From: Candidatus Nomurabacteria bacterium
GTDB lineage: Bacteria > Patescibacteriota > Saccharimonadia > JAGOAT01
Reading direction: 5' to 3'
NCBI GenBank assembly: GCA_020639315.1
Contig: JACKGM010000001.1
Span: forward strand, 82,511-146,510
Length of the DNA: 64,000 nucleotides
Shown here in pieces: positions 1 to 64,000 of this stretch. Numbering within the stretch: the first letter of the stretch is position 1; the number at the start of each line of letters is the position of its first letter. The notes beneath the pieces were generated by a model. The model saw nothing but the letters and a program-made list of their open reading frames with translations. It did no database searches and was not told where the DNA came from. The translations under genes and the position numbers were made by a program.

Positions 1-313
1 CTATAGACCTAACACTTTGTCTTGCCACAATAAATTCTTGATCATGGGCTAAGTAATAGTTCTCTTTCTAAAGAGAGGCTCATCCTTAGATATAGCAAGT
101 TAAAAACAAAATCAGATATTTCTATCAATCACAATTCCTGACCTGGTTCTAGAGTCCATTAGTATGAGTTTTCTTTTTCACCATATCATGGATATGATTC
201 AGTAGAAGTACTCAACTACTGGTTCTCTATTATCTTAGTCAGGGAATTGGATTTTGTTTTGAGCTTGCTATATGTCAGTAATTTAGTGGTAATTCAGGGT
301 GTTGGGCCTATAG
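1..313. mobile_element. Composite MITE-like element, family A (copy A1), carrying a nested family-B' element
   Basis: Terminal inverted repeats CTATAGACCTAACAC (1-15) and GTGTTGGGCCTATAG (299-313). No ORF. A near-identical copy lies in inverted orientation at 5349-5822. The element starts exactly at window position 1. Confidence 0.7.
91..272. mobile_element. Nested MITE-like element, family B' (inside A1)
   Basis: Bounded by TATAGCAAGTTAAAAACAAAAT ... ATTTTGTTTTGAGCTTGCTATA (inverted termini). Central palindrome CCATATCATGGATATGA. Same element at 5390-5572. Confidence 0.65.
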
Positions 314-506
314 ATAATGGGTTAGGTAATACAGTTACTTTTTATGTTTATTGTTAGTTTTCTGGATACCCAGAGCAAGCTCTGAGTATGACGGATGCAA
401 ATGCGGGGATACTGGATCCCCCGTAAGTTCTCCGAACTTCGGAGGATGACAGGAGTTGGGTCATCTTCCAAATTTCCATAAGAAATTACGGGGGATCCAG
501 TATTTC
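311..506. repeat. Intergenic mosaic: module D plus a head-to-head hairpin-cassette doublet
   Basis: Module D (TAGATAATGGGTTAGGT...TTCTGGATACCCAGAGCAAGCTCTGAGTATGAC) recurs at 21778-21870 and inverted at 25565-25660. It is followed by one reverse unit (409-451) and one forward subtype-2 unit (461-505). Confidence 0.75.
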
Positions 507-883
507 GTATTTACTCTATTCTTAAATCTATTGTAATTACAACATGAATATTAAAACTCTTATACTGACTCGAACTAGGGTACTTCTAAGTCAATTGTTG
601 ATTGACCACCTTTTAAAGCATTAGTATATTTGTTTCCAACCCAACAAATGATCAGTGTCACTAGTTGTTCTTATCACAATTCAGGATTATTTTGACGAGC
701 CGAGTACACTTTACAAGATTTAGATCAGCTGCCTCAGCTACCGAACATCTAAATGGTCAGCTACCCGCTGCCTACTTACTATTTTGTACCCTAGTATATA
801 CTCAATTTTCTTTGTCCAACATATAGATATAAATAATGTATTCGCTTATGCTTACATGTTATGCGTTTGTGTAATATTATGAT

Positions 884-1026
884 TCGTGAGAGTTGGGGCT
901 TGACGCTGGGGAAGGCTCCAACTCTCACCTGGGTCTCCTCAAAGGTCCCGCACAGCTCTCCCCGAGGAGACCCGGCTAGACCCTCCTTCTGGTATTTTTG
1001 CCAGAAGGAGGGTCAGTTACTTTTTA
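884..1026 (+). ncRNA. Candidate small structured RNA (three consecutive strong hairpins), family unknown
   Basis: Hairpins GTGAGAGTTGG/CCAACTCTCAC (886-928), GGGTCTCCTC/GAGGAGACCC (931-973) and ACCCTCCTTCTGG/CCAGAAGGAGGGT (980-1013). T5 run at 1021-1025. TAATAT box at 872-877. Locally G+C-rich and single-copy in the window. Strand assignment is tentative. Confidence 0.35.
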
Positions 1027-1154
1027 TAGACTCTGTATTCCTCCTCTACCTTATACATCTAATATTCAGCTTATCAATACAGTAACCCTGTTGCCACCCA
1101 AATTTTTGTTTCTTTTTCCATTGCCTCTGGTATTTGAATTGAAACCCTAGGAAA

Positions 1155-1500
1155 TGCGGAGATACTGGATCCCCCGTAAACCCTCTGGGTTTCGGAGGAT
1201 GACAATGCAAATGCGGGAATACTGGATCCCCCGTAAGTTCTCCGAACTTCGGAGGATGACAAGAGAAGAGTCATCTTCGGACTACCCTTTAGGGTAATAC
1301 CGGAGATCCAGTATTTGAATTAGACCCATAATAATGCAAAATACTGGATCCCCCGTAAACCTCTATGAGGATTCGGAGGATGACAACTCACAATGCGGGA
1401 TGCTGGATCCCCCGTAAAATCCTTCGGATTTTCGGAGGATGACAGGAAAGGGACGGGTTTCGGAAGGTGACAATGCAGGGGCAGTTTCGGAGGATGACAA
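1155..1500. repeat. Array of hairpin cassettes (5 full units plus 2 half units)
   Basis: Units ATACTGGATCCCCCGTAA-[variable stem-loop]-TTCGGAGGATGACA at 1162-1204, 1219-1261, 1341-1385 and 1400-1444. One opposite-orientation subtype-2 unit at 1270-1316. Half units (GGGACGGGTTTCGGAGGATGACA type) at 1445-1499. Confidence 0.85.
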
Positions 1501-1537
1501 TAATGACAAAGCAAAGAGATATAGCAAACTTTGCTCC

Positions 1538-2263
1538 CTAATCTGTTAACCTAATCTCAAATCTTGTGATCCACTCGATCAAAGGGTTGTTATCAAGCAT
1601 CCAAGTTTCAACCTCTTTGATCCACCCAGTAGCTATTGCCACCCCCAACAGAATGAATATGATAGCTACTACTCTTTTAAATCTAGACCCCTCCCGAGAA
1701 AGGTTGCCAATTCTAGTCACAAACTTCTGACCAAACCTGATCAGTAAGCCTAAGGTTAGAACCAACCCCAGTAAATAAACCAAAATATAGCTTAATCCCT
1801 TGAGCCAACTTTCAGGCAAGACTGTGGCTACCAGAATAGTATAAGTAGGCGAACAACTAGTAAATATTGGGCCAAGACTAGCTCCGATCAAGATGTCTCC
1901 CCACCAACCATCCTGAGTAAGTCCCTTACCCCCCAACCGATTTGAGGCTTTAGTCATACCCAATCTCTGACTAATATTTGCCCAGAGATTAGGAAATAAG
2001 CTTGCAAGGCCGAAGCCAATAATAATCAGACCCGACACCAAAGCCAAGCTTTGGTCAGTAACTGGTATCAAACGACTAGCTCCGCGTAAAAGTACAGTAA
2101 AGCCAAGAATTGACAACGACAGTGAGCCAAGAATCCTCCAAGTCCTGACCTTGCTTACCTCGCCATCCAAGCTCCTAGTCAGGATTACAGGAAGAATTGG
2201 CAGGATACAGGGAGCAAAAACTGTCAAGATCCCAGCCAGAAACGAGGTAACAAGTAGAATCAT
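1538..2263 (-). CDS. ccdA: CcdA/DsbD-family thiol-disulfide transporter (cytochrome c biogenesis-type membrane protein)
   Basis: 241-aa polytopic ORF with FAPCILPILP and a second Cys motif GPIFTSCSPT. Directly abuts a thioredoxin-like gene. Confidence 0.8.
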   Translation of the reverse strand: MILLVTSFLAGILTVFAPCILPILPVILTRSLDGEVSKVRTWRILGSLSLSILGFTVLLRGASRLIPVTDQSLALVSGLIIIGFGLASLFPNLWANISQRLGMTKASNRLGGKGLTQDGWWGDILIGASLGPIFTSCSPTYTILVATVLPESWLKGLSYILVYLLGLVLTLGLLIRFGQKFVTRIGNLSREGSRFKRVVAIIFILLGVAIATGWIKEVETWMLDNNPLIEWITRFEIRLTD

Positions 2264-2808
2264 TAGCTAGCTAATTCTTGCTCGATCTGACTCAAGTTGT
2301 AACTACCTCTCCACGACTTGATCAGATTGCCCTGACTATCAACCTGGACCAAAGTATGCTGACTAGTCACACCATACTGATTTTTGAGCTCAGTCTCACT
2401 ATCATAGTCTAGCTTCATTACCGTGATCCCAGTTGATAAGAAATCAGTATTGGTCAGACTCTGATCGAGTATCTTGCAAGTAGGACACCAACCTGCATGA
2501 AAAAACAAAACTACATCTCCATTGTCAGCTCTAGCCAGCTGAGCTGGATCGTAGTCGATATAGCCAGACTCTGCCTCTAGACTACTTTGACCAACAGACT
2601 GCTGGTCACTGCTGTCTACTTGGGCTTGTACTGACTCCTCTTGCTCCTCTTGCTCTTGCATTGCTTCAGACTCTGACTGGCTACTTATACCTACCGCACT
2701 ATCACTAGGCTGAATATCTCTATCCTTATTGCTAAAAATAAATACTGCCGTGACTAAAACTACTCCTATAGCTATTGAGCCAATAATCCATTTGATCTTA
2801 TTATTCAT
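2263..2808 (-). CDS. Membrane-anchored thioredoxin-like protein
   Basis: N-terminal TM helix, Q/E/S-rich linker, and a C-terminal thioredoxin fold with a WCPTC active site (FFHAGWCPTCK). Confidence 0.75.
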   Translation of the reverse strand: MNNKIKWIIGSIAIGVVLVTAVFIFSNKDRDIQPSDSAVGISSQSESEAMQEQEEQEESVQAQVDSSDQQSVGQSSLEAESGYIDYDPAQLARADNGDVVLFFHAGWCPTCKILDQSLTNTDFLSTGITVMKLDYDSETELKNQYGVTSQHTLVQVDSQGNLIKSWRGSYNLSQIEQELAS

Positions 2809-2812
2809 ATCC

Positions 2813-3577
2813 TCATTTTAACACGATCATTAGTCCCAAGACAAAAATCAAAAACAACCGATAATAAATAAACACCCTGAGATTGTGTCGAGCTAGATAT
2901 TTGATCAAATATCTTAAGATAAAATACCCACTTATGGCAGTAATGCCGACTCCAGCCAGAAGCTGAGGATAGGAGTACTGGCTCTGGGTAGACCCTAGAT
3001 CAAGTAGTGAGTATCCCCCGACAATCAAAGTGATTGGTATGGCAGTCAAAAAGCTAAACTTTGCACTACTGACTAAATCCAGACCAGTTAGGACTGCTGT
3101 AGCTGTACTAGATCCTGACCTTGATACTCCAGGCCAGAGTGAGCTAATCTGACCAAGACCGACCAAGCAGGCTTGCCTAAGGGTGGGCCAGCGTAGCTGG
3201 CCCTTAGCTTTGACCCCCCGATAATCTGCTAGCCACAATAGTAATGTACCAAATATCAGCCCGACCATCACTACCCACAATACTCTCTGGTCTTGATGTA
3301 GCCATTCTATCTGATCTTTCAATAGATAGGCGACTCCAAGTACCGGTAGTGTCGCTAATGCTAGACCAAAAAGCTTGCGTAAGTCTCTGATTACTTCCAT
3401 GACCTCTTGACGCAAAAATACCAAAAGAGCCAAAGCTGTACCTAGATGCAAACTAGCATCGAGATAAGGATTGGACTTATCGAGCAGGCTACCAAAGAGA
3501 GCCAGGTGACCAGATGACGAGATAGGGAGAAACTCGGAGATTGCTTGGATCAGAGCGAGGATTATTATTACATACAT
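2813..3577 (-). CDS. uppP: Undecaprenyl-diphosphatase
   Basis: 254-aa membrane ORF with SEFLPISSSGHL and PGVSRSGSS motifs typical of UppP/BacA. Confidence 0.9.
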   Translation of the reverse strand: MYVIIILALIQAISEFLPISSSGHLALFGSLLDKSNPYLDASLHLGTALALLVFLRQEVMEVIRDLRKLFGLALATLPVLGVAYLLKDQIEWLHQDQRVLWVVMVGLIFGTLLLWLADYRGVKAKGQLRWPTLRQACLVGLGQISSLWPGVSRSGSSTATAVLTGLDLVSSAKFSFLTAIPITLIVGGYSLLDLGSTQSQYSYPQLLAGVGITAISGYFILRYLIKYLARHNLRVFIYYRLFLIFVLGLMIVLK

Positions 3578-3789
3578 ACTATGTCTAAGTATCTCATTAT
3601 GATTCTCAACTTACAAAAAATCCTTAAGTCCAGAGGATCGCTCCCAAAATCCAGAACTACCTCTTCTACTATCACCGATGCATCAGCATCGCTTCCATCA
3701 GATAAAAGACCTTCCAAGTATCCGGGAGGCAAGCCTAAGGTTTCGACCGACCGCCTAAGCCAGTTTTTTATTTTTATTTTATTCATCAT
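3568..3789 (-). CDS. Possible small acidic hypothetical protein (about 74 aa)
   Basis: ORF MMNKIKIK...DPLDLRIF fills the 223-bp gap between the HIT and uppP genes on the same strand and overlaps the uppP start by 10 nt. No recognisable motif. The opposite-strand ORF looks less protein-like. Confidence 0.25.
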   Translation of the reverse strand: MMNKIKIKNWLRRSVETLGLPPGYLEGLLSDGSDADASVIVEEVVLDFGSDPLDLRIFCKLRIIMRYLDIVCM

Positions 3790-3800
3790 CAATATATATC

Positions 3801-4196
3801 TCAAAGCTCCTTAAGGGCTTCCCGAATTTTGTCAGCTTCGGGTTTCAGATCCTCAAGAGCTACAGGCTTGTCCTGATCTAGCCGTGCTTGACCCTGATAT
3901 ATTGGTATCAAATGAATATGCAAATGATCCGTGACATCAGTACCAATAATCTTTAAAATTACAAAATCTGCTTGATAAGCCTGCTTGAGTAGTTTCGCCA
4001 TATTTCTCGCAAGTAGCATGATCTTGGCATACTCCTGCTCTGGCATCTCAAGATAATTGGGATATGGCTTGACTGGCATTAGTAAGACATGACCGACTGC
4101 ACTAGGATAAATATCCATAATCGCAAAGGCATCAGGACTCTTATAAACAATTTCAGCTGGAATCTCGCCAGCTAAGATTTTACTAAATATACTCAT
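3801..4196 (-). CDS. HIT-family (histidine triad) nucleotide hydrolase/transferase
   Basis: HLHIHLIP histidine-triad motif. Start placed at ATG 4196 (MSIFSKILAGEIP), which has TATAAT 6 nt upstream. The longer track ORF to 4259 has an implausible N-terminus. Confidence 0.85.
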   Translation of the reverse strand: MSIFSKILAGEIPAEIVYKSPDAFAIMDIYPSAVGHVLLMPVKPYPNYLEMPEQEYAKIMLLARNMAKLLKQAYQADFVILKIIGTDVTDHLHIHLIPIYQGQARLDQDKPVALEDLKPEADKIREALKEL

Positions 4197-4202
4197 AGTG
4201 GT

Positions 4203-4208
4203 ATTATA
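4203..4208 (-). promoter_or_regulatory. -10 box TATAAT, 6 nt upstream of the HIT ATG (leaderless-type promoter)
   Basis: Minus-strand reading is GCTATAATACCACTATG. The same cassette occurs at the M50 protease gene. Confidence 0.5.
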
Positions 4209-4241
4209 GCAGATACTATAATTTCTCTGACCAATATAACA

Positions 4242-4880
4242 ATGGAAACCACACCCCACGATGAAAAAGAAGTTGCCCCAAAACCAACTGAGTTAATACT
4301 AGCCATAGCTGGTTTGCCTAGATCTGGTAAGACTACCCTTGTTGATTATCTTAATCTAGAGTTGGCCAAGCTGGGCTATCCTGTGTCAATTTTTAGCTTT
4401 TCAACCCATCTAAAAGAAGCCTTGGAGAAAGAAGATATTACTAATCCTATGCGTAAACAGTATGATAGAAAGTCTCAAGAGCTACGACCTTCAGACAACC
4501 CAGCTCAAGTAATTGAGTCTTACCCGTCCAATACAATAGTAATAGTTGATGGATTGCGTAATGCTGATGAAGCTATCGAAGTTTCAGTCAAAAGAGGGGT
4601 AATAGTAACATTGGTCTGTCCTCCTCCTGCCAGATTTGAGCGTGCCCAAAAATCTGGTAGCCAAAAAGATAGTACCGATACTATTGATGACTTCCTCAAT
4701 CCAGAAAAGTCTGAGCTCTTTTCATATAAACCTAATGGTAGTCACACAGAATTTACCATGAGTCTTGCTGCCCCTGGTCTAAGGTTTAATACTTCCTTAC
4801 TAAGTATGGCTCAAATTGCTAAAAAAGTTGTGGAATGGTTAAAAAATAATAACAAGTTACCTGTGAAACAAAACGATTGA
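4242..4880 (+). CDS. P-loop NTPase / small-molecule kinase-like protein
   Basis: Walker A GLPRSGKTT near the N-terminus. 212 aa. Divergent from the HIT gene. Confidence 0.5.
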   Translation: METTPHDEKEVAPKPTELILAIAGLPRSGKTTLVDYLNLELAKLGYPVSIFSFSTHLKEALEKEDITNPMRKQYDRKSQELRPSDNPAQVIESYPSNTIVIVDGLRNADEAIEVSVKRGVIVTLVCPPPARFERAQKSGSQKDSTDTIDDFLNPEKSELFSYKPNGSHTEFTMSLAAPGLRFNTSLLSMAQIAKKVVEWLKNNNKLPVKQND

Positions 4881-4911
4881 GTATTATAATTTTCTAGTAT
4901 ACAATAGGACT

Positions 4912-5346
4912 ATGTCAGAGCTAAGACCCAAAGTAGGTATCGGGATAATTGTAATCAAACCCAATAATGACAGAAGGGAGATAATGCTACACCAGAGAAT
5001 AGGGTCTTTTGGTCAAGGTTATTGGGGGAGTGGTGGTGGCCATCTTGAGAACGGAGAATCTTTAGAAAATGCCGTCATGAGAGAGCTGGCCGAAGAAGCT
5101 GGAAAAGAATTAAAAATCAAGAACTTGAGACTACATGGTATCTACAACTTTACTGACTTGATGCCAAAACACTATGTTGATATTACCTTTGTAGCTGATT
5201 GGGAATCAGGAGAACCTCAAAATACTGCTCCTGAAGAAACTTCAGAATGGGTATGGTGTGCTTTAGACGATCTGCCAAGCCCACTATTCCCCCCTCTCAA
5301 GAAGTATCTGGATGGTATTGATGACCAAACTATCCTCTATCACTAA
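4912..5346 (+). CDS. NUDIX hydrolase
   Basis: Nudix box GGGHLENGESLENAVMRELAEEAG (GX5EX7REUXEEXGU). Confidence 0.85.
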   Translation: MSELRPKVGIGIIVIKPNNDRREIMLHQRIGSFGQGYWGSGGGHLENGESLENAVMRELAEEAGKELKIKNLRLHGIYNFTDLMPKHYVDITFVADWESGEPQNTAPEETSEWVWCALDDLPSPLFPPLKKYLDGIDDQTILYH

Positions 5347-5389
5347 TTCTATAGACCTAACACACTGACTTACCACTAAATTCCTGACC

Positions 5390-5572
5390 TATAGCAAGCT
5401 CAAAACAAAATCCAATTCCCTGACTCAGATAATAGAGAACCAGTAGTTGAGTACTTCTACTGAATCATATCCATGATATGGTGAATAAGAAAACTCATAC
5501 TAATGGACTCTAGAACCAGGTCAGGAATTGTGATTAATAGAAATATCTGATTTTGTTTTTAACTTGCTATAT
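5390..5572. mobile_element. Nested family-B' element inside A2
   Basis: TATAGCAAGCTCAAAACAAAAT ... ATTTTGTTTTTAACTTGCTATA. Inverted copy of 91-272. Confidence 0.65.
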
Positions 5573-5734
5573 AGCATACCCAAAACAAAACCGGACAATT
5601 TGGGATTACTAATAAAGAGCTAGAAAGTTAGTTCTTTATATGAACCTTACTTATAAGTAAGGTGAATAGAAAAACTAGATTTGTAGACTTTAGTAGTGGG
5701 TCAAAAGGCTGGTTTTGTTTTGGGTATGCTATAT
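5571..5734. mobile_element. Nested family-B'' element (third TIR variant)
   Basis: ATAGCATACCCAAAACAAAACCGGACAATTTGGG ... GGTTTTGTTTTGGGTATGCTAT. Same architecture as family B but with diverged termini. Absent from copy A1. Confidence 0.6.
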
Positions 5735-5822
5735 CTAAGGATGGGCCTCTCTTTAGAAAGAGAACTATTACTTAGTCCATGATCAAGAATTTATTGTGGC
5801 AAGACAAAGTGTTAGGTCTATA

Positions 5823-5925
5823 AATCAAATACTGGATCTACCATAAATCCTTACAGGATTTTGGGAGATGACTCTTCTCTTGTCATCCTCCAAAGCTCAA
5901 AGAACTTACCCGAGTACAGGGTTAT
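5823..5925. repeat. Degenerate hairpin-cassette doublet
   Basis: AAATACTGGATCTACC...GGGAGATGAC, then TCTTCTCT, then TGTCATCCTCCAAAGCTCAAAGAACTTACCC. Eroded versions of the subtype-2 and subtype-1 units. Confidence 0.6.
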
Positions 5926-5996
5926 TATAGTACACTATAAAGCTAGCATGTTATAATCAAACCATTGGCAATTAAATACAGGAGAGAAAAGGTAGT

Positions 5997-6917
5997 ATGA
6001 TCAAATATTACTACAAAAATGCCAAAGGCAAAATCACCAGCGCCTCTCGTAATCGAGAAGGCTCTACTCTCTACCTCCTCAAACCATCCAATGAAGAGCT
6101 CCGGACAATAGCCAAACGCTACAAACTCGACCTAGATATTCTGACTGATGCCCTCGACACCTTTGAGGTCCCCCGCCTAGATGAAGACAAAGGTACTCTA
6201 TATCTTTTCGTCAGATACGCCACTACTGATGAGGAAGTAATATCGACCAATCTGGTGCTAATCATTTACCGTAAAGACCTCTTGATATTTATCGCAAACG
6301 ATGGAGCCAGAGGAATGATCAGGGAAGCTCTTGAACAAAACAAGACCGATATCCCTCTAGATACAATCTGGAGTTTTTTAGACCTAGTAAACAGTGGCTA
6401 CGAGAAAACAATGCTTAAGATCAACAAAAAAATCAATGAGGTCAAGCGCAACCTAGCCTCCTCTCATGATATTAGCAACAAAACTTTTATCGAACTAGTC
6501 AGATTTGAAGACCAGCTAAGCGACTTCCTCGCTGCCCTCAACCCGACCAATACTTTATTGCACAAACTTGGCAATAAAAAAATTGCTCCAATCTTTGATA
6601 TCGAAGAAGATGAGATCGAGGATATTTACCTTGAAAACCTCCAGCTAATCGAGATTTGTATCGCAAGCCAAAGAACTATTACCAATATCCGTGAGGCATA
6701 TTCGACCATCAATACCAACAATCTGAATCGTCTCCTGAAATTTTTTACTTCAATCAGCATCATCCTGACAGTACCGACTATCCTAAGTAGCATCTATGGC
6801 ATGAATGTTGATCTTCCCTTGTCTCATCGCCCAGATGCCTTCCTAATGGTAATAGCAATCCAAGTAATAATTACCCTGGGTTTCATAGCGATCTTTGTCA
6901 GGAATCGATGGCTATAA
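5997..6917 (+). CDS. corA: CorA-family magnesium/cobalt transporter
   Basis: 306 aa with two C-terminal TM helices carrying YGMNV (GMN motif). GGAGAG Shine-Dalgarno upstream. Confidence 0.85.
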   Translation: MIKYYYKNAKGKITSASRNREGSTLYLLKPSNEELRTIAKRYKLDLDILTDALDTFEVPRLDEDKGTLYLFVRYATTDEEVISTNLVLIIYRKDLLIFIANDGARGMIREALEQNKTDIPLDTIWSFLDLVNSGYEKTMLKINKKINEVKRNLASSHDISNKTFIELVRFEDQLSDFLAALNPTNTLLHKLGNKKIAPIFDIEEDEIEDIYLENLQLIEICIASQRTITNIREAYSTINTNNLNRLLKFFTSISIILTVPTILSSIYGMNVDLPLSHRPDAFLMVIAIQVIITLGFIAIFVRNRWL

Positions 6918-9462
6918 GATCAGCATAATCAAGCATAATCCTTGTACCTGCTTGAGCCTGTCCGGATAAAATCTTTTGGGCTACCAAATCTTGGACATAA
7001 CGCTGTAAAGCCCGACGCATAGGCCTAGACCCTAGCCTTGGGTCATAGCCCTTCTCAGCAACATAGCTCCAAGCATTATCAGTCAGATCTACAAAAATAT
7101 TTTGATTGGCAAGACCAGCATTGATTGAATTTAGCATAATTTTACCTACCTGAACAATTTCTTGGATATTCAGTGGTCTAAATAATACTATCTCATCAAA
7201 TCGATTAAGAAACTCTGGTCTAAAGACATTACTAGCAATCAACCTATCAACCAATTGAGACTCGAAATCCTCGAGATTTTGCCCGGCCTCAATCCTAGCC
7301 CTGATCTCCTCAGCACCAGCATTGGAAGTCAAGATTACTATCGCCTCCCGAAAGCTTACCTTGAGACCGTTAAGATCAGTCAAATTACCTTCATCGAGCA
7401 GTTGAAGCATTAGATTGAGCAAGTCTGGATGAGCTTTCTCTATCTCATCAAACAGCACCACCGAAAAAGGCTTCTCTTTGGCAGCCGTCAGAAAGCTACC
7501 AGATTCACTGACTGACCCAAGTAGCCTAGCAATATCTTCCACCCTCTGATATTCACTCATATCAACCCTGATCATATTATCCTCTCCACCATAATATACA
7601 GCCGCTAGTGACCGCGCCAGCTCGGTCTTACCCACCCCAGTCGGTCCCAAGAATAAGAAGCTACCGACGGGTCTAGAGGAATTGCGTACTCCAGCTCTAG
7701 CCCTCCTTAGAGCATTGGAGACAACTTTAACAGCTCGGCTTTGATTGATCATCCGCTGGTGGATCTTGTCTTCGAGGTTGAGCAATTCTTTTGATTCGAT
7801 CTGAGTCGCCCGAGTCACTTTGATATTGGTTTTTGCCTCCAAGGTCTTAGCTATCACCTGATCAGTGACCAATTTGACTCCAGCACTATCCTGACTAAAG
7901 GCAAAACTTTGATCCAAGAGATCCACCGCCTTGGCGGGAAATGCCTTGCTAGTGATAAATTGGTCTGCTAGATGATAAACCTCCTTGAGGGCAGGATAGG
8001 TCACAATCGCTCCTTCACGATTCTCATGAGCTATTGTGATATCTTCTAAGACCCGCATAGTCGTAGCTTGATCTGTAGGTTCAACCTGCAAAGGATTCAT
8101 TAGCCCAGTCAGATTTGGTTTGGCTGCCTGTAGTCTCTGCCAATCAATACTACCAATCGTCATAATTAGTTTGAGCGGGCTTTTTTCTAAAATTGTAAGC
8201 AATAGATTACTCAAGTCAACACTCCCGACACCTGCTTGCAAAAAAAGCTGGGCATTATCTAGAAACAGAATCATATTTTTTGACTTGATGGCTTCAACTG
8301 CCAAAGCTTCAATCATTTGCTCGATCCCCGAAGTGCCAAATTGATCAACTGCTCCCAAGATTGTAGTGGCATCTAGTTCATTGATCTGGTAATACTCGAG
8401 CTTTTGACTGTTACCCATCAGCAACTCTTGGGCTATGCCATAGACAATACTAGTCTTGCCTACCCCACCTTGCCCGACCAGGGTCACGCTTGCTCGGCTA
8501 GGTTTAGCCAAGACATCTATAGATTGCTTGATCGTTGCTTCTCGGCCAAGCACTGAGTAATGACCCCGATAATTCATTACCATTGAGCTAATATTATGGC
8601 TATAGCGATCCAAAAGTGGTGTGTAGCCACTACTCCAGTCCCTAGCAATCCCCCCAAATGCTACTTTTTGCTTGAAGGCTTCCCGCTTGGCATTTAGTCT
8701 AAATCTCCAAGCAAGAATTGATCTGATATCCTGCTCCTTAAGACCAATATTCTCTAGATAGGCCTTGAGTGCTGGGCTAGAATAAAAGATGCTAGCCAGT
8801 AAGGTGATTGGGGAAATTCTTGGCTGATCAAACTGTTGACTTAAGCTAATTGCAGTCTTGTAGACTTGGTCACGGTCGATTGGATAGCTATCCAGCACTT
8901 GATCAATCACTTGTGGGGGAGTGGCCAGACGCCAGAGAAAAAATCCGATATCTGCAATGTATTCTTTACTATTAATCACTTGCCAGATCTGCTTGATCGG
9001 GGTATCCTCGCCAATCTTCTTGCTTAAGGATCTAGATAGTGAGAGATCGAGTCTGCCCCACTGCTGATGGGTCAGAGGACTGGTGTCTAAATACGGCTTA
9101 TACGACCTAAGATAAAAATAAATATTGATTGGTACGACAATAATCATGATCGGCCAGATCAGAATACTTAGAGCCATCAGTAGCCCTAAAATCAAAAACC
9201 AAATGCCGGAAAAGATCAAAAGCCCAAACCTCAAAAAAAATCCAACCAATCTAGAGATAAAGCTATCTAGAGCTTGATAGAAAAAGCCCTGAATCCCCCT
9301 GCGTGCTCGACCTCGCATCTGTTTCCAGGGGGCAAATAGCGAACGCAAGATTAGGGCTAGTGAAAATACTTGACGATAATACTGAAGCTTATCCAGCCAA
9401 TACTTGATCAGTTGCTCCCAGCCTGGCCCGTACCACCAGGAGATGAAGCTTATGCTTTTCAT
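6898..9462 (-). CDS. Membrane-anchored Hsp100/Clp-family AAA+ ATPase (two nucleotide-binding domains)
   Basis: Walker A GQGGVGKTS (NBD1) and GPTGVGKTE (NBD2). NBD2 Walker B is VVLFDEIEKAH. The N-terminal ~120 aa contain hydrophobic helices (GIWFLILGLLMALSILIWPIMIIVVPI). Confidence 0.8.
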   Translation of the reverse strand: MKSISFISWWYGPGWEQLIKYWLDKLQYYRQVFSLALILRSLFAPWKQMRGRARRGIQGFFYQALDSFISRLVGFFLRFGLLIFSGIWFLILGLLMALSILIWPIMIIVVPINIYFYLRSYKPYLDTSPLTHQQWGRLDLSLSRSLSKKIGEDTPIKQIWQVINSKEYIADIGFFLWRLATPPQVIDQVLDSYPIDRDQVYKTAISLSQQFDQPRISPITLLASIFYSSPALKAYLENIGLKEQDIRSILAWRFRLNAKREAFKQKVAFGGIARDWSSGYTPLLDRYSHNISSMVMNYRGHYSVLGREATIKQSIDVLAKPSRASVTLVGQGGVGKTSIVYGIAQELLMGNSQKLEYYQINELDATTILGAVDQFGTSGIEQMIEALAVEAIKSKNMILFLDNAQLFLQAGVGSVDLSNLLLTILEKSPLKLIMTIGSIDWQRLQAAKPNLTGLMNPLQVEPTDQATTMRVLEDITIAHENREGAIVTYPALKEVYHLADQFITSKAFPAKAVDLLDQSFAFSQDSAGVKLVTDQVIAKTLEAKTNIKVTRATQIESKELLNLEDKIHQRMINQSRAVKVVSNALRRARAGVRNSSRPVGSFLFLGPTGVGKTELARSLAAVYYGGEDNMIRVDMSEYQRVEDIARLLGSVSESGSFLTAAKEKPFSVVLFDEIEKAHPDLLNLMLQLLDEGNLTDLNGLKVSFREAIVILTSNAGAEEIRARIEAGQNLEDFESQLVDRLIASNVFRPEFLNRFDEIVLFRPLNIQEIVQVGKIMLNSINAGLANQNIFVDLTDNAWSYVAEKGYDPRLGSRPMRRALQRYVQDLVAQKILSGQAQAGTRIMLDYADLIAIDS

Positions 9463-9468
9463 AGTTAT

Positions 9469-9474
9469 ATCATA
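9469..9474 (-). promoter_or_regulatory. -10 box TATGAT, 6 nt upstream of the Clp-like ATG
   Basis: Minus-strand reading is GGTATGATATAACTATG. Confidence 0.45.
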
Positions 9475-9512
9475 CCAGCTTACTGCTATCGGTGGCTATA
9501 ACCAAATACCTA

Positions 9513-10208
9513 TTAACCCAGTAGTGCAGTATTAAAAGCTATCCTCGATGTAAGCATTCGACGAAGATTATCTGGCCTGAATACTTCTGGTCTATCGTCA
9601 CCTCCAAAACCAGCACACCAGTATCCTTCACTTGGAATGACAATCTCGTGATCTTCAGGAAAGTTTCCAAGTAAGCGCTTTGCTTGATTAAGCTCTCTTT
9701 CCATGTGCGATTCTTGTTCACTTGTAACAACCCCTCTTGATGATACTGTATCTCTAATTTCAGATAAACCCCTAGTGAACACTATTAATTTTCTAAAGAA
9801 TTTAGCTTGATCCAGAAAAGACTGAACCTGTCCTCTGTCAGGCAGTTCAGTTGGAGGTCTTTGGAAGTTATGTAAACTTTGATGCCAAGCTCTACATATA
9901 CCAGTACGAGTAATATTAAAGGAGTCTTCCCTAAATAGTTGATACAGCTCATCCCCGCTATAGTCTAGGGCCTCAAACGACTCTCCCCGAACATAAACTG
10001 TTCTTGAAGGATTCTTTTTATTTTTTTTAAAATATGGCCAGTAAAGGTGATGTCGGTTGGGCTTACAGCCTTTACTACACATTACGCAACGATTGCCCTT
10101 AAGATGCTCTGACCTCATGGCAGGCGACAACAAAAACCCATCGCTACTCACAGGTGGCTCAAAAGGTACCACACTTGATAGCTCAATACTCGTTTTCCCC
10201 CTATCCAC
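9513..10208 (-). CDS. Hypothetical protein with a weak HNH-like Cys/His pattern
   Basis: CVMCSKGCKPNRHHLYWP ... ICRAWHQSLH resembles CxxC...HH...C-x3-H-x3-H of HNH/zinc-ribbon nucleases. Otherwise unassigned. Confidence 0.3.
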   Translation of the reverse strand: MDRGKTSIELSSVVPFEPPVSSDGFLLSPAMRSEHLKGNRCVMCSKGCKPNRHHLYWPYFKKNKKNPSRTVYVRGESFEALDYSGDELYQLFREDSFNITRTGICRAWHQSLHNFQRPPTELPDRGQVQSFLDQAKFFRKLIVFTRGLSEIRDTVSSRGVVTSEQESHMERELNQAKRLLGNFPEDHEIVIPSEGYWCAGFGGDDRPEVFRPDNLRRMLTSRIAFNTALLG

Positions 10209-10304
10209 TAATTTTAGTATAGCATGCGCAATGCAAAATCCGATACTCTCCCCTTAATAAAACAAAACAAAAATCTACCGTGAAATATACAACTCTTATA
10301 GTAA

Positions 10305-11144
10305 TCACCCCTGTGATCCATTTCTTCTTCGTCTATCTCGCGGATAAAGTATGTATTTTCCCGGACTAATTGTTTGTGGACTTTTTGGCAAGTGACCGTA
10401 TTTTTTTACGATACCTATAACTTCATTTCTCCAACTTTCTTTAACTTCCTCAAGAACTACGCCTATACTCTCACCTGTCAACCCAAAACCTATAAGCACA
10501 AGTTCTAAGGTAGGCATTTTGTTTTCTTGCTCTATTATTTCTGCTACATATTGCAATCTAAATTTAACCTCAAGAAATGTTTTACCAACACCCTCGTTTG
10601 GTAAAACTAGTGACGGGTAATCCGATACTCTACCCCTAACTCTCAACCTTATAAGATCTTCGTAAGCAATTGGCCCTAAGGCCTTCAGGGCTTTTTGGGC
10701 TTCCTGCATATCTAACGTCAACTCCGTATAACTAGATAAGCCCCTTGACCTTCTTAAGTCAGCCCTGATTTGAGCTTCTCTCTCACTTATCTTCATCCAG
10801 GAATATAGATATGGATACCTTCGTGCTAACCTGCGTTCTTGACGTGACCTCTCGATACTATCTGCAATAGATATACAATCAGCTGACAGATTAGTAAGGT
10901 CTACACCCAAAGGTCTCATAGTATCATCAAGCTCCTCACCAACTATTCCTGCAGCACGAAAGGCTGACTCTAAAACGGCCCTAGCTAACCGCTTTGTAAA
11001 AGCAACAAAACCTTGGTTTGAACCTGTTTCAGGCAAAGTATACTTCCTTGCACTATCTTTTTCAGATCGGCATTCATCTCTTCTGGCTACCCAGCTATCC
11101 TGTGTTTCCCCTATACTACTGTCTGGAGATTCTGATGCTGTCAT
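10305..11144 (-). CDS. Hypothetical protein (279 aa, Arg-rich)
   Basis: Long uninterrupted ORF co-oriented with 9513-10208. No motif recognised. Confidence 0.5.
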   Translation of the reverse strand: MTASESPDSSIGETQDSWVARRDECRSEKDSARKYTLPETGSNQGFVAFTKRLARAVLESAFRAAGIVGEELDDTMRPLGVDLTNLSADCISIADSIERSRQERRLARRYPYLYSWMKISEREAQIRADLRRSRGLSSYTELTLDMQEAQKALKALGPIAYEDLIRLRVRGRVSDYPSLVLPNEGVGKTFLEVKFRLQYVAEIIEQENKMPTLELVLIGFGLTGESIGVVLEEVKESWRNEVIGIVKKYGHLPKSPQTISPGKYILYPRDRRRRNGSQG

Positions 11145-11205
11145 AATATGTACAATACCATATTACACAAGATATTGCAATATTTATATCTAGAATAAAT
11201 ATAGG

Positions 11206-11211
11206 TATACT
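11206..11211 (+). promoter_or_regulatory. -10 box TATACT, 6 nt upstream of the cutA ATG
   Basis: Reads TATACTACACCTATG. Confidence 0.4.
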
Positions 11212-11217
11212 ACACCT

Positions 11218-11526
11218 ATGCAACCTATCCTAATCCGCCTACTTTGCAATGACGACAATCAAGCTAGCCAAATTATCAAGCTTTTGTTAGAACAAGACCT
11301 AATCGCCTCTGCCCAAAAAAGCAGCGTTCAATCCTACTACCATATCAATAACTCTGTCCAATACAAGCCAGAAATCAAGCTAGAAATGCTTAGTGTCAGC
11401 AATCGATTTAAGGCGATCGAACAAATCATCATCGAAAATCATAGCTACAATACTCCCAGTCTGACTGCCATCTTAATCGATAAAAATAATACTAGCCTAC
11501 TAGACTGGATCCGCGAGAGCCTTTAG
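11218..11526 (+). CDS. cutA: CutA-like divalent-cation tolerance protein
   Basis: 102 aa. The pattern ASAQ...S.Y......E.KLEM......F..IEQII.ENHSYNTPSLTAI...N.SLLDWI matches the CutA1 layout (HPYxxPE...WL). Confidence 0.65.
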   Translation: MQPILIRLLCNDDNQASQIIKLLLEQDLIASAQKSSVQSYYHINNSVQYKPEIKLEMLSVSNRFKAIEQIIIENHSYNTPSLTAILIDKNNTSLLDWIRESL

Positions 11527-11934
11527 TACTACAAATACAGGCCCCTTGATCTCCTGCTTCCAGCAGGTCATATCAGGAGTAGTATCATATAATATTGTCG
11601 GCAAATAGTATTGATCAAACCCAACCATCCTTTGACCTCCCATCAAGACTTTAGCTCCCTGATCAATACTAGACTTGACCTTGTCATCTACTTGGCTTAG
11701 CTCTTCTTGACAACTCAAAACCTCCACTTTACGGGTTCTATCTCGCAGATTGCCATAGTCTAGCTCGATTAGTCTCTGCTTGAGCTGGGCTAAAAAGTCA
11801 TCGTAGTACTCTATATCAACGATAAAGCGTCTATTAACTATTTGATATTGATCTAGAGTGCCTGACTTTAAAATAATGCTTGATTTGACGGCTTGCTCCA
11901 ACTCAGACTTTGAGCTAATAATCTGCTGAGACAA
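11500..11934 (-). pseudogene. Aldehyde-dehydrogenase-family fragment (central/C-terminal piece only)
   Basis: 144 aa with a TTG start. GAKVLMGG...YYLPTILYDTTPDMTCWKQEIKGPVFVV matches the ALDH GA.l..GG...PT.l.dv...m....EiFGPV block. The ~250-aa N-terminal NAD domain and the C-terminus are missing. The catalytic Cys position reads DQYQIV. The 3' end overlaps cutA by 27 nt. Confidence 0.4.
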
Positions 11935-11936
11935 AT

Positions 11937-13529
11937 CTAACCTCCAAACAAACTACCCTGAATAGTAGCAGGGCTACTCTTGATCGGGGGATTACCTTGA
12001 CCGAGTATGGTCTCATTATCGACCAGCACAAGCCTGGCCAAAAATCGATAGATCTCCACCATCGCATAAGTATCCAGGTTGCAATATTTGATTAGATCTG
12101 AAAATATTTCTTCTCTCCGCTCTTGATGCTTACCCCCGATAACAGTTTCCATCCAAACCCTTTGAGCACTAGCACCTTGGTTGATTGCCAGCTCTTGATA
12201 GGAAAGTTCTGGGACCAAAACCGGCAAAACTTTCTTGATACTGGCACTCCCCATAAACCGCTTGTCAATATACCAACCCTCCATAAATGGTTGCATCAAA
12301 TCCATAAATCTAGGATTTAGACCTAAAAGGCCTAGCTCGTGATCTGAGCTAAGTTTGGCAAGAGTCTGATTGCACTTTTGCTCAAAGCCCATATTCCAGG
12401 CAAGAATTGTTCCCTTTGATCCAATCTCAGACAATAATGCTTGACTGAGTTCGCTACTAGGATTGGTATTCTCAGTATGCAAGTAATTATAATGCTTGAG
12501 TTGGCTTGATTCTGATTCTAAAATATCTAATGAATACTGGAAAGGTATCTGTTGATAGGGCTTGGTACCATTGAGGATAGGGATGACTGACCCCATAGTT
12601 TCATAATCGAGAAAATATAATGGGAAGACCATTTGATCTAGGAAATCTTTGATCCTAGCCTTGTCCACTATTGGGCTAGGCTGTCTCCAGGCTTGATATT
12701 GTTGCTTTTGCTTGGATCTAATAAGTAGCTTGGGGTCCAAGTCTTCGATCTTTTGGGTATTAGTCTCCTTGGCTGATTGTACCTGTTCGAGGCTGATACC
12801 ATAGAGGTTATAAATACTATCTTCAGGCAGGTTAGGCTCTAGATATTTGTAGATAGTGAGCCAATCCCTTAGCCCATATTTACTAGCAAATGCCGGAGAC
12901 AAATCTGGAGAATCGATTTGGCTAGCAGTTGCTTTGACCAAAGCAACATTTTGTGCAGTCTGAGAAGATAGTTCCAAAACTTCCGCCGTTACCTCTACCA
13001 CTTTGGTCAGTTTTTTGGGATCAATCTTATCCCTTTTTTTGACAAAAAAGCTGTTGAGATGGATTAGATATATTTTATCGATCTTGAGCCCACTTTTCTC
13101 TAATACCAGTTTTTGAAAAGCTAGATCTTGGTAGTGTTCGGGCTTTGGTTTGGTACTGGATTTAATTTCATACAGATTGTACCCGCCAGACTCTAGTGGC
13201 TCCAATACGTCAAAGATACAGGTCAAACTATCCTGCTCCACTCGTCCCTGTAAAATTGCTTGCTTAGTTGAGCTATCAAGCGCCTTTCTGGTACGATCTG
13301 GCAAGCTCAAATACTCTTGATAAGAATCAAAACCAAGCTTAAGCGGGTTGTCAAAGAGCCCTTCTGCATATTCCTCAAATAGGTGGCCAGCATCAAAGAT
13401 CGCTTGGGTATCTTGATCGATCGGGGGTAAGGATTTGGGGTGATGTTTCTTGAGCCAAAGCCAAGCTGGGTGCTTGAGCCAAAGCATATAATCGGATTTG
13501 GATATCGTATATCTCATAAGATATATCAT
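11937..13529 (-). CDS. DUF2779-family protein (nuclease-like N-terminus plus RNase H-like C-terminus)
   Basis: N-terminus ISKSDYMLWLKHPAWLWL and C-terminal GSASIKKVLPVLVPELSYQEL block, both characteristic of DUF2779. The start could be ATG 13529 or 13517. Confidence 0.65.
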   Translation of the reverse strand: MIYLMRYTISKSDYMLWLKHPAWLWLKKHHPKSLPPIDQDTQAIFDAGHLFEEYAEGLFDNPLKLGFDSYQEYLSLPDRTRKALDSSTKQAILQGRVEQDSLTCIFDVLEPLESGGYNLYEIKSSTKPKPEHYQDLAFQKLVLEKSGLKIDKIYLIHLNSFFVKKRDKIDPKKLTKVVEVTAEVLELSSQTAQNVALVKATASQIDSPDLSPAFASKYGLRDWLTIYKYLEPNLPEDSIYNLYGISLEQVQSAKETNTQKIEDLDPKLLIRSKQKQQYQAWRQPSPIVDKARIKDFLDQMVFPLYFLDYETMGSVIPILNGTKPYQQIPFQYSLDILESESSQLKHYNYLHTENTNPSSELSQALLSEIGSKGTILAWNMGFEQKCNQTLAKLSSDHELGLLGLNPRFMDLMQPFMEGWYIDKRFMGSASIKKVLPVLVPELSYQELAINQGASAQRVWMETVIGGKHQERREEIFSDLIKYCNLDTYAMVEIYRFLARLVLVDNETILGQGNPPIKSSPATIQGSLFGG

Positions 13530-13587
13530 ATAGTAATCCTATAACAAGACCAAGTAATAGACTATTTCGCATTGACTAAACCCAATC

Positions 13588-13700
13588 CAAATACTGAATC
13601 TCCGGTATTACCCTAAAGGGTAATCCGAAGATGACTCTTCTCTTGTCATCCTCCGAAACCCGGAGGGTTTACGGGGGATCCAGTATTCTGGCATTTGCAT
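13588..13700. repeat. Head-to-head hairpin-cassette doublet (REPIN-like)
   Basis: Reverse subtype-2 unit (13590-13636), then TCTTCTCT, then forward subtype-1 unit with AAACCC-GGA-GGGTTT inner stem (13643-13690). Confidence 0.85.
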
Positions 13701-13863
13701 TAACCCTGTTGCCATATAACCTCACGGCTTCAAAACTGCCATTTTTGCCCCAGACTAGCAAAACACTTCGCAGCGTAACTCCTGTTATGCTTTGTCGTGT
13801 TTTGGTATTCTGGAATAAAAATCATCAGCTTTGACCTCGCAAGTTTATATGGCAACAGGGTTA
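13701..13863. mobile_element. MITE-like element, family C (copy C1)
   Basis: TIRs TAACCCTGTTGCCATATA / TATATGGCAACAGGGTTA. Internal hairpin GCAAAACAC...GTGTTTTG. Copies at 38250-38412 and 48980-49142 lie in the opposite orientation. Confidence 0.75.
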
Positions 13864-14207
13864 TTGTCATCCTCCGAATTCTCATAGAGGATTACGGGGG
13901 ATCCAGTATTTCTGTATTATCTGTAACTAATACAAATACTGGATCTCCGGTATTACCCTAAAGGGTAATCCGAAGATGACAAGAGGGGATGGATCTCCGA
14001 TAATTTCCTACAGAAATTTGGAAGATGACAGAGTGAGCATTGTCATCCTCCGAAACCCAACCTCTCTCTTGTCATCCTCCGAAGTTCGGAGAACTTACGG
14101 GGGACCCAGTATCCCGCATTTGCATTGTCATCCTCCGAAACCCAACCTCTCTCTTGTCATCCTCCGAAGTTCGGAGAACTTACGGGGGATCCAGTATTTT
14201 GCATTAC
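13864..14207. repeat. Hairpin-cassette array (5 full plus 2 half units), including an 85-nt tandem duplication
   Basis: Units at 13866-13910, 13936-13980, about 13986-14030, 14070-14115 and 14155-14197. The block [half unit + full unit] 14041-14126 is repeated at 14127-14207. About 190 bp of this locus recurs at 14968-15125. Confidence 0.85.
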
Positions 14208-14302
14208 TATAGCAAGCTCAAACCAAAACCGGACAATTTGAGCTGTACTATAGACTCTAGAGTTAGGTCAAAAGTCTGGTTTTGTTTTTAACTTGCTATA
14301 TA
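14208..14302. mobile_element. Family-B MITE, internally deleted short copy
   Basis: Same termini (TATAGCAAGCTCAAACCAAAACCGGAC ... GGTTTTGTTTTTAACTTGCTATA) as the ~165-bp copies but lacks the central ~70 bp. Confidence 0.7.
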
Positions 14303-14313
14303 TGGGAACAGGG

Positions 14314-14742
14314 TTATTTTACCGTGATCGCAAAATTTTCGACCCGCCACTGCTGATCTTCCTTGACTAAAGTAATGGTAATCGTACCAGACTTATCATC
14401 CTCAAATCTAGCATCACCGACAATGCTAGCATGATTATTGACTTCTGTACTATTAATAAACTCCCAGTCAGTAGGGACAGCACTAACCCTAGCATCAAAT
14501 AAAGTCTGGGTCGGCATTGCCTTACTAGCCTGGCTAGAAAGCATCTCCTTTGCCTTTTGGTTTTGCTTACTGCTGATCAACTCTACAAACTGATCAGCTA
14601 CATCTACTACTTCGCCTTTGACCCGATGTTCCCTTTGATCCCCACCAAAAAACTTACCAAAATTCCCCAGGATAAATACTATCCCCACCATCAAAACTAA
14701 TATTATTACAAACATCAGACTACCGAGACCTTTTTTTTGCAT
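14314..14742 (-). CDS. Membrane-anchored hypothetical protein (possibly NTF2-like/DUF4878-type ectodomain)
   Basis: N-terminal TM helix (SLMFVIILVLMVGIVFILG). GGAGGA Shine-Dalgarno upstream. C-terminal TITITLVKEDQQWRVENF beta-rich end. Confidence 0.55.
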   Translation of the reverse strand: MQKKGLGSLMFVIILVLMVGIVFILGNFGKFFGGDQREHRVKGEVVDVADQFVELISSKQNQKAKEMLSSQASKAMPTQTLFDARVSAVPTDWEFINSTEVNNHASIVGDARFEDDKSGTITITLVKEDQQWRVENFAITVK

Positions 14743-14849
14743 TTTATCCTCCGAATAAACTATTGTACTTTTGTGCCCCTATTTCAATAGTATAACATAA
14801 GAGGTTCAGATAAACCTGCCTCGACCTACACAAAATCCTTAAGCCCTCC

Positions 14850-15160
14850 GGATCGCCTCCGAAACCCGTCTCTCTATTGTCATCCTCCGAAGTCCTCCCT
14901 TGTCCTGTCATCCTCCGAAACCCGCCCCTCTCTTGTCATCCTCCGAAGTTCGGAGAACTTACGGGGGATCCAGTATTTCTGTATTATCTGTAACTAATAC
15001 AAATACTGGATCTCCGGTATTACCCTAAAGGGTAATCCGAAGATGACAAGAGGGGATGGATCTCCGATAATTTCCTACAGAAATTTGGAAGATGATAGAG
15101 GGAGCATTGTCATCCTCCGAAACCCGGAGGGTTTACGGGGGATCCAGTATTTTGCATTAC
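14850..15160. repeat. Hairpin-cassette array with a 28-nt-period half-unit run
   Basis: TGTCATCCTCCGAA starts at 14878, 14906 and 14934 (exact 28-nt spacing). Only the last is completed into a full hairpin (14934-14976). Then two reverse subtype-2 units (15001-15047, 15053-15097) and one forward unit (15108-15152). Confidence 0.85.
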
Positions 15161-15326
15161 TATAGCAAGCTCAAAACAAAACCGGACAATTTGAGCTGTA
15201 CTATAGAGAACTAGAAAGGTAGTTATTCTTAAGAGCCATATCCATAGATATGGTGAGTAAGAAAACTAGCTTTATAGACTCTAGAGTTGGGTCAAAAGTC
15301 TGGTTTTGTTTTTAACTTGCTATATA
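15161..15326. mobile_element. Family-B MITE (full length, ~166 bp)
   Basis: TATAGCAAGCTCAAAACAAAACCGGACAATTTGAGC ... GGTCAAAAGTCTGGTTTTGTTTTTAACTTGCTATA. Central palindrome CCATATCCATAGATATGG. Confidence 0.75.
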
Positions 15327-15373
15327 ATTCAATTCTAGAATCTAGAGCATAGCCCCGAATATCCAGAAATACC

Positions 15374-15398
15374 AAAACTAGCCCCGAGGGCTAGTTTT
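15374..15398. terminator. Bidirectional-type intrinsic terminator hairpin downstream of 15437-15919
   Basis: AAAACTAGCCC-CGA-GGGCTAGTTTT: 11-bp stem with an A-tract and T-tract on its two sides. Confidence 0.45.
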
Positions 15399-15436
15399 GA
15401 ATAATTGGTGAGGTAGTGATTTATAAAATTTTTCTT

Positions 15437-15919
15437 CTATAAGGCAGGCCCTCCATCCATATCTCCCATCCTTGGGCCACCCTGACGATCACCGTGCTTA
15501 CCTCCCATCATCAGATCCCCTTCTGCTACACCTTTGGATTCAAGTAGCTCCTTGAGAGTACCGGACTCTTTGGCTGCAAAGAATTCCTCAGTAGTGATAC
15601 CATACTGATCTAGCTTGGTTTTCAACTCCTGACCACGATCACTATCTAGAAATTCTTGCTGACGCTCATCCTGATAGGCATTCCAGTCATCATCAGAGAT
15701 ATAATTCTGACGAACTGTATCCCGAGCTTCTTTGACCGCAGCCTGCATCTCGGTATGCATTTGATCTACTTGATCTTGAGTGAGATTAAATCGAGTCTCC
15801 AGGTCACTATCATTGACCCTTGCTCCGTCTCCTCCAAAATGAGCACTGACACTAGTCGCACCGATCGTAGTTGCACCGATCAATCCGACTGCCCCTAAGA
15901 CTAAACTCTTCTTTAACAT
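15437..15919 (-). CDS. Secreted hypothetical protein
   Basis: Signal-peptide-like N-terminus MLKKSLVLGAVGLIGATTIGATSVSA. AAGGAGAG Shine-Dalgarno. Helical, D/E/Q-rich body with a Gly/Met-rich tail. Confidence 0.55.
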   Translation of the reverse strand: MLKKSLVLGAVGLIGATTIGATSVSAHFGGDGARVNDSDLETRFNLTQDQVDQMHTEMQAAVKEARDTVRQNYISDDDWNAYQDERQQEFLDSDRGQELKTKLDQYGITTEEFFAAKESGTLKELLESKGVAEGDLMMGGKHGDRQGGPRMGDMDGGPAL

Positions 15920-16047
15920 AAATATAACTCTCCTTATTGGTTACTAACTTTTACTTTTGACAAGCTGTTTACTTATATACTTATCTCTGGTAAGCCCAGT
16001 CGCCTTACTTGTCTATATCTATAATATTCTGTTAATATGAAGCTATT

Positions 16048-16902
16048 GTGAATGAATTATCTTATAATATAATAAGACTTGGAAGAGCTTCTTTATTACC
16101 TTTTCCTGATCTCTTTACAAACACACACGATACATTACCTGAATCAACCAAAGCAGCCCGTATTAAACGGCCTGGCAACATTACTCCTACCAAGCAAGCT
16201 ATCAGGCAGCAACTTAGCATGTTACCCCTATACAAACTTGCCCGAGTATCGCAAGCTAGAACCGAGGTTATCATTGGTACTCCAGTCCCTGATAAACCCT
16301 CTAGACTAGGGTTATTAATCCTCCGGAAGGCACTTGAAGCATTGCATTCAAAACTTGGCTTAAACCTACCAAATCATAACGACGAAGCTCCCTTTGACTT
16401 TGCACACATAGGTCGACATACAGTATCCATCTTTGCGCAACTTAACCAAGAAGATGCTACCCCCACAATCGATTCAGCATGGGAAAACATATCAGCACAA
16501 TATACCAAAATTGCAAATGCAATTAACCGAGACCCAACCATACAACGAGAGTGGGTAGACTATATCAAACCTCTTGGAGTAAATACTGGAAGAGATTATT
16601 TCAAAGACTTTTTCAATTTATTACAGGGTCTCAGTAGCAAGCAGCCTTCACTATTCCCAGATGGACAATTTCCGCCACCATGTTCACAAAATAAAGCTAG
16701 ACATACTCTTGCTAAAAGATTAGCCCCCCCTCATGGAGTTTATGACCCAAGCTATCACAGAATTGGTGAGATAATATATCATAAACTGGTTGTTAGACGA
16801 TTGGACCCTAGCTCATTAAGTCCAAATCATACCCCAAACCTCACAAACATTGGCCAACAATATCAAAGCTTCCTACCTAAACAGCTAGCCTTATGTAGTT
16901 AA
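16048..16902 (+). CDS. Hypothetical protein (284 aa, Pro-rich)
   Basis: Long ORF with a GTG start. No motif recognised. Its stop is adjacent to the next ORF's start (16904). Confidence 0.45.
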   Translation: MNELSYNIIRLGRASLLPFPDLFTNTHDTLPESTKAARIKRPGNITPTKQAIRQQLSMLPLYKLARVSQARTEVIIGTPVPDKPSRLGLLILRKALEALHSKLGLNLPNHNDEAPFDFAHIGRHTVSIFAQLNQEDATPTIDSAWENISAQYTKIANAINRDPTIQREWVDYIKPLGVNTGRDYFKDFFNLLQGLSSKQPSLFPDGQFPPPCSQNKARHTLAKRLAPPHGVYDPSYHRIGEIIYHKLVVRRLDPSSLSPNHTPNLTNIGQQYQSFLPKQLALCS

Positions 16903-16903
16903 T

Positions 16904-17503
16904 ATGTTTGACTACGGAGATAACCACGGACGAACTGCTCGGCATACTGCCAACCGAGCAGCATTATTCGCAGACAGCTGTGGTGGGGGAGCCTATGCTC
17001 GTAGACCCCAAGACGATATGTCACTACCACCCACTGGTGGCCTATTCGATACTCTAAATCAACCTCAAGAGGCTCCCCCTGGATATACCTACTCCCTAGA
17101 AATAACCAGAGGTGATATGACAGTTGACGCAATCCAGCAAGTATTTAGACCACTATTCTCCCTAGTCAAGATATTTAATGATACTCAAACAAAAGGCTAC
17201 CCTTACAATCCTGATATGATTATCAAGAAGGTAAACGGGCTAATAGTAATTTTAAATACTCGATTTTACAAAACTCAGCAATCCAAAGGCATTAAATGGG
17301 ATGACGGCGGTGAACAGGACTATAATCAAAATATTGTTCCCTACTCTAAAACTCTAGAAACCCTAATAACTAGGATCAAACTTAATCAAAATTTAACCCT
17401 GGCTGATATTATGCAGGTAGTCTTAGACAAGAAGCTTAAGACTGCTTTAGAGTATCTTGGATTTCAAGCCACCAAAAAATCCCAATCTATTACAGCTCAA
17501 TAA
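16904..17503 (+). CDS. Hypothetical protein (199 aa)
   Basis: Tightly coupled to 16048-16902. No motif recognised. Confidence 0.45.
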   Translation: MFDYGDNHGRTARHTANRAALFADSCGGGAYARRPQDDMSLPPTGGLFDTLNQPQEAPPGYTYSLEITRGDMTVDAIQQVFRPLFSLVKIFNDTQTKGYPYNPDMIIKKVNGLIVILNTRFYKTQQSKGIKWDDGGEQDYNQNIVPYSKTLETLITRIKLNQNLTLADIMQVVLDKKLKTALEYLGFQATKKSQSITAQ

Positions 17504-18588
17504 CTATTGATGATAAAAGTTGTCCCAGAGCCATCACTCTCGACCGAGATCCGCCAGCCATGTGCCTCGACTAGGGTCTGGACGATTGCCAGACCAAGCC
17601 CCATCCCTCCAGTCTGGCGATTGCGCGACTTCTCTACTCGATATAGCCTCTCAAAGATATATGGTAGATCTTTCTTGCTAATTCCTGGACCAAAATCCTG
17701 AAACCGAATCGAGTCTTGATTGGCAGATATCTTGACCCTCTTAGGATCAGCATATTTATCAGCATTACTCAGTAGGTTCTCCAGTATCTCTCTTAGGTAG
17801 TTTTTGTCTGCCATCAGCCGAAAGTCCTTGTCGATCTCTATCATAGTATCCAACCCAGGATAACTTTTACTAATTTTTTTGACAAAGCTTTGCAGAGTTA
17901 TTTCTTGTTTGTTAACCTCACCGATCGAGCGTATCTCACTATAGTGCCTCAGACGATTGACCAAAAAGTCCAGATAGTCTACTTCTTCCAGGAGAGTAGC
18001 AATTTTCTGCTCAGTTGGCTGATACAGTCCATCTCGTATCGCTGAAACCTGAACCTTGAGCTTGGTTAGTGGAGTTGCAATCTCATGGCTAATGTCCCCG
18101 ATCAAATCATCCCTCAGCTTTTCAACACGATTAAGAGCTTCAACAGCTCCATTAAAAGCCCTAACCAAATCATCAATCTCAGTAATATTGCTACTGAATT
18201 GAAGCTTATCTAGCTTGCCTACCCTAACATCCTCGAGGCCTCGTTTGATCCTCCTAGACTGGATTAGGTAGCGATCACTGATAATCAGTGCCACCAGAAT
18301 CGCCGGAGGTAAAGTGATTAGCAGTGCCAATAGAATCACTTGATTGATATCAGATATAAAGCTTTGCCTTAGCTCATCACTAATCTTATAAATAAATGGT
18401 TCGGCCATCGGCCGATTTCTCTTCATTTCCGAGCCAAACTCAGCTGACTGACGGCCAATAAAGCTATCAAACCGGCTACTAATCTGCCAATTGAGAAACA
18501 AGGATGACAATACAGCAGTCACCAAGGCAGTGGTCACTACTAATAAGACAATTCTGGAGCCTAAAGTCTTAAACCAACCTCTAATCAT
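17497..18588 (-). CDS. Sensor histidine kinase (TM - HAMP-like - HisKA - HATPase_c)
   Basis: H-box SHEIATPLT and G-boxes DFGPGI / GGMGLGLAIV. Start moved to ATG 18588 (MIRGWFKTLG), giving an 8-nt overlap with the response regulator stop. Confidence 0.85.
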   Translation of the reverse strand: MIRGWFKTLGSRIVLLVVTTALVTAVLSSLFLNWQISSRFDSFIGRQSAEFGSEMKRNRPMAEPFIYKISDELRQSFISDINQVILLALLITLPPAILVALIISDRYLIQSRRIKRGLEDVRVGKLDKLQFSSNITEIDDLVRAFNGAVEALNRVEKLRDDLIGDISHEIATPLTKLKVQVSAIRDGLYQPTEQKIATLLEEVDYLDFLVNRLRHYSEIRSIGEVNKQEITLQSFVKKISKSYPGLDTMIEIDKDFRLMADKNYLREILENLLSNADKYADPKRVKISANQDSIRFQDFGPGISKKDLPYIFERLYRVEKSRNRQTGGMGLGLAIVQTLVEAHGWRISVESDGSGTTFIINSY

Positions 18589-19261
18589 CTGGCTTGACCC
18601 AACGATAACCTTTGCCCCTGATTGTCTCAATATATCTAGGGTGCTTTGAGTCATCACCTAGCACTTTACGGATATTCTTGATATGGGCATCAATCGTTCT
18701 ATCAAAAATATCAGCAAACTGATCTCCCCTGTAAGCCTGATCGATCAAACTCTGACGACTAATGACACTTCCCTGATTACCAATCAAGACTTCTAGGATA
18801 TCGATCTGGATTGCCGTTAGCTCAAGCTTCTCTTGACCCTTGTATAGGCTGAAGCTCCCAGTGTCCAATCTAATATCACCGGACTCAATAATTCTCTGAT
18901 CTTGGTTCCTAGTTAAGAACCTCGCTATCCGTGCTATCAATACCTTGGGATCAAATGGCTTACGAATATAATCGTCAGCTCCAAGCTCAAAACCCCTCAG
19001 CTCATCCTGACTTGGTTGCCTTGCTGTCAAAACAATAATCGGCACCTTAGAGACTCTTCGCATCTCTTGACAAACTTCCCACCCAGATAATTTGGGTAGA
19101 TTAATATCCAAAAGTACCAGATCGATTGTCTGATCAAACTTTTGCAAAGCCTCCAAGCCATCACTAGCCAAGACTACTTGGTATTGATCTCTAATCAAAT
19201 AGTCAGAGACTACCTCCGCAATACCCATTTCATCTTCGGCTAATAGTATCTTTTGTCCCAT
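18581..19261 (-). CDS. OmpR-family response regulator
   Basis: Receiver domain (ILLAEDE...LLDINLP...K) plus winged-helix output domain (TIRGKGYRW). Confidence 0.9.
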   Translation of the reverse strand: MGQKILLAEDEMGIAEVVSDYLIRDQYQVVLASDGLEALQKFDQTIDLVLLDINLPKLSGWEVCQEMRRVSKVPIIVLTARQPSQDELRGFELGADDYIRKPFDPKVLIARIARFLTRNQDQRIIESGDIRLDTGSFSLYKGQEKLELTAIQIDILEVLIGNQGSVISRQSLIDQAYRGDQFADIFDRTIDAHIKNIRKVLGDDSKHPRYIETIRGKGYRWVKPDD

Positions 19262-19312
19262 CTATTGTACCTTAGCTCAAAAAAGTGAACCTACTATGAA
19301 TCGAGACACTAA

Positions 19313-19618
19313 CTACTCAGATTTCTGGTCAAGTTTATCCAGCCCTAATCCTTTAACACCAAAATAAACTACAGCTGCTACAATCACGAAATCAATCGAG
19401 ACACTTACAAAATCTCCCCACATAATCTTGACTCCACTGTCACCAATCGTCCAGGCTCGATCAGCCAGATTCATCTGCCCGAGCAAAGCACCAACTATCG
19501 GGTTGATAATATCCGTCACTAGAGCTGAGACTACCTTGGAGACTGCTCCTCCTAGAATAAACCCGACTGCTAGCCCCACCACACCTTGCTCTCTTAGAAA
19601 CTTTACAAAACCGTTCAT
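19313..19618 (-). CDS. mscL: Large-conductance mechanosensitive channel
   Basis: FLREQGVVGLAVGFILGGAVSKVVSALVTDIINPIVG is a canonical MscL N-terminus. AAGGAG Shine-Dalgarno upstream. Confidence 0.9.
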   Translation of the reverse strand: MNGFVKFLREQGVVGLAVGFILGGAVSKVVSALVTDIINPIVGALLGQMNLADRAWTIGDSGVKIMWGDFVSVSIDFVIVAAVVYFGVKGLGLDKLDQKSE

Positions 19619-19649
19619 ACTTTACTCCTTATGATTTAATATTATTTTT

Positions 19650-20156
19650 CTAGACTCCAAAAACCAAACCAACTACTATTCCGACTAGGGTTGCTGTCCC
19701 TCCTACCAGCAAGAACTCGATGCCACTCTTGAGTGAATCTAGCCCCAGAATCTTTCCCTTGATAAAACCGATCAAGAACAATGCGGTCAAGCTAGCAATG
19801 ATTGCTACAAATCTAGCAGTAGCTACTGGAAAAAACAAAAAAGCACTGATAGGCACCAGACCAGCCGAGGCATACGATAGATACATTACCATAGCACTTT
19901 CTAATAAATGCTTCTGGTTGACTTGTTTTTTCATCTGTTGAGAAGATTTTTGGGATAAGTATTCTCCAGCTGCCATCGACAAAGCTTCTACAGCTATAGT
20001 GACAAGTCCGGCCAGCAAGATAATCCGCTTCTCACTGACACCCGCACTAACCCCAATAATCACCCCACCTGTCGAGACCAGGCCATCTTCCAAACCAAAG
20101 ATTAAAGTCCTAAATGTCTCTGAATTGCCAAGTTTTTTGGTAAGTTTATCAAGCAT
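19650..20156 (-). CDS. VIT1/CCC1-family iron/manganese transporter
   Basis: FGLEDGLVSTGGVIIGVSAG and EALSMAAGEYLS motifs. Five hydrophobic helices. Confidence 0.8.
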   Translation of the reverse strand: MLDKLTKKLGNSETFRTLIFGLEDGLVSTGGVIIGVSAGVSEKRIILLAGLVTIAVEALSMAAGEYLSQKSSQQMKKQVNQKHLLESAMVMYLSYASAGLVPISAFLFFPVATARFVAIIASLTALFLIGFIKGKILGLDSLKSGIEFLLVGGTATLVGIVVGLVFGV

Positions 20157-20168
20157 AGTTTTAATATT

Positions 20169-20332
20169 TATAGCAAGTTAAAAACAAAACCAGACTTTTG
20201 ACCCAACTCTAGAGTCTATAAAGCTAGTTTTCTTACTCACCATATCTATGGATATGGCTCTTAAGAAGAACTACCTTTCTAGTTCTCTATAGTACAGCTC
20301 AAATTGTCCGGTTTTGCTTTGAGCTTGCTATA
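20169..20332. mobile_element. Family-B MITE (inverted orientation relative to 15161-15326)
   Basis: TATAGCAAGTTAAAAACAAAACCAGACTTTTGACC ... GGTTTTGCTTTGAGCTTGCTATA. Confidence 0.75.
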
Positions 20333-20456
20333 TCTAGCTTAGATTATATCATCAAAACTAGTTGGTGTCTTGGTCGAACGCCTAGCATAGAGCTTGAGAG
20401 TAGCGACCGAGCTTGCTGATCATTATCAACTACTCTGATATTAGTTCCAAATCCTC

Positions 20457-20520
20457 GTTTCGGGGTCAGACCCCGTCGATTTATACCTGTTGCTGTATAC
20501 AGTTTCGGGGTCTGACCCCG
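20457..20520. repeat. Twin GC hairpins (19-nt direct repeat, 45-nt period)
   Basis: GTTTCGGGGTCAGACCCCG (20457-20475) and GTTTCGGGGTCTGACCCCG (20502-20520). Each is a CGGGG/CCCCG hairpin. The palindrome CTGTATACAG lies between them. Confidence 0.6.
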
Positions 20521-20651
20521 AAAAAACAAAAGCGAAAAAGACAACCTATTGCAATGATTCCGTAGGTCTGTCCCAACCAGTGAGCCTAGATAGAGCCCAC
20601 AGACACTCTTTTCCAACGCAGAATGAGCCTAAATAATCGACTACCTTATCG

Positions 20652-20727
20652 TGGTCAGGGAGGCGGGACTTGAACCCGCGGCCTCTGGACCCCCAGCCCA
20701 GCGCGCTACCAACTGCGCCACACCCTG
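20652..20727 (-). tRNA. tRNA-Pro (anticodon GGG), CCA encoded
   Basis: Cloverleaf read by hand. Acceptor CAGGGTG/CTCCCTG (one U:U mismatch), D arm GCGC-AGTTGGTA-GCGC, anticodon arm CTGGG-CTGGGGG-TCCAG, T arm GCGGG-TTCAAGT-CCCGC, then A-CCA. Confidence 0.85.
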
Positions 20728-20770
20728 TCATGTCACACTACATTAAAAAGGCTCTAAATCCTCAGGTTGA

Positions 20771-20794
20771 TATAAAACCTGGTACATACCAGGT
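20771..20794 (-). terminator. Putative intrinsic terminator after the M50 protease gene
   Basis: Minus-strand ACCTGGTA-TG-TACCAGGT followed by TTTATATC. Confidence 0.4.
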
Positions 20795-20918
20795 GGGAAT
20801 CCGCAGAAGCAATTCCTCAGAACTGCCCAATATAGGTCTCCCTAGAACAATATTGTTCAGGATTTATACCACCCTATCTCAAGAAAATAGAGCCTAACTG
20901 TATCTTACCTTGTTAATC

Positions 20919-21521
20919 TTATACTATCAAGTTGTACAAGCTGATAATCACTTGACTGATGACTGGCCTAATCAAAGGATAGAGTAAAAACAAAAATAAA
21001 AAGATGCCCATCATCCCAAACTTTTCGATTCTATCCATCAGATCTCTTAAGGAATCTGGCAAAAATGCATAGAGGACCCTTGAGCCATCTAGGGGCGGAA
21101 ATGGGATCATATTGAAGACAAAAAATCCCAGATTGAGCATCACGAAGTTTTCAAGTATCTCCCTTACCAGTGGTACATCAAAGGGCAAAAATCTCAAATA
21201 AAGACCGACCACCAATGCCAGAGCGAGATTGGTCAAAGGACCAGCCAGAGCGACCAGGGCTGCCCCTTTCCTTCCGCCTTTGACCAGATAAGGATTAAAC
21301 GGCACAGGTCTAGCAGCTCCAAATACGACAGGAGAGCCACTAAGTATCAGTAATAGTGGCAAGAGAATAGTCATCACTGGATCGATGTGCTTGCGGGGGT
21401 CAAGGGTCAATCTCCCTTCCCTCTCAGCTGTCGGATCACCCAGTCTATACCCGACATAGGCATGCATGAATTCATGGGCGGTAATCGCGATTGGCAGCAT
21501 GATTAGGTAGGCTAAAAGCAT
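20919..21521 (-). CDS. Site-2 protease family (peptidase M50) membrane metalloprotease
   Basis: HEFMHA (HExxH) in the first TM region, polytopic, 200 aa. Confidence 0.8.
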   Translation of the reverse strand: MLLAYLIMLPIAITAHEFMHAYVGYRLGDPTAEREGRLTLDPRKHIDPVMTILLPLLLILSGSPVVFGAARPVPFNPYLVKGGRKGAALVALAGPLTNLALALVVGLYLRFLPFDVPLVREILENFVMLNLGFFVFNMIPFPPLDGSRVLYAFLPDSLRDLMDRIEKFGMMGIFLFLFLLYPLIRPVISQVIISLYNLIV

Positions 21522-21527
21522 AGTGAT

Positions 21528-21533
21528 ATTATA
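21528..21533 (-). promoter_or_regulatory. -10 box TATAAT, 6 nt upstream of the M50 ATG
   Basis: Minus-strand reading is GCTATAATATCACTATG. Confidence 0.5.
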
Positions 21534-21544
21534 GCATGTTCACA

Positions 21545-22085
21545 GGTGGGATACTGGATCCCCCGTAATCCTCTATGAGGTTTCGGAGGATGACTAATGC
21601 GCGAGATACTGGATCCCCCGTAAGTTCTCTGAACTTCGGAGGATGACAAGGCAAGGGACGGGTTTCGGAGGATGACTAGACAAGGGACGGGTTTCGGAGG
21701 ATGACAATGCCCTTTCCCGTGTCATCCTCGACTTTTCCGCCCTTCATTTGAAGGAAAAGTTGGGGGATCCAGAACTCTAGATAATGGGTTAGGTGATACA
21801 GTTTAATTTATGTTTATTGTTAGTTTTCTGGATACCCAGAGCAAGCTCTAAGTATGACGAATACAAGTGCAAAATACTGGATCCCCCGTAAACCCTTCGG
21901 GTTTCGGAGGATGACAATGCCCTTTCCGGTGTCATCTTCGGATTTCTCCAAGGGAGAAATACCGGAGATCCAGTATTTGAGTTAGACCCATGGAAGTGCG
22001 AGATACTGGATCCCCCGTAAGTTCTCTGAACTTCGGAGGATGACAAGGCAAGGGACGGGTTTCGGAGGATGACAGGAGAGGGGCG
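21545..22085. repeat. Large intergenic mosaic: about 6 full hairpin units, 3-4 half units, module D
   Basis: Reverse units at 21551-21595, 21607-21651, 21875-21918 and 22003-22047. Forward long-stem variant at 21720-21775. Forward subtype-2 unit at 21930-21978. Half units AAGGGACGGGTTTCGGAGGATGAC three times. Module D at 21778-21870. Confidence 0.85.
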
Positions 22086-22149
22086 AGGATTCAATCAATG
22101 ACGATTTATTGTCACTACTATTGACAGGCTATCCTATCTGTGGGACAAT

Positions 22150-22447
22150 ACATACCCGACTCAGTCTCTAACTCCCGCAACTGGAAAGCGGGCTTGTAGC
22201 GTATCTGCAGTATATCTCTACTATCGATATGCTATTGACAGTAGAGACTGAGTACCAATTTCCGGGTCCCCCGCCCGGATGCGAGAAAGTGTACTCTTGA
22301 AGCCCCTTTTCAAGAGTAGTAGGTAGCTTCGCCTTTTTGGGGAAAGGCAGTACGAGCTCATCTCGCGGCACCCCCCCTACCAATCCTCCAGGCGGGAGGG
22401 GTTGCTTCTACACACCCCCTAGGTCCGAAAGGATCTAGGGGGTGTTC
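22150..22447 (-). ncRNA. Candidate ~300-nt structured RNA of unknown family, immediately 3' of rsmA
   Basis: Locally G+C-rich. 12-bp long-range helix 22159-22170/22242-22253 enclosing hairpins 22174-22192 and 22218-22244. 10-bp hairpin 22292-22318. CCGGG/CCCGG 22262-22278. GGTAG/CTACC 22322-22381 enclosing GCCTTT/AAAGGC. Hairpin 22426-22447 over the rsmA stop. One helix has G:U on the minus strand but A:C on the plus strand. Confidence 0.4.
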
Positions 22448-23205
22448 TCACTTTTGGCCACCATCAATCTCCCCCAATCCTCCAAACCCAGCTCCTGAGC
22501 CCGCTTATTGCCATCTATTCCAGCCTCCGCTAGCCACTGCTCTATCCGACTGATTGGTTGAGCCAACCCTGACGACAATGAATTCTTGAGCTTCTTACGC
22601 TTCTGACTAAATCCAGCTTTGACCAGCCGCATTAGCTCCTGATAATCCAGCTCCTGGATTGACTTCTTGGTTGGTCGGATCTTGATCAAACTCGAATAAA
22701 CTCTTGGTGGTGGACTAAATTTGTCTGGAGATATATCAAAAATTATTTCCGCGTCAGCATAGTATCCCACCATTATAGCTAGTACCGACAATTGACCCTG
22801 GGGTGCTACAATCCTCTGAGCTACTTCTCTCTGGATCAACAATATAAGCTCGCTAGGTTGACTCTCAGCTTCCAAAAGCCTTCGAATTACAAAGCTGGTC
22901 ATATAATATGGTAAATTGGCTATCACCTTGTACCCTTGAGCTAAGCTTGATAGATCAAATTCTCTAAAATCTTGATTGAAAAGCTTGATTCCAGAAATAT
23001 TCTCAAGGATTGGGATCATCCTTGAATCAATCTCAAGAGCTATTACTTGACCAGCTTGCCTGGCTAGCTTCGCCGTCAACAACCCGGTCCCAGCACCAAT
23101 CTCTAATACCTGATCAGTTGATCCAACCTCGCTCGCTTCAACTATTCTTTGAACCGACTCCTGATCTACTAGAAAATGTTGGCCGAGATCTTTATTTGCC
23201 CTCAA
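22435..23205 (-). CDS. rsmA: 16S rRNA (adenine1518/1519-N6)-dimethyltransferase
   Basis: LGQHFLVD, SAM-binding EIGAGTGLLT, NLPY motif. TTG start 4 nt after the upstream gene's stop. Confidence 0.9.
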   Translation of the reverse strand: MRANKDLGQHFLVDQESVQRIVEASEVGSTDQVLEIGAGTGLLTAKLARQAGQVIALEIDSRMIPILENISGIKLFNQDFREFDLSSLAQGYKVIANLPYYMTSFVIRRLLEAESQPSELILLIQREVAQRIVAPQGQLSVLAIMVGYYADAEIIFDISPDKFSPPPRVYSSLIKIRPTKKSIQELDYQELMRLVKAGFSQKRKKLKNSLSSGLAQPISRIEQWLAEAGIDGNKRAQELGLEDWGRLMVAKSENTP

Positions 23206-23211
23206 GCTAAG

Positions 23212-24534
23212 CTACTTACACTCCCATTGCCAAGCTTGACCATTGGCAAACATTTTGGCCGCCATATCAATCTGCTGATGACCATCCCAGATATCTCCTC
23301 CCCCATTGCCATACCAAGTGCTAGGTAGATATTGGAATAGTCCGATTGCTCGATTGGCGGCCAAAGCTTGATCTGGAGTAAGACCACTACTGCGTCCGTT
23401 GTAATTACTAGCATCCCCCTTGCTCTCACAATACATTACTCGCATTAACTGAGTAACATCTGCTCCATATTTACTAGCAGCCTGCTCTACATATGGTCTC
23501 CAGTATTCGACAGAACCAGAATAAGTAGTATAGGTCCCCTTGACCACTACCCTACTAGTAGGAGCGACAATCACTTCCTCAGATAGTAGCTTACGCTCAG
23601 TCAGCTCACCATCTAGACTAGTATCTTGATAAGTGATAAGTTTCTTGCCCTTCTTGCCTTCGACTCTGACCTCTTCCCAACCTACAGGCTTACTATGCTC
23701 ATAGATGACCTCTTCTCCATAATCAATTTCTACTAATTCTTCTGATCGATCTTCACTATAGCGACTAATCTTGATCTCCATGCCAGGAGTGATCAGATCA
23801 GATGTACTGACTGATAGCTGATCATCTGGCTCCAACTCTACATGATTGGTACCAAGCAAATCAGCTACTGTAATAGGCTCCGAGTCTTGTTCAAAAAAGT
23901 GTCTCAATACAATCTCTGATCCAGCTAGATTGAGATATATTGGATCTGCTCGCTCAATATCCAATTTTTGACCGATGATACCATCTTCTACTGGGTCTAC
24001 GACTCCTTCAAGGTTGACCCTATCTTCTTCAAACAAGGAAATACCAGCACTAGCCGCTATTTCTCTCGGTTGACTCAATCCAGTATTGATCACCTGAGCA
24101 AACTTGCCATTGTCATAGATCTTGACTGGCAAAGCTTTGTGGATCACTACATCGACTACTCCCGGCTGGATCTCTGTATAAGGGCTGGGACTAATATAAT
24201 CACCTTCGGAAATCGGAACCTTGAGTTCATCTAGGGCTGCCCCGACTGTATTGGCTGAGCTAATCAAAGTCTTGGTCGTGCCACCCTCATTCAATCTAAT
24301 GATTCGGTTTTGATTGGTACCCTGGAGATCAAAGTTGGTATTGTGAACCACAAGTCCGATCATTAGAATCGTAGCTAGACTGGCAAAAGCATATCGGTAT
24401 TTTGCAAATAGACCCCTTAGCTGATCTACTGGACTGACCAACCGCTTGCTGGATCTGGGCTTTTTGACTTGATCGATTGCCCCAATTGGTGGGTACTTAC
24501 TTGCTTGATCGAGCTTTGGTTTGACTTGATTCAA
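23212..24534 (-). CDS. RpfB-like cell-wall protein (TM anchor, DUF348-like repeats, G5 domain, C-terminal Rpf/transglycosylase-like domain)
   Basis: C-terminus YCESKGDASNY...IGLFQYLPSTWYGNGGG...AAKMFANGQAWQWEC resembles the resuscitation-promoting-factor lysozyme-like domain. The start is uncertain: TTG 24534 is the first canonical start codon, but the frame stays open 78 codons further upstream. Confidence 0.75.
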   Translation of the reverse strand: MNQVKPKLDQASKYPPIGAIDQVKKPRSSKRLVSPVDQLRGLFAKYRYAFASLATILMIGLVVHNTNFDLQGTNQNRIIRLNEGGTTKTLISSANTVGAALDELKVPISEGDYISPSPYTEIQPGVVDVVIHKALPVKIYDNGKFAQVINTGLSQPREIAASAGISLFEEDRVNLEGVVDPVEDGIIGQKLDIERADPIYLNLAGSEIVLRHFFEQDSEPITVADLLGTNHVELEPDDQLSVSTSDLITPGMEIKISRYSEDRSEELVEIDYGEEVIYEHSKPVGWEEVRVEGKKGKKLITYQDTSLDGELTERKLLSEEVIVAPTSRVVVKGTYTTYSGSVEYWRPYVEQAASKYGADVTQLMRVMYCESKGDASNYNGRSSGLTPDQALAANRAIGLFQYLPSTWYGNGGGDIWDGHQQIDMAAKMFANGQAWQWECK

Positions 24535-24784
24535 GTTTTGTCTAGAAGCGTGACTAGTAGCTGAGTTTTGGGTGGGTTTTGAGGGGTTATCTTGACTAGG
24601 AACAGCAAAATTAACTACTGGGCTGGAGACTCTAGCCTGACCAGTATTGCGGGATTTTGACCTAACTGCATTGCTATAAATCAGTTGTCCAGTTGGTTGA
24701 ACTCTGCGCTTAGCTTTTGGCTTGGGACTGATATCTGATACTAAAATCTTACCCTCACTACTTAATACTCATTGTATATTTACA

Positions 24785-24813
24785 ATTTTAGCTAGAATAA
24801 TTTATTTGGTCAA
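24785..24813 (-). promoter_or_regulatory. Canonical sigma-70-type promoter for the RpfB-like gene
   Basis: Minus-strand TTGACC (24813-24808), 17-nt spacer, TAAAAT (24790-24785). Confidence 0.6.
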
Positions 24814-24834
24814 TAGAGAGCTATCGTGTAAACT
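24806..24834 (+). promoter_or_regulatory. Divergent promoter for ORF 24841, with its -35 overlapping the opposite promoter's -35
   Basis: TTGGTC (24806-24811), 17-nt spacer, TAAACT (24829-24834), then 6 nt to the ATG. TTGGTCAA is shared face-to-face with TTGACC on the other strand. Confidence 0.5.
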
Positions 24835-24840
24835 ATAGCT

Positions 24841-25368
24841 ATGGATATAATTATAGAAAACAACCAAGTAACCCTGACTATCAACAAAGCCCAAATTGCT
24901 CTGAATCACCCAGATCCAAAGGCTCAAGTCATATTGTCTAGTACCCCAGCTGACTATTCAAAGAGTTACAAAGGTCTGGTGTTCGATTCTCCAGGAGAGT
25001 ATGAAGTCAATAGTATTATGATTGATGGGATCTATCTTGATCCTGGCCATAGTGCTTATACCCTAGAAAATAACTTTATACACTGTCTCTGGCTGGCGGA
25101 TTACGATCAGACCCCTAGCGAAAAACAATTTGACCAACTAGATCAGGTCAATGTCTTGGTGATTTCTCTAGACAATACGAACTTTGACGATATTGATAAG
25201 CTAATTAAGATGGTTGAGCCAATCATCGTAGTAGCCTATGGTAATGACTCTGACAAAAAAGCTACCTTCAAAAAAGAAGTTAGCCAGTCTGAGACTCTTG
25301 ATAAAAATAAACTCAAAATTAGCAAAAAAGACCTCGAGGTTGAGACTACTAGCTATTACCTAGTATAA
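24841..25368 (+). CDS. Hypothetical protein, possibly a degenerate metallo-beta-lactamase-fold (Lactamase_B_3-like) protein
   Basis: 175 aa. SPGEYEVNSIMIDGI resembles the GPGEYE..gv.i.G strand of small UlaG-like MBL-fold proteins, but no HxHxDH motif is seen. Confidence 0.4.
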   Translation: MDIIIENNQVTLTINKAQIALNHPDPKAQVILSSTPADYSKSYKGLVFDSPGEYEVNSIMIDGIYLDPGHSAYTLENNFIHCLWLADYDQTPSEKQFDQLDQVNVLVISLDNTNFDDIDKLIKMVEPIIVVAYGNDSDKKATFKKEVSQSETLDKNKLKISKKDLEVETTSYYLV

Positions 25369-25374
25369 CAACTT

Positions 25375-25955
25375 AAATACTGGATCTCCGGTATTTATCT
25401 TTTAGAGAAATCCGAAGATGACGAAGAAGAGGCGGAAATTTGGTTTGGTGACCCAATTCCTGTCATCCTCCGAAACTGCCCCTGTATTGTCATCCTCCGA
25501 AACCTGCCTCTCTCTTGTCATCCTCCGAAGTTCAGAGAACTTACGGGGATCCAGCATCTTTGCATTTGCATTCGTCATACTCAGAGCTTGCTCTGGGTAT
25601 CCAGAAACAACAACAAACATTAAAAGTAACTGGGTTAATTTAAGTGCATTATCTAGAGTTATGGATCCCCAACTTTTCCTTCAAGTGAAGGGCGGAAAAG
25701 TCGAGGATGACTCGACTCTTGTCATCCTCCGAAACCTGCCTCTCTTGTCTTCCTCCGAAGTTCGGAGAACTTACGGGGGATCCAGTATTCTGGCATTGTG
25801 CATTGTCTTCCTCCGAATTCTCCTTGAGAGAATTACGGGGGATCCAGTATCTCGCATTTCTGGAATCCAATCCAGATACTGGATCTCCGGTATTTCTCTA
25901 AAGAGAAATCCGAAGATGACAGGAGGAGGGTATTATCATCCTCCGAAACTCCGAA
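25375..25955. repeat. Large intergenic mosaic: about 7 full hairpin units, about 4 half units, inverted module D
   Basis: Subtype-2 reverse units at 25377-25423 and 25873-25920. 28-nt-spaced half units 25452-25507 ending in full unit 25508-25555. Forward units at 25745-25790 and 25808-25853. Long-stem variant at 25661-25712. Confidence 0.85.
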
Positions 25956-26001
25956 GGATATACATATGTACATTAATAGAATTGTATGATAGGATAGACA
26001 T

Positions 26002-26292
26002 ATGAGCTATCAAGTAAGTGCTCCGATCAGTACCAAGGTATTTCGCAATGGCAACAGTAGGGCTTTGAGAATTCCTAGCACAACCTTACCTGATATTCAG
26101 CCGGGGGATATAGTAGAAGTAATATTGAGAAAAAAGAAGCAAGCGCGAGCTGGATGGGATCAACAGTTTAAGACAGCGGTTGCGAAGTCTAACAAAGTTG
26201 TCAGTGACCAATACGGTCAGCTCGATAATGACTGGGCAATATCGGATGGGCTAGATAGGGAGGAAGATTGGGGGTTTGTTGATCAAGGTTGA
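26002..26292 (+). CDS. mazE: AbrB/MazE-type antitoxin
   Basis: N-terminal swapped-hairpin motif VFRNGNSRALRIPS. 96 aa. Overlaps the downstream MazF-type gene by 17 nt. Confidence 0.7.
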   Translation: MSYQVSAPISTKVFRNGNSRALRIPSTTLPDIQPGDIVEVILRKKKQARAGWDQQFKTAVAKSNKVVSDQYGQLDNDWAISDGLDREEDWGFVDQG

Positions 26293-26605
26293 AAGAGGAG
26301 CGATCTATATGGCTTATCTCGATCCTGTGGTCGGTAGAGAGCAACGAGGCAGAAGGCCAGTGGTGGTGATTTCACCTAGTGAGATTCAGGATAATCTGGA
26401 TCGAGCAATAGTAGTACCATTTACTACTCAGAAAAAAGACTACCCTACTTATTGGAGTTATAAGCTAAAGGGCAAGACTAGTTACGCTATGCTTGATCAG
26501 ATTAGGACTTTGGATTTGAAACGTTTGCAAAATAAAGTGACTGAGTTGTCATCTGTTGAGCTCGCTAGATTGCTAGCTCGGGTTCAGGAATTGTTTGCTG
26601 TCTAA
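26276..26605 (+). CDS. mazF: MazF/PemK-family mRNA interferase toxin
   Basis: RGAIYMAYLDPVVGREQRGRRPVVVISP and ...MLDQIRTLDLKRL are typical of PemK/MazF. Confidence 0.85.
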   Translation: MLIKVERGAIYMAYLDPVVGREQRGRRPVVVISPSEIQDNLDRAIVVPFTTQKKDYPTYWSYKLKGKTSYAMLDQIRTLDLKRLQNKVTELSSVELARLLARVQELFAV

Positions 26606-26619
26606 TTGGTTGTATTGTG

Positions 26620-26745
26620 CCTTGTCATCCTCCGGTCAAATACTGGATCTCCGGGATTTCTCTAAAGAGAAATCCGAAGATGACAGGAGGAGGGCATTGT
26701 CATCCTCCGAAGTTCGGAGAACTTACGGGGGATCCAGTATTCGGC
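26620..26745. repeat. Hairpin-cassette doublet between the convergent mazF and rpmB genes
   Basis: Reverse subtype-2 unit 26640-26686, then GGAGGAGGGCAT, then forward subtype-1 unit 26698-26742. Confidence 0.85.
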
Positions 26746-26791
26746 ATTGTGTATCATTATCTCTTGAAAACAATGATAGAGGTATGGTTCG

Positions 26792-26998
26792 CTAGGCCTT
26801 GGCAGCAATCTTTTGCTTCTCAAGCTTGTTGAGAGTACGGATAGTTGAAGCTGCTAGCTTCAAGCGGACTTTTTGTCCATCGATAATAATGGTCTTTTTC
26901 TGAAGATTAGGCTTGAACACCCGCTTGGTTTTGCGCTGGGAATGAGAGACATTTTGCCCATACATTTTACCCTTGCCTGTAATATCACATTTGTACAT
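26792..26998 (-). CDS. rpmB: 50S ribosomal protein L28
   Basis: MYKCDITGKGKMYGQNVSHSQRKTKRVFKPNLQKK is a canonical L28 N-terminus. Confidence 0.9.
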   Translation of the reverse strand: MYKCDITGKGKMYGQNVSHSQRKTKRVFKPNLQKKTIIIDGQKVRLKLAASTIRTLNKLEKQKIAAKA

Positions 26999-27043
26999 AA
27001 CTTGGTTAGTATAGCATATCTATAAATATGACGCAATATCAAA

Positions 27044-28216
27044 TTAGCTAGCCAACCCAGGCATTGGTTGCCCAGAAACCAGCGCCAGACTAGCTCCACC
27101 ACCTGTCGAGACAAAGTCAAACTGATTTTCTAGCCCCAATTCCCGCACCAGACTGACTGTGTCCCCGCCACCGACCAGACTATAAGCCTTAGAGCTAGCA
27201 ATTGCTTGGGCTATCTGTTGACTGGCCTTGCGATATGCCCGTATCTCTGCCATACCTAGGTCTCCATTCCAAAATATTGTCTTTGCTTCAGCGATAATCT
27301 TGATCCAGGTTTGAATTGTTTGTTCTCCAATATCTAAGATGATATCTTGAGAGTTGACTGAATAAATGCCCTTATTGGTATGAGGTATATTAGCTCCTAT
27401 CTCCTTAGCAATTACCACATCAAATGGTAAAAACAACTTTACGCCCAAATCATTTGCTCTTTGAGTGATACGAATTGCCTCTGGACACAATTCTGGCTCA
27501 ACCAAACTATTCCCTACCTGATGATCGCTAGCCAATAAAAAGGTATTGGCCATTGCCCCGCCTATGATCAAAATGTCCACTTTACTTAGCAAACTTTCCA
27601 AAACCTGAAGCTTATCGGAAACCTTAGCTCCACCAATCACTGCCAGATAAGGTCTCTCCACCTCCCCAAGCAGTCTCCCAATTTGACCGACTTCATCCGC
27701 CATCAACTCTCCCCTTTCAAGTTCAAAACTCTTGATTCCAGCCTCGACACTACTATCAGCCCTGTGAGCAACTGCAAAAGCATCATTGATATAGACTAAA
27801 GTATCAAGGTCTTGGCTACTCACGCCAATCTTACGCAATATCTCCATAATATAGTTTGGATCATTGGCTTTCTCGCGTGGATCAAATCTCAAATTTTCAA
27901 GCATCACGATTGAACCGCTTGCCCAAACATCTTCGACTTTGACCTTCAGGCCTATTTCAAACTGATTGAGTAGTACTACCTCCCGGCCGAGCAACTTACT
28001 GAGCTCTGCTGCTACTGGTGCAAGGCTATACTTGAGATCACTAATCGTTTTTGGTCTACCTAAGTGACTAGCCAAAATCAGCCTATCTGTCCGCTCCAAA
28101 GCTTTGTCAATCGTATCAAGCCCTCTTACCAAACGATAATCATCGACTACCCTACCGTCTAGGATTGGTACATTATAATCCCCTCTGATCATTATCACTG
28201 GCTTATCTTTTGTCAT
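27044..28216 (-). CDS. pgk: Phosphoglycerate kinase
   Basis: RGDYNVP, AHRA, GGGDT and STGGGASL motifs. GGAGGT Shine-Dalgarno. Confidence 0.95.
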   Translation of the reverse strand: MTKDKPVIMIRGDYNVPILDGRVVDDYRLVRGLDTIDKALERTDRLILASHLGRPKTISDLKYSLAPVAAELSKLLGREVVLLNQFEIGLKVKVEDVWASGSIVMLENLRFDPREKANDPNYIMEILRKIGVSSQDLDTLVYINDAFAVAHRADSSVEAGIKSFELERGELMADEVGQIGRLLGEVERPYLAVIGGAKVSDKLQVLESLLSKVDILIIGGAMANTFLLASDHQVGNSLVEPELCPEAIRITQRANDLGVKLFLPFDVVIAKEIGANIPHTNKGIYSVNSQDIILDIGEQTIQTWIKIIAEAKTIFWNGDLGMAEIRAYRKASQQIAQAIASSKAYSLVGGGDTVSLVRELGLENQFDFVSTGGGASLALVSGQPMPGLAS

Positions 28217-28246
28217 TGTCTTGTTACCTCCATAATTATTATTTTA

Positions 28247-30475
28247 TTATTTCACCCACCACCCAAAGGTCGAACCTTGACCATTACTGACTGGGGAGGA
28301 GAAAAAGATTCCTCCTCCGTGATCTTCTGTCACTCTCTTGACTAGATAGATACCTAGACCTGTGCCATCACTTCTAGTTCTTTGGGCATTGTCTGCTCGA
28401 TAGAATTTAGAGAAGAGTTTGGCTTGTTTGTCAGGAGGTACACCGATACCAGTGTCTGTCACCTGAAAGACTGGGTAGAGGACACTCTCTAGGTCCCCAC
28501 TGAAGTCTGGCTTGGAAGCGATGTCTGAGGATTGGATGATTGCTTTTAATTCGCTTACGCTTAGAAGCTTAAGAGTTAGCTTGATTGTTCCCTCTTGGGT
28601 ATAGTAGATAGCATTATCAATTAGATTCATCACTGCTTGACGGATTTTGGCTTTGTCTAAAGCTTGAGGGGGGATGTCTTCAAGGTCTGTTACTAGCCTT
28701 AACCCCTTGTCCTCAATACTAGGGATTAGATTCTCTAGCTCTTGCTTGATTAGTTCCTTGAGGTCTACTGCTTCTCTCTGGATGAAGAATCGATCTTGGG
28801 AGATTCTTGAGACATTGAGTAGGTCGTTGATGGTAGAATCCATATTGCCGACAGTGGTCATAATCCTTCTAGCAGCCATTGTTTGATCTGAGGTAGCCTT
28901 ACCTAGCTCTCCGGTGATAAAGAGGTCACTATAGCCCCTAATCGTAGTGATTGGGGTCTTTAGTTGATGAGATGCCATTGAGAGGAATTCATCCTTGGCT
29001 TTGTCTAGAGCTCTTAGGTTCTTGTTGGCAGTGCGGAGTTTTTCGGTAGCAGACTTAACTTTATGCTGGAGAGTGACATTGAAGTCTTCGATTTTAGCTA
29101 CTGCTAGGGCATTGTCTAGGGCGATTGCTAAATCATTTGAAACAATTGAGAGAGTGGAGTAATCTAAGCTATTGTAGATGTCACCACTTCTCTTTCCGCC
29201 TAAAAGTAAGTAGCCATTGAGTTTTTTGTTGTTTACTAGGGGGAAGATCATACTGAGGCTATTTTTCTGCATGAAAAACTTTTTGTCGCTCTCAGTCAAC
29301 TCGTCATAGACCGCAGGTTCTTTACCGAAGAGTTGGGGTACTTGACTAATCTCACCATATGATCTGAATAGTCCCTTCTTGCCTGATTTCATAAAGTTTT
29401 GGTTGTTTCTAAAGTATTCTTGACCATCATCGTCTAAGACTAGTATGTTACCTCTCTCGGTTTTGATCGTAGTGTAGATCAGGGCTAGAGTCTTACTAGC
29501 GATTGGGGCAAGCTTGTAATTGGAAGAATAGACATCTCCTAGCTTAGTCAATAGAGCTTGAGCATCATAACGATTTCTAAAGAATAGTTGATCGGTCAAT
29601 CTCTCAAAGAACTTTCTTAGGATTGGGAAGGTCAGGGCTAGGAGGGTGGCTAGGAGGATGTAGGCAACCAACTTGGCTACAGTAAATGTATTGTCGTCCT
29701 CCAGTACTAGTCCAATTCCAAAAAATAAAACAGCACTATAAAGCAAGACTAAGCTAAAGAGAGTAACGGTATAGAAAAAGGATCTCGCTAAAGTTGCCCG
29801 GATATCAAAAAGCTGTCTTTTTGATATCGCAAAAGCATTAAAAGTCGAAAATATGATCAGGAGCAAAGGAGCAGAACGAATACTCCAGCTGATACCAAAC
29901 ACTACTGGCATAATAATATTGGTAGTTACCCCTAGGTTGATAATAACGATTAACCCGATGGCAATCAGCTTGAGCTGGCTTTTCTGATAAATATCTACTT
30001 GCTGATAGGCAACTCGAAAAGCCAAAGCGGTATAAAATACCAAAATCATGAAGCTCACTGCATACAAGGGGAACAAATCACCCGTGATCGGCTTACTTGG
30101 AGCTGTCGTAATATCTACTCCACTAATTATCTGCTCTGATACTAGCGTCACGAAGGCCATAATGCCTGCCATCGAGATCACAAGATAATGCTGATACTTG
30201 CTCATAGGCTTACGCATGAAGACTGTTGCTAGCCCAAAGACTGATCCGACGATCATATAGCTAAAGCTGTAACCAAGCCGATGCCCAAACAGCTTGAGGT
30301 CATAGCTAGCACCATAATCACTAATATATGTCCCGATCAACCAAACGATTGAGCTAAGATTGGACAAAGCATACCACTGAATCGCTCGGGCATGATAATT
30401 GCGCAAAAGAATTACTAGCCCGACAATCCCGACAGTAGTGATCGCGAGTCCGCTAAGCAAAGTATAGTTATCCAT
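28247..30475 (-). CDS. Sensor histidine kinase HK1 (polytopic ~7-8 TM sensor, GAF-like, HisKA, HATPase_c)
   Basis: H-box SHQLKTPITTIRGY, N-box NLIDNAIYYT, G-boxes DTGIGVP / GTGLGIYLV. Start placed at ATG 30475 (MDNYTLLSG); GTG 30520 is an alternative. The C-terminal ~470 aa are identical to HK3. Confidence 0.85.
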   Translation of the reverse strand: MDNYTLLSGLAITTVGIVGLVILLRNYHARAIQWYALSNLSSIVWLIGTYISDYGASYDLKLFGHRLGYSFSYMIVGSVFGLATVFMRKPMSKYQHYLVISMAGIMAFVTLVSEQIISGVDITTAPSKPITGDLFPLYAVSFMILVFYTALAFRVAYQQVDIYQKSQLKLIAIGLIVIINLGVTTNIIMPVVFGISWSIRSAPLLLIIFSTFNAFAISKRQLFDIRATLARSFFYTVTLFSLVLLYSAVLFFGIGLVLEDDNTFTVAKLVAYILLATLLALTFPILRKFFERLTDQLFFRNRYDAQALLTKLGDVYSSNYKLAPIASKTLALIYTTIKTERGNILVLDDDGQEYFRNNQNFMKSGKKGLFRSYGEISQVPQLFGKEPAVYDELTESDKKFFMQKNSLSMIFPLVNNKKLNGYLLLGGKRSGDIYNSLDYSTLSIVSNDLAIALDNALAVAKIEDFNVTLQHKVKSATEKLRTANKNLRALDKAKDEFLSMASHQLKTPITTIRGYSDLFITGELGKATSDQTMAARRIMTTVGNMDSTINDLLNVSRISQDRFFIQREAVDLKELIKQELENLIPSIEDKGLRLVTDLEDIPPQALDKAKIRQAVMNLIDNAIYYTQEGTIKLTLKLLSVSELKAIIQSSDIASKPDFSGDLESVLYPVFQVTDTGIGVPPDKQAKLFSKFYRADNAQRTRSDGTGLGIYLVKRVTEDHGGGIFFSSPVSNGQGSTFGWWVK
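28255..29662. repeat. 1408-bp direct repeat, copy 1 (3' part of HK1)
   Basis: Base for base the same, as far as I can compare by eye, as 32611-34018 (constant offset 4356). The antisense ORFs 28674-28886 and 33030-33242 are identical. Confidence 0.85.
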
Positions 30476-32618
30476 CACTTCTCCTAGTATATGGTATCCA
30501 AACTCCGAAGACCGAACCACCTTCTGGACTGATAGGTGATCTAAAAATCACATTGCCATAATGGATTCTAGCGATTTCTCGTACTAGGTATATACCTAGC
30601 CCATTACCATCTGGTCTGACTGTCTTGGCATTGCTGGCTCGGTAAAATTTAGTAAATAGTTGCTTTTGTTTGCTCTCAGGTACCCCAATCCCAGTATCAG
30701 TGACATAAAAAGCTAGGTATTTACGACGAGGAGCGATTGCTTCTCCACCTAGAGACCCCAGCTGACGAAGTTGGCTACCAGTCAAGACTTTTGCTGATAC
30801 CCTGATCTGACCTCGGTCAGTATACTGAATTGCATTATCTATCAGATTGATTACTACTTGCCTCAGTTTGCCACCATCAGCAAAGATCTTGATTGGCTCT
30901 GGCAAATCAAGTATTAGATCCAAACCTTGCTTGATTGAAACTTTCCGATAGTGATACTCTTCCTCGACCATAGCACCAAAATCAAAGCTAGCTTTACTAA
31001 TCACCAATCTACCTTGAGCCAATCTAGAAGTAGCGAGCAGGTCCTCCAATAACTGGTTCATGTTTTGACCAGCTTGATTGATCTGACTGAGGATCTGCTT
31101 TTGCTCTGAGGTAATATGACCAAACTCTCCGTCAACCAACATCTCACTATACCCCCTGATCGTAGTGAGTGGAGTTCTAAGCTGATGTGATGCGATCGAG
31201 ATAAACTCATCCTTACTTTTGTCCAAGGCCTTGAGCTTTTCTAGGGTATCTTTCAGACGGTAATTAACCTTGGCATTATCTAGGGCAACCGCCAAATCTC
31301 CAGCTACTATTTCAATCGTTTGATAGTCATTTTCGGTATATATATCGCGACTCACTTTTTGACCAAGCACAATATGTCCGACTAGTTTACCCTTAAGAAT
31401 CATTGGAAAAATCAGTTCTGCCCCCTGACTCTTTAATTGATGCAAGGTAGCAGTATCCAAAATATGATCGACAAATATCACCTCATCCTTCAGGTAATGC
31501 CAATTCTTGGTATTAAAAATCTTATAATTAGTTGCATGGCTAAATGCAATCCGATTATGCTCATAGACAATTATCTGCAGATTCTCAAGTCCCATCTGGT
31601 CTACTATGACCTTTGCAGTATCCTTGATCATGGCTTCAAGCTTGAGATCTCTTGCTAAAATCCTACTGACTTCTCCAATCAATTGACCAGGATAGTAGTG
31701 ATAATGGTAAAACCACTTATAAGTATTTTTTTCAAAAAATCCAAGCATCGGCTGAAATAGTACGGCCAAGATAATAATGATCGGAATGAAGGCTAAGCGC
31801 TCAGGAGTAGTCAGCTTATGATCAAGACCAATTAAGCTTCCTAGATAATAACTTGCAAATAAACTGTAGATAATTGCTAATACAATGACTGCTACGCTAA
31901 AAGCCAAAGACCTACTAAAGATTAGTTTGAGATCGAATATCTTGTTTCTGAGGATTACATAAGAGTTGACAATCACCATCCCCGCCATTACAAATAATCC
32001 GATTTGACTGACCCAACCGTCGTTGATTAGGCTTGGCAAGACCAAGTTGGTCAAGACTACCAGGCTAATCCCGGTAGCATAAGTGGTCAGCATTACCTTG
32101 ATCTGAATCTTTTTGACATTTTCGACAGTATCCATTGCCCTGAGTAAATTTCTAATCGAAGGCAAAAGGACTGCAAACAAAATCACCACAAAGCTCCAAT
32201 AGTATCTACCCTTTTGGTCTACCAAAAACCCATCTTGATTCTGATAGCCTGCGACTACCTGATCAGTCAAGAGAATAGCCGAGTAAACCAATCCAAAAAT
32301 CCAAAGTTTGATCTTGCCAAGCCGGCTAAAGGGTTTGATTTCTCCCAAGTAAGCCCGACTCATTCCATAAAAAGCAATGATTGATAAAAACCCAAAAACA
32401 AATGTCAGGCGATTAGCAAAAATCGTGATCTGATCGCTAATAAACAAGCTTGCTACCAATGTAGCAACCTGCCAAAGCCCTCCAGTCAAAGCAAAGCCTA
32501 GAAACCAATGTGAAAGTCTACGATTCATCCCCCGCTTGAATACTAATCCACCAAAAACAAAGAGGATTAAAACTGGGATAATCGAAGTGATGACTATCTG
32601 ATTCACTTGACCCACCAC
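30468..32618 (-). CDS. Sensor histidine kinase HK2 (same architecture, diverged paralogue)
   Basis: H-box SHQLRTPLTTIRGY, NLIDNAIQYT, DTGIGVP, GNGLGIYLV. An alternative start GTG 32606 would give a GTGA overlap with the HK3 stop. Confidence 0.85.
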   Translation of the reverse strand: MVGQVNQIVITSIIPVLILFVFGGLVFKRGMNRRLSHWFLGFALTGGLWQVATLVASLFISDQITIFANRLTFVFGFLSIIAFYGMSRAYLGEIKPFSRLGKIKLWIFGLVYSAILLTDQVVAGYQNQDGFLVDQKGRYYWSFVVILFAVLLPSIRNLLRAMDTVENVKKIQIKVMLTTYATGISLVVLTNLVLPSLINDGWVSQIGLFVMAGMVIVNSYVILRNKIFDLKLIFSRSLAFSVAVIVLAIIYSLFASYYLGSLIGLDHKLTTPERLAFIPIIIILAVLFQPMLGFFEKNTYKWFYHYHYYPGQLIGEVSRILARDLKLEAMIKDTAKVIVDQMGLENLQIIVYEHNRIAFSHATNYKIFNTKNWHYLKDEVIFVDHILDTATLHQLKSQGAELIFPMILKGKLVGHIVLGQKVSRDIYTENDYQTIEIVAGDLAVALDNAKVNYRLKDTLEKLKALDKSKDEFISIASHQLRTPLTTIRGYSEMLVDGEFGHITSEQKQILSQINQAGQNMNQLLEDLLATSRLAQGRLVISKASFDFGAMVEEEYHYRKVSIKQGLDLILDLPEPIKIFADGGKLRQVVINLIDNAIQYTDRGQIRVSAKVLTGSQLRQLGSLGGEAIAPRRKYLAFYVTDTGIGVPESKQKQLFTKFYRASNAKTVRPDGNGLGIYLVREIARIHYGNVIFRSPISPEGGSVFGVWIPYTRRSDG

Positions 32619-34834
32619 CCAAAGGTCGAACCTTGACCATTACTGACTGGGGAGGAGAAAAAGATTCCTCCTCCGTGATCTTCTGTCACTCTCTTGACTA
32701 GATAGATACCTAGACCTGTGCCATCACTTCTAGTTCTTTGGGCATTGTCTGCTCGATAGAATTTAGAGAAGAGTTTGGCTTGTTTGTCAGGAGGTACACC
32801 GATACCAGTGTCTGTCACCTGAAAGACTGGGTAGAGGACACTCTCTAGGTCCCCACTGAAGTCTGGCTTGGAAGCGATGTCTGAGGATTGGATGATTGCT
32901 TTTAATTCGCTTACGCTTAGAAGCTTAAGAGTTAGCTTGATTGTTCCCTCTTGGGTATAGTAGATAGCATTATCAATTAGATTCATCACTGCTTGACGGA
33001 TTTTGGCTTTGTCTAAAGCTTGAGGGGGGATGTCTTCAAGGTCTGTTACTAGCCTTAACCCCTTGTCCTCAATACTAGGGATTAGATTCTCTAGCTCTTG
33101 CTTGATTAGTTCCTTGAGGTCTACTGCTTCTCTCTGGATGAAGAATCGATCTTGGGAGATTCTTGAGACATTGAGTAGGTCGTTGATGGTAGAATCCATA
33201 TTGCCGACAGTGGTCATAATCCTTCTAGCAGCCATTGTTTGATCTGAGGTAGCCTTACCTAGCTCTCCGGTGATAAAGAGGTCACTATAGCCCCTAATCG
33301 TAGTGATTGGGGTCTTTAGTTGATGAGATGCCATTGAGAGGAATTCATCCTTGGCTTTGTCTAGAGCTCTTAGGTTCTTGTTGGCAGTGCGGAGTTTTTC
33401 GGTAGCAGACTTAACTTTATGCTGGAGAGTGACATTGAAGTCTTCGATTTTAGCTACTGCTAGGGCATTGTCTAGGGCGATTGCTAAATCATTTGAAACA
33501 ATTGAGAGAGTGGAGTAATCTAAGCTATTGTAGATGTCACCACTTCTCTTTCCGCCTAAAAGTAAGTAGCCATTGAGTTTTTTGTTGTTTACTAGGGGGA
33601 AGATCATACTGAGGCTATTTTTCTGCATGAAAAACTTTTTGTCGCTCTCAGTCAACTCGTCATAGACCGCAGGTTCTTTACCGAAGAGTTGGGGTACTTG
33701 ACTAATCTCACCATATGATCTGAATAGTCCCTTCTTGCCTGATTTCATAAAGTTTTGGTTGTTTCTAAAGTATTCTTGACCATCATCGTCTAAGACTAGT
33801 ATGTTACCTCTCTCGGTTTTGATCGTAGTGTAGATCAGGGCTAGAGTCTTACTAGCGATTGGGGCAAGCTTGTAATTGGAAGAATAGACATCTCCTAGCT
33901 TAGTCAATAGAGCTTGAGCATCATAACGATTTCTAAAGAATAGTTGATCGGTCAATCTCTCAAAGAACTTTCTTAGGATTGGGAAGGTCAGGGCTAGGAG
34001 GGTGGCTAGGAGGATGTAAGTTGCCTGCTGGATTGGAGAAATCTCCCGACCGAGTGGGAATATCCAGAGAGTTGCCCCATAGCCTATGACTATGAATAGG
34101 ATTGCAATTAGGGTGAGAGTGAGGTAGTAGAATAGTGCCCGGACGGTCCATTTGTTGATGTCAAATAGCTTATATTTAGCAATGCTATAACTTGTACTAC
34201 CAACAAGCACAATAGAAAATAGTGGACCAAGTTTAGATAAAGCCCAGTTGCCGGTGATGATTGGTATTATGCCATTTGTAATAGACGCAAAAAAAGCAAA
34301 AATAACCGTTCCGATGATTATATATTTAATCTGATTTTTCTTATCATCATATATCGTATCCAAAGACCTATACCCATTAATAAGGTTTCTAAAAAAAGCT
34401 ATTAAGAAAACCACCAAAGTACCTATATAAACTATATATAGATTATTAAACTCTGGATGGAAGCCAGTATTATCCACGCTTGCTCCAATAATCATAAGGT
34501 CAGAGAAAGCAAGGATACAGGCTAGTATCGAAGAGGTTAAAATAATAACCCTATCATACCTAGATAGAACATTATATATAAATACTTTTGAAAAACTCCA
34601 AATCAATAGTACTAAAAAGTACGCCGAAAAAAAAGCTACTCTGTTAAAAAAATACTTTAACTCAAAGGTGCTAGCAAAGTCTGTATAATAGTTACTGATT
34701 ATCCACACACTAGTAGCTATCGAAAAAATAAAATATATAATATAGTTTATTCCTTTTTGATTCCTAATATATGTAAAGTAACCCAACAGAGAGTTTAGTA
34801 GGGATATCACTATAACCAATAAGAATAACACCAT
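32603..34834 (-). CDS. Sensor histidine kinase HK3 (distinct polytopic sensor; cytoplasmic module identical to HK1)
   Basis: N-terminal ~270 aa are unrelated in sequence to HK1 but equally polytopic. From YILLATLLALTFPILRKFF onward identical to HK1. Confidence 0.85.
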   Translation of the reverse strand: MVLFLLVIVISLLNSLLGYFTYIRNQKGINYIIYFIFSIATSVWIISNYYTDFASTFELKYFFNRVAFFSAYFLVLLIWSFSKVFIYNVLSRYDRVIILTSSILACILAFSDLMIIGASVDNTGFHPEFNNLYIVYIGTLVVFLIAFFRNLINGYRSLDTIYDDKKNQIKYIIIGTVIFAFFASITNGIIPIITGNWALSKLGPLFSIVLVGSTSYSIAKYKLFDINKWTVRALFYYLTLTLIAILFIVIGYGATLWIFPLGREISPIQQATYILLATLLALTFPILRKFFERLTDQLFFRNRYDAQALLTKLGDVYSSNYKLAPIASKTLALIYTTIKTERGNILVLDDDGQEYFRNNQNFMKSGKKGLFRSYGEISQVPQLFGKEPAVYDELTESDKKFFMQKNSLSMIFPLVNNKKLNGYLLLGGKRSGDIYNSLDYSTLSIVSNDLAIALDNALAVAKIEDFNVTLQHKVKSATEKLRTANKNLRALDKAKDEFLSMASHQLKTPITTIRGYSDLFITGELGKATSDQTMAARRIMTTVGNMDSTINDLLNVSRISQDRFFIQREAVDLKELIKQELENLIPSIEDKGLRLVTDLEDIPPQALDKAKIRQAVMNLIDNAIYYTQEGTIKLTLKLLSVSELKAIIQSSDIASKPDFSGDLESVLYPVFQVTDTGIGVPPDKQAKLFSKFYRADNAQRTRSDGTGLGIYLVKRVTEDHGGGIFFSSPVSNGQGSTFGWWVK
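32611..34018. repeat. 1408-bp direct repeat, copy 2 (3' part of HK3)
   Basis: See 28255-29662. The last three codons and stop differ just outside the repeat (GTG AAA TAA versus GTC AAG TGA). Confidence 0.85.
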
Positions 34835-34880
34835 TATAATCTTACTAAAACACTAATATATTAACAAGAATATGAATATA

Positions 34881-35762
34881 TTAAAAAGGAGCTTCTTTAC
34901 CCATATAAAATATTTCTTGAATACCAATTCCCTGAGCTAATAATCTGTATAGTCCATCTTCAGTATGTCTATTCTTAAAGTCTTCCCTGAGTCTATTAGG
35001 GACACCAAACACTGGTGTACTCCTTGGGGAATCTAGATATGGTTTGGCTTCTACGCCAGGATATGTATCAAAAAATAAACCAAACCCTTCTAGATGCTTA
35101 AGCACCCTATCGTCTAGTATAGCAAACCATAGATCTACATTATTGGCTTTTGAGAACTCATTTAAACCATAAAACAACCCTAATATAATATAATCTGAAA
35201 TATCTTCTTCTGATCTTCTATCTTCTCTTCTGAATCCTTTTCTGATAGCTATTGTAGCAATATCTAAACCCACTACACCCATGTCTGTTAAGTCTTTTGA
35301 AGATCTTACTTCTCGACCATTTACCATAACATTCTCTCTCCCCCAACCTCTATTATCATTATCTATGGGGTCTAAAAAAACATCGTCTAAGCTAATCATT
35401 CCTGTCTCCGTATTCTCGATTAATCTCATCGTTCCAACAGGAGTATTGTTTCTTCTATCTACTATTAAAATAAAGTGGCTTGAATCTTCATATTTTTTAT
35501 ATGTATCTCGCATCATCTCGGCTGTGTTGCTTGGAAACCTACCTTCAAATGCTTCACGTTCTATAGTTCTCGCAATATTACTTACTGGATCATTATTTTT
35601 GCTATGTATTAATACAAATGGTTGCTTATCACCTCCTAGCCAATTGGGCGACCCTAGTAATTCACTCAGTAGACTTATAATTTCTGAGTCATTAAGAGCA
35701 TAATTAGGATTACTATCAACTATACTGTATTCGCCAGTATAGCCTTTATTATCAGGAAACAT
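34881..35762 (-). CDS. GNAT-superfamily N-acyltransferase-like protein (FeeM / autoinducer-synthase-fold-like, tentative)
   Basis: 293 aa. The pattern EREAF...Y.KYEDSSHFILIVDRRNNTPVGTMRLIENT...ISLDDVF and a later DIATIAIRKGFR block resemble the N-acyl amino acid synthase / LuxI-like acyltransferase layout. No exact motif confirmed. Confidence 0.35.
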   Translation of the reverse strand: MFPDNKGYTGEYSIVDSNPNYALNDSEIISLLSELLGSPNWLGGDKQPFVLIHSKNNDPVSNIARTIEREAFEGRFPSNTAEMMRDTYKKYEDSSHFILIVDRRNNTPVGTMRLIENTETGMISLDDVFLDPIDNDNRGWGRENVMVNGREVRSSKDLTDMGVVGLDIATIAIRKGFRREDRRSEEDISDYIILGLFYGLNEFSKANNVDLWFAILDDRVLKHLEGFGLFFDTYPGVEAKPYLDSPRSTPVFGVPNRLREDFKNRHTEDGLYRLLAQGIGIQEIFYMGKEAPF

Positions 35763-35770
35763 AATAATTC

Positions 35771-36112
35771 TTAAAACTCTTTAATCTCAATAGAACTAGT
35801 TTCAAAATAATCAGCGGTAAACCTTGTTGCTTCCTCAATATCAAACTTCTTACAAGTATATATATCTACGCTAAAAAATAGTCTTGGTCGCTCCCAGGCA
35901 TAAAAATGTGCTCCCGAAGTTTCCCAATGGATCCATCCAGCCCAGCCAAACTTATCGGATCTATGAGTTACAGGACTTAATAATGTGTGCATTTTAAGAA
36001 CATCTGAGAGTTCTGATAGATAATCCTTGATCTCTCGATCTGAAATCGGCTTTAATGGATAACCCTCTATCACTAACCTTTGTCTATAAATATTGGGTGC
36101 TAAATCTTTCAT
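35771..36112 (-). CDS. S-adenosylmethionine decarboxylase-like (SpeH/PF02675-type) small protein
   Basis: 113 aa. GWAGWIHWETSGAHFYAWERPRLFFSVDIYTCKKFDIEEA aligns by eye with T. maritima SpeH (recalled from memory) [40 protein letters not shown]. The processing-site context reads ETS instead of ES. Confidence 0.55.
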   Translation of the reverse strand: MKDLAPNIYRQRLVIEGYPLKPISDREIKDYLSELSDVLKMHTLLSPVTHRSDKFGWAGWIHWETSGAHFYAWERPRLFFSVDIYTCKKFDIEEATRFTADYFETSSIEIKEF

Positions 36113-36224
36113 ACTGACTATATTGTAAATAATATTTAACTCTTAGAACACTACAACATTTTTATTATACCATAATATAATAAACCTTTCTCCGGCCAGA
36201 AGCTAGCTCCGGCCGGATTGTTGA

Positions 36225-37307
36225 CTACCTACCTAATATTAGTGGTATACTTTTAACTTTCTCCAAAATAGGGAATGGTAATAGTATAACTGCACTCAAT
36301 ATCTGTCCTAGTAATACCAAAGTTAAGACTGCAATATCCCCCTGTCCAAAACCAGACTCAATACCAAGCATTGGATCAGCAGAATCAATTAAATAAACAA
36401 AGTTTGGCTTAATCAGATATTGTGCCAAAATCACTGCTGTCCCTAGAACCGGGACATTGTGTACAATGAACCACATTCTACCCTGACCCCTAGTCATGCC
36501 CATGTCTCGCGTTGTATTAATGATCGGCTTTAGCCAAGTCGACATTGTCAACATGGTTAATACATAGAATGGCAACATTACAAAAGCGATAATTCCCGCC
36601 ATTGTCATCACCAGACCCCCCACGCTATCTTCCCCATATCCCCTGTTGTTATCCATGAAATTCTCATGAGCTATAACAGTATAACCTGGTATAGTGGTTA
36701 CTAGGGCTAAATCAGGGTCAAGAGTTAGTCCAAGACTGTAACCTTTTCCTGGTTCCGATATTCCTGTAAAATCCTGCATAGTTACGTAGACTCCTGAGCC
36801 ACCTGCGCCAGCAGTACCCTTTACAAAGCCAGACACTTCTAACTCAATAGATGAAACTTCAAGTTGACCTCCTATTTCCACATGACAACTATCCTTGATA
36901 GTTTCATCTATAAGAACTTGTCCTGGATTTGGCCAATTACCTTGTGTCACCTTGGGGAAAAGGTTACTTTGACTGGCAAAAATTATAATGGGTTGAGAAC
37001 ACTGCATGTCCACTGTAGAGGCAGTAGAATACTTTCTAGATACCCCTATCCAACCATCCGGGAGATCAAACATTACTTCTGGATCTTGAACCATATTATT
37101 AGATCCGTCTTGAACAAGCCAAAAGGCTTGTTCAAGCCCAGGAAGCGACATTAGATTATCCCCACTCTCCTTAACGGCTGTACGAATATTTAGCACTACC
37201 GGCAACATCGCAATCACCAGTGCTATCATAAACGCAAGAATAAAAAAAGAAAACTTCTTACTCCACCAATGACGAACCGTTGAAATAATTGCGTACTTCA
37301 GGTGCAT
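36225..37307 (-). CDS. FtsX/MacB-like ABC-transporter permease, no adjacent ATPase
   Basis: N-terminal TM (LKYAIISTVRHWWSKKFSFFILAF...), ~200-aa extracytoplasmic domain, three C-terminal TM helices with a TTRDMGMTRGQG loop (equivalent to the R.EIG.lrA.G motif). Start moved to ATG 37307. Confidence 0.55.
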   Translation of the reverse strand: MHLKYAIISTVRHWWSKKFSFFILAFMIALVIAMLPVVLNIRTAVKESGDNLMSLPGLEQAFWLVQDGSNNMVQDPEVMFDLPDGWIGVSRKYSTASTVDMQCSQPIIIFASQSNLFPKVTQGNWPNPGQVLIDETIKDSCHVEIGGQLEVSSIELEVSGFVKGTAGAGGSGVYVTMQDFTGISEPGKGYSLGLTLDPDLALVTTIPGYTVIAHENFMDNNRGYGEDSVGGLVMTMAGIIAFVMLPFYVLTMLTMSTWLKPIINTTRDMGMTRGQGRMWFIVHNVPVLGTAVILAQYLIKPNFVYLIDSADPMLGIESGFGQGDIAVLTLVLLGQILSAVILLPFPILEKVKSIPLILGR

Positions 37308-37603
37308 TTTGTACCTTTCTGATATTGGTAGTATGTACAATCAACACCCCCATACTACCATAATATGGGACTAATAGGAAATCTGAGAGTAAATGGGATA
37401 AGGCTAGAGCCAACTGGCCACTAATACTTAACCGGCTTAGTATTCATTTTGAAGGGAGAATTGGAATGTAAATTGTGTGAGCTAATCAGTGGGAGTTTAC
37501 ACAATGGGGTTGACAGTCTGAGTTTGGTCTCTGATATACCCTAGACTAAGACTCCAACAGTGAGGTGCTTGACTAACTTAGTCCACCACTTTACGATTAG
37601 ACT

Positions 37604-37854
37604 ATGTCGGACCTAACTGTCCACAAGGCAAAAACCCATTTATCGAAAATCCTTCACCAAGTAGACCAAGGAAAAGAGTTCACTATCTACCGAGGTGACC
37701 AGCCAGTAGCCTTACAAACCTCGATCCCTAAACACAAAAAAAACAGCGTTCACCCGGTCTATGGCAAGACCCAGACAGTCCTATTAGCCCCGATCAACAG
37801 CTAGAGAGTCCTGACAATGCTGATACTATCATAGCTGAAATGTTCAATTCATGA
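37604..37854 (+). pseudogene. Phd/YefM-type antitoxin, frameshifted in an A8 run
   Basis: N-terminus MSDLTVHKAKTHLSKILHQVDQGKEFTIYRGDQPVA. Adding one A to the A8 run 37736-37743 restores ...GLWQDPDSP...AEMFNS*, ending in TGA 37852-37854, which forms ATGA with the toxin start. Confidence 0.6.
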
Positions 37855-38239
37855 ACAAGTACTTATTGGATACTCATATTCTGCTCTGATGGCTCTATGA
37901 TAGCAATAAACTTTCCAAAGATCATAGAGGGATTATTACCGACCCGATCAACAATGTTTTTTCTCAGCTATTAATATCTGGGAGATACTCTTAAGCTACA
38001 AGCTTGGTAAGCTGAAATTAACCGACTCAAATATTGATTCTTTAGCCAATCTTAGCTCCCTAACAGACCTACAAGAACTTAGCCTATCTACCAGCCACTT
38101 AGTGACCTTCCAGGAGATTGATTTCAAATATAATGACCCTTTTGACAACATCCTAATCTCCCAAGCAATAGCAGAAGATCTGACCCTACTAACCGTAGAC
38201 CGGAATATTCTTGACCAAGGTCTAGCCAAGACCTGCTAG
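37851..38239 (+). pseudogene. vapC: PIN-domain VapC-type toxin, inactivated (nonsense plus frameshift)
   Basis: MNKYLLDTHILL*WLYDS (TGA at 37887-37889, where family members have Trp). Frameshift in the T6 run 37957-37962. The shifted frame reads FFSAINIWEILLSYKLGKLKL...DPFDNILISQAIAEDLTLLTVDRNIL, the typical VapC C-terminus. Confidence 0.7.
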
Positions 38240-38249
38240 CTAGGACCAA

Positions 38250-38412
38250 TAACCCTGTTGCCATATAAACTTGCGAGGTCAAAGCTGATGATTTTTATTC
38301 CAGAATACCAAAACACGACAAAGCATAACAGGAGTTACGCTGCGAAGTGTTTTGCTATTCTGGGGCAAAAATGGCAGTTTTGAAGCCGTGAGGTTATATG
38401 GCAAAAGGGTTA
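38250..38412. mobile_element. MITE-like element, family C (copy C2)
   Basis: TAACCCTGTTGCCATATAAAC ... TATATGGCAAAAGGGTTA. Inverted relative to C1. Confidence 0.75.
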
Positions 38413-38436
38413 ATGTCTAGATCGGGAATTTAGTGG

Positions 38437-38598
38437 TATAGCAAGCTCAAAACAAAACCGGACAATTTGAGCTGTACTATAGAGAACTAGAAAGGTAGTT
38501 CTTCTTAAGAGCCATATTCATAGATATGGTGAGTAAGAAAACTAGCTTTATAGACTCTAGAGTGGGGTTAAAAGTCTGGTTTTGTTTTTAGCTTGCTA
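38437..38598. mobile_element. Family-B MITE inserted into a fragment of a family-A arm
   Basis: The flanks GGAATTTAGTGGTA and CAAGTCAGTGTGTTGGGTCTGTAAC correspond to the family-A arm GGAATTTAGTGGTAAGTCAGTGTGTTAGGTCTATAG. Confidence 0.7.
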
Positions 38599-38602
38599 CA
38601 AG

Positions 38603-40861
38603 TCAGTGTGTTGGGTCTGTAACTACATACATGATGGTTAATGCCAATCTAATACCCCGGTCAAAGCCATCGACTCGGCTTGGGTTATCTTTATATGTCT
38701 CTTGATGTAATCTTATAAGATCGTAAATATACCTAGACAATACTGGGTCGCTATCTACTAACCTAGATATCTCCATATAGTCATAGCTCAATATAACTGA
38801 TAACTTTTCCATATTTACCTGATCAATATCTAAATGTTCTAATCCTACCTCTGACCTGCCAAAATAATGACTAGACAAATGAGCTTCACTATGCAACCTA
38901 AGGTCGGCTGACTTTTCTAATGCAAGCTTCTCAAGGGCGGGACTTAAAGCGTGGTGTTTTCGCAAAAAACAAAATATTTCCATCGCCCCAAGGTAGCCCA
39001 CTTTAAACCCCTCTATGTATTGTTTTATATCCTTAGAATCTATTGGTAAATCCAGCCTACCAAGCATCTTTAAAAACTTACTCTCCCTCTCCAATATTTC
39101 CCCCAAAAATCGGTATTTACCAAATAAAGCTATTGTACTCTCACTAAGTCTTATCTCGTCAGGTCTAGTTAAATAATCATTGGCTAGTAGGTTACTATCA
39201 GACGAATCATAGTGATGGTCATAGAGCTCCATTAGCAGCTTAGGTTCTCGAGTCAAATCTACTATAACCCTTTCTAGCCCCCGGAATAATCCAGGGTCAC
39301 TTTCATCAGAACAAGTCACATTGATTTCAAGCCGTTTACCTGTAATATTTAGTAGTATCCTCAACCCAGGTGTGCTATCGATATCAAGCAAGCAAAAGAT
39401 TACAAATTTACTTTTCTTTGGCTCAATTTCAGATATAAGATGAACCAAATGCTCTAGCATCGCACCCAACTGTCTCCTATCTATAATATCAGGAATCGAA
39501 TTATCAAACTCAATAGCCACATTATCCCAATGATATTCACTATTAATCTTACCCTTACCTTGATCTATAACCTCTAAAATTCTACCCCCTAGATCAATAA
39601 CCTCAAACTCTGACCCGTGTACAAGTCCTTGTCCTAATTCCTGACATAAACCACCCCTAAGCTCTTCTATATATAATCCCAAAAAGTTAACCCCTAGATC
39701 AAACCCTGTTTCGAGTGCACCCAACGAACTCTCAACCTCTAGTTTAGCCTGTGTTCCTAGTACCCACTTGGCCAAATCAGTATACTTTGTGAGACTTAAT
39801 TGGCTCAATGTGACTTGATAGCTGTTCAAAATAAAGTCTTCCCTGTTGACCAACTCGCTCACCTCCTTTATCTTCTCAGGATTGAGCAACCAGCCAAACC
39901 CGGGATACTCATTACTTTTTGTGCGTTCTGTACTTAATTCTTCGGCATTAAGCAATAAAGCCATTGTCGCTACGCCCAAAGTAAAGCCGTGAGTAATACT
40001 CAATTCTTCTAATTCAGGACTCTCTATCTCACAGCAACTTTCATAGTAACTTTTCCAGACCTCAAACCATCCGCTTGCATATATTCCATGTCCTATTTCC
40101 CAGATAGTCTCGATGCTAGATGGTTCAAGGTTAAACCCAAGGGCGCATCTACTCAAATCATGCGAAATCCCTGAATCTTCGGGAGGCAAGCCTGAAGTAC
40201 CCGAGGTTTCGCCTAAGTAGGGTTTATCCTTAGATAACCTATCTACACTTCTTGCTTGTATTGTTTTCTGTTTATCTTGCAAATCGATCAAAACCTTCAA
40301 TAAGCAAAAGGCTAGATCAACCCCTTGTAAGTATGACAGTAAATTCTCTTCCTTAGTGCCTAGAATACTGACTCCGGTTTGAGCCTCAAACGCATCTTTG
40401 ATAGCTCTTGCTATATAAGGAAATCTAGAGCTAAGATCCATTGAGTTTAGTACTTCGCTGAAGCTTAGATCCATATCTTTCCCACCTGATAAGCCTAACT
40501 CTGCCCTCAAACTACCACAATCCATAATAATCTGCTCAACCGATAGCCCCTTATCCTCTGCTAAGATATAGGACATCAACCCAAGCCCAAATCTATAACC
40601 ACTACCGACCAACCCATCTGAGTCTTCTCCTAACAAATCATTACTAAGCTGTTCCCACAGCTTACCCCAGCCTGATCCTAGTAATTCTTCACTCATTGAA
40701 TAAATATCTTGATAGACCTTTGGAGTAAACTCAGCTTCAGACTTTGAATTTGGGTACTCTTCCATCTTGCTACTCAACCTATATCCACTGAAACCTAGAC
40801 CCCAATGCATTGTTAAAAAAATCAGATATTGATTCTCTAAAATCATAGAATTGTTGAACAA
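38603..40861 (-). CDS. Large acidic repeat protein (752 aa), unassigned family, paralogue of 41249-43567 and 43592-44275
   Basis: Recurring module: GSGYRFGLGLMSYIL, THGFTLGVATMALLL, ETGFDLGVNFLGLYI, IEGFKVGYLGAMEIF, VDGFDRGIRLALTIMYVV (C-terminal). No TM or signal peptide. The start is uncertain (TTG 40861, or ATG 40846/40810/40765). Confidence 0.65.
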   Translation of the reverse strand: MFNNSMILENQYLIFLTMHWGLGFSGYRLSSKMEEYPNSKSEAEFTPKVYQDIYSMSEELLGSGWGKLWEQLSNDLLGEDSDGLVGSGYRFGLGLMSYILAEDKGLSVEQIIMDCGSLRAELGLSGGKDMDLSFSEVLNSMDLSSRFPYIARAIKDAFEAQTGVSILGTKEENLLSYLQGVDLAFCLLKVLIDLQDKQKTIQARSVDRLSKDKPYLGETSGTSGLPPEDSGISHDLSRCALGFNLEPSSIETIWEIGHGIYASGWFEVWKSYYESCCEIESPELEELSITHGFTLGVATMALLLNAEELSTERTKSNEYPGFGWLLNPEKIKEVSELVNREDFILNSYQVTLSQLSLTKYTDLAKWVLGTQAKLEVESSLGALETGFDLGVNFLGLYIEELRGGLCQELGQGLVHGSEFEVIDLGGRILEVIDQGKGKINSEYHWDNVAIEFDNSIPDIIDRRQLGAMLEHLVHLISEIEPKKSKFVIFCLLDIDSTPGLRILLNITGKRLEINVTCSDESDPGLFRGLERVIVDLTREPKLLMELYDHHYDSSDSNLLANDYLTRPDEIRLSESTIALFGKYRFLGEILERESKFLKMLGRLDLPIDSKDIKQYIEGFKVGYLGAMEIFCFLRKHHALSPALEKLALEKSADLRLHSEAHLSSHYFGRSEVGLEHLDIDQVNMEKLSVILSYDYMEISRLVDSDPVLSRYIYDLIRLHQETYKDNPSRVDGFDRGIRLALTIMYVVTDPTH

Positions 40862-41094
40862 ATTCTATCCATTGTGTAGTAACCTCCCCTGTTATATCAT
40901 AGTTCATAGACTCACTCATATCTGTATTATACAATAGTACTTCGTAAACTACAAAAATAATTAAACCTTTGTTCTGGCTTCTGTACTCGTTAAGATTTAT
41001 GGTTCGAAGAAGCCTTCTTGATTTTTAGTATTTCTATCAGAGGGTCAGCGAATTTTACCTCGAGAATCTCGAGGTTGAGTTGCCAGAAATGCAA

Positions 41095-41240
41095 AAATAC
41101 TGGATCCCCCGTAAGTTCTCCGAACTTCGGAGGATGACAATGCCCTCTGTATGTCATCTTCCAAATTCCTGTAGGAAATTATGGGAGATCCAGCATTTGA
41201 ATTGAAGCCTCAGAAATGCAAAATACTGGGTCCTGACTAT
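41095..41240. repeat. Hairpin-cassette doublet plus a partial unit
   Basis: Reverse unit 41098-41140, then ATGCCCTCTGTA, then forward subtype-2 unit 41150-41195. Partial reverse unit near 41224. Confidence 0.8.
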
Positions 41241-41248
41241 CAATTTTC

Positions 41249-43567
41249 TCAATCATCAGATTTATCTTGATCCTCAAATAGCATGATAGATGCAAGGGTA
41301 AATATCAACTCTATGCCTCGATAGAATCCATTTGCAAAACCCTCATGCTTTCGCAATTTATCAAAAAATGACTGGTCTTCCTCGCCAATATTACCATGGG
41401 CATAGTCCAAAGCATAAAAAACAGCTTCCCTAAAATTAAAATCTTCATTAAAATCTTCCAGAAGGTCTCCAATATTATCAAAGTCATCTAACAGTATTCC
41501 AGTAATACTATCTAAATCTGAAAGGTTATCCCCATGAAATTCCACTACTTCATCACCTTGATCAGCTTCTTCTGGATCTGGATCACTTTCGTCCTCATAA
41601 TCTGAATTGATCATATTAAGATATAAATTGTTGATAGATTGTTCATCAATATCAAATTCTTGGATACCTTGCTCGAGTATCTCCAGGTGTCCGAAATGTC
41701 TCAATATATAAAGCCCAAAGTAAATCCCATAATTCCTAGCTTCAATATACGCTTGAAGATACTCGCGTAAGTGCCCATTCCTATTCAAATCAAAAATTGC
41801 TTCTACCATAGAAGTATCTATCTCTAGCAAGCTATTTAATACTTGTTGGCTACCGATATAATGAGCTGCCCAACCAACAACCCTCCCGTCTTCCTTGACA
41901 AACTCCCGCCATAGCCTAATATCTTCCTCTCTATACTCATAGCTCCCTGGGTCTAGCAAAAGCTCCACCCCTGGCCATATATTTTCTCCAAAGTCCACCA
42001 AGCTATCAGGTAGCTCGGAATTTGATTGTTCAATCTCGTACCTATAAATGGCATAGACTATTATGAACCCCTGATCCAGCCCATTAAAAAACTCTTCTTC
42101 AATGCCTCCCTCATCATCATAATACTCACTTGGAAAGTACCGACACAAATCTAATACCAAGTGACTCTTCCCCTTTAGGCCAAGCTTTCCAAGAACCATC
42201 TCAAAGTCACATTGTGCCAAGCTACTATTTTGGATTTCAAGGCTTACTCTTTTGATCATATCTTGACTGAAGGTTAATTGATCGACCTTAAGTCTATAAA
42301 CTATAATATCAGTCATCATAGCCAACCCAAGCTCAAATCCTTTATGCCAAAGCTTACTATCTGGCAAAGACTGCTCTCCCAGACCACTACAAACTGATTG
42401 ATAGACTGGATTTGAGTAGGCAAAAAGTGCACCCCTATTATGAAAAAACTGCCTAATACTGACTGGGTCAAATACTGAATCAGACTTATATTCTCTCAGT
42501 ACTTTAGCCAGAGTCAAGACAAACCTAAAACCTCGATCAAACCCTTTGGAAAAATCAGGGATATCATATTCTGGAGAGTCAAGCATTAGACCATTGATTT
42601 TCTGTATTGCAAAATCAAACATAGACTTTAGCCTATCATCTTGGCCCAACAATTGATCGATACTAAAAAAGTCATCTCCCATAGCTAGAATACACCAATC
42701 CAAAAGTGCGGGATCTTCTCCCATTACAATGCTTAGTAGCTCCCCAGTCTGATCGTTTGCCTGATCACGCATCAATACTTTTTTAAATAGATTATCCATA
42801 TATTTCTCACGGGCCTCACTGGCCATCTCTCCAGGGCTAGTAAGCTCTAAATCTTGAGCAAAAGACCCTAACCTCCCAAGGTGGTGTAAGGCCGCTACTG
42901 CAAAGTAAATTCCCTTTAGACTGCCGTACTCATAATTGTACCGCCTGTCTTTATCCACTTTTGGTACTTCATTCATTTGATCAAGACCTAGAAGGTACCA
43001 GCTAATAAATTCTCCAAGTAAAGGATAGTGGTGTGATAGCATATCACCTGTAAGTCGCATCTTTGCGGCCTCATTTTCCGACAAGAAAAAATCCTCAACA
43101 AATTGTATATACCCCGATAAAAACCTATGTTGATTGTAAAAATCCTGAAAGTAATCTGGCACCGTAGATAAGTCTAAAACTCTATGATCTGATAAATTGC
43201 TCAGCAATTCTAGGTCACCAACTTGAGAATTTGATATATCTAGGCTGACTACTCTAGTCTGATCAAGCCTCATCAGTACCAAGATCTTCTGTTCAACTGC
43301 AGGCTCTGGATTAGGACAAATCAGATCAAAATTATTAATCTCAGGGTAAATTTTACTCAAAATCTCTGCCAAGCTTACAAAAGTGGCAATAACTTGCTGG
43401 ATATCAACATTATTAGATACTACTGAAGGGTCAAAGTTGTACTCAATCTTATCCATCTCAGGAAAGTAAGGGGTTACTGCGTCCTTGTTGCCCATTGCCA
43501 GATATGCGTAGGTTGTTTCTATGCTGTGAAGATCACCCTCACGATCTGAAATATCTCTCTCCACCAC
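41249..43567 (-). CDS. Large acidic repeat protein (772 aa), unassigned family
   Basis: GTG start with an AAGGGGA Shine-Dalgarno. Modules LKGIYFAVAALHHLG, SKGFDRGFRFVLTLAKVL, HKGFELGLAMMTDIIVY, FNGLDQGFIIVYAIYRY, RNYGIYFGLYILRHFG, EGFANGFYRGIELIFTLASIML (C-terminal). Acidic run DYEDESDPDPEEADQGDEVVEFHGD. Confidence 0.7.
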   Translation of the reverse strand: MVERDISDREGDLHSIETTYAYLAMGNKDAVTPYFPEMDKIEYNFDPSVVSNNVDIQQVIATFVSLAEILSKIYPEINNFDLICPNPEPAVEQKILVLMRLDQTRVVSLDISNSQVGDLELLSNLSDHRVLDLSTVPDYFQDFYNQHRFLSGYIQFVEDFFLSENEAAKMRLTGDMLSHHYPLLGEFISWYLLGLDQMNEVPKVDKDRRYNYEYGSLKGIYFAVAALHHLGRLGSFAQDLELTSPGEMASEAREKYMDNLFKKVLMRDQANDQTGELLSIVMGEDPALLDWCILAMGDDFFSIDQLLGQDDRLKSMFDFAIQKINGLMLDSPEYDIPDFSKGFDRGFRFVLTLAKVLREYKSDSVFDPVSIRQFFHNRGALFAYSNPVYQSVCSGLGEQSLPDSKLWHKGFELGLAMMTDIIVYRLKVDQLTFSQDMIKRVSLEIQNSSLAQCDFEMVLGKLGLKGKSHLVLDLCRYFPSEYYDDEGGIEEEFFNGLDQGFIIVYAIYRYEIEQSNSELPDSLVDFGENIWPGVELLLDPGSYEYREEDIRLWREFVKEDGRVVGWAAHYIGSQQVLNSLLEIDTSMVEAIFDLNRNGHLREYLQAYIEARNYGIYFGLYILRHFGHLEILEQGIQEFDIDEQSINNLYLNMINSDYEDESDPDPEEADQGDEVVEFHGDNLSDLDSITGILLDDFDNIGDLLEDFNEDFNFREAVFYALDYAHGNIGEEDQSFFDKLRKHEGFANGFYRGIELIFTLASIMLFEDQDKSDD

Positions 43568-43591
43568 TTCTATTGTCCCCTTATTTAATCC

Positions 43592-44275
43592 TTAATAACT
43601 ATAATCTGGTGTCACTCCTAGCCTATCTTGGTCTTTTAGATAGACCAAGATACTGAGTGTAAAATTGAGCCCCCGATAGAACCCATCTGAATCGAGATTA
43701 TTACTATCTTGTGCACTTTGATATGCTCTATCAATAGCATTTGAAAGTAGCCTAGCCCTAATGAGGCAATCCTGCCCCGCCTTTAGTAAATTTTTTACTA
43801 GATCTCTGGTTTCACCAATATTATTACGCAATGATACACTTGCATTATCTTGATCTACTAGATATTCTTGCAGCGGTAGTCTTGCCTTCTGCTCCTTAAG
43901 CCATTCGTTATATAGTCTATCCACCTCATCTTGCTCTATAATAACAGTATCAAAATCTAATAAAATACTAGCGATCCCTAGACCAAATTCAAAGCCAAGC
44001 CCGTGACCCCTGAGGTAAGTATTACTATCAAAGCCAGTGGATATATTATTCTTATCACCATAGATATCAAAAGTTTCTTCCACAAACTGATGATCTTTGG
44101 CGGCTAGCAAGCCTAGCTCATCTATACCATTAATACTTTGGGCGATCTTGGCGATCCAGCCATTGTCATCATCAAAATCAAAAAAATCTTTAATGCTTTT
44201 ATAAAGAGCGTCAAGTATCTCCCCCTCCTCTCGCAAATCTTTGCCTCTTAAATGCATGGTATCCATACTTATCAT
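43592..44275 (-). CDS. Acidic repeat protein (227 aa, two modules), unassigned family
   Basis: AAAGGAG Shine-Dalgarno. Modules LRGHGLGFEFGLGIASILL and SDGFYRGLNFTLSILVYL (C-terminal). Lies 24 nt upstream of the 772-aa paralogue and 36 nt downstream of galU. Confidence 0.7.
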   Translation of the reverse strand: MISMDTMHLRGKDLREEGEILDALYKSIKDFFDFDDDNGWIAKIAQSINGIDELGLLAAKDHQFVEETFDIYGDKNNISTGFDSNTYLRGHGLGFEFGLGIASILLDFDTVIIEQDEVDRLYNEWLKEQKARLPLQEYLVDQDNASVSLRNNIGETRDLVKNLLKAGQDCLIRARLLSNAIDRAYQSAQDSNNLDSDGFYRGLNFTLSILVYLKDQDRLGVTPDYSY

Positions 44276-44311
44276 GCTGATACTCCTTTATTCATAGCAG
44301 TTTCCAGCATC

Positions 44312-45181
44312 CTAAACCTTACCTAGATACTCCCTCAGAGCATCAGCAATCGTCGGATCCTTGAGACCCAAGCCAATCTGAGCCTCGATTAGACCTAGCT
44401 TGTTACCACAGTCATACCAATCACCCTCAAAATCCAGCGCCTGGAGTACTCCACCTTGCTCAAGATACTTAGCCAGTGCATCCGTATGATACAGTTCATT
44501 ATTACCCATAGGTTCCATCTCCCTGACTAGTTGTAAGACTTCAGGAGTGAGAATCATCCGACTCTGAGCCGCAATATCTGATACTACATCCTCAAGAGCT
44601 GGCTTTTCGATAATGCTCTCTACCCGGATAATCTTATCATCAATATTATGACCTACAATCATCCCTTTGCTAGGCATTACAGTCCGATCAACTTTTTTGG
44701 CAGCAATCACCGGGGCACTATACTGAGCATAAACATCGATCAGTTGTCTGAGTGCTGGCACCTCAGAGTCTACAATATCATCACCAAACATCACTGCTAC
44801 TGCCTCACCTTTACCGACAAAAGGCAAAGCAACCTTCAGGGCATCACCAGGACCTCTCTGTTCTCCTTGACGCAGGTAAGCAAAAGTTGCCATCTCAGAG
44901 ATGCCCCTAATCTCAGCCAACAGTTCAAGCTTGCCTGAAGTCCTGAGCTGGGCCTCTAGATCTCGATTCCGGTCAAAATAGTCCTCGAGTGGCCGCTTAT
45001 TGTTGGAAGTGACAAAGATGATCTCCTCGATTCCACTCGCTACTGCTTCCTCCACTATATAATGGATGATCGGCTTATCCACTACATGGAGCATTTCCTT
45101 GGGGCTAGATTTGGTAGCTGGTAACATCCTCGTGCCATAGCCAGCAGTCAAAATAATTGCTTTCTTGATATTACTCACCAT
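44312..45181 (-). CDS. galU: UTP--glucose-1-phosphate uridylyltransferase
   Basis: AIILTAGYGTRMLPATKSSPKEML (GxGTRxLPxTK) and VEKP-like IEKP motif. Confidence 0.9.
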   Translation of the reverse strand: MVSNIKKAIILTAGYGTRMLPATKSSPKEMLHVVDKPIIHYIVEEAVASGIEEIIFVTSNNKRPLEDYFDRNRDLEAQLRTSGKLELLAEIRGISEMATFAYLRQGEQRGPGDALKVALPFVGKGEAVAVMFGDDIVDSEVPALRQLIDVYAQYSAPVIAAKKVDRTVMPSKGMIVGHNIDDKIIRVESIIEKPALEDVVSDIAAQSRMILTPEVLQLVREMEPMGNNELYHTDALAKYLEQGGVLQALDFEGDWYDCGNKLGLIEAQIGLGLKDPTIADALREYLGKV

Positions 45182-46628
45182 CCTCCTTGATCTTAACTAT
45201 TGGAAATAATGTTGCCTCCCGGATCGAGATATTACTCAGAAAACTAAATAGCCTCTCGCTCATCCCAAACCCACAAGTCGGTGGCATCCCATACTCGAGT
45301 GCTCTGACAAAATCACGATCATGCATTTGGGCTTCATTATCCCCACCTTCTCTGAGCTCAGATTGTTTGATAAATCTCTGCTCCTGATCGATCGGGTCAT
45401 TGAGCTCACTATAGCCATTGCCTAGTTCACTACCCGCCAAAATTACCTGGAATCTTCTCACCGTACCAGGACGCTGATCATCTGACTTGGCCAAGGGGGA
45501 GACTACTTCAGGGTGACCAGTCAAAAAGACTGGTCCACTAATACCCTTGCGTACCTGTTTCCAGACGATATCAATCAAAGTCTCGCGCGCTGCTTCAGAC
45601 TCAAATCCAACCTTTCTTGCCCTCAGCCAACCCCTGATCTTGGACAGTTCACAATTGATCACATCCAGTCCAGACACTCGCTCAATCTCAGTCAGATAAT
45701 CAATCTTCTCCCACTGATCGGCCAAATCAAACCTGTGCCCATAGACTTCAAAATCCGTTTGGCCAAAAGTATCCTTGGTTACCTTAATATAGAGCTCTCT
45801 GACTAGCTCCATCCCTTGCTCTTCATCTGCATAGGCCTGGTAATATTCAAGCTGGGTATAATCTTGGAGATGTTCCCGACTCATCCCCTCATTGCGAAAA
45901 ATCCTACCAATCTCATAAGTCCTCTCAAATCCAGCCACCATCAACTTTTTCTGCCAAAGCTCACCCGCCGATATTCGTAAATAAACATCTTGATCCAGTG
46001 CATCATAGTGCGTGATAAAGGGGGTAGCACTTGCTCCACCGGCTACCGTCTCGAGTACTGGAGTCTGCACCTCGACAAATCCCCGATCATCCAAGAATTC
46101 CCTAATCGATCGCCAAAATTGGGCTTTTTGATAAAAGCGTTTTCTGACCTCAGGGCGCATCAAGTCAAGATAACGCAGACGGTATCTCAGCTCTTCATCC
46201 TTGATCCCATAATACTCACTGGGCAAAGGGCGAAGGGCCTTAGTCAAAATCCTGATTCGCTTGAGTCTAAGCGATATCTGACCCTTTTGGGTTTTAAATA
46301 CTTCACCGTAAGCTTCAATAAAATCACCGACATTGGTCAGACCAAGTATCTCCCAGCTATCTGGATCTACTACTGAAGCTGAGCAAAAAAGCTGGATCTT
46401 GCCAGACTGATCTTCGAGGTCGACAAAGCTAAGCTTGCCATGACCCCTTTTGCTGATCACCCTACCGGTCAATGAAACCAGACTACCCATTAACTTCTCA
46501 AAGTTATCAATCACCGTCTGGTTGGGATAATCTTTCTGGCTATCTGCTGGATAGGGGTTGATACCTTGATCGATTAGACTCTGATAATTCTCTTTGTACG
46601 AAGCTAATACTTCATCTTCTCTACTCAT
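45171..46628 (-). CDS. lysS: Lysine--tRNA ligase (class II)
   Basis: OB-fold N-domain. Motif 2 YEIGRIFRNEG. Motif 3 region GMSERLFSFL. Overlaps thrS by 8 nt and galU by 11 nt. Confidence 0.95.
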   Translation of the reverse strand: MSREDEVLASYKENYQSLIDQGINPYPADSQKDYPNQTVIDNFEKLMGSLVSLTGRVISKRGHGKLSFVDLEDQSGKIQLFCSASVVDPDSWEILGLTNVGDFIEAYGEVFKTQKGQISLRLKRIRILTKALRPLPSEYYGIKDEELRYRLRYLDLMRPEVRKRFYQKAQFWRSIREFLDDRGFVEVQTPVLETVAGGASATPFITHYDALDQDVYLRISAGELWQKKLMVAGFERTYEIGRIFRNEGMSREHLQDYTQLEYYQAYADEEQGMELVRELYIKVTKDTFGQTDFEVYGHRFDLADQWEKIDYLTEIERVSGLDVINCELSKIRGWLRARKVGFESEAARETLIDIVWKQVRKGISGPVFLTGHPEVVSPLAKSDDQRPGTVRRFQVILAGSELGNGYSELNDPIDQEQRFIKQSELREGGDNEAQMHDRDFVRALEYGMPPTCGFGMSERLFSFLSNISIREATLFPIVKIKEDGE

Positions 46629-48474
46629 TTTTACCTCTACTTTCAGCTAGACTAGATAAATAATTTGCCAATTGATCAAACTCGATTGTCTGCTCCTCGC
46701 TCTTGTCACTAAACTTCTTGCGCAAGCTAATTGTTCTATTCTCTTGGTCCTTTTCACCGACAATGATTTGAACTGGTATCTTATCCTGTTCGGCTTGCCT
46801 AATCTTCTTGCCTAGTGACTCTGCCCGATCATCGACCTTATAACGCAGTTGGTTAGCTTGCAAGGGTTGATTAAGGGCTAGACTACTTAGCACTGATTCG
46901 ATCTCCCCGACATAAGCTCCTGCTTTATCTGTTACTATCAATATCCTAACCTGCTCTGGTGCTAACCAAAAAGGTAGGTATCCTCCTGTCTTTTCTAGCA
47001 AAAATCCAATAAACCTCTCAAAAGACCCCATAATGGCTCGATGAATCACGATTGGGGTCTGTTCCTGATTCTCCTGATCAATGTATTTAAGACCCATCCT
47101 CCCAGGTACTAAGATATCGATTTGACTGGTTGCAATCGTATCCTCTTTGCCCATTACATTACGGATCTGAACATCAAGCTTCGGTCCATAAAATGCAGCC
47201 TCCCCTTCGGCTTCGACAAATTCTGAACCAGTCTCAAATAAAGCTTCCCTGATCTGATCAGCAGCATACTGCCACTTGTCTCCGTCCTCGGTAAACTTGT
47301 CTTTGCCAAAATCTGGCAAGGACAACCTAAACCAGTAATCCTCGATCTCAAACTCTTGATAAACCTCCGAGAATAAATCTATTACTTTGATAAACTCGGC
47401 CTTAAGCTGATCTGGCGTGACATAAATATGAGCATCGTTTTGAGTAATCGGACCGCGTACACGGATTAGTCCTGTCAGTGTTCCAGATAACTCATAGCGG
47501 TAGAGTGGGCTGGCTTCTGCTAACCTCAGAGGCAGATCTCGGTAACTCTGGACTAATCTTTCATATACCTGGTGGTGGTGAGGGCAATTCATTGGCTTGA
47601 GATAAAATCTGTTGCCTTCCTCATCTACTTCCGTACAGTACATATTGTCTAGATAATAATCAGCGTGACCACTAGCCTGATACAATGCTTCATGAGTGAG
47701 GACTGGAGTCGAAATATATTGATAGCCCTTGGCTTGTTCGAGCTGACGCATATAGCGAATCAAAAGATCTTTGATCTGTTCACCCCTTGGTAACAGGATT
47801 GGTAATCCTGCTCCTACCTTATCAGAATGCATAAAGAGTTTGAGCTTTTCTCCCAGTACTCGGTGGTCTCGCTTCTTGGCTTCTTCTAGTCTGACAAAAT
47901 ATTCTTCTAGCTCTTGATCACTAGCAAATGCTACTCCATAGACTCGTTGAAGCTGAGGATTCTTGTTGTCACCTCGCCAATAAGCTCCTGCGACCCTAGT
48001 CAGCTTAAACTTGCCGACCTTGCCGGTACTGGCTTCATGGGGTCCTCCGCAAAGGTCGATGAATTGTTCATCTCCAGTGATATAAACTCCTACTAAGTCC
48101 TTGCCCTCAAAAGCTTCTTGACCAGGCTTGGTAGTACCCCGTTGCTCCAAATCGGCTATTAGTTCCAGCTTAAAAGGCTGATCGGCAAAAAAATCTTTGG
48201 CTCTAGAAATACTCCAGTCCTCCTGTCTAAACGGTAGATCTGCCTTGATAATCTGATGCATTCTCTTGGTAATCTTGGCTAAATCTTTTTGTTGGAGTTG
48301 CTGACCATCTGGCAATAGTACATCATAATAAAAGCCATCCTCGATCACTGGGCCAATTCCTAGCTCCGTACCTGGCCAGAGTTCGATAATCGACTGCGCC
48401 ATAATATGGGCGAGACTATGACGCATCGGCCTTAGGCGTTCCTGCTCTACTTGGTATTCTTTTTGAGATTTCAT
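46621..48474 (-). CDS. thrS: Threonine--tRNA ligase
   Basis: HSLAHIMAQ (SAD domain), class II motifs, HRAIMGSFERFIG, and a C-terminal anticodon-binding domain. Confidence 0.95.
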   Translation of the reverse strand: MKSQKEYQVEQERLRPMRHSLAHIMAQSIIELWPGTELGIGPVIEDGFYYDVLLPDGQQLQQKDLAKITKRMHQIIKADLPFRQEDWSISRAKDFFADQPFKLELIADLEQRGTTKPGQEAFEGKDLVGVYITGDEQFIDLCGGPHEASTGKVGKFKLTRVAGAYWRGDNKNPQLQRVYGVAFASDQELEEYFVRLEEAKKRDHRVLGEKLKLFMHSDKVGAGLPILLPRGEQIKDLLIRYMRQLEQAKGYQYISTPVLTHEALYQASGHADYYLDNMYCTEVDEEGNRFYLKPMNCPHHHQVYERLVQSYRDLPLRLAEASPLYRYELSGTLTGLIRVRGPITQNDAHIYVTPDQLKAEFIKVIDLFSEVYQEFEIEDYWFRLSLPDFGKDKFTEDGDKWQYAADQIREALFETGSEFVEAEGEAAFYGPKLDVQIRNVMGKEDTIATSQIDILVPGRMGLKYIDQENQEQTPIVIHRAIMGSFERFIGFLLEKTGGYLPFWLAPEQVRILIVTDKAGAYVGEIESVLSSLALNQPLQANQLRYKVDDRAESLGKKIRQAEQDKIPVQIIVGEKDQENRTISLRKKFSDKSEEQTIEFDQLANYLSSLAESRGKNE

Positions 48475-48480
48475 ATCTGT

Positions 48481-48486
48481 ATTTTA
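48481..48486 (-). promoter_or_regulatory. -10 box TAAAAT, 6 nt upstream of the thrS ATG (no room for a T-box or other leader)
   Basis: Minus-strand TTACCT, 17 nt, GCTAAAATACAGATATG. Confidence 0.5.
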
Positions 48487-48534
48487 GCATAAGTAAACTG
48501 CCAAGGTAATTATATCCTCTTGTATTTCGGGCAT

Positions 48535-48780
48535 TAGTCATCCTCCGAAACTCCACCCCTCCTCTGTCATCCTCCGAAGTTCGGAGAACTTACGGGGGAT
48601 CTAGGGCATTAGTCATCCTCCGAAACTCTGAAAGAGTTTACGGGGGACCCAGTATTTCGCATTTCAGGTAACCAATCCAAATACTGGATCTCCGGTATCT
48701 CTCCCTTGGAGAAATCCGAAGATGACAGGAGAGGGTGGATCTCCGGTATTTCTCTCCGGGTAATCCGAAGATGACAGAGG
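48535..48780. repeat. Hairpin-cassette array between the divergent thrS and tRNA-Lys genes
   Basis: Half unit near 48538. Forward units at 48566-48600 (truncated) and 48609-48655 (inner stem AAACTCT-GAA-AGAGTTT). Two reverse subtype-2 units at 48680-48775. Confidence 0.8.
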
Positions 48781-48820
48781 ATGGTATCAAGTCGCTCTGT
48801 AAATGAAGGGAATAATCTGG

Positions 48821-48826
48821 TATAAT
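48821..48826 (+). promoter_or_regulatory. -10 box TATAAT, 10 nt upstream of tRNA-Lys
   Basis: Reads TATAATCGCAGGGTGT followed by the tRNA 5' end. Confidence 0.5.
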
Positions 48827-48836
48827 CGCAGGGTGT

Positions 48837-48912
48837 GAGTCCGTAGCTCAGCTGGTAGAGCACCTGGCTTTTAACCAGGGTGTCATGGGTTCGAGCCCCA
48901 TCGGACTCACCA
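48837..48912 (+). tRNA. tRNA-Lys (anticodon UUU), CCA encoded
   Basis: GAGTCCG-TA-GCTC-AGCTGGTA-GAGC-A-CCTGG-CTTTTAA-CCAGG-GTGTC-ATGGG-TTCGAGC-CCCAT-CGGACTC-A-CCA. All stems are perfectly paired. Confidence 0.95.
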
Positions 48913-48979
48913 TTTTATTTACGACGATATACTTCTCGTCTATGACAGATTCTTAGGATAGTGATTTGTTTGTCAACAA

Positions 48980-49142
48980 TAACCCTGTTGCCATATGAGT
49001 TTACGAGATCAAAGCTAATAATTTTTATTCCAGAATAGCAAAACACGACAAAGCATAACAGGAGTTACGCTGCGAAGTGTTTTGCTAGTCTGGAGCAAAA
49101 ATGGCAGTTTTGAAGCCGTGAGGCTATATGGCAACAGGGTTA
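48980..49142. mobile_element. MITE-like element, family C (copy C3)
   Basis: TAACCCTGTTGCCATATGAG ... CTATATGGCAACAGGGTTA. Same orientation as C2. Confidence 0.75.
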
Positions 49143-49291
49143 ATATCAAATAGTATACGGTAGCTACCAAACCTCACTCTGTATTGGGCATCACTAGGCT
49201 CTTTCAGAGCTACTACACCGTACCTTGGGTTGTCCATTAGAAATCCCAACCTTTCTTTAAGTCTAGATTTAAGTTAGTCGAATCTAGGTGG

Positions 49292-50575
49292 TTAATCCAA
49301 TACTGAATGCCCGAAGGCTATTCGATCAGGTGAAACTGTGTATTGTCCTTTGGTCAGGCTACTAGCTGGTATAATTGTCCCTTTGCCATAAGCCTGGTTG
49401 ATCCGATCTATGACTTTATCCAATTTTTCTGATCCACTCGACTTACGCAAAATCCCCGACATCGACCCTAGTCCCAAAATTTGTTGCTCGGCTTGGCCCA
49501 ACCTACTGACGCCAATACTAACCTTTGCAACTCTTGCACCTCGCATCATAAGGTTGCTCTTATCCTCCAAAATCTCCTTTAGAATATATCTAAGAGATTG
49601 GTTAAACCTAACGATATCATTGACTGGCTCTACCAGCTGGATCTTACCAGACAGAGATAGGTGGTTCTTGCTAGGAGTATACCACTTGACCCTGAGCCAG
49701 ATCTCACTAGCTTTCAGACCCTGATCTCTCATTCTACGAGTAAGTTTCCAACTCATCTGAGTCAAATATCGACCAATATCCTGATCCGATTTTACTAAGC
49801 CTGGTGGAATGACTGACTGATGAGACATTGTTTTATTCTGTCTACTCACCATAGGTGGAACTTCTACTCCCTGCCACCTCAGATACCACTTGACTCCATT
49901 GATGCCAAAGGTTTGTTTAAGCAATGCTAGTGACATCTCTCGAAAATCCTTGACGGATACAACTCCTAACCCTGCTAATCTCCGTACCGTACCATAAGAT
50001 ATACCATTGAGCTGGTTTAATCTAAAATCATCAAAATAATCCGACCGATCGGGTTCAAGACAAACCAAACCATCGGGCTTCGCCAGCTCAGAAGCCATCT
50101 TGGCTAGCCAGGTGTTGCTGGCAATCCCAATTGACCCAGTAATCACTCCATTATACTTATGGGTTAGCTGTTTTCTGATCAAGTTGGCTACTTCCAGACT
50201 ATCTTCTCTATGATCTAAATACTTTGGCATTGTCAGGACTGCTTCATCGATACTAAGCATCTGCACCCTACAAAAAGTTTGCTCTAGGATTTCTTTAAGT
50301 TGATGGTGAACCTTTATATATTTACTTGGACTATCGCTGACTACTACAAGACTAGGATAGATTGATTTTGCTTCGGATATCCTCATGCCAGTAGTAATGC
50401 CCACTAGTTTGGCTTCTTGAGAAAGAGTCACTACCCTGCTCTGATCATTATTCCAAGGAGCTACTACTAGTGGCCTGTAACGGTACTCTGGATTGAAATA
50501 CTGCTCACAACTGGCAAAGAACCCATCCATGTCAATATAAAGTCTCGAATAGGGTCTGATCATATCACCGAACAT
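49292..50575 (-). CDS. dinB: DNA polymerase IV (Y-family)
   Basis: YIDMDGFFASCEQ catalytic motif, SIDEA, and a little-finger domain. Start moved to ATG 50575 (or 50563), because the track ORF's first 40 codons read through a hairpin cassette (LLSSSEVRRTYGGSSI). Confidence 0.85.
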   Translation of the reverse strand: MFGDMIRPYSRLYIDMDGFFASCEQYFNPEYRYRPLVVAPWNNDQSRVVTLSQEAKLVGITTGMRISEAKSIYPSLVVVSDSPSKYIKVHHQLKEILEQTFCRVQMLSIDEAVLTMPKYLDHREDSLEVANLIRKQLTHKYNGVITGSIGIASNTWLAKMASELAKPDGLVCLEPDRSDYFDDFRLNQLNGISYGTVRRLAGLGVVSVKDFREMSLALLKQTFGINGVKWYLRWQGVEVPPMVSRQNKTMSHQSVIPPGLVKSDQDIGRYLTQMSWKLTRRMRDQGLKASEIWLRVKWYTPSKNHLSLSGKIQLVEPVNDIVRFNQSLRYILKEILEDKSNLMMRGARVAKVSIGVSRLGQAEQQILGLGSMSGILRKSSGSEKLDKVIDRINQAYGKGTIIPASSLTKGQYTVSPDRIAFGHSVLD

Positions 50576-50634
50576 ATACCGAATATACCAGAAAAGTCCT
50601 TGTCTATCTACCCCTAAGAGACTTTCGGTGCAAT

Positions 50635-50840
50635 TCCGAATACTGGATCCCCCGTAAGTTCTCCGAACTTCGGAGGATGACAAGAGTTGTGTCATCTTCA
50701 GATGATAACAATGCCCCCTCCTCCTGTCATCTTCGGATTACCCGGAGGGGAATACCGGAGATCCAGTATTTGAGTTGAGAACCATAAATACTAAATACTG
50801 GATCCCCCGTAAGTTCTCTGAACTTCGGAGGATGACAATA
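50635..50840. repeat. Hairpin cassettes between the giant gene's stop and the dinB start
   Basis: Reverse units at 50640-50683 and 50793-50836. Forward subtype-2 unit at 50728-50775. Confidence 0.8.
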
Positions 50841-50845
50841 CAGGG

Positions 50846-53800
50846 TTACTCCACCCTTCTTTGTCGTCTGATCACTAGGACTGGGATAGAGATGATAGAG
50901 ATTAGTAAGAGTAATTGGGTGACTGGGTGAGAGAGGATACCAGTATTAGGTAAGATAGAGTTTGAAGTGATGTCTTTGGTATTGGGGTTGGTTGGGGTGG
51001 GTTCTGGGGTGGGGGTAGGTTCGGGTTCTGGTTCTGGTTCTGGGGTGGTAATACTAATACCACTGACTAGACCTGTGTTGTTGGTTTGGTCTGGGTCGGT
51101 TGAGGTGGTGGTGGTTAGAGTAGCGATGTTGGAGATAGTGTCTGAGGTGTCTTCTCCTATGTAGGTATTGATATATACTGTCTCACTAAGAGTAGGAAGA
51201 ATACTATCATCTAGAGTGCAGGTTACTGTAGTAGTACCACTACAGTTGAAGTTGGGGTTGGCACTAGTAAATCCTATGAAGGTTAGTCCTGTGGGGAGGG
51301 TATCAGTCACAGTGATTGGTCCTGGGGCTGAGGTGGTGGTACTATTGTTGGTTAGCTTGAGAGCGAAGGTGACTGTATCTCCTATCCTAATCTCTTCGGT
51401 GGTCTCAAGGGACTTAGTCAGGGAGAGGTCGGAAATGGGGAGGGGTTGGGTGGTGTCTGGGATCAGGATTAGGCTAGGCTCTGTATTGTCTGTAGGATCA
51501 TCATTGCCATTGCTAGCTGGATCATCTGAGCCATTGTCTGGGTCTAGTCCGTCTTGGGAGTCATCAGTGTAGGTATTGTCATTAGTATCAGTACTAGTGA
51601 CTAGAGCTGTATTGAAGTAGTCATGGTCTAGGGTAGGACTAGTCAAAGTCAGAGTAAAGCTTAGGACTGCTACTTGGTCTGGAGCTAGACTAGAGTCTGC
51701 TGGGATAGTTAGACTAGTATCAGTTACTCCATCATAGTTTGGATTGGCTACTACTGAGTCTGGAGTAGTAGTGATTGAGACTGGGGTAGAGACTACTATT
51801 TGAGTTGGGTCTAAGTCAGGGAAAGTAGCTACTAGGTCATCAGTGACATCAACCATTAAGGCTTGTCCTAGGCCATAGTTTCTGACTGTCAGGGTGACTG
51901 GGATATCATAGCTATTAGCTATTACTTGACTAGGGTTAGTTGAATCAACAGTAGGAGTAATCGCTCCGATTGATTTAGCAATCCCGACTAGGGGAGTAGG
52001 TTCAGGAATATCTACTGGGACAAGGATAGTCTCTTCACTATCAGTATTGTTGCCTTGGTTAATTACTGGCTCTTCATTAGAAGAGATAGAAGCTAGATTG
52101 GTAATATGGGTAGGGTTATCAAGAGAGGTCGAAGTATCAGAGCTGACTGTTACTATGACAGTCACTGGATCTATCAATGAAGCTGGGGAGACTGGGTAAG
52201 AACCTAGGTAGTTACACTCTACTACTCCGGGGTTACCAGGAGTAGAGCTAGTACAATCCCAATTGGTACCACTAGCTGAGACTAGAGTTAATTCTTGAGG
52301 GAGAGTGTCAGTAACGATGATTGGACTAGTACCCCCACTATTGACTATCTCTGCTCCACTCAGGGCTGGGGTTAGACTGTAGCTGTATTCTGTCACTCCA
52401 TCACTGAGCCAAGTAGCTAGCTCAGGGTCAGTGGTGGCGGGGAGGGTGTCTTTGGTGATAGTTAGGTCAGGAGTAGGCAAGAGGGTGATCTCGGCATTGT
52501 CTTCATCATCATGGAGGTCTAGACCAGTAGGGTTGGTAGTTGTGACTGGCTTACTACCGGGGTCACTAGGACTATCTGGGTCTGGGGCTGAAGTATTGTC
52601 ATTGGGATCAGAATCAATGTCTACTTGATCGAGTCCAGTGACCTGAGCCAAGTTCTTGATTGTACCAGTAGCAGTGGCTGAGAGATCCATCGTGATTTCT
52701 AGGGTAGTCTCTTCTCCACTGGGGATATCTCCAATGTTCCATACTCCTGTTAGAGGATCAAAGCTTCCTATGGTGCTAGCACTAGGAGCATCGGTAATAG
52801 AGTGAGAGAAGTAGACTAGGTCTGGAGCTAGTCCAGAGATGATATCTTCTACTACTACTCCAGTAGCATCTGATAGTCCATTACCTGTGTCATTGTTACT
52901 GACTGTAATACTCCAAGTCACTTGGTCTAGGGGTAAAGGAGTAGGATTGTTGACTGACTTAGTCAGCTCTAGGTCTACTACTCCTAGGACACCAATCTCT
53001 TCACTATCACTATTGTTGTCTTGATTAACCACTGGTTCTTCAGTAGAGGAGACAGTAGCAGTATTGGTAATAGTGGTATTAGGGTCTACTCCGGGATTAA
53101 GAGTGACTGTCAGAATAATACTCTCTAGGGTAGCTGGAGAGACTGGGTAAGAACCCAGGTAGTTACAGTCTAGAATTGCTGGACTACCTAGGCTAGAAGC
53201 ACTACAGTCCCAGTTGACTGCGTCTGGTCCAGTTGGGTAACCAGTCATAGTCAGTTCTGGAGGTAGGTTGTCTAGTACTCTGATTGGACTAGTACCCCCA
53301 CTATTGACTATCTCTGCTCCACTCAGGGCTGGGGTTAGACTGTAGCTGTATTCTGTCACTCCATCACTGAGCCAAGTAGCTAGCTCAGGGTCAGTGGTGG
53401 CGGGGAGGGTGTCTTTGGTGATGGTCAAGTCAGGAGTAGGGATATTGCTTGGATCCATCTCAGCAGTACTCTGATCACTCACGGTATTGTCAGGGTCTAC
53501 GGTATCTACTCCGTCTACAGTAGCTGTATTGTCAGCTGGGGATTCTGTGACTCCACTGTAGTCTAAGTCTACTACTACTGTAATCACTGCGAATTCACCG
53601 ATCGGTAGATCTGAAGTCAAAGGATCAAGCAATTGAGGGTTAGTCGACTTACCATCATAGCTAGGGTTGAGAGTCAGAGTCCCAGTAGCGGGGGCAGTAG
53701 AGACAGTAACGCTATTGACAGCAGTGACTACTACTCCAGGGATCTCGGTCTCAATATCATCTACTAGATTTAGCTGAGACAAGTCGACATTACCAGTATT

Positions 53801-56800
53801 CTCCAATCGAAGATCAATAGTGTAGCGGTAAGAGTCTAGACTTAAGAGTTCTGGAACAGTAGTGATTGACTTGACTAGATCAAGAGCTGGATTAGGGGTA
53901 GAAGCTCCGAAACTAGCTGGGTCACTGACACTAGATTGATCACTAGTCAGACTAGCGATGTTGGGGAGGGTATTAGCTAGACCTGAACAGTCGCCATTGG
54001 TAACTGTTAGACTAGCTGAAGGTGCTCCACCACCGAAGCCTAAAGCAGTTCCACCAGTCAGCTGAGCTAAGTTAATCCGACTGAGCTGGGTATAGTCAGC
54101 TGGGTTAGCTGAAATTAGTGAAGTATCAAAGACTACTAACTCTCTAGTATCCCCTAGACCGGGATTGACTGACCCAGTATTAACTCCTGAAACTACTAGG
54201 TATCTCCCATCTAGAGTAAGGTAGCTTGAAACAGCCAAGAAATCACTAGGCAAAGAGATTGAGCCTAGATAGGCTCCACTGACAGTATCCAGCATATCAA
54301 TACTGTAGTTACTAGTATTTGGTAGGTAATAATAAAAACCATAGGGATCAACTGCCGAGGAGATAAATTGAGTCAACGGGCTCACGCTATATACACTACT
54401 AGTAAGACTGCCAGTCAAAGTATCTATGATGCTGACTTCTCCACTCTCCTGATAGACAAAGAGCTTGTTCATACTCTTGGAGATTTCTAGAGTCATTGCC
54501 CCAGTGATAGAGTGGACTAATGTAGCTCCAGCCCCTAGATTGCTTGAATCTATCTTGTAGATTGAGCTATTAGAACCAAAGTCAGCTGCTACCCAAACAA
54601 TTCCTTGGTTGTCTATCTCGAGATCGATTGGTCCAGTTGTTACTCCTGGGAGAGTGATAGTCTGGATTGGAGTAGTCGGGACAACTGTCGGGACACTTGA
54701 AACATCATAGACTGATACCGACCCAGGAGTATTACCACTAGTATCATACTCGGCTATGAAAAGCTTGGTTTGATCTGGAGATAGAGCTACCGCCATTGCA
54801 TAATTTGAAGCACTGACTGTAATCGAGCCAATTAGGCTAATGTTATCCTTATCACTAGTATCATAGATATCTACTATCCCAGCGACTGGGTTATCTGGAT
54901 CAATCAAGTTTGGTAGATAAGTGATAGACCCATCTCTAGTAGTCACAACATCACCAATCCCTCCTCCAGAGATATTACCTGGATCTGGGTCAGGCAATGG
55001 CGTCCAGGTGGTTGGATCAGTCGTGACATCAAAGAAGAAATTGGAATCCATACCAAGACCAATAGATCCATAATAATCTGAGCTAGCCATCCACTCCCTC
55101 TCAGTATCATAGACAGTAATCGTATGATCGCCAGCAGTACAAGGCAAATCAGTTGATGTGAAATTGTATAGGTAGCAACCATTACTGTCAGCTACAGTAG
55201 TAGCAAACAGTGAAGAATCGACATAGATAGCTACAGTAGCATTAGCCTCAGTCGTACCGACAATTGTCCCATTACCAAAAGCATCGATATCAATCCAAGG
55301 GGTAGAAGTCAAAGCTGGGTCAGGGTTACAGCTCGGTGCATTACTAAAGACTGAGTAGTAGTCAGTGATATTGAGCTCCACCGTGAAGCTGATTACTCCT
55401 GAGTCACCATCTAGGAGGGTTAGCCCGGAGCTAAAGATGTCTGGGTCTAAGCTACTTGCACTAAAGCTAGAGTTTAGGTCTGAGGCTGTAATGTCTGATA
55501 ACACAAACCCACTATCAATCACTGGCATAGTAGTGACTGTGATGTCCGAGCTAGTGAGGTTTAGACTAGTCTCAATATTATCGACTAGCTGGAAGTTGGT
55601 CAGGTCCTGACCTCCGAGGTTACTAGCAGTGATAGTAACACTAGCTGAGTAAAGGTTATCAGAGATATGTACTAGATTATTAATGTCTTTTGTGATATCA
55701 AGTCCTAACTCTTGAGCCACAAAGCCAAAGTCAATAGTGAGGTCACTATTGATACTACCATCTCCATCATTACTCGGCTCTGAGTCAGTAGCAAGACTGA
55801 TTACTTGAGTGATTACTCCATAGCTAGACAGTTCTCCATTGTCATCACTATCTATCTGATCATCTCCAGATTGTCCTGAGATTGAACTGTATCCATATAG
55901 AGCTCCCCCAGTAGTTAGCTGACTAGCTGGGATTAGGACGAAGTAGTCTCCTGCGCTCAGACCAGCAAACTGATACCAGCCTGATTCAGTCACCCCGGTA
56001 GTAGCTGGGTTGTCTCCCGTGATTGTAGTAGAGACTAGGGTGTCTACTCCACTGTCATAGACACCATTGTCATTAGTATCTAGGTAAAGCTCTAGAGTCA
56101 CCCCATTGACTCCAGTGTCAGTGATATAGTCATAGACTGAGTTATTGCCATTTTCGATCCAGACAGTATTACCAATACTTAAGCTAGTATCATAGATCCC
56201 GGCATCAATGTCTGGGTAATAGTTGTCAGGCATTATTCCAGTCGCTAGAGTGAAGGTAGCGGTTTGTCCAGTAGTCAGATTCTCGACATCAGAGTCGTAT
56301 TGATCAGTAGTTTGATTAGCGGAGGTAAAGACATAGTTGGTAGGTAAACTACTAAAGGTGATGTAATAGTCTCCAGCAGGAACATCATCAAACTGATACC
56401 AACCAGTCTCGATGATTCCTACAGTGTCTGGATTGTCTCCCGTGACAGTAGTAGATACTATGCTGTCATCGATTGCACTGTAGAGGGTGACAGTTATTCC
56501 GTCTACTCCCGACTCAGTGATGTCTTGGATGCCATCGTGGTTACCATCATTCCAGACATAGTTGCCCAAACTAGTTGTCTGGTAAAACCCAAAGTCCAAT
56601 GTGTTATTAGTATTACTATCAGTATCCTCATCAGTGATTGGTTCAGTCAATGGTTCTAGGGTAATAGCTTGAGATGCTACCCCAGCTGAGTAATCACTTC
56701 CGCCATTGACTACTACTCCATTGTCATCATTGTCGGTGTCATTATCTGGGTCTACTACTAGAGTAGAGCTAAAGTAGTTCTCTAGGACTGCACCAGTATC

Positions 56801-59800
56801 AAAGTTTGTACTAGTGACTAAGACTAGGTAATCTCCTGGGATTAGGCCATCAAACTGATACCAGCCTACTTCAGTCACTCCAGTGGTGTTTGGATTGTCT
56901 CCAGTGACAGTACTTGAGACTAGAGCATCTATCCCAGGATCATAGACTCCATTGGAGTTGGTATCTTGATAGAGCTCTAGTACTACACCATCGATACCAG
57001 TCTCACTACCGTTGACAGTACCGGAGTTGTCTAAATCATTCCAGACGTAGTTGCCGAGGGATAGTCCTACTTCACCAAAGTTGTTCTCTATTGAGTCTTC
57101 GTTTTCAAGTAGTACGATTGAGTTAATCTGATTGACTGTTAGTGGATCAGATGTCTGTAAGCTCCCTTCTCCGTATCTAGGATCAGTCCCAGCTCCGTCT
57201 GGACCATTACTAGGGTCAGGCAAGGGGTCACCATTACTATCATAGCCCAGGAAGCCATTGTCTGAGCCAGTAGAAGCATATTGGCTGGGCTGAGTTTCAT
57301 AGAGATTGTAAGTACCAGGATAGAGACCAGCAAAACCATAGTGACCATTTTGATCAGTCATCACTGGGCTAGTGATCAAGTATCCGGCTGGATAGGGATT
57401 TGAAGCACTATAGCTACCAGCTGGGATTAGTCCTTGACTGACTAGATTGGTCATAGCTTGTTCGTATTCTACTGGATATTGATTCTTGTCTGGCACTAGG
57501 ATATTCCCGAGCAAGTCTACTCCACTGAGGAAGACATCTACTCCCTCTATCCCATAGTCACCATCATCGATCGCTATGTCCTTGTCTTGGTCATAGAAGA
57601 CAGTACCAGAGATAGTTGAGAGACCAGCTGGAATGATTGGTACTTCGTGAGTATCAGTATTGTCAGTGATGTCTACTTCAGTACTGGTAGTATCGACTGA
57701 TACTATGTTCTCTACTACTGTGTAGGGGTTGGTCAAGAGGTTGATGTCACCCTTAACAACAACTGTGATATCAATACTAGAAGCTGAGCCACTAGTCAGG
57801 GTGAAGCTTGATGGAGTAGAGCTATCTCCATCATCATCACAGTAGATAGTGTAGTCTGGTGCAGTTCCCTCAGTGCTACAGACTAGCCCAGGGATGTCAG
57901 TAGCTAGGTTGGATTGATCGATTACTGGGATCTCACTAGGGTTGGTCGAGAGGTGAGTATTGTCAAGAATATCTACTAGACTGAAGTTAGTAGCATCTTG
58001 ATTGCCATTGTTACCAAACTCAATAGTGTAGGTGTACTCCTGACCGAGGTTGGCTTTGATATCACTACCAGTCTTGACAGCATAGACATTACTAGCAGTC
58101 CCGACTAGAGTCGAGGCTGAGTCAGTATTGTTCTCTGGAGTAGGGTCGAGGGTGGATGAGTCAATACTAGCAGTATTTACGAGGATTGAGCCATCGACTG
58201 CTCCAGGATCAGCTGGATTGATTGGCTGAGTGATAGTCACTACTCCTCCCTCTCCGGGAGCTAGAGTGAGAGTAGAGGCAGTAGCTGAGGATCCATCATT
58301 GTCACAGTAAATCTTACGGTTGGCTGAATCAAAACTACAGAGCATAGTTGCCCCACTGTCTAGGGTAGCCACGATCACTGGAGTACTAGGAGGATCTGTC
58401 TGGAAGGCTAGAGGAAGCTGGTCAGTAACTACTACTGCATTACTAGTATTTGGTCCGAGGTTACTAAACTCTAGAGTATAGGTCAGGGTATCACCATTAG
58501 ATATCTCAGTCGTAGTGATGGCTGAGAGATCGACTGACTTCTTAAGCTCTAAGTCTGACTGAAGTAAGAACATTCTATCAGTATCAGTGTTGTTGCTAGT
58601 CAAGAGTTCGGGAGTAGCGGTAGCAATAGAGACATTGTTGTCTATAGTAGTTAAGGTAGTATCTTGCATTGCTACTACATCAAAGCCAAACTTAGTGACT
58701 GGTCCTTGATAGGTAAAGGTATATCCATAGATCTTAGGTTCGGCAGTCGGGTTGGCTGTCCGATCGAAGTCGAAGCGGATACAGATATTAGTCACTGTAG
58801 CAGGAATACTAGAGATGTCGACTACTGAGGTGACTGGCTGATTCTGCCACTGAGTACCGAGGGAGGTGGTACAGGTGCTATTGCTATAGAGGGAGTAGGT
58901 GATCGATGTACCCTCTGGGATTTCTGAGTCTATTAGGAGCTTGCTCCAGGAGTCGTGGAGGGTGGGACTGACGGTAGTGTATTTGTAGTAGTAAGCGGAG
59001 GTGTAGTATTTAATAACTTGTTGGGTCCAGACTCCATCCTCGGGACTGAAGAGGTAGGCGGAGCCGGAGTTGGCGCCATTGTCGTCATCCCTGTATGCCC
59101 CGACCACGACCCGGTCTCCACCGATCGCTACACTGTAGCCGAACCAGTCATCAGCCGCCGCATCACTAGCAGTCAGCTTGGTCTCGACCCAACTGCTGCC
59201 ATCCCAGTCGTAGAGGTAGGCGGAGCCGGAGTCGGTGCCATTGTCATCATCATAAGGTGCCCCGACCACGACCCGGTTTCCATTGATTGCTACGCTCTGG
59301 CCGAACCGGTCATCAGCCGCCCCATCACTAGCAGTCAGCTTGGTCTCGACCCAACTGCTGCCATCCCAGTCGTAGAGGTAGGCGGAGCCGGAGTCGGTGC
59401 CATTGTCGTCATCCCTGTATGCCCCGACCACGACCCGGTCTCCATCGATCGCTACACTGTAGCCGAACCAGTCATTAAACACCCCATCACTAGCAGTCAG
59501 CTTGGTCTCGACCCAACTGCTGCCATCCCAGTCGTAGATGTAGGCGGAGCCGGAGTAGATGCCATTGTCGTCATCATAAAATGCCCCGACCACGACCCGG
59601 TCTCCGTCGATTGCTACGCTCTGACCGAACCGGTCATTAGCCGCCCCATCACTAGCAGTCAGCTTGGTCTCGACCCAACTGCTGCCATCCCAGTCGTAGA
59701 GGTAGGCGGAGCCGGAGTTGCTGCCGTTGTCGTCATCATAAAGTGCCCCGACCACGACCCGGTCTCCATTGATTGCCACACTGTAGCCGAGGCTATCACC

Positions 59801-62800
59801 AGCCGCCCCATCACTAACAGGTAGCTTGGTCTCGACCCAACTGCTGCCATCCCAGTCGTAGAGGTAGGCGGAGCCGGAGTCGGTGCCATTGTCGCCATCC
59901 CTGTATGCCCCGACCACGACCCGGTCTCCATCGATTGCTACGCTATAACCAAACAAGTCACCAGAAGCCCCATCACTAGCCAATATCTTCTCAATTCCAC
60001 CCGGGCTTAAATAGTCAGATGGTATTGTATTGATCTGACTCTTAACCCCCGTAAAACTCCCCGCCTCTCCAAAGTACCGAGAATTTGGCAGCTCAGAGTT
60101 CCAGTGAAATCTTAGGTCTGTGATACTACAATCCTGACTATTGGTATAGACTGGGGTATAGTCCCAGGTGATACCATTGTCATTGCTGTATTGTAAAGTA
60201 GTATTGGGGGGTTGATTGGTGACAGAATTTTGACGATAGCAAGTATTTACAGGAATTGATTCGACTAGGTCAGGATTGTCAGCTGAGATGTTACCAACAT
60301 TGCCATACTCGACGTCATAATGTATTCTCTCCCCAGCATCTATGTAAGTATCATCATTGTCAGCTGTAGAATTACAGTTGTTATCAGCTCCACAACCAAA
60401 GCCATCTTTGTGAGTATAGAGGTCTGCTCTCCAGACTACTACACTACTACTGTCAGTATTGTTGTCTAGATAATCTTCTACTGGAGTAGAGAGCTTGGTC
60501 ACAGTAGCCTGATTGACAATCTCTACTGAGTCCTGGGTACTATCTAGGACTCTAGTATATACTTGAAACTCAAAGTAGGTATTGGCTGGCATACAGACAG
60601 TATTAGGGGGATTGGTGCTGTCTCCTATCTCAATATCTAGCATTGATGCTGTTGAGTTGTCTGTCACTCCGACTAAGTCAGTGATCTTGTCTCCTACTAG
60701 ATTGACGAAGTCGGTAGAGCTATTGTCACTAATGTTACGAAGCTCAACTGTACCGAGACTATGGAGTGGGGTCTGGGGTTCTAGATAGGCTAGGTTACTA
60801 GTCAAGTCATCTGTTACTCCGATCTGACAAGTAGACTCTGTCCCCTTATTCTCTACTCTGAGGGTATAAGTCAGTGCTTCTCCAGGAGCGATACCAGGAT
60901 AGGATCCTGAAGGGTCTGAGGTCTTGGTGATAGCGAGGTCGGAGCTAGGAGTCTTGGTCGTAGCATTACTATGATTGTTAGTAGTATTGATGTCAGTATC
61001 AGCATAGATGTCAACATTGTTAGTGAGAGTAGTGCCCGAGGGTAGGTTAAACCCAGTGTCTGGATCAGTAGCTGTCAAGTTGATAGATACTGTATATGGT
61101 CCAGCTTGACTAGCTAGAGTACTAGGATTAGGTAAGATAGCAATATAGTTGGGAGAGGACGAACCAGTCCCGGGAGTAAGAGTCCAACCATTGCTGGTCG
61201 GATTGTTGGGATCAAAGGCTGGAGGAGAGGCAGTGATTGCTCCTGAGTGGTAATATACTTGTTCCCCATTACTAACACTGACGAAATTGAGGGTGACATC
61301 GCTCTGTCCAGCTCCACTCGGATCACTAGTAGTGTCCCAGTCGGGTAGAGTATCGATTAGGTATACTCCAGTAGCTTCTGCTCTAGAGTCATTACCATAG
61401 ATTAGATTAAACTCCCAAGTCTCTCCGGGGATTACGGTTCTCTCTCCGACTTTAATAGCGTAAGGATCAGCTTCGGGAGTAGTGACTGAGCTAGTAGCGG
61501 TATTGGGATAATTATCTGGACTCTCTATGTCAGTCGAGCTGACCGATACATTGTTACTCAAGGTAGTATTATTGGCAATAGATTGATCAATATATACTTT
61601 GTAGGTGATTAGGATTTGCTCAGAGAGAGCGGGGATAGTACCAGTCGGGTAGGAGGTATGATCGATTGTCCCGTTCCAAGTAAGGGTCTGACCACTAGCA
61701 CAAGTACCACTGACAGTCGGAGCTGGTAAGCTCCAACCCCCGGAGACTGAGATCACAGTCGGGGTAGCGGAGTTGTAGCAAATACCAGGATCAAGGGTAT
61801 CGGTGATCACTACATTATTGGCACTAGCTAGACCTTCATTGGAGACTAGGAGGGTGTAGTTAAAGAAGTCTTGATTGGGGGCAGATGAAGGTATGGGATC
61901 AGTCCTAGAGACTTGCTTGGAGATAGCTAGGTCTGGGTTACGGACTACTAGAGTGTCAGTGTCGGTGACTTGTCCGGGCTTGCCACTACTGTCTTCATAG
62001 TAACCATCGGCTTTGTTGGTAATAATTGAGCCAGTGACTAGATCGGTATCTGCTACTAGGTTTAGGGTGATTACTCCTCCCTCACGATCAGCTAATCCTA
62101 GTCCTGAGCCACGGAGACTAGGGCTAGTACCATCATCATTGGCGATTTCAATTGTGATAGTAGCTGTCCCATCTAGGTTGCTAACAATACTGACTACGGG
62201 GTTAGTCGTAATGTCGACTTCTCCACTACTAGCACCTTGACTAATAGCATGACTGTTAAAGCTGTTTTTAATCGAGCTTAGACTTACTCCGGCTGGTAAG
62301 TGGTCAATGATTCTAGTGACTGAATTGGTAGTACCTGAGTCATTGAGATAGTCTATCTTCCACTGGAAGGCTTCTCCAGCCTTGAGGACTTCACTACCAC
62401 TACTAGTGACTTCATACTTGTTGATAGCTAGACCAGGACTAGGCAAGATAGTGGTAAAGACTGGAGGTGCGATCGCTTGGAGTAGTTCACTTGAGAGGAT
62501 TGCATTGGAGTTGGAGATAATTGATCCTGCAGGAGAACCTTCGACTGTGGGAGTAGTATTGTTCGAATCATTAGTTACCTCTACTCCGACACTACCGATC
62601 GCTCCGACTGGGAACATTGAGGGAGTCAAGGCACTGTTGTCTACTAATACTGCGAAGTAACTAGTCTCTATCCCGAAGGGTGAGACCCAGCGAGTACCCC
62701 CAGAGGGATTGGCTTCCTGGGTACCTAGAGTAAAGTTGTTATTGATAATGGTGGGATCAAGCGGATCAGAGGGAGAAAGATCACTCGGCAAGGGTGGGAT

Positions 62801-64000
62801 ACTCTTAGAGAAATAGGCTTTGCAATTGGTACAGGAATAGCTATTGCCGACTGGATCTGTGCCATTGAGATAGAGGTAGTCTAAGACTGTCTTGTCAGGG
62901 ACTTTGTCTACTACCCAAGTCTGAGTAGTAGGGTTGATACCGATGTTTTGGAAATGGAGAGCATAGTGGATATTGTCTCCAGTGGGGATTAGGGATTCAG
63001 TGACTTCTTTGTAGGTGATGAGACTGGCAACACCGGGGTAGATTTGGGTTCGAATTGTATCAGTCGAGCCTACCACTGGACAGTTGGCATTGTCTTGATA
63101 AGTAGTGGTCGGAGTAATATCAATGTTTTTGTATGGCAATGTCCCAGCTGACACTAGGTACTTGATAGTAATAGTCTCAGAACTACCAGCAGGTAGATTG
63201 CCTAGGTTGATAGTCATCTGATAGGGTGAGCTATAGATCTTGCTTAGGTCGACTGAGCCGGTAGTAGTATCGACATTGACTAGCTTGAGATAGGTATTGG
63301 CTCCTCCGACATTGATTACTGGAGTCGGTATGGTGACTACGGTATTTAAGGCAGTTTCAAATAGGGTTGAGAGCTTGATCGTGTATTCAATTTCTCCAGG
63401 AGGAGTCACGCCAACTGGACCACTAATATCCGTAATCACCCTCGGTGTGACTGGACTAATCAGAGCTGGATCAGACTGGATATTTTGGAGTGGGGTAGCA
63501 AGGTCGCTGGGCAATTGAGGTGCGGTCAATGGATCAGAGAAAGGTAGCTCACTGCCACCTTCATAAGCATAAAAGAGAGCTTGATTGCTAAGAGTACGAA
63601 TACTACAGGTCGTATCTTGCATCGCCTTGACTGTTATCTTGGCAGTGGTAGAAGTAGGCTGATTGGCACATCTGCCACTAGTAGGAGCGTCAAATAAGTT
63701 GCTATTGAGACAATCTACCCGAAATGCCACCCAGGTCACATCACTAGGATCAGCGGGTGGGTTCAGTAAATAATCAATCCAGCCAGTCATTACTCCAGTC
63801 AGGGGATCGTATCCTGGGGGATCTGTCATACTTCTATCTACTTCGTCTGTACGATACCAAATACTACCATTGACTCCGTTGGGTAAGCTAGCATTGACGA
63901 AATCGGTACTGTGGGGTTGGTTGTTTACCGTATCTCCATCGGCTAAACTCTTCGGTATCTTGTCAATCGTGACAAGATCACCCAAGGTAGTAGTCCCACT
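50846..64000 (-). CDS. Giant cell-surface protein (more than 4379 aa; N-terminus outside the window) with DUF11, FG-GAP, SdrD-B/Cna-B-like and beta-propeller-like repeats and an LPXTG-type anchor
   Basis: A single ORF that is still open at nt 64000. Many DUF11-type modules (for example DLAISKQV...[27 protein letters not shown]). Six FG-GAP repeats, four SdrD-B-like modules, a PT/PE linker, and a C-terminal LPNTG + hydrophobic + RRQRRVE signal. Confidence 0.9.
   Translation of the reverse strand, partial: [4384 protein letters not shown]
50849..50953 (-). other. Sortase sorting signal (LPNTG, TM helix, basic tail)
   Basis: Codons 50953-50939 read LPNTG, followed by [23 protein letters not shown] and RRQRRVE*. 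Confidence 0.85.
52318..52470 (-). repeat. Intragenic ~150-bp exact duplicate, copy 1
   Basis: Encodes [50 protein letters not shown]. The same DNA string occurs at 53280-53433. Confidence 0.8.
53280..53433 (-). repeat. Intragenic ~150-bp exact duplicate, copy 2
   Basis: See 52318-52470. Confidence 0.8.
55880..57640 (-). other. Four SdrD-B / Cna-B-like modules within the giant protein
   Basis: [30 protein letters not shown]..., [30 protein letters not shown]..., [13 protein letters not shown]...[10 protein letters not shown]..., and [12 protein letters not shown]...GIEGVDVFL...[15 protein letters not shown]. Confidence 0.7.
59020..59995 (-). repeat. Six tandem 162-bp (54-aa) FG-GAP repeats with high DNA identity
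   Basis: The CCAGTCGTAGAGGTAGGCGG phase marker lies at 59204, 59366, 59528, 59690 and 59852 (exact 162-nt spacing). Peptide unit: DG..[42 protein letters not shown]. Confidence 0.9.

Follow-up and report, generated by a model that had tools for sequence, protein, structure and literature searches.

What are the hairpin-forming repeats that recur between the genes of this bacterium, and what kind of enzyme might act on them? The DNA analysed here (the window) is a stretch of 64,000 nt from Candidatus Nomurabacteria bacterium (GCA_020639315.1, contig JACKGM010000001.1, positions 82,511-146,510 of the forward strand). Genomes of the Candidate Phyla Radiation (CPR) are about 1 Mb in size and repeats are unexpected there. 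A sequence-only reading of the window had reported a modular hairpin cassette of REP/BIME-like character, had considered it undescribed, and had looked to a RAYT transposase as its likely partner. We followed up these claims with pattern searches, covariance modelling, DNA folding, database scans and comparison with published repeat families.

The gene content of the window is housekeeping, with the addition of a 4379-aa FG-GAP/DUF11 adhesin-like protein. The host belongs to a sparsely sampled CPR lineage. Beyond that lineage itself, the next PGK relative is 82% identical and is labelled Ca. Saccharibacteria, all others reaching at most 47%, and a PGK-based locus search of public genomes returned nothing closer than 45% identity. 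With a single HIP1 site in the 64 kb, a cyanobacterial origin was rejected. Other MITE-like families are also present.

Repeat units and their arrangement

The hairpin cassette is a real and dense repeat family at the loci where the sequence-only reading had placed it. The pattern GTCATCYTC-N14-40-GRGATCCA has 34 exact matches in the window, against 0.00 expected from 100 dinucleotide-preserving shuffles, and a looser regular expression returns 42 full units. From an alignment of 40 units (A1) we built a covariance model (R1) that describes a 15-bp bulged hairpin. Run with its filters off, R1 recovered these 42 units, with scores of 27-72 bits, and gave zero matches within genes; the top score in 1.12 Mb of unrelated bacterial DNA was 17.4 bits. 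Although genes make up 84% of the window, none of the 62 repeat features overlaps a gene, and the unit cores alone account for about 20% of the window's intergenic DNA despite the tiny genome of the host. The census comes to 42 full units, three short-form units and about 16 half units, in agreement with the earlier estimate of roughly 45 full and about 15 half units at 12 loci. Direct reading of 1155-1500 and 13500-15300 found the units there as they had been described.

A reference unit of the commonest type, T1 (ATCCTCCG/CGGGGGAT), lies on the + strand at 14152..14201 and scores 72.3 bits with R1. It is built from a TGTC tag, an 8-bp outer stem with a T:G pair at position 5, a bulged A, a 6-bp inner helix (AAGTTC/GAACTT) capped by the loop GGA, and the tail CCAGTAT. 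The arms are ATCTTCGG/CCGGAGAT in T2, ATCTTCCA/TGGGAGAT in T3, ATCTCCCA/TGGTAGAT in T4, where position 5 is a C:T mismatch, and ATCCTCGA/TGGGGGAT in T5, which has a 14-nt loop. T6 (GTCATACTCAGAGC-TT-GCTCTGGGTATCCAG) is a short form that lacks the bulge and keeps the tag, the T:G and the tail; its full sequence, GTCATACTCAGAGCTTGCTCTGGGTATCCAG, occurs at 362, 21828 and 25574. A half unit consists of the 5' arm and then a polypyrimidine run. Half units form tandem arrays with a period of 28-29 nt; each array lies on the 5' side of a T1 unit and shares its orientation. A CRISPR-like reading of these arrays was ruled out because unique spacers are absent. The CCTCC/GGAGG found in the arms was also considered as an anti-Shine-Dalgarno or Shine-Dalgarno sequence; GGAGG abuts ATG without spacing.

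The same rule of orientation holds in all 11 clusters, with T1, T6 and half units pointing one way and T2, T3 and T5 the opposite way. Linker lengths are fixed at 9 or 14-15 nt for head-to-head junctions, 33-34 nt for tail-to-tail junctions and 18-20 nt between successive T1 units. A head-to-head junction is found in every cluster, and tail-to-tail junctions and large clusters are also frequent. The earlier statements that both orientations occur, and that units form head-to-head as well as tail-to-tail doublets, are thus borne out, every cluster holding + and - units and both kinds of doublet being seen with linker lengths specific to the unit types. The solitary elements are head-to-head heterodimers. 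The minimal one (D1, 13588..13700) joins T2(-) at 13595-13635 to T1(+) at 13645-13682 through the linker TCTTCTCTT, and cluster I (41093..41200) joins T1(-) at 41101 to T3(+) at 41153 through a 14-nt linker.

Larger arrangements are assembled from the same parts. In cluster A (355..512), T6(-) at 362-392 is followed by T1(-) at 413-450, which a 9-nt head-to-head linker separates from T3(+) at 460-499. Cluster B (1155..1500), downstream of a DsbD-like gene at 1538-2263(-), carries T1(-) at 1166-1203 and 1223-1260, T2(+) at 1270-1310, T1(-) again at 1345-1384 and 1404-1443, and half units(-) at 1459-1471 and 1486-1498. Cluster C (5825..5915) holds T4(-) at 5833-5872, a 9-nt linker and a degenerate T1 or half unit(+) from 5882. 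Cluster D2 (13862..14207) starts with T1(+) at 13866, from which a 34-nt tail-to-tail linker leads to T2(-) at 13940 and T3(-) at 13990; in its right part, a half unit with T1(+) occurs twice, at 14042-14108 and 14127-14193, as an 85-nt tandem duplication. Cluster E (14850..15160) comprises half units(+) at 14879 and 14907, T1(+) at 14935, T2(-) at 15007, T3(-) at 15057 and T1(+) at 15109. Its block 14959-15125 is 99% identical to 13892-14058, so that clusters D2 and E bracket the gene at 14314-14742.

Cluster F (21547..22085) has on its left T1(-) at 21555 and 21610, half units(-) at 21664 and 21693 and T5(+) at 21721-21771, and on its right T6(-) at 21828-21858, T1(-) at 21878, T2(+) at 21931, T1(-) at 22007 and a half unit(-) at 22061. 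Cluster G (25373..25955) begins with T2(-) at 25381, half units(+) at 25462 and 25489, T1(+) at 25517 and T6(+) at 25574, and continues with T5(-) at 25662, a half unit(+) at 25721, T1(+) at 25747 and 25805, T2(-) at 25880 and a half unit(+) at 25935. A 195-aa open reading frame that runs across this cluster (25418-26005) was discarded as spurious, a homologue search with its translation giving no matches. Cluster H (26620..26745) places a half unit(+) at 26624 before T2(-) at 26644 and, across a 14-nt head-to-head linker, T1(+) at 26699; together, clusters G and H bracket a MazE/MazF pair (26002-26605). Cluster J (48535..48780) lies between the start of the ThrRS gene and tRNA-Lys and contains a half unit(+) at 48537, T1(+) at 48566 and 48612, a 33-nt tail-to-tail linker, and T2(-) at 48685 and 48736. 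Cluster K (50636..50840), flanked by a DinB-like gene and by the stop codon of the gene for the 4379-aa adhesin-like protein, contains T1(-) at 50644, T2(+) at 50726 and, after a 33-nt tail-to-tail linker, T1(-) at 50799. The layout follows the logic of bacterial interspersed mosaic elements, the larger intergenic regions being filled with hetero-doublets and mosaics of a BIME/REPIN-like kind.

Outside the window, the T1 pattern has no match in 185,579 GTDB species genomes, a scan of viral contigs returned no units, and a blastn search with a doublet found no match in plasmid and phage collections. In a metagenome scan the same units were found only on two short contigs, L083 and L084. The D1 block is 98% identical on L084, whose flanks have no match in the window, and L083 adds a further compensated outer-stem type, ATATTCCA/TGGGATAT, in which position 5 is likewise a T:G. 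As the units on both contigs sit beside DNA that is unmatched in the window, the family is dispersed beyond these 64 kb. Short-read (Logan) contigs of the lineage terminate within repeat clusters; the repeats break short-read assemblies of this lineage.

Fold, covariation and strand asymmetry

Across A1, 96.9% of cells are paired, compared with 81% in shuffles and at most 58% when the partners are slid, and both-sided changes are seen in 9 of the 15 pairs, although, the copies being related by descent, fewer independent events lie behind these figures than the cell counts suggest. Both compensated outer-stem substitutions of the sequence-only reading are present, C:G/T:A at 23/14 and C:G/G:C at 25/10, and we found a third, G:C/A:T at 33/4. 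Its claim of a REP/BIME-like family is upheld by the modular units, the imperfect palindromes and these compensated stem changes. The bulged A recurs in 38 of the 42 units. The inner stem is hypervariable and complementary, as had been claimed, with 27 distinct inner segments that form about 13 helices; it occupies the 16-29 nt between the outer arms, which fold as a second helix.

The flanks of the hairpin are far more uniform than its centre. Among the 42 units the tag is TGTC in 33, AGTC in six and CGTC in one, and GTAG in none. The stem starts with AT in every unit, giving an AT...AT foot, and the tail is CCAG in 36/42 and CCA in 40/42. Columns T6 and C7 of A1 do not vary and the conservation of G5 is at least 90%, so that G5, T6, C7 and C40/C41 make up the invariant or near-invariant set.

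The T:G wobble reported earlier is found at stem position 5 in 41 of 42 units. Sporadic mismatches outside this position are of the G:T type in six cases and of the A:C type in seven, with no strand asymmetry, which suggests that the T:G is a fixed determinant of recognition or asymmetry rather than a sign of general wobble tolerance. DNA folding gives -9.4 kcal/mol for the reference T1 unit and -7.8 kcal/mol for its complementary strand. In T1, T2 and T6 alike, the canonical strand is favoured over the complement by about 1.5 kcal/mol; T4 shows the reverse, its complement folding more stably. The asymmetry of tag, tail, T:G and bulge indicates that the fold matters on one strand. The original proposal had been that it matters on one strand only, as RNA or as single-stranded DNA. 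Its one-strand part is supported by this asymmetry and by the difference of about 1.5 kcal/mol, whereas its RNA part is not supported, given the presence of both orientations in each cluster and the lack of a U-tract.

Relation to CGTC-tagged REPs and the Neisseria NTS

The literal cassette sequence gave chance matches only in the literature and occurs in no paper searched, yet the class to which it can be referred has been described, both as CGTC-tagged REPs (Di Nocera 2013, PMC3733652) and as Ssn-related motifs, or SRM (PMC11893778). The view that the cassette was undescribed is therefore not supported. CGTC REPs are defined by their tag, CGTC or often TGTC, by a stem of 8-9 bp and by an unpaired CCA tail; the stem nearly always opens with complementary A-T residues and the loop measures 4-5 nt (PMC3733652). 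The same account describes them as mostly head-to-head dimers, with clusters and tail-to-tail dimers rare, and counts Neisseria dRS3 and Rickettsia RPE-4/RPE-6 as members of the superfamily (PMC3733652). The window units have the tag, an AT-starting stem of 8 bp and the CCA tail. In place of the 4-5-nt loop they have 16-29 nt that form a second helix. The two also share head-to-head heterodimers, subfamilies with compensated stem changes, G:T pairs and the lack of a transposase nearby, and they differ in that clusters and tail-to-tail dimers (33-34-nt linkers) are common in the window. CPR/Patescibacteria are not named among the phyla with CGTC REPs in the sections of that paper that were consulted (PMC3733652).

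A more specific comparison is offered by Neisseria, where an extended dRS3, termed NTS (CGTCATTCCCGCGMAVGCGGGAATCYRG), is the target of SsnA and is accompanied by the broader SRM (Nat Commun 2025, PMC11893778). SsnA is a 94-aa single-domain GIY-YIG nuclease that binds the hairpin solely as single-stranded DNA and on one strand, not as double-stranded DNA or RNA, and cuts a few nt 5' of the tag (PMC11893778). Cleavage needs the 3 nt that precede the palindrome, and binding depends most on the C right after it; recognition is sequence-dependent as well as structure-dependent, and any loop is accepted, including complementary extensions that lengthen the stem (PMC11893778). A hypervariable but paired inner helix would be explained by this acceptance of any loop, complementary extensions included. 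As recognition is sequence-dependent, the presence of at least three outer-stem types would call for a tolerant enzyme or for several paralogues.

The window units carry the unpaired HGTC tag directly 5' of the palindrome, and likewise the W-Y...R-N foot, the C just 3' of the palindrome and the CYNB tail. Taken as published, the SRM search motif HGTCWYN(0-2)YYVSBRHN(0-5)WNVSBRGN(0-2)RNCYNB (PMC11893778) has one match in the window, which is spurious. When its loop term alone was widened from N(0-5) to N(0-30), it matched 36 sites in the window against 0.8 in shuffles, and loop length is therefore the sole term that fails. The positions critical for SsnA coincide with the most conserved columns of A1: G5, T6, C7 and C40/C41. 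We also ran R1, built from window units only, on the N. gonorrhoeae ssnA locus obtained by tblastn. It recovered all nine NTS copies around the gene in the correct orientation at 5.5-19.1 bits; taken singly these scores (at most 19 bits) are no better than the 17.4-bit background, and it is their density and orientation alone that are telling.

NTS/SRM and the window units have in common the HGTC tag, the AT...AT foot, the C after the palindrome and the CYRG tail, which is CCAG here. The likeness extends to strand asymmetry, to the logic of hundreds of copies, to intergenic clusters that bracket genes and to a loop that would be immaterial to recognition, a property shown for SsnA. T6 (GTCATACTC...GGTATCCAG) parallels the Neisseria variant NTSvar, CGTCATACTCGGG-N5-CCCGAGTATC. 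The differences lie mostly above the basal stem. Whereas NTS has a 3-5-nt loop (0-5 nt in SRM), the window units have a bulged A and a hypervariable helix of 6-8 bp, and they measure 38-51 nt against 28 nt for NTS. The T:G at position 5 and the bulge belong to the window units only, as do the three or more compensated outer-stem types, the obligate opposite orientation and the tandem arrays of 28-29-nt half units. The hosts differ too, a CPR bacterium here and Neisseria for NTS; symbionts are enriched among SRM-rich genomes, and CPR bacteria are not mentioned in the Ssn paper (PMC11893778). To our knowledge the class has not so far been reported from the CPR phylum, and one publication mentions both CPR and REP sequences.

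Two other known systems resemble the units in part. The REP-BIME-REPIN elements of E. coli and Pseudomonas likewise show two palindromic unit types in alternation, type-specific head-to-head and tail-to-tail linkers, and inverted doublets, and their hairpin in single-stranded DNA is read by a dedicated enzyme, as we suggest for the window units. They differ in their GTAG tag, in their Y1 HUH transposase partner, and in that the entire palindrome is conserved per family, whereas only the base is conserved here. Integron attC sites also have conserved outer boxes around a variable self-complementary centre; extrahelical bases set the strand choice and the folded single strand is recognised, features that can be likened to those of the window units. 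An integron was nonetheless rejected, since attC sites separate gene cassettes beside an intI/attI platform, whereas here as many as 11 units are packed into 633 nt, open reading frames being absent between them, and no integrase was found among the window proteins by Pfam scans.

On this comparison we consider it probable, at roughly 0.6, that the window units form a lineage-specific family of CGTC-tagged REPs of the NTS/SRM type. What is new is structural and lies within a known class. It consists of the variable helix nested in the hairpin, together with the fixed T:G and the bulge, and of the obligate heterodimers and the arrays of half units.

Alternatives, proposed mechanism and significance

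The partner proposed originally was a RAYT (IS200/IS605-type Y1 HUH) encoded elsewhere, which would mobilise the units in trans as REP/REPIN elements by recognising the imperfect hairpin on one strand and cutting beside the tag. Inverted doublets with short spacers, the fixed mismatch and bulge, the high copy number and the BIME-like mosaic would all suit such an enzyme. The Pfam scans, which took in 57 window ORFs including intergenic ORFs of 66-96 aa, confirm the earlier statement that no RAYT/Y1 (PF01797) protein is encoded in the 64-kb window, and they found no transposase of any kind among the window proteins; as RAYTs are usually single-copy, their absence from 64 kb says little. The tag is TGTC/AGTC here and GTAG (GTRG) in RAYT-associated REPs. 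Tyrosine transposases have been sought beside CGTC-type REPs and not found, even in genomes that encode them (Di Nocera 2013, PMC3733652), and REPs of this type have since been tied to the GIY-YIG single-strand nuclease Ssn. T1 orientation also flips between neighbouring clusters, so that there is no replication-strand bias as in IS608-type elements. A RAYT partner appears unlikely in view of the tag, which differs from GTAG, and of the finding that tyrosine transposases are not neighbours of CGTC REPs. We regard as slightly less probable again the idea that the units act primarily as RNA, as 3'-end stabilisers, terminators or RNase targets in which the T:G is a U:G wobble. A U:G at position 5 in 41/42 units, strong covariation and the position of most clusters between co-directional genes, from which they are probably transcribed, would fit this role, which has been argued for many REPs (Di Nocera 2013, PMC3733652). 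The sporadic mismatches, however, show no G:U bias (6 vs 7), and the unpaired tag and tail, conserved here, are what SsnA, an enzyme that acts on DNA, reads (PMC11893778). An intrinsic terminator or known structured RNA was rejected, as CCAGTAT intervenes after the stem with no U-tract, and the Rfam search of the window returned two tRNAs only, the hairpin units matching no family. A primary role as RNA is unlikely because + and - units are mixed in each cluster, because T1 runs with the flanking genes in some clusters and against them in others, and because the U-tract is lacking; incidental effects of the units on transcripts are possible.

Least probable, and by our estimate very improbable, is an origin as MITEs of a DDE-type insertion sequence, the ends of the head-to-head doublets (ATACTGGATCYCCSG...) serving as terminal inverted repeats. 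Doublets of 90-125 nt with inverted ends have the right shape and further MITE-like families share the window, but target-site duplications are not evident and the conserved features are inside each hairpin rather than at the doublet ends. The window has no transposase, and the plasmid and phage collections hold no similar sequence. Such an origin is made unlikely by the frequency of single units, half-unit arrays and tail-to-tail junctions, which equals that of doublets.

If the units are indeed a family of the NTS/SRM type, the canonical strand would fold once the DNA becomes single-stranded, during replication, repair or DNA uptake, and would present (T)GTC as an unpaired tag, a basal stem of 8 bp starting from A-T and T-A, and the C after the palindrome within CCAG. 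A nuclease of the Ssn family, small and with GIY-YIG as its single domain, would bind the hairpin at its base together with tag and tail. The GIY-YIG/Ssn gene is absent from the 64 kb by Pfam scans of the 57 window ORFs, and tblastn of SsnA against the window gave no match at E<=10; a gene for an Ssn-type nuclease is predicted elsewhere in the genome, probably itself flanked by units. This nuclease would nick the canonical strand only, a few nt 5' of the tag, and the two strands would be made non-equivalent by tag, tail, T:G and bulge. The inner helix would go unread by the enzyme; its complementarity may be maintained because a loop of 16-29 nt would be left open without it. A role of the units in recombination or in the control of DNA uptake may be envisaged.

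A related possibility, to which we give a small chance though a better one than to a RAYT, is that the hairpins are the substrate of a novel CPR system acting on single-stranded DNA hairpins and not of a canonical cd10448 Ssn. The T:G, the bulged A and the T1/T2 hetero-doublets would then constitute a recognition code and the inner helix would be either tolerated or informative, making the units a new non-autonomous mobile element or a self-marking system by which these obligate episymbionts govern the fate of the DNA that they take up.

Should a cognate nuclease be confirmed for a family of the NTS/SRM type, the range of the recently discovered SRM/Ssn single-strand nuclease system would be widened to include the Candidate Phyla Radiation. 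The published SRM pattern, with its loop of at most 5 nt, misses whole families, and the prevalence of SRM/Ssn may therefore be underestimated. The family could also serve as a natural specificity map of such an enzyme, with the stem base, tag, tail, T:G and bulge conserved and the upper helix free, which may be useful for the engineering of programmable single-strand nucleases. The main value of the finding lies in extending SRM/Ssn biology and in showing that the search motif, in its published form, is too restrictive.

Genes enclosed by hairpin units

Two genes or gene pairs in the window are bracketed by hairpin units in a layout that resembles the NTS-gene-NTS arrangement of the Neisseria hairpin repeats. 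The small DUF4878-like gene at 14314-14742 is flanked on either side by composite blocks of units (13892-14058 and 14959-15125), which are direct repeats and 99% identical to each other, and the MazE/MazF pair at 26002-26605 is likewise enclosed, by the unit clusters G (25373-25955) and H (26620-26745).

On L083, a metagenome contig carrying the same units, a truncated 3' arm of T1, the commonest outer-stem type, is joined at CG|TGTC to a complete unit whose outer stem is of another type (1170-1240). This further type, ATATTCCA/TGGGATAT, also has the T:G at position 5 and the bulged A. The CG|TGTC junction could be a site at which new units are added.

An apparently frameshifted Ssn homologue was observed in an alphaproteobacterial MAG (L058, 8520-8905). 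It is 43% identical to N. gonorrhoeae SsnA, a GIY-YIG ssDNA nuclease, and 60% identical over residues 1-75 to an Ssn-like query. ACTCGGG...CCCGAGT hairpins lie on either side of this gene, and as one of them has a 15-nt loop, loops above the limit of the published search for Ssn-related motifs (0-5 nt) also occur outside the window family.

Other repeats and structured elements

A MITE-like element of approximately 170 nt, with imperfect terminal inverted repeats of 41 nt and the core TAACCCTGTTGCCATATAA, is present in three copies in the window (13698-13866, 38247-38415 and 48977-49147) and in one on the metagenome contig L084 (804-979; 93-95% identity). Every copy adjoins a hairpin cluster or a TATAGCAAG element. 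A second family of small repeats, TATAGCAAGCTCAAAACAAAACCGGAC and its inverse, occurs at 91-121, 5390-5735, 10218-10248, 14208-14300, 15161-15326, 20169-20199 and 38437-38602, building inverted-repeat elements of 95-160 nt that often sit immediately past the tail of a T1 unit.

Within a 1.5-kb region without genes, three almost perfect long hairpins follow one another at 880-1025 (+). The predicted RNA fold has an energy of -87.1 kcal/mol (z = -8.9 against shuffles), and a search of Rfam gave no family match (top hit E = 0.05). The triple hairpin could be a structured RNA not yet annotated, or a further palindromic element.

Histidine kinases and a probable giant surface protein

Among three tandem histidine-kinase genes, two (28247-30520 and 32603-34834) are 100% identical to each other over 300 nt (28251-28550 and 32607-32906), which suggests recent duplication or gene conversion. 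A 4379-aa ORF at 50846-63985 (-) contains FG-GAP, DUF11 and SdrD-B-like repeats, with internal tandem repeats of 162 nt at 59050-59997. Its product is probably a giant surface adhesin, which fits what is expected of an episymbiotic CPR cell.

Follow-up and report, generated by a model that had tools for sequence, protein, structure and literature searches.

Nested, TA-flanked hairpin elements of three families in a 64-kb stretch of a candidate-phyla-radiation genome are probably MITEs moved in trans

Short elements with inverted termini that lie within one another, far from any evident transposase, raise the question of whether they have been mobile and, if so, of which enzyme moved them. We addressed this question in a 64-kb stretch of bacterial DNA (the window), where the initial annotation had described three such families, A, B and C, as nested MITEs. 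Copies were inventoried by alignments and profile searches of the window, which yielded two A copies, three B copies and one deleted B, two copies of the subfamily B', one of the subfamily B'' and three C copies (Table 1). The profile search places 11 copies or remnants at eight loci, and the copies of the three families are dispersed across 49 kb in both orientations. Their termini occur far more often than in shuffled sequence: the A terminus CTATAGACCTAACAC presents 4 matches at up to two mismatches (0.17 expected), the B terminus 14 (0.00 expected) and the C terminus 8 (0.03 expected), confirming that the families are real and lie where they had been described. Four solo C remnants had also been reported. 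Two of them are convincing (Table 1), and the other two, at 5916-24 and 50840-48, are 9-10-mers only, too short to call; the 9-mer of the C terminus is enriched overall, with nine matches, four of them solo, against 0.49 expected.

Table 1. Positions of the elements, their parts and the short hairpin arrays (window numbering unless stated otherwise).
Feature	Position	Strand	Remarks
A1, family-A element with one B' insert	1-313	+	Left flank beyond the window edge; left arm 1-90, TA 91-92, B' 93-270 (reverse orientation), TA 271-272, right arm 273-313
Solo C terminus	1083-1096	+	14 nt exact, TAACCCTGTTGCCA
A2, family-A element with B' and B''	5349-5823	-	Alignment and profile search; starts 3 nt past the NUDIX stop codon; right arm 5349-5389, TA 5390-5391, B' 5392-5569, shared TA 5570-5571, B'' 5572-5731, TA 5732-5733, left arm 5734-5823
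B' copies, with flanking TAs	91-272 and 5390-5571
B'', with both flanking TAs	5570-5733	+	Perfect 23-nt termini TATAGCATACCCAAAACAAAACC
Possible degraded solo B-like terminus	10218-10255	+	Weak, nhmmer E = 0.004
C copy	13701-13863	-	TA at either end
B copy, internally deleted	14208-14300	+	71 bp lost between TATAGA direct repeats
Solo C terminus	14299-14316	-	17/18 match; its inner TA is the flanking TA of the deleted B copy
B copy	15161-15324	+	TA 15161-2, element 15163-15322, TA 15323-4
B copy	20169-20332	-	Ends 12 nt short of the start codon of VIT1
C copy	38250-38412	+	Adjoins the A-arm remnant directly
Right-hand A arm split by B	38413-38625	+	Arm 38413-38436 and 38601-38625; B 38437-38600
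C copy	48980-49142	+	Between tRNA-Lys and the DinB-like gene
Short hairpin arrays	400-510, 1130-1500, 5830-5910, 13560-14200, 14850-15150, 21550-22100, 25380-26750, 41095-41240, 48530-48790, 50640-50860
Short hairpin units beyond the window	L023 14340-14479, 15268-15386; L029 6427-6553, 13495-13561

The elements are small and structured. Including the flanking TAs, B measures 164 bp, B' 182 bp, B'' 164 bp and C 163 bp, and the core of A is 133 bp once its inserts are taken out. All are bounded by terminal inverted repeats, 14-23 nt long, and the pairing runs on through the whole element, every copy forming one end-to-end hairpin of -53 to -80 kcal/mol (RNA energy parameters). The reading frames are rich in stop codons, the longest stop-free frame spanning 56 codons, and concatenated MITE-derived pseudo-ORFs found no match in a set of 5.8 billion proteins. 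A, B and C are thus non-coding and within the size range of MITEs (about 100-300 bp). An Rfam search of the window placed no family at the elements, its matches being two tRNAs only. Copies of B are 96-99% identical to each other, the two B' copies 98%, the C copies 93-99% and the two A cores 93%; between the subfamilies B, B' and B'', identity drops to 59-76%. The high identity of the B copies fits a recent spread.

The seven B-type copies have 14 ends, of which 13 are flanked by a TA dinucleotide and one by CA. Because the termini themselves start TA-rich, the comparison of filled with empty sites is the proper test of a target-site duplication, and three such comparisons are available. First, A2 and A1 can be aligned throughout save for one block of 162 bp (160 nt plus TA). 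The empty junction of A1 reads ...CCTTAGA-TA-TAGCAAGTT... and the filled junction of A2 reads ...CCTTAGA-TA-[TAGCATACCC...GGGTATGCTA]-TA-TAGCAAGTT..., indicating that B'' entered a TA already flanking B' and duplicated it. Second, the A arm GGAATTTAGTGG-TA-AGTCAGTGTGTT is whole in A1 and A2 and is split at this same TA by the B copy at 38437, whose left TA is intact and whose right TA has mutated to CA. Third, the B copy at 15161 is precisely missing, with a single TA left, from ENA ERZ28655789 (scaffold_27012, 99.6% identical to the window over 1875 bp) and from ERZ27309317 (k141_440034, 98.7% identical). These two contigs follow the window from position 17197 or 16013 as far as 15323 and read ...GAATTA-TA-GTAAC..., where the window reads ...GAATTA-TA-[B]-TA-GTAA...; removing B and one TA in silico rebuilds the empty junction at 50 of 52 nt. 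Since the two sides of the junction have only the TA in common and two assemblers agree, a mis-join by the assembler is implausible.

The B copy at 15161 is a presence/absence polymorphism between strains that are about 99% identical, and the three comparisons together indicate that the elements are mobile and that B moved recently. Two of the checks that the initial annotation had proposed were positive: the TA duplication is consistent in all three filled/empty comparisons, which concern the B family, and insertion polymorphism appeared in assemblies of two near-identical strains. The 2-bp duplication is seen for the B family; A and C show TA flanks only, and their TA could formally belong to the terminus. 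TA being palindromic, a 2-bp duplication is also formally indistinguishable from an element that carries one TA along.

Several insertions recur in independent assemblies. The B copy at 20169 was found in ERZ27309329, and the C terminus at 49122-49142 occurs in contigs of GCA_020428505.1, as does the A2 arm, which a Logan contig carries too. Two short-read contigs break within the terminus of the B copy at 20169, and a short-read contig of a near-identical MAG stops inside the terminus of the C copy at 48980, as expected for multi-copy DNA. An assembly artefact is ruled out by the presence of the same insertions in independent assemblies.

The nesting that had been described was upheld in its main lines, A1 carrying B' and A2 carrying B' together with B''. 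One qualification applies: B'' occupies no new point of A and instead abuts B' at a shared TA. The further B copy within an A arm does lie at a different point, since that arm is split at another TA. A1 and A2 agree in the TA that B' occupies and in its orientation, which implies either that the composite was copied and one copy then gained B'', or that B'' was precisely lost from A1. The divergence between A1 and A2 is uneven (6 of 43 positions in the right A arm and 6 of 272 in the rest), so some recombination between A variants is likely.

No transposase accompanies these elements. As the initial annotation had reported from the reading frames, a domain search found no transposase family in any ORF of at least 100 aa of the 64-kb window, even at E-values of 0.1-1; none of the Pfam families listed for the remaining window ORFs is a transposase, and short ORFs in three longer spacers, judged by eye, are unlike transposase fragments. 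An autonomous partner would be expected to be bounded by the end sequences TAGCAAGCTCAAAAC.., TAGACCTAACAC.. or ACCCTGTTGCC.., and no autonomous element with matching termini was found, which leaves the TA duplication as the one feature that points to an IS630/Tc1-mariner enzyme. What marks out Tc1/mariner/IS630 transposition is its exclusive targeting of TA, which it duplicates (PMC2170065), and insertion into TA with a 2-bp duplication is what we observed. Bacterial MITEs have been defined as elements of less than 200 bp with inverted termini, TA ends, target duplication and a long stem-loop (PMC2229807). The properties of A, B and C match this definition as well as the precedent of RUP and IS630-Spn1 (PMC2229807), which argues for the MITE reading already proposed in the initial annotation, as do the dispersed non-coding copies in both orientations and their insertion into one another.

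We conclude, with a probability of roughly 0.8, that A, B (with B' and B'') and C are non-autonomous, TA-duplicating MITEs moved in trans by an IS630/Tc1-mariner-type transposase that is encoded elsewhere or has been lost. By this scenario, a transposase supplied in trans would cut the elements at their inverted termini and paste them into TA dinucleotides, duplicating the TA; the enzyme would be a DDE transposase of the IS630/Tc1-mariner type whose gene lies elsewhere in the genome or has already disappeared. The TATA-rich termini and flanks would offer further targets, such that new copies would land in or beside older ones and produce nested or abutting structures, the TA that flanks a resident copy being as good a target as any other.

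It is also conceivable, though unlikely, that the elements are TA-duplicating MITEs mobilised by another enzyme: a transposase of the IS5 family (IS427 group), a PIF/Harbinger-like one or an undescribed one, C possibly relying on an enzyme other than that of A and B. Duplications of TA (2 bp) have also been reported for the IS427 group of IS5. Neither pattern scans nor BLAST against plasmids and phages returned a partner of any type for the present elements. A and B have the terminal TA-TAG in common, and this is absent from C, which ends TA-ACCC (its element sequence starting ACCC); C may therefore use a different enzyme. The insertion sites speak against such a mobiliser: TA is the sole feature that they share, with no CTAG or TNA context. 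Moreover, PIF/Harbinger and IS1031 elements duplicate 3 bp and not the 2 bp seen here, and the documented partners of TA-flanked MITEs, as for RUP, are of the IS630 type (PMC2229807).

The hairpin arms themselves raise a further question. Among the 67 predicted pairs of B, B' and B'', 20 are changed on both sides, and 94% of pair cells are still paired in spite of a sequence divergence of 25-40%. Slid controls gave 0-4 such pairs, and none of 500 shuffles reached the observed values. As it involves three independent lineages only, this covariation is no proof of selection. It is not predicted by a simple origin from a deleted IS, and it has one of three explanations: the palindrome was regenerated at the birth of each subfamily (e.g., by fold-back copying of one end), the arms were homogenised, or the hairpin plays a role in transposition or in some function of the host. 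The preserved pairing and the lack of a nearby transposase leave room for a reading that we regard as quite improbable, in which the whole-length hairpin is itself under selection or the substrate of transposition. The elements would then have spread in a CPR epibiont by a hairpin-dependent route or through an outside enzyme (from a phage or the host bacterium), or a regulator-poor genome would have recruited them as structured regulatory modules. Should the genome lack the partner transposase, one may ask who mobilises these elements in an obligate epibiont.

REP/BIME sequences are 20-40-nt imperfect palindromes with a conserved 5' tetranucleotide, arranged in alternating orientation and associated with a RAYT gene. 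It is in principle conceivable that a Y1 (HUH) transposase moved the hairpins in single-stranded form, as with IS200/IS605-derived palindromes or REP/BIME with RAYT, the TA being part of a fixed target or cleavage motif. Whole-length hairpins with arms that covary between subfamilies would fit this mechanism, as would a REP-like family of 45-nt hairpins in the same spacers and the two B copies found directly after TTAC. These last two, at 14208 and 15161, lie at the same position GCATTAC-TA beside different short-hairpin units, which suggests a local site preference, but TTAC does not precede the remaining B sites, and the left flanks differ (TTAC, TAGA, GTGG, GACA). The ends are symmetric and inverted, unlike the asymmetric left and right ends of IS200/IS605; TA flanks both ends and one TA is kept at empty sites, and no Y1 transposase was found in the 64-kb window. 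A, B and C thus lack the IS200/IS605 combination of asymmetric ends, subterminal hairpins, absence of duplication and a fixed tetranucleotide. Nor do they resemble REP/BIME, being single dispersed units of 133-182 bp, far above REP size. These observations render a Y1 mechanism very improbable.

That the elements are structured RNA genes or regulatory hairpins (terminators, stabilisers) spread by duplication or recombination, with the fold under selection, hardly seems credible: the 20 compensatory pairs (controls 0-4, no shuffle reaching 20) and the location of copies in spacers beside gene ends would agree with it, but not their precise presence or absence with TA duplication, their insertion into one another, their two orientations relative to neighbouring genes, the disruption of the 3' end of one gene or the absence of any Rfam match, and a regulatory side-effect, though possible, would not explain the spread.

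The MITE reading with an IS630/Tc1-mariner-type enzyme can be set against known systems. The RUP elements of Streptococcus pneumoniae are likewise small and non-coding, with inverted termini and TA insertion, often into mobile elements, and their mobilisation in trans is attributed to an IS630-family transposase, that of IS630-Spn1 (PMC2229807). RUP is 107 bp long, however, with short termini matching a resident IS, whereas the present elements are whole-length palindromes of 133-182 bp with termini of 15-23 nt, without similarity to RUP, and no IS partner was found. ISY100, an IS630-family element of Synechocystis, inserts almost exclusively into TA with TA duplication, and its imperfect 24-bp termini are thought to suffice in cis, such that short derivatives can be mobilised (PMC2170065); unlike A, B and C, it is a 947-bp autonomous element with its own transposase, and the window holds no such element. 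The ERIC/IRU sequences of enterobacteria are imperfect whole-length palindromes of about 127 bp with TA termini and target duplication, lie in spacers, have no known transposase and, for ERIC, are co-transcribed with their neighbours (PMC2229807). ERIC differs in sequence and host lineage and constitutes one old family with few recent insertions, in contrast to the three unrelated families with subfamilies, nesting and strain polymorphism described here. The Correia/NEMIS elements of Neisseria share a size of 107-155 bp, inverted termini, TA duplication and sites that are empty or filled depending on the strain, and their RNA hairpins affect neighbouring genes (PMC2229807); Correia elements, however, have 24-26-bp termini and no full-length hairpin, and carry IHF and promoter motifs. 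Finally, the Stowaway elements of plants show TA duplication, a propensity to form hairpins, trans-mobilisation by mariner-like transposases and frequent MITE-in-MITE nesting, but they are eukaryotic, number in the thousands and have termini related to known transposases, whereas A, B and C reside in a bacterium whose genome is very small. Nested MITE insertions have been described in maize and rice.

We then considered how widely the elements are distributed. An exact-pattern scan with the degenerate B terminus gave 7, 12 and 1 isolated matches in one genome per GTDB species, JGI metagenomes and IMG/VR, respectively, and since BLAST revealed no similarity beyond the 23-mer, all of these matches are attributable to chance. 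The C terminus had no match in IMG/VR, and BLAST of the composite elements returned none among plasmids and phages. In a relative about 78% identical (GCA_017983775.1), the syntenic 38 kb contains no A, B or C and has diverged too far to be used as an empty site. On the available evidence, the three families are confined to the present species-level lineage. A search of the accessible literature returned no paper tying MITEs to Saccharibacteria, Patescibacteria or the candidate phyla radiation (CPR). The elements are therefore of a known kind, MITEs, in a lineage for which we found no report, and they share no sequence with anything searched. What makes them of interest is the host lineage, their density, an activity that can be shown to be recent, and the covariation of the arms.

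The proteins of the window are identical to MCB98344xx-98345xx (locus tags H6792_004xx), labelled Candidatus Nomurabacteria bacterium, and also to those of GCA_020428505.1, labelled Candidatus Saccharibacteria bacterium. The genomes of CPR bacteria are usually described as small and streamlined. By its identical NCBI proteins the source is a CPR bacterium, in agreement with the small streamlined genome presumed in the initial annotation, and the gene content (aminoacyl-tRNA synthetases, PGK, KsgA, MscL, histidine kinases and many proteins without a family match) fits such a host. A cyanobacterial origin, which the style of the repeats and the GC content of 42% could suggest, is discounted by these protein identities. 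Coding sequences and tRNAs occupy 53.8 kb and leave 10.2 kb of spacer, of which A, B and C represent 1.95 kb (19% of the spacer and 3% of the window) and other repeated DNA a further 3.4 kb (33% of the spacer). Over half of the spacer DNA in the window thus consists of repeats, in a lineage described as streamlined, and one family or more has moved so recently that strains about 99% identical differ in an insertion. These repeats fragment the short-read genome bins of the lineage, whose contigs end inside the termini. The repeats also generate spurious ORFs, offer strain markers, and alter gene ends and 5' leaders.

Hairpins of about 45 nt, which with other non-MITE repeats make up about one third of the spacer DNA, form a separate family. 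One type of unit has the invariant frame ACTGGATC-CCCCGTA..stem-loop..TTCGGAGGATGAC, another reads GGATCTCCGGTATTACCCTAAAGGGTAATCCGAAGATGAC, and we counted 25 strict matches and about 40 loose ones. Their inner stem varies with both sides changed (AAGTTC/GAACTT, AAACCC/GGGTTT, AAAATCC/GGATTTT, AAACTCT/AGAGTTT), and units are frequently paired inversely into palindromes of about 95 bp. The family resembles REP/BIME, no RAYT gene being found in the window, and is common to the 78%-identical relative. The lengths of its arrays differ between strains whose genes are 99.6% identical. In the strain without the B copy at 15161, a single hairpin unit comes after the gene at 15437-15919, and beyond it lie about 135 nt of AT-rich unique sequence, followed by the 3' end of a giant gene that sits 35 kb away in the window (positions 1865-2170 of the ERZ28655789 contig and 680-872 of the ERZ27309317 contig, compared with 15100-15330 and 50843-50945 of the window). 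Judging from these alignments, this arrangement looks like a rearrangement with break points in hairpin arrays.

Some repeats touch neighbouring genes. The A-arm remnant at 38601-38625 encodes the last 7 or so codons (..TDPTH) and the stop of ORF 38603-40861(-), a 752-aa frame without a family match, indicating that insertion remodelled the 3' end of this gene. A promoter-like site, AAGACA-17-TATAAT (10/12), lies just upstream of the B copy at 20169-20332 on the same strand (region 20157-20371); if this predicted promoter is used, the 164-nt B hairpin would sit in the 5' leader of VIT1. Reading through the short hairpin arrays yields spurious ORFs, such as 25418-26005(+) and 1074-1274(-), with the recurring peptide LSSSEVRRTYGGSSI. 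Likewise, the first 44 codons of ORF 49292-50695(-) are a spurious N-terminal extension from a hairpin array, the DinB-like protein on record starting at 50563 (423 aa).

Other features of the window were noted along the way. The relative carries a TyrRS gene between tRNA-Lys and ThrRS (L029 6220-8119), a position at which the window has hairpin arrays only (48475-48836); besides its own 100%-identical entry, this TyrRS has no homolog above 47% identity in the protein collection. A MazF/PemK toxin gene, 26276-26605(+), is located within a hairpin-array spacer, and possible toxin-antitoxin pieces recognised by eye comprise an antitoxin-like ORF of 66 aa and a short ORF whose end immediately precedes the C copy at 38250 (37604-37804(+) and 38102-38239(+)). 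Two of three tandem histidine-kinase genes (ORFs 28247-30520 and 32603-34834) share a 300-nt block that is 100% identical (28251-28550 and 32607-32906), and their translations are identical over roughly the C-terminal 450 residues, which points to a recent duplication or gene conversion. Finally, the giant ORF 50846-63985(-) encodes 4379 aa with FG-GAP and DUF11 repeats, and at 59050-59997 it contains at least five tandem units of 162 nt (54 aa) that are 82-94% identical.

Follow-up and report, generated by a model that had tools for sequence, protein, structure and literature searches.

Two tandem sensor histidine kinase genes, HK1 and HK3, in the window (the whole stretch of 64,000 nucleotides analysed here) carry at their 3' ends an exact direct repeat of 1409 bp without a single mismatch, and the corresponding locus of a sister species, KA531, carries a perfect repeat of its own that differs from the first by 22%. 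Very probably, the repeat is real and is kept identical by recurrent gene conversion, i.e., by segmental concerted evolution of two old kinase paralogues.

The kinase array and its repeat

The two repeat copies (R_A in HK1, R_B in HK3) lie at an offset of 4356 and contain the last membrane helix, a GAF-like domain, the DHp domain and the ATPase domain (Table 1). The preliminary description had placed them at 28255-29662 and 32611-34018, with about 470 common C-terminal residues; the exact match extends one base further, and 471 identical residues were counted in the HK1 and HK3 proteins. At both ends, the tract is bounded abruptly, with identity falling to random level within one codon (mismatches at 266/354 and 267/438 positions in the flanks just outside the repeat). 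The 5' edge is the TAC codon of YILLATLLALTF and falls inside the predicted helix 267-299 of HK3, which is the last membrane helix, as had been proposed. Beyond the 3' edge, the codons read GTG AAA TAA in HK1 and GTC AAG TGA in HK3, again as first described, both encoding V-K-stop. Exact DNA matches reach at most 11 nt, whether the two sensors are compared or the repeat with HK2. The window holds no other long perfect repeat, the remaining repeats being at most 300 nt long and having no perfect copy.

Table 1. Coordinates of the kinase array and its repeat in the window.
Feature	Position	Strand	Evidence
pgk (phosphoglycerate kinase)	27044..28216	-	PF00162, 371 bits
HK1, 742 aa, MCB9834513.1, H6792_00570	28247..30475	-	ORF; HisKA 50.6 bits, HATPase_c 71.9 bits
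Repeat copy A (R_A), 3' 1409 nt of HK1	28254..29662	-	0 mismatches vs R_B
HK1 polytopic membrane sensor, HK1-specific	29663..30475	-	hydrophobic segments
HK2, diverged middle paralogue	30468..32606	-	ORF and Pfam
HK3, 743 aa, MCB9834515.1, H6792_00580	32603..34834	-	ORF and Pfam
Repeat copy B (R_B), 3' 1409 nt of HK3	32610..34018	-	0 mismatches vs R_A
Signalling helix, DHp (His504) and catalytic ATP-binding domain, HK3 437-741, R_B	32612..33526	-	
GAF-like alpha/beta domain in R_B (HK3 ~306-436)	33527..33919	-	model secondary structure
HK3 polytopic membrane sensor, HK3-specific	34019..34834	-	hydrophobic segments and AlphaFold model

The genes are tightly packed. The HK1 ATG at 30475 gives an 8-nt overlap with the HK2 stop (the NCBI product of HK1, P0086, begins MDNYTLL), and pgk, which served as single-copy yardstick for divergence, follows 30 nt downstream of HK1. 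HK2 probably starts with the GTG at 32606, which overlaps the HK3 stop as GTGA, and the start of its KA531 orthologue lies in an overlap of the same kind; alternative GTG starts are present at 32615 and 32618. For HK3, the NCBI annotation uses a later start (630 aa). Exact-product look-ups gave no match for HK3 and two HK2 start variants, since NCBI had annotated other starts; P0005 was likewise not on record. HK2 is, as recognised early on, a diverged third paralogue between the copies, with ~30% identity to both HK1 and HK3. In the interval 24000-39000, the repeat copies contain no ORF of at least 100 aa besides the kinases. No transposase or recombinase gene with terminal repeats, as would mark a mobile element or a transposon-borne repeat, was found; the repeat encodes solely kinase domains, which have homologues in HK2 and in other Saccharimonadia kinases.

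HK1 and HK3 are HisKA-type (class I) sensor histidine kinases by their HisKA/DHp domain, the N, G1 and G2 boxes of HATPase_c and their HK853-like fold. PF00512 scores 50.6 bits in both and 64.8 bits in HK2 (cut-off 26.9) and PF02518 ~72 bits; in HK3, HisKA spans residues 494-560 and HATPase_c residues 608-741. H504 is invariant in a 49-sequence family alignment, as are N622, D675/G677/G679 and G705/G707/G709, and a Foldseek search with the HK3 AlphaFold model (mean pLDDT 85.6) matched HK853 chains at E ~1e-13 and a target TM-score of ~0.7. With Pfam scores above cut-offs and invariant H, N, G1 and G2 residues, both kinases look functional. The response regulator nearest to them is ~9 kb off (18581-19261), beside its own kinase (17497-18657), in keeping with the early remark that none is adjacent.

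The label “GAF” given to the module at first has weak support. Between the last membrane helix and DHp, the HK3 model has helices at 306-338 and strands at 342-426 in a putative GAF-like alpha/beta fold (R_A has it too, at offset -4356), and many homologues carry the Pfam GAF families PF13185 or PF01590; however, no Pfam GAF match at E <= 0.01 was obtained for HK1 or HK3, and that of HK2 is sub-threshold (GAF_2, 22.3 bits; cut-off 28.6). The best Foldseek match, a bacteriophytochrome over 536 columns, came from a search with the whole model. PF16927 (HisKA_7TM) reaches 27.1 bits in HK2, below the cut-off of 28.6, and has no match in HK1 or HK3; homologues at 33-36% identity carry it.

The sensors had been called unrelated, which is not borne out: the N-terminal 300 residues of HK1 and HK3 align at 26% identity (E = 8e-36). 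The two sensors are old paralogues, each orthologous between the two species. The HK1 sensor is 75.6% identical to its KA531 orthologue in amino acids and 72% in DNA; for the HK3 sensor, the fastest-evolving part of the locus, the values are 58% and 67% (dN 0.30).

The sister species and independent assemblies

Comparison with sister genomes had been suggested as a check. KA531 (contig L022) is ~77% identical to the window in DNA, has the same gene order HK3-HK2-HK1-pgk and, at the homologous position, contains a repeat of 1423 bp (793-2215 = 5155-6577) whose copies are 100% identical; at either end, the repeat edges of the two species are no more than 7 nt apart. Between the species, the repeats are 77.8% identical (304 substitutions, 6 gaps), that is, as diverged as the single-copy neighbours pgk (77.2% DNA, 81.3% amino acids) and HK2 (76.4% DNA). 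Synonymous sites are near saturation between the species (pS 0.58-0.81), with pS 0.58 and dS 1.1 for the repeat segment, compared with a dS of 0 within each genome. Hence, the paralogous modules are 100% identical within each genome, whereas the orthologous ones are 77.8% identical between genomes, which is the pattern of concerted evolution. The duplication itself predates the species split, given that the order is conserved and that each sensor is much closer to its orthologue (75.6% and 58% of amino acids) than to the other paralogue (26%). Since there are no nucleotide differences within either genome, synonymous sites included, the identity is not due to constraint at the protein level.

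Further assemblies bear on the structure of the locus. All four repeat junctions were seen in them, or contigs stop precisely at the repeat edges: the Logan contig L001 ends k-1 = 30 nt into R_A from the pgk side, L020 (MAG KC853) runs from the HK3 sensor through R_B, HK2 and the HK1 sensor and ends 70 nt into R_A, and L021 ends at the last base of the KA531 repeat. P0089, from another assembly, joins the KA531-type HK3 sensor to the identical module. L020 and L023 are independent contigs, both of which contain R_B with no internal difference and with both junctions. L023, a k=31 Logan contig, passes unbroken through R_B, which is unexpected if an identical R_A is equally covered in that sample; low coverage or a difference between strains may be the reason. 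As the comparison is one of assemblies only, short-read polishing or the filling of gaps could, in both MAGs, have made the copies look slightly more alike than they are.

For a lineage with ~99% identity to the window, L024 (repeat linked to HK1) and L026 (repeat linked to an HK3-type sensor) carry alleles of the repeat that differ at 35 clustered sites; homogenisation may be incomplete in some strains, or the contigs may come from different genomes. Two contigs from one short-read scaffolding pipeline (WANG18-1) show other linkages, namely HK1 sensor-R-HK2 in L025 and HK3-type sensor-R-pgk in L026.

Beyond this clade, relatives of HK3 in species-representative genome contigs did not exceed 37% identity, and matches of the module in metagenome contigs did not exceed 46%. 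Self-comparison of the related loci L002-L019 and L027-L060 revealed no other intra-locus kinase repeat, so the phenomenon appears to be clade-specific; the loci checked for paralogues (L002-L012) mostly have a single member of the HK1/HK3 kinase family. Upstream of HK3 lie acyltransferase-like, AdoMet_dc-like and MacB-like genes; in the more distant loci, they are unlinked to the kinase family, and the idea of a conserved signal-synthase/sensor unit found no support. Promoter and terminator scans of 26500-38700 stayed at chance level, Rfam returned two tRNAs only in the window, and the 293-aa upstream protein had no meaningful match in a PDB sequence search.

Probable gene conversion and the alternatives

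A RecA-type intrachromosomal gene conversion between the 3' 1.4 kb of the tandem HK1 and HK3 genes would account for these observations. Conversion would start and end solely within already homologous sequence and would, thus, be confined from both sides. Upstream, the sensor sequences are non-homologous in DNA, which sets the edge where the last membrane helix begins; downstream, unrelated sequence takes over at the stop codon or just ahead of it. HK2 would be too diverged to take part; both its exclusion and the sharp edges would follow from the lack of any paralogue DNA match of more than 11 nt outside the repeat. The outcome is one transmitter borne by two different polytopic sensors of ~270 aa.

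Very recent conversion or duplication with a breakpoint at the domain boundary had been the initial reading, of which conversion and the sensor/transmitter breakpoint stand but the single event does not, as the perfect pair of KA531 and the 22% difference between the species imply homogenisation that is recurrent and long-lasting. One single, very recent conversion or module replacement in each lineage, without sustained homogenisation, is accordingly an improbable account. Two species-level lineages of the clade are on record in the collections searched, and the clustered differences between the L024 and L026 alleles indicate that identity is not guaranteed at all times. However, for one conversion at a random time per lineage, the probability of finding no differences is ~1/(2 x 0.13 x 1409) = 0.003, and ~7e-6 for both lineages, which requires conversion to be frequent in comparison with mutation; moreover, edges that coincide are more readily expected of an old, stable tract than of two new events.

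There is only a faint chance that the repeat is a recombination switch, in which a cassette of HK2 and the HK1 sensor is deleted or amplified when R_A and R_B recombine unequally and identity is a by-product of cycles of crossing-over. As correctly pointed out at the outset, recombination between the repeats would delete HK2, and L026 has a linkage of the deletion type and L025 one of the duplication or circle type. These two contigs share one pipeline, however, and every junction also occurs in the normal arrangement, so that arbitrary path choice explains them; deletion would irreversibly lose HK2 and the HK1 sensor, yet both species have kept the full array, and the region has neither a recombinase gene nor a specific site.

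An assembly or polishing artefact, with one module written twice or two slightly different copies collapsed to a consensus, had been named as the alternative and is hardly credible: the comparison is indeed at the level of assemblies rather than reads, L025 and L026 demonstrate that assemblers take wrong or ambiguous paths through the repeat, and L023 traverses R_B unbroken, but the structure is reproduced or bounded by L001, L020, L021, L022, L023 and P0089 with four of four junctions, contigs end exactly where a true graph branch would end them, HK1 and HK3 each need the module to be complete kinases, and KA531 has the same structure in a different sequence, each of its copies being backed by a further assembly.

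Recurrent conversion, thus preferred, would have functional implications. Selection may favour the identity, and, judging from the identical modules, HK1 and HK3 would phosphorylate the same response regulator, in line with the early proposal of two inputs wired to one phosphotransfer module; as the DHp domains are identical, HK1-HK3 heterodimers would be possible. The converted module has a C-rich synonymous codon bias in both species; simple GC-biased conversion was considered as its cause and set aside, because third positions gain only C, not G. A more far-reaching proposal, which we regard as rather unlikely, is that identity is selected as such, with exchangeable sensor heads, mixed dimers and a single regulator, strand-biased conversion or repair leaving the C-rich footprint, and occasional deletion or amplification of the cassette of HK2 and the HK1 sensor. 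If true, signals would be integrated within one kinase dimer.

Known parallels and meaning

In the usual picture of two-component systems, duplicated kinases quickly diverge in their dimerisation and phosphotransfer surfaces, by which cross-talk is avoided. HK1 and HK3 are the opposite case—a nucleotide-identical transmitter behind freely evolving sensors, across near-saturated synonymous divergence—in an uncultured bacterium from a reduced-genome, Saccharibacteria-type lineage with few signalling genes. The locus is a natural experiment in many-to-one sensor-regulator wiring, kinase heterodimers and the bounding of conversion tracts. It is also of practical concern, given that short-read MAGs break or mis-join at the repeat and that a kinase-domain phylogeny would misread HK1 and HK3 as recent duplicates.

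Several sensors acting on one phosphoacceptor are known from Vibrio (LuxN, LuxQ and CqsS on LuxU) and Bacillus (KinA-E on Spo0F). In these pathways, the kinase domains have diverged and the specificity alone is common, whereas HK1 and HK3 have a nucleotide-identical DHp domain and convergence is predicted. Long-lasting concerted evolution by recurrent gene conversion is familiar from rRNA operons and tufA/tufB. A literature search for histidine or sensor kinases together with gene conversion or concerted evolution found no described kinase case.

In prokaryotes, paralogues of one genome that undergo recurrent gene conversion can resemble each other, also at synonymous sites, more than orthologues of different genomes do (Wang and Chen 2018, PMC6053082). 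HK1 and HK3 resemble these cases in their within-genome similarity, which is attributed to ongoing conversion; however, those are mostly whole genes for subunits of stable complexes, and no kinases occur in the text of that study, whereas here the 3' two thirds are converted and the sensors diverge. Alm et al. 2006 (PMC1630713) describe how histidine kinases expand in particular lineages, with domain shuffling and with orphan kinases; tandem paralogues with a conserved core, differing upstream sensing parts and no adjacent regulator conform to this. That model implies duplication followed by divergence and re-wiring, with no mention of conversion or concerted evolution, while the cores of HK1 and HK3 would be actively kept identical.

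The closest known parallel is that of the Campylobacter jejuni chemoreceptors Tlp2, Tlp3 and Tlp4, whose sensory domains are ~30% identical, whose cytoplasmic signalling domains are identical and whose signalling-domain tree follows the species tree (PMC9769880). Both systems consist of paralogous membrane receptors with one output module behind several sensors. In contrast to these methyl-accepting chemotaxis proteins with dCache sensors and dispersed loci, HK1 and HK3 are tandem histidine kinases of a Saccharibacteria-type genome, for which identity is documented at the DNA level, in two species and with the tract edges mapped.

The repeat and its gene neighbourhood

On direct comparison, the two repeat copies, R_A in the 3' part of the sensor histidine-kinase gene HK1 and R_B in that of HK3, are identical at 1409 of 1409 positions (offset 4356), and HK1 and HK3 share their C-terminal 471 residues. 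The identity claimed in the preliminary description was thereby borne out, and its coordinates were exact except at the low end, which fell one base short. Just outside the repeat, mismatches are at random level (266 of 354 and 267 of 438 positions), and the other repeats in the window are at most 300 nt long with no perfect copy among them, which makes R_A/R_B the sole long perfect repeat.

HisKA and HATPase_c exceed the Pfam cut-offs in HK1, HK2 and HK3. Between these genes and the phosphoglycerate kinase gene pgk, a scan found no terminator-like sites beyond chance, so that transcription of HK3-HK2-HK1-pgk as one unit is plausible. As noted previously, no response regulator adjoins the kinases; the sole one in the window, of the OmpR type, adjoins its own kinase and has a 78% orthologue in a sister species, KA531, where its relative position is unchanged. 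It is a possible partner for the orphan kinases.

The 293-aa protein encoded upstream of HK3 matches the autoinducer synthase family PF00765 weakly (E 3e-3) and TIGR03694 (PEP-CTERM/exosortase-associated acyltransferase) below cut-off (E 1e-10). Farther upstream come first an AdoMet-decarboxylase-like gene, then a MacB-like permease; in more distant relatives, linkage of these three genes to the kinase family is not conserved.

Features of the window and of related contigs (window positions unless stated; lengths in amino acids where given)
Feature	Position	Strand	Remark
HK3	32603-34834	minus	743 aa
HK2	30468-32606	minus	712 aa from probable GTG start in GTGA overlap with HK3 stop (likewise in KA531)
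HK1	28247-30475	minus	742 aa; ATG overlaps HK2 stop
pgk	27044-28216	minus	390 aa; 30 nt downstream of HK1
R_A	28254-29662		in HK1
R_B	32610-34018		in HK3
OmpR-type response regulator	18581-19261	minus
Kinase adjoining the regulator	17497-18657	minus	386 aa
293-aa protein	34881-35762	minus	immediately upstream of HK3
AdoMet-decarboxylase-like gene	35771-36112	minus
MacB-like permease	36225-37340	minus
Giant ORF	50846-63985	minus	4379 aa
Tandem 162-nt units in giant ORF	59050-59997		five, 82-94% identical
Interspersed-unit clusters	380-500, 1130-1450, 13560-15150, 21550-22070, 25480-25920, 26610-26750, 41095-41240, 48530-48780, 50640-50860
Dispersed repeats, pairs	90-314 / 5348-5572; 15161-15337 / 20156-20332
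Dispersed repeats, others	13698-13866 / 38247-38415 / 48976-49144; 38437-38601
L001	26725-28283		exact match
L020	38325-29593		one mismatch
L023	38276-32506		one mismatch
KA531 repeat copies	793-2215 / 5155-6577 (on L022)		1423 bp, 100% identical

Concerted evolution in two species

A 41.7-kb contig (L022) of the KA531 MAG (GCA_017983775.1) has the same gene order, HK3-HK2-HK1-pgk, and carries its own perfect direct repeat at the homologous position. The preliminary description had called for such a comparison with a sister genome. Both KA531 copies are backed by additional data: another assembly (L021) matches L022 4037-6577 except for one SNP and stops at the repeat's final base, and an ENA contig encodes an HK3-type sensor with the identical module (P0089). 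The modules are identical inside each genome and, between genomes, as diverged as the single-copy neighbours; the sensors, by contrast, each have their orthologue in the corresponding gene of the other species. This combination is a textbook sign of concerted evolution.

Identity and synonymous divergence, window versus KA531
Segment	DNA	Amino acids	pS
Repeat	77.8% (304 substitutions, 6 gaps)	80.5%	0.58
pgk	77.2%	81.3%	0.65
HK2	76.4%	82.7%	0.71
HK1 sensor	72%	75.6%	0.79
HK3 sensor	67%	58.1%	0.81

Assuming a single conversion per lineage, timed at random after the split (~0.26 substitutions per site), our own arithmetic gives a probability of zero differences of ~0.003 per lineage and ~7e-6 for both; hence, conversion must be frequent relative to mutation. 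We consider it highly probable that the two tandem paralogues undergo recurrent intrachromosomal gene conversion, which missing homology keeps confined. Of the "very recent gene conversion or duplication" proposed initially, conversion thus stands, but as a recurrent process, given that KA531 has its own identical pair.

At the 5' edge, the window's repeat begins at TAC (the Y of YILLA) and that of KA531 7 nt earlier (A GTC ACC TAC). At the 3' edge, KA531's repeat ends on the stop codon, and the window's stops 7 nt before the stop-codon end because V-K-stop is encoded as GTG AAA TAA in HK1 and as GTC AAG TGA in HK3. An old and stable tract, it falls slightly short at either end in the window lineage. 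This fits homology-dependent conversion: tract ends would have to fall inside homologous sequence, so that the outermost bases would be beyond rescue and the edges could only erode.

The repeat is further set apart by its codons. C/(C+T) at two-fold pyrimidine-ending codons is 0.53 in the window's repeat versus 0.17-0.29 in its sensors, HK2 module and pgk (Fisher p about 3.5e-6 against the HK2 module and against pgk) and 0.12-0.45 in all 26 other long ORFs; in KA531, it is 0.45 versus 0.14-0.29 in the sensors, HK2 module and pgk. The rise sets in near the repeat edge, in the first sliding windows with repeat codons, and, on the plus strand, shows up as inverted GC skew. The cause may be biased conversion. 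Purine-ending codons show no shift; simple GC bias was rejected, since G would rise as well. Synonymous divergence between the species is lower in the repeat than anywhere else in the locus. The giant ORF, with its tandem units, also has a high value (0.45).

Support from other assemblies

The window derives from a 445,775-bp contig of an NCBI MAG (locus prefix H6792) labelled 'Candidatus Nomurabacteria bacterium'. A contig identical at 99.99% is assigned to Candidatus Saccharibacteria, and the Nomurabacteria label is probably a misclassification, as all relatives found are Saccharibacteria/Saccharimonadia.

Three contigs, L001 (Logan, SRR12358676), L020 (MAG KC853, GCA_020428505.1, 8733 nt) and L023 (Logan, SRR28385526), jointly show 4/4 repeat junctions; within the repeat, L020 and L023 have the window's sequence. 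L020 covers the HK3 sensor, R_B, HK2 and the HK1 sensor, breaking off after 70 nt of R_A; L001, which enters R_A from pgk, breaks off after 30 nt. Logan graphs use k=31, and a stop at k-1 is the signature of a true graph branch at a repeat edge. L023 passes through R_B unbroken at this k, perhaps because coverage is low or the strain differs.

Three ENA contigs show strain variation or odd linkages. L024 (MEGAHIT; HK2-HK1 sensor-R-pgk, R being the repeat) is 98.76% identical to the window, and 18 of its 24 repeat differences lie inside one 213-nt cluster. The WANG18-1 scaffold contigs L025 (1-2868; HK1 sensor-R-HK2) and L026 (1-2803; HK3-type sensor-R-pgk) have odd linkages, which are what unequal recombination would give and could mark real recombinants; equally, they are what an assembler choosing its path through an unresolvable repeat yields. 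Since neither contains a novel junction, we treat them as probable path errors. L026 carries L024's pgk variants and five of its repeat variants, plus other clustered differences; its first 430 nt, including a divergent sensor segment, lack DNA-level homology to the window. If L024 and L026 share one genome, its copies would differ at 35 clustered sites, i.e., patchy, tract-wise conversion.

Two further repeat types occur in the window. A short interspersed unit, composed of ATACTGGATCCCCCGTAA, a small variable hairpin and CGGAGGATGAC in that order, forms intergenic clusters, one of which contains an end of L001; its core GGATCCCCCGTAA occurs 24 times with at most one mismatch (0.04 expected). 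No Rfam family was found for it, and the fold of one unit was no better than shuffles. Dispersed repeats of 165-225 nt (94-99% identical, both orientations) may represent promoter or leader modules present in several copies; a number of them terminate in ...TTGCTATATA directly before genes. L020 and L023 each have an end within or next to the copy at 38247-38415.

A shared transmitter with two different sensors

In the HK3 AlphaFold model (mean pLDDT 85.6), the N-terminal part has nine long helices (the last at residues 267-299), followed by an alpha/beta domain (about 306-436), a long helix (437-522) bearing His504, DHp helix 2 and the ATP-binding domain (569-741). Its best Foldseek matches are bacteriophytochromes (536 aligned columns) and HK853-type kinases. 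The GAF assignment made earlier is plausible: many homologues have genuine Pfam GAF matches, although HK1 and HK3 have none and HK2 is sub-threshold only. The repeat starts at Y273, where the last membrane helix begins; since conservation in the family alignment also starts there (LAFTFQPLRRFFEK...), this helix is the family-wide border between variable sensor and conserved transmitter. The sensors, previously called unrelated, do align between HK1 and HK3 (about 270 residues, 26% identity, E = 8e-36), and HK2 aligns with either of them at ~20%. Their DNA has nothing in common: the longest exact match is 11 nt between the HK1 and HK3 sensors, and likewise between repeat and HK2.

Conversion would thus place one transmitter behind two sensors. 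In two-component systems, DHp residues determine partner choice and dimerisation; identical DHp domains would therefore imply that HK1 and HK3 use the same response regulator and heterodimerise freely.

Our literature search found no described case of concerted evolution or gene conversion in kinases. For kinase families, expansion accompanied by domain shuffling and orphan kinases has been modelled as divergence (PMC1630713), whereas HK1/HK3 represent homogenisation. Long-lasting concerted evolution in prokaryotes is known as a general process, from a paper that does not mention kinases (PMC6053082). The closest parallel is Campylobacter jejuni Tlp2/3/4, which likewise combine a common output domain with diverged sensors: the signalling domains are identical and the sensors about 30% identical (PMC9769880). 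The process is, hence, already known; new here are the gene family and the lineage, and tract edges that are both mapped and conserved.

Follow-up and report, generated by a model that had tools for sequence, protein, structure and literature searches.

Quorum-sensing systems such as CqsA/CqsS and LuxM/LuxN of Vibrio and LqsA/LqsS of Legionella encode a signal synthase beside the polytopic membrane histidine kinase that is its receptor. Bernard et al. (2020, mSystems, PMC7567580, Table S4) tabulated 18 cases of 'LuxI homolog / putative sensory kinase' synteny for CPR bacteria, including two from Saccharibacteria. They found weak PF00765 matches (~1e-7) in Saccharibacteria hypothetical proteins near sensor kinases and drew for CPR LuxI-like genes the same computational inference that we draw below. 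AdoMetDC homologues have neofunctionalised into arginine and ornithine decarboxylases, CPR included (PMC10407285). In the window (the whole 64,000-nt stretch of DNA analysed) an AdoMetDC-like and a LuxI/FeeM-like gene are followed by three sensor kinase genes, and our comparison of related loci shows that this set of enzyme and kinase genes is a genuine unit that recurs among genomes.

Organization of the locus

Our ORF check of the window returned six ORFs, all on the minus strand, with the same coordinates as in an earlier note on this DNA, which had described six consecutive genes with short gaps:

36225..37340, minus strand: FtsX/MacB-like protein with four TM segments; TTG start at 37340, alternative ATG start at 37307, the one given in the note
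35771..36112, minus strand: dc-like, 113-aa AdoMetDC-fold protein, gene 1 of the conserved pair (Pfam AdoMet_dc)
34881..35762, minus strand: acyltransferase-like, 293-aa GNAT-superfamily protein of predicted FeeM/LuxI-like (N-acyl synthase) fold class, gene 2 of the pair (AlphaFold and Foldseek)
32603..34834, minus strand: HK3, polytopic sensor histidine kinase with ~8-9 TM segments (HisKA and HATPase_c)
30468..32618, minus strand: HK2, paralogous polytopic sensor kinase (HisKA, HATPase_c, weak GAF, HisKA_7TM at 27.1 bits)
28247..30520, minus strand: HK1, third polytopic sensor kinase (HisKA and HATPase_c)
28254..29662, no strand assigned: 1,409-bp direct repeat, copy 1, in HK1 (exact-run computation and repeat search)
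32610..34018, no strand assigned: 1,409-bp direct repeat, copy 2, in HK3 (exact-run computation)

The gaps are 112 nt (FtsX-like/dc-like), 8 nt (dc-like/acyltransferase-like) and 46 nt (acyltransferase-like/HK3), and the kinase ORFs overlap by 16 nt and by up to 53 nt. The conserved unit is only part of this block, not all six genes.

A single dedicated operon, with the FtsX-like permease as exporter of whatever the enzyme pair makes and the three kinases as sensors of that product, would agree with the common direction and short gaps of all six genes. The topology of the FtsX-like protein (TM1, a ~180-aa loop, then three TM segments) also fits FtsX/MacB, with a weak, sub-threshold match to MacB_PCD (20.7 bits, cutoff 27). 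This is nevertheless the weakest of the family calls, with no Pfam match to FtsX and no PDB relative. The description of a permease lacking its ATPase stood, as the window ORFs scanned (>=100 aa) yielded no ABC ATPase. The role of exporter did not: none of 85 related loci carries an FtsX-like homologue. At this position relatives have a receiver-only response regulator or transposases (transposases in the closest relative), and a decayed toxin-antitoxin remnant just upstream of the FtsX-like gene marks a variable segment. Since it lacks a counterpart in the 85 loci and lies in a variable segment, we place the gene outside the module; it is probably a lineage-specific neighbour and not a dedicated exporter. 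Moreover, a lipophilic amide presumably need not require a transporter. We therefore regard the six-gene operon as very unlikely.

A conserved pair of small enzymes

The dc-like protein matches Pfam AdoMet_dc above threshold (E 4e-10, 40.4 bits; gathering score 25 bits), in agreement with its earlier assignment by eye. It aligns over its full length with the class-1b AdoMetDC profile (hhalign probability 85%, E 6.7e-6). The family is large: its relatives form 2,915 clusters or more, and species-representative genomes contain it at 404 loci. It is also extremely conserved, with a median identity of 66% across genomes, far more than is usual for SpeD homologues (PMC10407285). Residues invariant in 85 sequences include R10-Q11-R12, E16, H62, W63, S66, G67, H69, Y71, D83 and C87. 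Class 1b SpeD/SpeH and its SpeDA/SpeDC derivatives are of similar size, and E11, H47, G53, G56, D79, T82 and C83 of SpeD/SpeH have conserved equivalents. However, the canonical E-S-H...H-T-W-P-E signature is broken. The pyruvoyl Ser63 of T. maritima AdoMetDC falls on Ala68 (83/85 sequences) in the profile alignment, and the invariant Ser66 takes its place in an alternative gapless register alone. The register of the serine is thus ambiguous, and it is uncertain whether dc-like is a pyruvoyl-forming decarboxylase.

The pair might instead serve polyamine metabolism, with dc-like as a working AdoMetDC/SpeH or a derived arginine/ornithine decarboxylase and its partner as a SpeG/PaiA-like polyamine N-acetyltransferase for homeostasis. 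The AdoMet_dc match would fit, as would the neofunctionalised decarboxylases mentioned above, the presence of PaiA (1tiq) among the structural matches of the partner, and a guanidino-group enzyme with an amino-acid permease in Planctomycetaceae, which hint at arginine-type substrates. Yet neither the window ORFs scanned nor the conserved neighbours include speE, hss or speY. Without speE in either place, dc-like is not an ordinary spermidine-pathway SpeH, the outcome that would have spoken against the earlier note. Unlike class 1b SpeD/SpeH, dc-like has no polyamine genes nearby and is coupled to a GNAT gene (adjacent in ~64/80 loci). It is also far from the canonical enzymes: TIGR03330 gives 15.9 bits (cutoff 75.65), a profile search from the family reached no PDB AdoMetDC, and T. 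maritima His68 is kept in no alignment register, with Tyr or Trp in its place. Finally, the best fold match of the partner is of FeeM/LuxI type without the acetyl-CoA motif, and a polyamine role leaves the systematic linkage to membrane signalling proteins unexplained. We consider such a role improbable.

The 293-aa protein is publicly annotated as 'hypothetical protein', and its family, with 351 representatives at 50% identity, has no name. Its sequence profile matches are sub-threshold (Autoind_synth 3e-3, FeeM 0.02, Acetyltransf_5 0.03), and all its Pfam scores, those for the FeeM and LuxI families included, lie under the gathering thresholds. Its AlphaFold model (pLDDT 92.6) has FeeM (2g0b) as top PDB match in Foldseek (TM 0.73-0.75 relative to FeeM), followed by the AHL synthases EsaI and LasI. 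The modelled fold is thus firmly of FeeM/LuxI type, which bears out the GNAT-type, LuxI/FeeM-like call of the earlier note and keeps the protein within acyltransferase folds. The Q/RxxGxG/A acetyl-CoA motif is absent from the family consensus, and LuxI and FeeM likewise lack it. In a weak profile alignment, F72, R113 and D167 fall on the conserved F27, R70 and E101 of LasI; R24 and R104 of LuxI are apparently replaced by E68 and T170, again in a weak alignment. Sequence identity to FeeM (2g0b), EsaI (1kzf) and LasI (1ro5) is only 10-13%, and the protein is ~100 residues longer than these, with an N-terminal extension and an insertion at ~120-165. The closest curated profile is TIGR03694, a PEP-CTERM/exosortase system-associated acyltransferase (1e-10 for this protein; 50/80 family members match, best E 9e-12). 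However, it is matched in parts only, at 41 bits against a cutoff of 112. No PEP-CTERM/exosortase genes occur among the neighbours clustered and scanned, and the context here is a dc-like gene and a signalling protein.

Across several phyla (Saccharibacteria, other Patescibacteria, Actinomycetota, Acidimicrobiia and Burkholderiales), the two genes are neighbours in ~64 of 80 species-level genome loci, with the acyltransferase-like gene directly downstream at gaps of -3 to +26 nt. The pairing is also seen from the acyltransferase side, in members at 26-30% identity, and in a 72%-GC contig. Natural fusions exist too: P0122 is a dc-acyl fusion that occurs on each of two independent contigs, and P0130 is a piece of another fusion. 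In loci without the acyltransferase, dc-like has alternative partners: an ADI/amidinotransferase-superfamily enzyme plus an amino-acid permease in the Planctomycetaceae context, and an LPG_synthase_C-like enzyme in L020 and L021. Judged by their families, these partners also appear to act on amines or amino acids, which we count in favour of the reading proposed below.

A small upstream gene whose stop overlaps the start of a larger GNAT gene is also the layout of a GNAT toxin with its partner. The Foldseek matches do include the GNAT toxins AtaT, TacT and KacT, as well as 7byy. The GNAT protein could then acylate aminoacyl-tRNA, or act as a protein-acylating regulator on the kinase or regulator, modulated by the small upstream protein. 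Antitoxins, however, evolve fast, and no component is as conserved as dc-like (median identity 66% across phyla), which has an enzyme fold and many invariant polar residues. Natural dc-acyl fusions are not expected of a toxin and its antitoxin, the GNAT protein exceeds GNAT toxins in length by ~100 aa and has no acetyl-CoA motif, and the cassette is chromosomal and syntenic across Saccharibacteria. Hence, a toxin or protein-acylating function seems very unlikely.

Sensor kinases and lineage-specific wiring

The earlier call of three polytopic sensor kinases was confirmed by HisKA and HATPase_c domains, a weak GAF-like middle region and ~8-9 hydrophobic segments in the first 300 aa. HK2 scores just below the HisKA_7TM cutoff (27.1 versus 28.6 bits), and same-position kinases of other contigs match this family confidently. 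In 32 loci, the N-terminal membrane domain of HK3 matches the kinase encoded immediately after the pair (E down to 1e-95), and in 27/32 low-GC loci (Saccharibacteria and other Patescibacteria) the pair precedes a kinase whose membrane domain is homologous. In most Saccharibacteria a single kinase comes after the pair, and on these matches HK3 is its positional orthologue. Synteny across relatives thus holds for the pair and the kinase. A perfect direct repeat of 1,409 bp, which the earlier note had missed, is common to HK1 and HK3; it encodes the GAF-like, HisKA and HATPase parts and has its upstream border at the junction of membrane and cytoplasmic domains. Their cytoplasmic 469 aa are identical, in contrast to their membrane domains (28% identity); that of HK2 shows only 19-21% identity with either of them. 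An assembly artefact might account for a perfect repeat of 1.4 kb. The three kinases arose by local expansion from a single ancestor, and the combination of three very different membrane domains with two identical transmitters points to several related ligands with a common output.

A receiver-only response regulator is encoded divergently upstream in 26/43 low-GC loci and within 5 kb in 41 loci; this usual regulator is absent beside the cassette in the window. In high-GC genomes (Actinomycetota) it is a polytopic GGDEF-EAL protein that is encoded next to this pair, at 23 loci. The link of the pair to a membrane signalling protein has therefore taken two unrelated forms, a kinase in low-GC and a GGDEF-EAL protein in high-GC genomes. 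Between the membrane domain of the Saccharibacteria kinase and that of the actinobacterial GGDEF-EAL protein there is no detectable homology (hhalign probability 0.35%), so a shared sensor cannot be used as an argument.

Regulators are often encoded beside the pathways they control, and their adjacency is equally expected if they merely control a biosynthetic operon. The pair could accordingly make a structural N-acyl amine or aminolipid by OlsB-like chemistry, or modify an envelope precursor, with the kinase and regulator or the GGDEF-EAL protein merely controlling or responding to envelope state. Weak matches of 21/80 family members to Acetyltransf_5, the OlsB-type N-acyltransferase family, point this way, as do the lipid-modifying enzyme of L020 and L021, a PlsC/OlsA-family acyltransferase directly upstream of the fused dc-acyl version, and the position of the Saccharibacteria cassette beside peptidoglycan genes (Mur ligase, MurI/MurL-type racemase or epimerase). 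However, the PlsC-like gene accompanies the cassette in only 1/80 genome loci, and the Mur synteny looks like lineage gene order because it is missing from the window and the actinobacterial loci. Across one set of 27 genomes, identity is 34% for the acyltransferase and 35% for the kinase membrane domain versus 66% for dc-like and 54% for the kinase core. The acyltransferase and the membrane domain thus evolve much faster than dc-like or the kinase core, a pattern that diversifying synthase/receptor pairs would show. Such fast, parallel divergence, together with the expansion here to three kinases that differ in their sensors, is easier to reconcile with diversification of a signal and its receptor than with a housekeeping lipid, and we consider an envelope lipid unlikely, though the likeliest of the alternatives.

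Proposed function

The trio of gene types recurs across many related genomes and is therefore probably an uncharacterised system that makes and senses a small lipid-like molecule. More specifically, and with somewhat less than even confidence, we suggest that the enzyme pair makes a lipophilic signal of N-acyl amine type, sensed by the adjacent membrane receptors. The analysis shows a conserved gene unit, the folds of its proteins, the fusions and a wiring to signalling proteins that differs by lineage; the chemistry, the role of the product as a signal and that of the kinases as its receptors are what we infer from the genomic data. The AdoMetDC-fold protein would act on SAM or an amino acid, most plausibly by a decarboxylation that exposes a primary amine. 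The FeeM/LuxI-fold enzyme would N-acylate this amine with an acyl-carrier or acyl-CoA thioester, and the N-acyl amine would partition into or across membranes. The downstream HisKA_7TM-type kinase could detect it through its multi-pass membrane domain and, in most relatives, phosphorylate the receiver-only response regulator encoded divergently upstream. Many Saccharibacteria probably lack de novo fatty-acid synthesis, which makes it harder to name an acyl donor and counts against this reading.

Comparison with known systems

The earlier note had taken such a circuit to be undescribed for this type of organism. In fact, LuxI-like/kinase synteny in CPR was already listed by Bernard et al. (PMC7567580), an observation of the same type in the same organism group. 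Since our 293-aa family gives the same weak PF00765, FeeM and Acetyltransf_5 signals, their LuxI-like set very probably overlaps it. The part of the claim that stands is the AdoMetDC-like partner, which went unnoticed there ('decarboxylase' and 'S-adenosylmethionine' are absent from the text and supplements searched). Their account is also without the fusions, the receiver-only regulator and the actinobacterial GGDEF-EAL version. An obligatory AdoMetDC-like partner appears undescribed in the literature searched.

Among characterised systems, the layout of the cassette seems analogous to those with a synthase next to a polytopic kinase, CqsA/CqsS and LuxM/LuxN, and we count this likeness in favour of the proposed signal. 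The present synthase is not LuxM, nor is it a PLP enzyme of the CqsA type. In contrast to CqsA/CqsS, LuxM/LuxN and LqsA/LqsS, it is paired with an AdoMetDC-fold protein, and in Actinomycetota the pair has a GGDEF-EAL partner and no kinase. A further difference is that none of the kinases is a hybrid kinase and that the regulator encoded nearby consists of a receiver only. As in all three systems, however, the synthase gene adjoins a multi-pass kinase whose membrane domain would bind the ligand, the signal is expected to be lipophilic, and synthase and sensor domain are fast-evolving.

Conservation of the gene block

Six consecutive minus-strand genes with short gaps had led the earlier note to propose a locus for the synthesis, export and sensing of a small molecule. 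Every ORF is present as described there, and this observation stands; the interpretation placed on it is partly supported.

Genes of the block
36225-37340, minus strand: FtsX-like ORF (TTG start; an alternative ATG at 37307 is the start assumed previously)
35771-36112, minus strand: dc-like (AdoMetDC-like) ORF, 113 aa
34881-35762, minus strand: acyltransferase-like ORF, 293 aa
32603-34834, minus strand: sensor kinase HK3
30468-32618, minus strand: sensor kinase HK2
28247-30520, minus strand: sensor kinase HK1

The spacings in the block are 112, 8 and 46 nt, with slight overlaps between the kinase ORFs. Promoter and terminator consensuses scanned over 26.5-39 kb gave no excess over the shuffled expectation. 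We found a conserved neighbourhood in relatives for the dc-like gene, the acyltransferase-like gene and a signalling protein, but not for the FtsX-like gene, which had been cast as the exporter of the module: phmmer against all ORFs of 85 related loci returned no homologue (0/85), and the gene was rejected as a member. What is conserved is a set of three gene types and not the whole block of six.

The topology of the FtsX-like protein (4 TM segments and a large loop) is compatible with the FtsX/MacB-type ABC permease that it was taken for. However, its MacB_PCD score is sub-threshold (20.7 bits versus 27), the FtsX domain PF02687 gave no match, and no PDB relative was found. The partner ABC ATPase, already noted as missing, was not found among the window ORFs scanned, nor was speE. 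We consider the six-gene export model very unlikely. The closest relative has transposases where the window has the FtsX-like gene. Upstream of this gene, 37341-38602 is an ORF-poor gap, in which translation by eye reveals two short remnants, apparently a decayed toxin-antitoxin pair. Two larger ORFs lie between the cassette and a conserved tRNA-synthetase/NTP-transferase block; they have no Pfam match and no homologue among all ORFs of the 85 loci (phmmer), and their region seems to be a variable segment.

Features upstream of the block
37604-37804, plus strand: Phd/YefM-like ORF, 66 aa
38102-38239, plus strand: PIN/VapC-like fragment
38603-40861, minus strand: ORF, 752 aa
41249-43567, minus strand: ORF, 772 aa

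The enzyme pair across genomes

The highly conserved dc-like family was used as a probe with one genome per species, and gave 404 loci with a relative, the best 80 of which were examined with 10-kb flanks. The HMM of the acyltransferase-like family matches the ORF directly downstream of the dc-like gene in ~64 of the 80 (gaps of -3 to +26 nt), and the HMM missed a divergent acyltransferase subfamily in at least one more locus. In the reverse check, acyltransferase-like proteins 26-30% identical to that of the window are encoded with an AdoMet_dc gene on one side and a histidine kinase on the other. On a 72%-GC contig, the pair is flanked by a Na:Ala symporter and a GGDEF-EAL gene. Fusions of the two proteins also occur. 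P0122 (409 aa) joins a complete dc-like domain (E 6e-58), a linker and an acyltransferase-like domain, and is found on two independent contigs (L090, 5001-6230; L091, 967-2196), while P0130 is a piece of another fusion. Adjacency from both sides, together with these natural fusions, shows that the dc-like and acyltransferase-like proteins work together.

The fusion gene of L090 has a HisKA_7TM kinase on its downstream side; upstream of it lie a receiver-only regulator and a gene for a PlsC-type acyltransferase. A pathway that makes a structural lipid of the envelope or modifies the envelope, and is only controlled by the adjacent regulators, would fit weak OlsB-family matches of the acyltransferase-like family and the Mur genes that adjoin the cassette in Saccharibacteria, but a PlsC/OlsA partner is rare; we regard this explanation as unlikely, though worth keeping in view. 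Since a PlsC-like gene beside the fusion recurs in 1 of 80 loci only, a general OlsB/OlsA-type aminolipid operon was rejected.

The dc-like protein is not confined to this pairing. At three Planctomycetaceae loci (L028, L042, L057), an enzyme of the ADI/amidinotransferase superfamily (377 aa) follows ~87 nt after the dc-like gene, at the position otherwise taken by the acyltransferase, which is absent, and is itself followed by an amino-acid permease. These loci place the highly conserved dc-like protein in another kind of pathway. In a further acyltransferase-free context, the dc-like gene faces an LPG_synthase_C-like enzyme. The replacement partners all act on amines or amino acids, which indirectly supports an amine-forming chemistry of the dc-like protein. 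Amino-acid transporters were rejected as regular neighbours: the Na:Ala symporter occurs in L005 only, and the permease in the three Planctomycetaceae loci only.

Several loci are of note for their origin. One Actinomycetes MAG (JAHECS01) holds two dc-like copies on different contigs (L034, L063), one with the acyltransferase and a GGDEF-EAL partner and the other without. Taxonomic labels outside CPR were checked for loci that have the kinase version. L062 ('Nevskiaceae', on a 563-kb contig) and L011 ('Candidatus Binatia') agree with Saccharibacteria loci in housekeeping gene order, share 50-70% protein identity with them and have a GC content of 48-50%; their taxonomic labels are probably wrong, and the contigs look like mislabelled Saccharibacteria. 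L083, on a 110-kb contig of the Mycolicibacterium sphagni ATCC 33027 assembly (GC 0.53-0.64), has all three cassette genes, the kinase being of the Saccharibacteria type, and the genes that flank them have 0 matches to Saccharibacteria loci. Either the cassette was transferred horizontally as a unit or a foreign contig is present in the isolate assembly.

The acyltransferase-like protein

The 293-aa protein (MCA9349536.1) is publicly annotated as 'hypothetical protein [Candidatus Saccharibacteria bacterium]', and an exhaustive HMMER search places it in a family of 351 representatives at 50% identity. Its AlphaFold model (pLDDT 92.6, built from an 80-sequence alignment) was compared with the PDB by Foldseek. 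The first match is the N-acyl amino acid synthase FeeM (2g0b; E 9e-7, TM 0.73-0.75 normalised to FeeM); two AHL synthases, EsaI and LasI, are matched as well, as are generic GNATs. The previous call of a GNAT-type protein with a LuxI/FeeM fold is borne out by this model.

Membership thresholds of the LuxI, FeeM and TIGR03694 families were all failed. Autoind_synth (PF00765) scores 17.4 bits (E 3.4e-3) against a gathering threshold of 24, and reaches E<0.01 in 3/80 family members. The modelled three-dimensional fold is that of FeeM-type N-acyl amino acid synthases. FeeM (PF21926) scores 15.1 bits (E 0.021) against a threshold of 27, with 4/80 members matched (best E 4e-6). Acetyltransf_5 is also sub-threshold (E 0.03). 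For TIGR03694, the exosortase-associated acyltransferase, the score (1e-10, 41.3 bits) lies below the NCBIfam cutoff of 111.95 bits, and the PEP-CTERM/exosortase context is lacking too: no exosortase genes were seen around the pair, whose neighbours are the dc-like gene and a kinase or GGDEF-EAL protein. The modelled protein thus has a FeeM/LuxI-type fold, yet falls outside every curated family.

Acetyl-CoA-dependent GNAT N-acetyltransferases carry a Q/R-x-x-G-x-G/A pyrophosphate-binding motif after strand beta-4. This motif is absent from the family consensus read by eye, where 'WDxATxAV' is followed by 'xxxYRxxxxxxxxSxxLYR' with no Gly-x-Gly/Ala. The protein was also considered as a GNAT toxin or part of a protein-acylation system, an explanation that we hold to be extremely improbable. 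LuxI-type enzymes have conserved N-terminal residues R24, F28, W34, D45, D48, R70, E101 and R104 (LasI/LuxI numbering). A PDB sequence search with the family profile returned LasI alone, at E 1.4, and this weak alignment pairs F72 with F27, R113 with R70 and D167 with E101, and puts E68 at the R24 position and T170 at that of R104.

The dc-like protein

The 113-aa protein is 100% identical to one encoded on a 446-kb contig labelled Candidatus Saccharibacteria, the group from which the window comes. The Pfam model AdoMet_dc (PF02675) is passed by the 113-aa protein (40.4 bits, threshold 25), in line with its AdoMetDC-like designation in the earlier note, but the TIGR03330 equivalog is not (15.9 bits, cutoff 75.65). 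PDB sequence searches with the protein or the family profile did not reach a solved AdoMetDC, and RRM matches of the profile were dismissed as spurious. Comparison of the family with 120 class-1b AdoMetDCs by hhalign supported full-length homology (probability 85%, E 6.7e-6). Judged by these scores, the dc-like protein appears to be far from the canonical enzymes.

The Thermotoga maritima AdoMetDC requires S63 (the pyruvoyl precursor) and, for catalysis or processing, H68 and C83 (PMC10407285), and the motif E62-S63-H64...H68-T69-W70-P71-E72 is invariant across 121 canonical sequences. The matching stretch in 85 dc-like members reads H62-W63-E64-(T/S/N)65-S66-G67-A68-H69-F70-Y71-A72-W73-(E/D)74-x-P76, with H62, W63, S66, G67, H69, Y71 and P76 invariant, as are D83 and C87 later in the sequence. 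C87 is the clear counterpart of Cys83 of the class 1b pyruvoyl enzyme, but His68 is not kept. In the hhalign register, which has low local confidence, Ala68 (83/85 sequences) falls on Ser63, H69 on H64 and P76 on P71. An alternative gapless register puts the invariant S66 on S63 and G56/G59/W73 on G53/G56/W70, the residue before S66 being T/S/N where the canonical motif has E. In whichever register, Tyr71 or Trp73 takes the His68 position, with the invariant His69 near it but not at it. We interpret the dc-like protein as a probable AdoMetDC-fold protein with enzyme-like invariant polar residues, and as a candidate for self-processing.

The AdoMet_dc match would suit polyamine synthesis coupled to acetylation. 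We find this highly doubtful; the polyamine genes speE, hss and speY were absent among the conserved neighbours of 80 loci and the window ORFs scanned.

Links to membrane signalling proteins

In at least 32 loci, homologues of the N-terminal membrane domains of HK1-3 begin 810-960 nt past the dc-like stop, at the point where the acyltransferase gene has just ended. When the count is limited to loci that extend 3.5 kb or more downstream, such a kinase follows the pair in 27/32 low-GC loci (Saccharibacteria and other Patescibacteria) versus 3/31 high-GC loci. A receiver-only response regulator (~125 aa) lies within 5 kb in 41 loci by neighbour-ORF clustering; under strict criteria (divergent, at most 800 nt upstream), it is found in 26/43 low-GC and 0/33 high-GC loci. 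High-GC genomes have another recurrent partner, a ~780-aa polytopic membrane protein that carries GGDEF and EAL domains and immediately adjoins the pair in 23 loci, which span Geodermatophilaceae, Acidimicrobiales, Microbacteriaceae, Bifidobacteriaceae, Actinomyces and a Burkholderiales MAG. A common sensor domain with differing outputs was rejected, the kinase and GGDEF-EAL membrane domains giving nothing by hmmsearch and a probability of 0.35% by hhalign. Because membrane-domain homology is not detectable, our argument is the recurrent linkage to membrane signal transducers and not a shared sensor.

Across the same 27 genomes, median pairwise identity is 66% for the dc-like protein, 54% for the kinase catalytic core, 35% for the kinase membrane domain and 34% for the acyltransferase-like protein. 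A constrained first enzyme with a fast-evolving acyltransferase and sensor is the pattern one would expect if the acyl group, and with it the signal, diversifies along with the receptor.

The three kinases of the window

The description of HK1, HK2 and HK3 as polytopic sensor kinases is confirmed: each scores above threshold for HisKA (50-65 bits) and HATPase_c (~70 bits), and has a weak GAF-like middle region and ~8-9 hydrophobic segments within the first 300 residues. HisKA_7TM (PF16927) falls just below threshold in HK2 (27.1 versus 28.6 bits), and is a confident precomputed match for the same-position kinases of L086 and L090. By domain content, we classify HK1-3 as two-component sensor histidine kinases of the HisKA family with a predicted HisKA_7TM-type sensor.

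Most relatives have one kinase, the window three. A perfect direct repeat of 1,409 bp (28254-29662 in HK1, 32610-34018 in HK3) makes the transmitters of HK1 and HK3 identical; its upstream border coincides with the membrane/cytoplasmic domain junction. The cytoplasmic 469 aa are identical, the membrane domains 28% identical. HK2 is 19-21% identical to the other two in the membrane domain and ~40% in the remainder. This looks like sensor diversification upon one shared output. The repeat itself stems either from gene conversion or duplication in the very recent past, or from misassembly of the metagenome-assembled genome. The receiver-only regulator usual beside the cassette is missing in the window. 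The search for a cognate regulator, suggested previously, yielded a single OmpR-type protein (18581-19261), which was rejected as a partner of HK1-3 because it is paired with a kinase of its own (17497-18657).

Other features of the window

26276-26605: intact-looking MazF/PemK toxin (Pfam E 1e-23)
50846-63985, minus strand, towards the window end: giant ORF, 4,379 aa, with FG-GAP, DUF11, SdrD_B and SpaA-type repeats
438-1500, 13644-15121, 21582-22074, 25461-25947, 26623-26711, 41126-41165, 48536-48624, 50669-50837: sites of a dispersed repeat

A 96-aa ORF overlapping the toxin upstream (region 26002-26605) is likely its antitoxin. The giant ORF, which contains a 162-nt tandem repeat (5.7 copies, 59050-59980), resembles a surface adhesin and may be relevant to epibiont attachment. 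The dispersed intergenic repeat, with the core TGTCATCCTCCGAA within a short inverted repeat TCCTCCGAA..TTCGGAGGA, occurs in 44 copies where chance predicts 0.46. The copies often form small tandem arrays, whose period is 28-29 or 57-85 nt, and the repeat looks like a REP/MITE-like element. A 195-aa ORF at 25418-26005 was rejected as a gene, being a spurious translation of this repeat.

Proposed function and comparison with known systems

On the basis of the conserved adjacency, our preferred, though tentative, reading is that the dc-like/acyltransferase-like pair could quite possibly make a lipophilic N-acyl amine-type molecule, which would be sensed by the adjacent polytopic receptors. In Patescibacteria, the receptor would be a HisKA_7TM kinase acting with a receiver-only regulator, and Actinomycetota would use a GGDEF-EAL enzyme. 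That the product is a new class of bacterial signal, an N-acylated amine from decarboxylated SAM or a decarboxylated amino acid, read by HisKA_7TM kinases in Saccharibacteria and by membrane GGDEF-EAL proteins in Actinomycetota, seems to us rather improbable. Actinomycetota are known hosts of Saccharibacteria, and dc-like identity between the two groups is 65-70%, so the molecule could be a chemical language shared by epibiont and host. If so, the three divergent sensors of the window could hear several signal variants. The AdoMetDC fold would gain a new functional offshoot beyond the recent arginine/ornithine decarboxylases. If the product were instead a structural lipid, the cassette would represent an envelope pathway that had gone unrecognised, in bacteria believed to rely on their hosts for lipids.

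Little is known of how Saccharibacteria and the rest of the CPR, which live as ultra-small epibionts, perceive hosts or neighbours. The cassette always couples a signal-synthase-like enzyme to an unusually conserved AdoMetDC-fold protein and a putative membrane receptor; with ~400 loci in species-representative genomes, this widespread and uncharacterised unit is a concrete, testable candidate for CPR communication. The pair also lies beside c-di-GMP enzymes in culturable Actinomycetota (Blastococcus, Modestobacter, Geodermatophilus, Cryobacterium), so that its chemistry can be tested directly and worked out in tractable organisms before being applied to unculturable ones.

The earlier note was not aware of a description of such a circuit for this type of organism. 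The general idea is not new, since Bernard et al. 2020 (PMC7567580) listed 18 cases in CPR of synteny between a 'LuxI homolog' and a 'putative sensory kinase', including two from Saccharibacteria. However, the invariable AdoMetDC-fold partner, the fusions, the receiver-only regulator, the actinobacterial GGDEF-EAL version and the breadth of distribution are absent from that study and from the other literature searched. Overall, the cassette resembles the CqsA/CqsS and LuxM/LuxN synthase-receptor pairs in arrangement, and we infer from its rates of divergence a likeness to LuxI/LuxR-type systems, in which signal and receptor diversify together.
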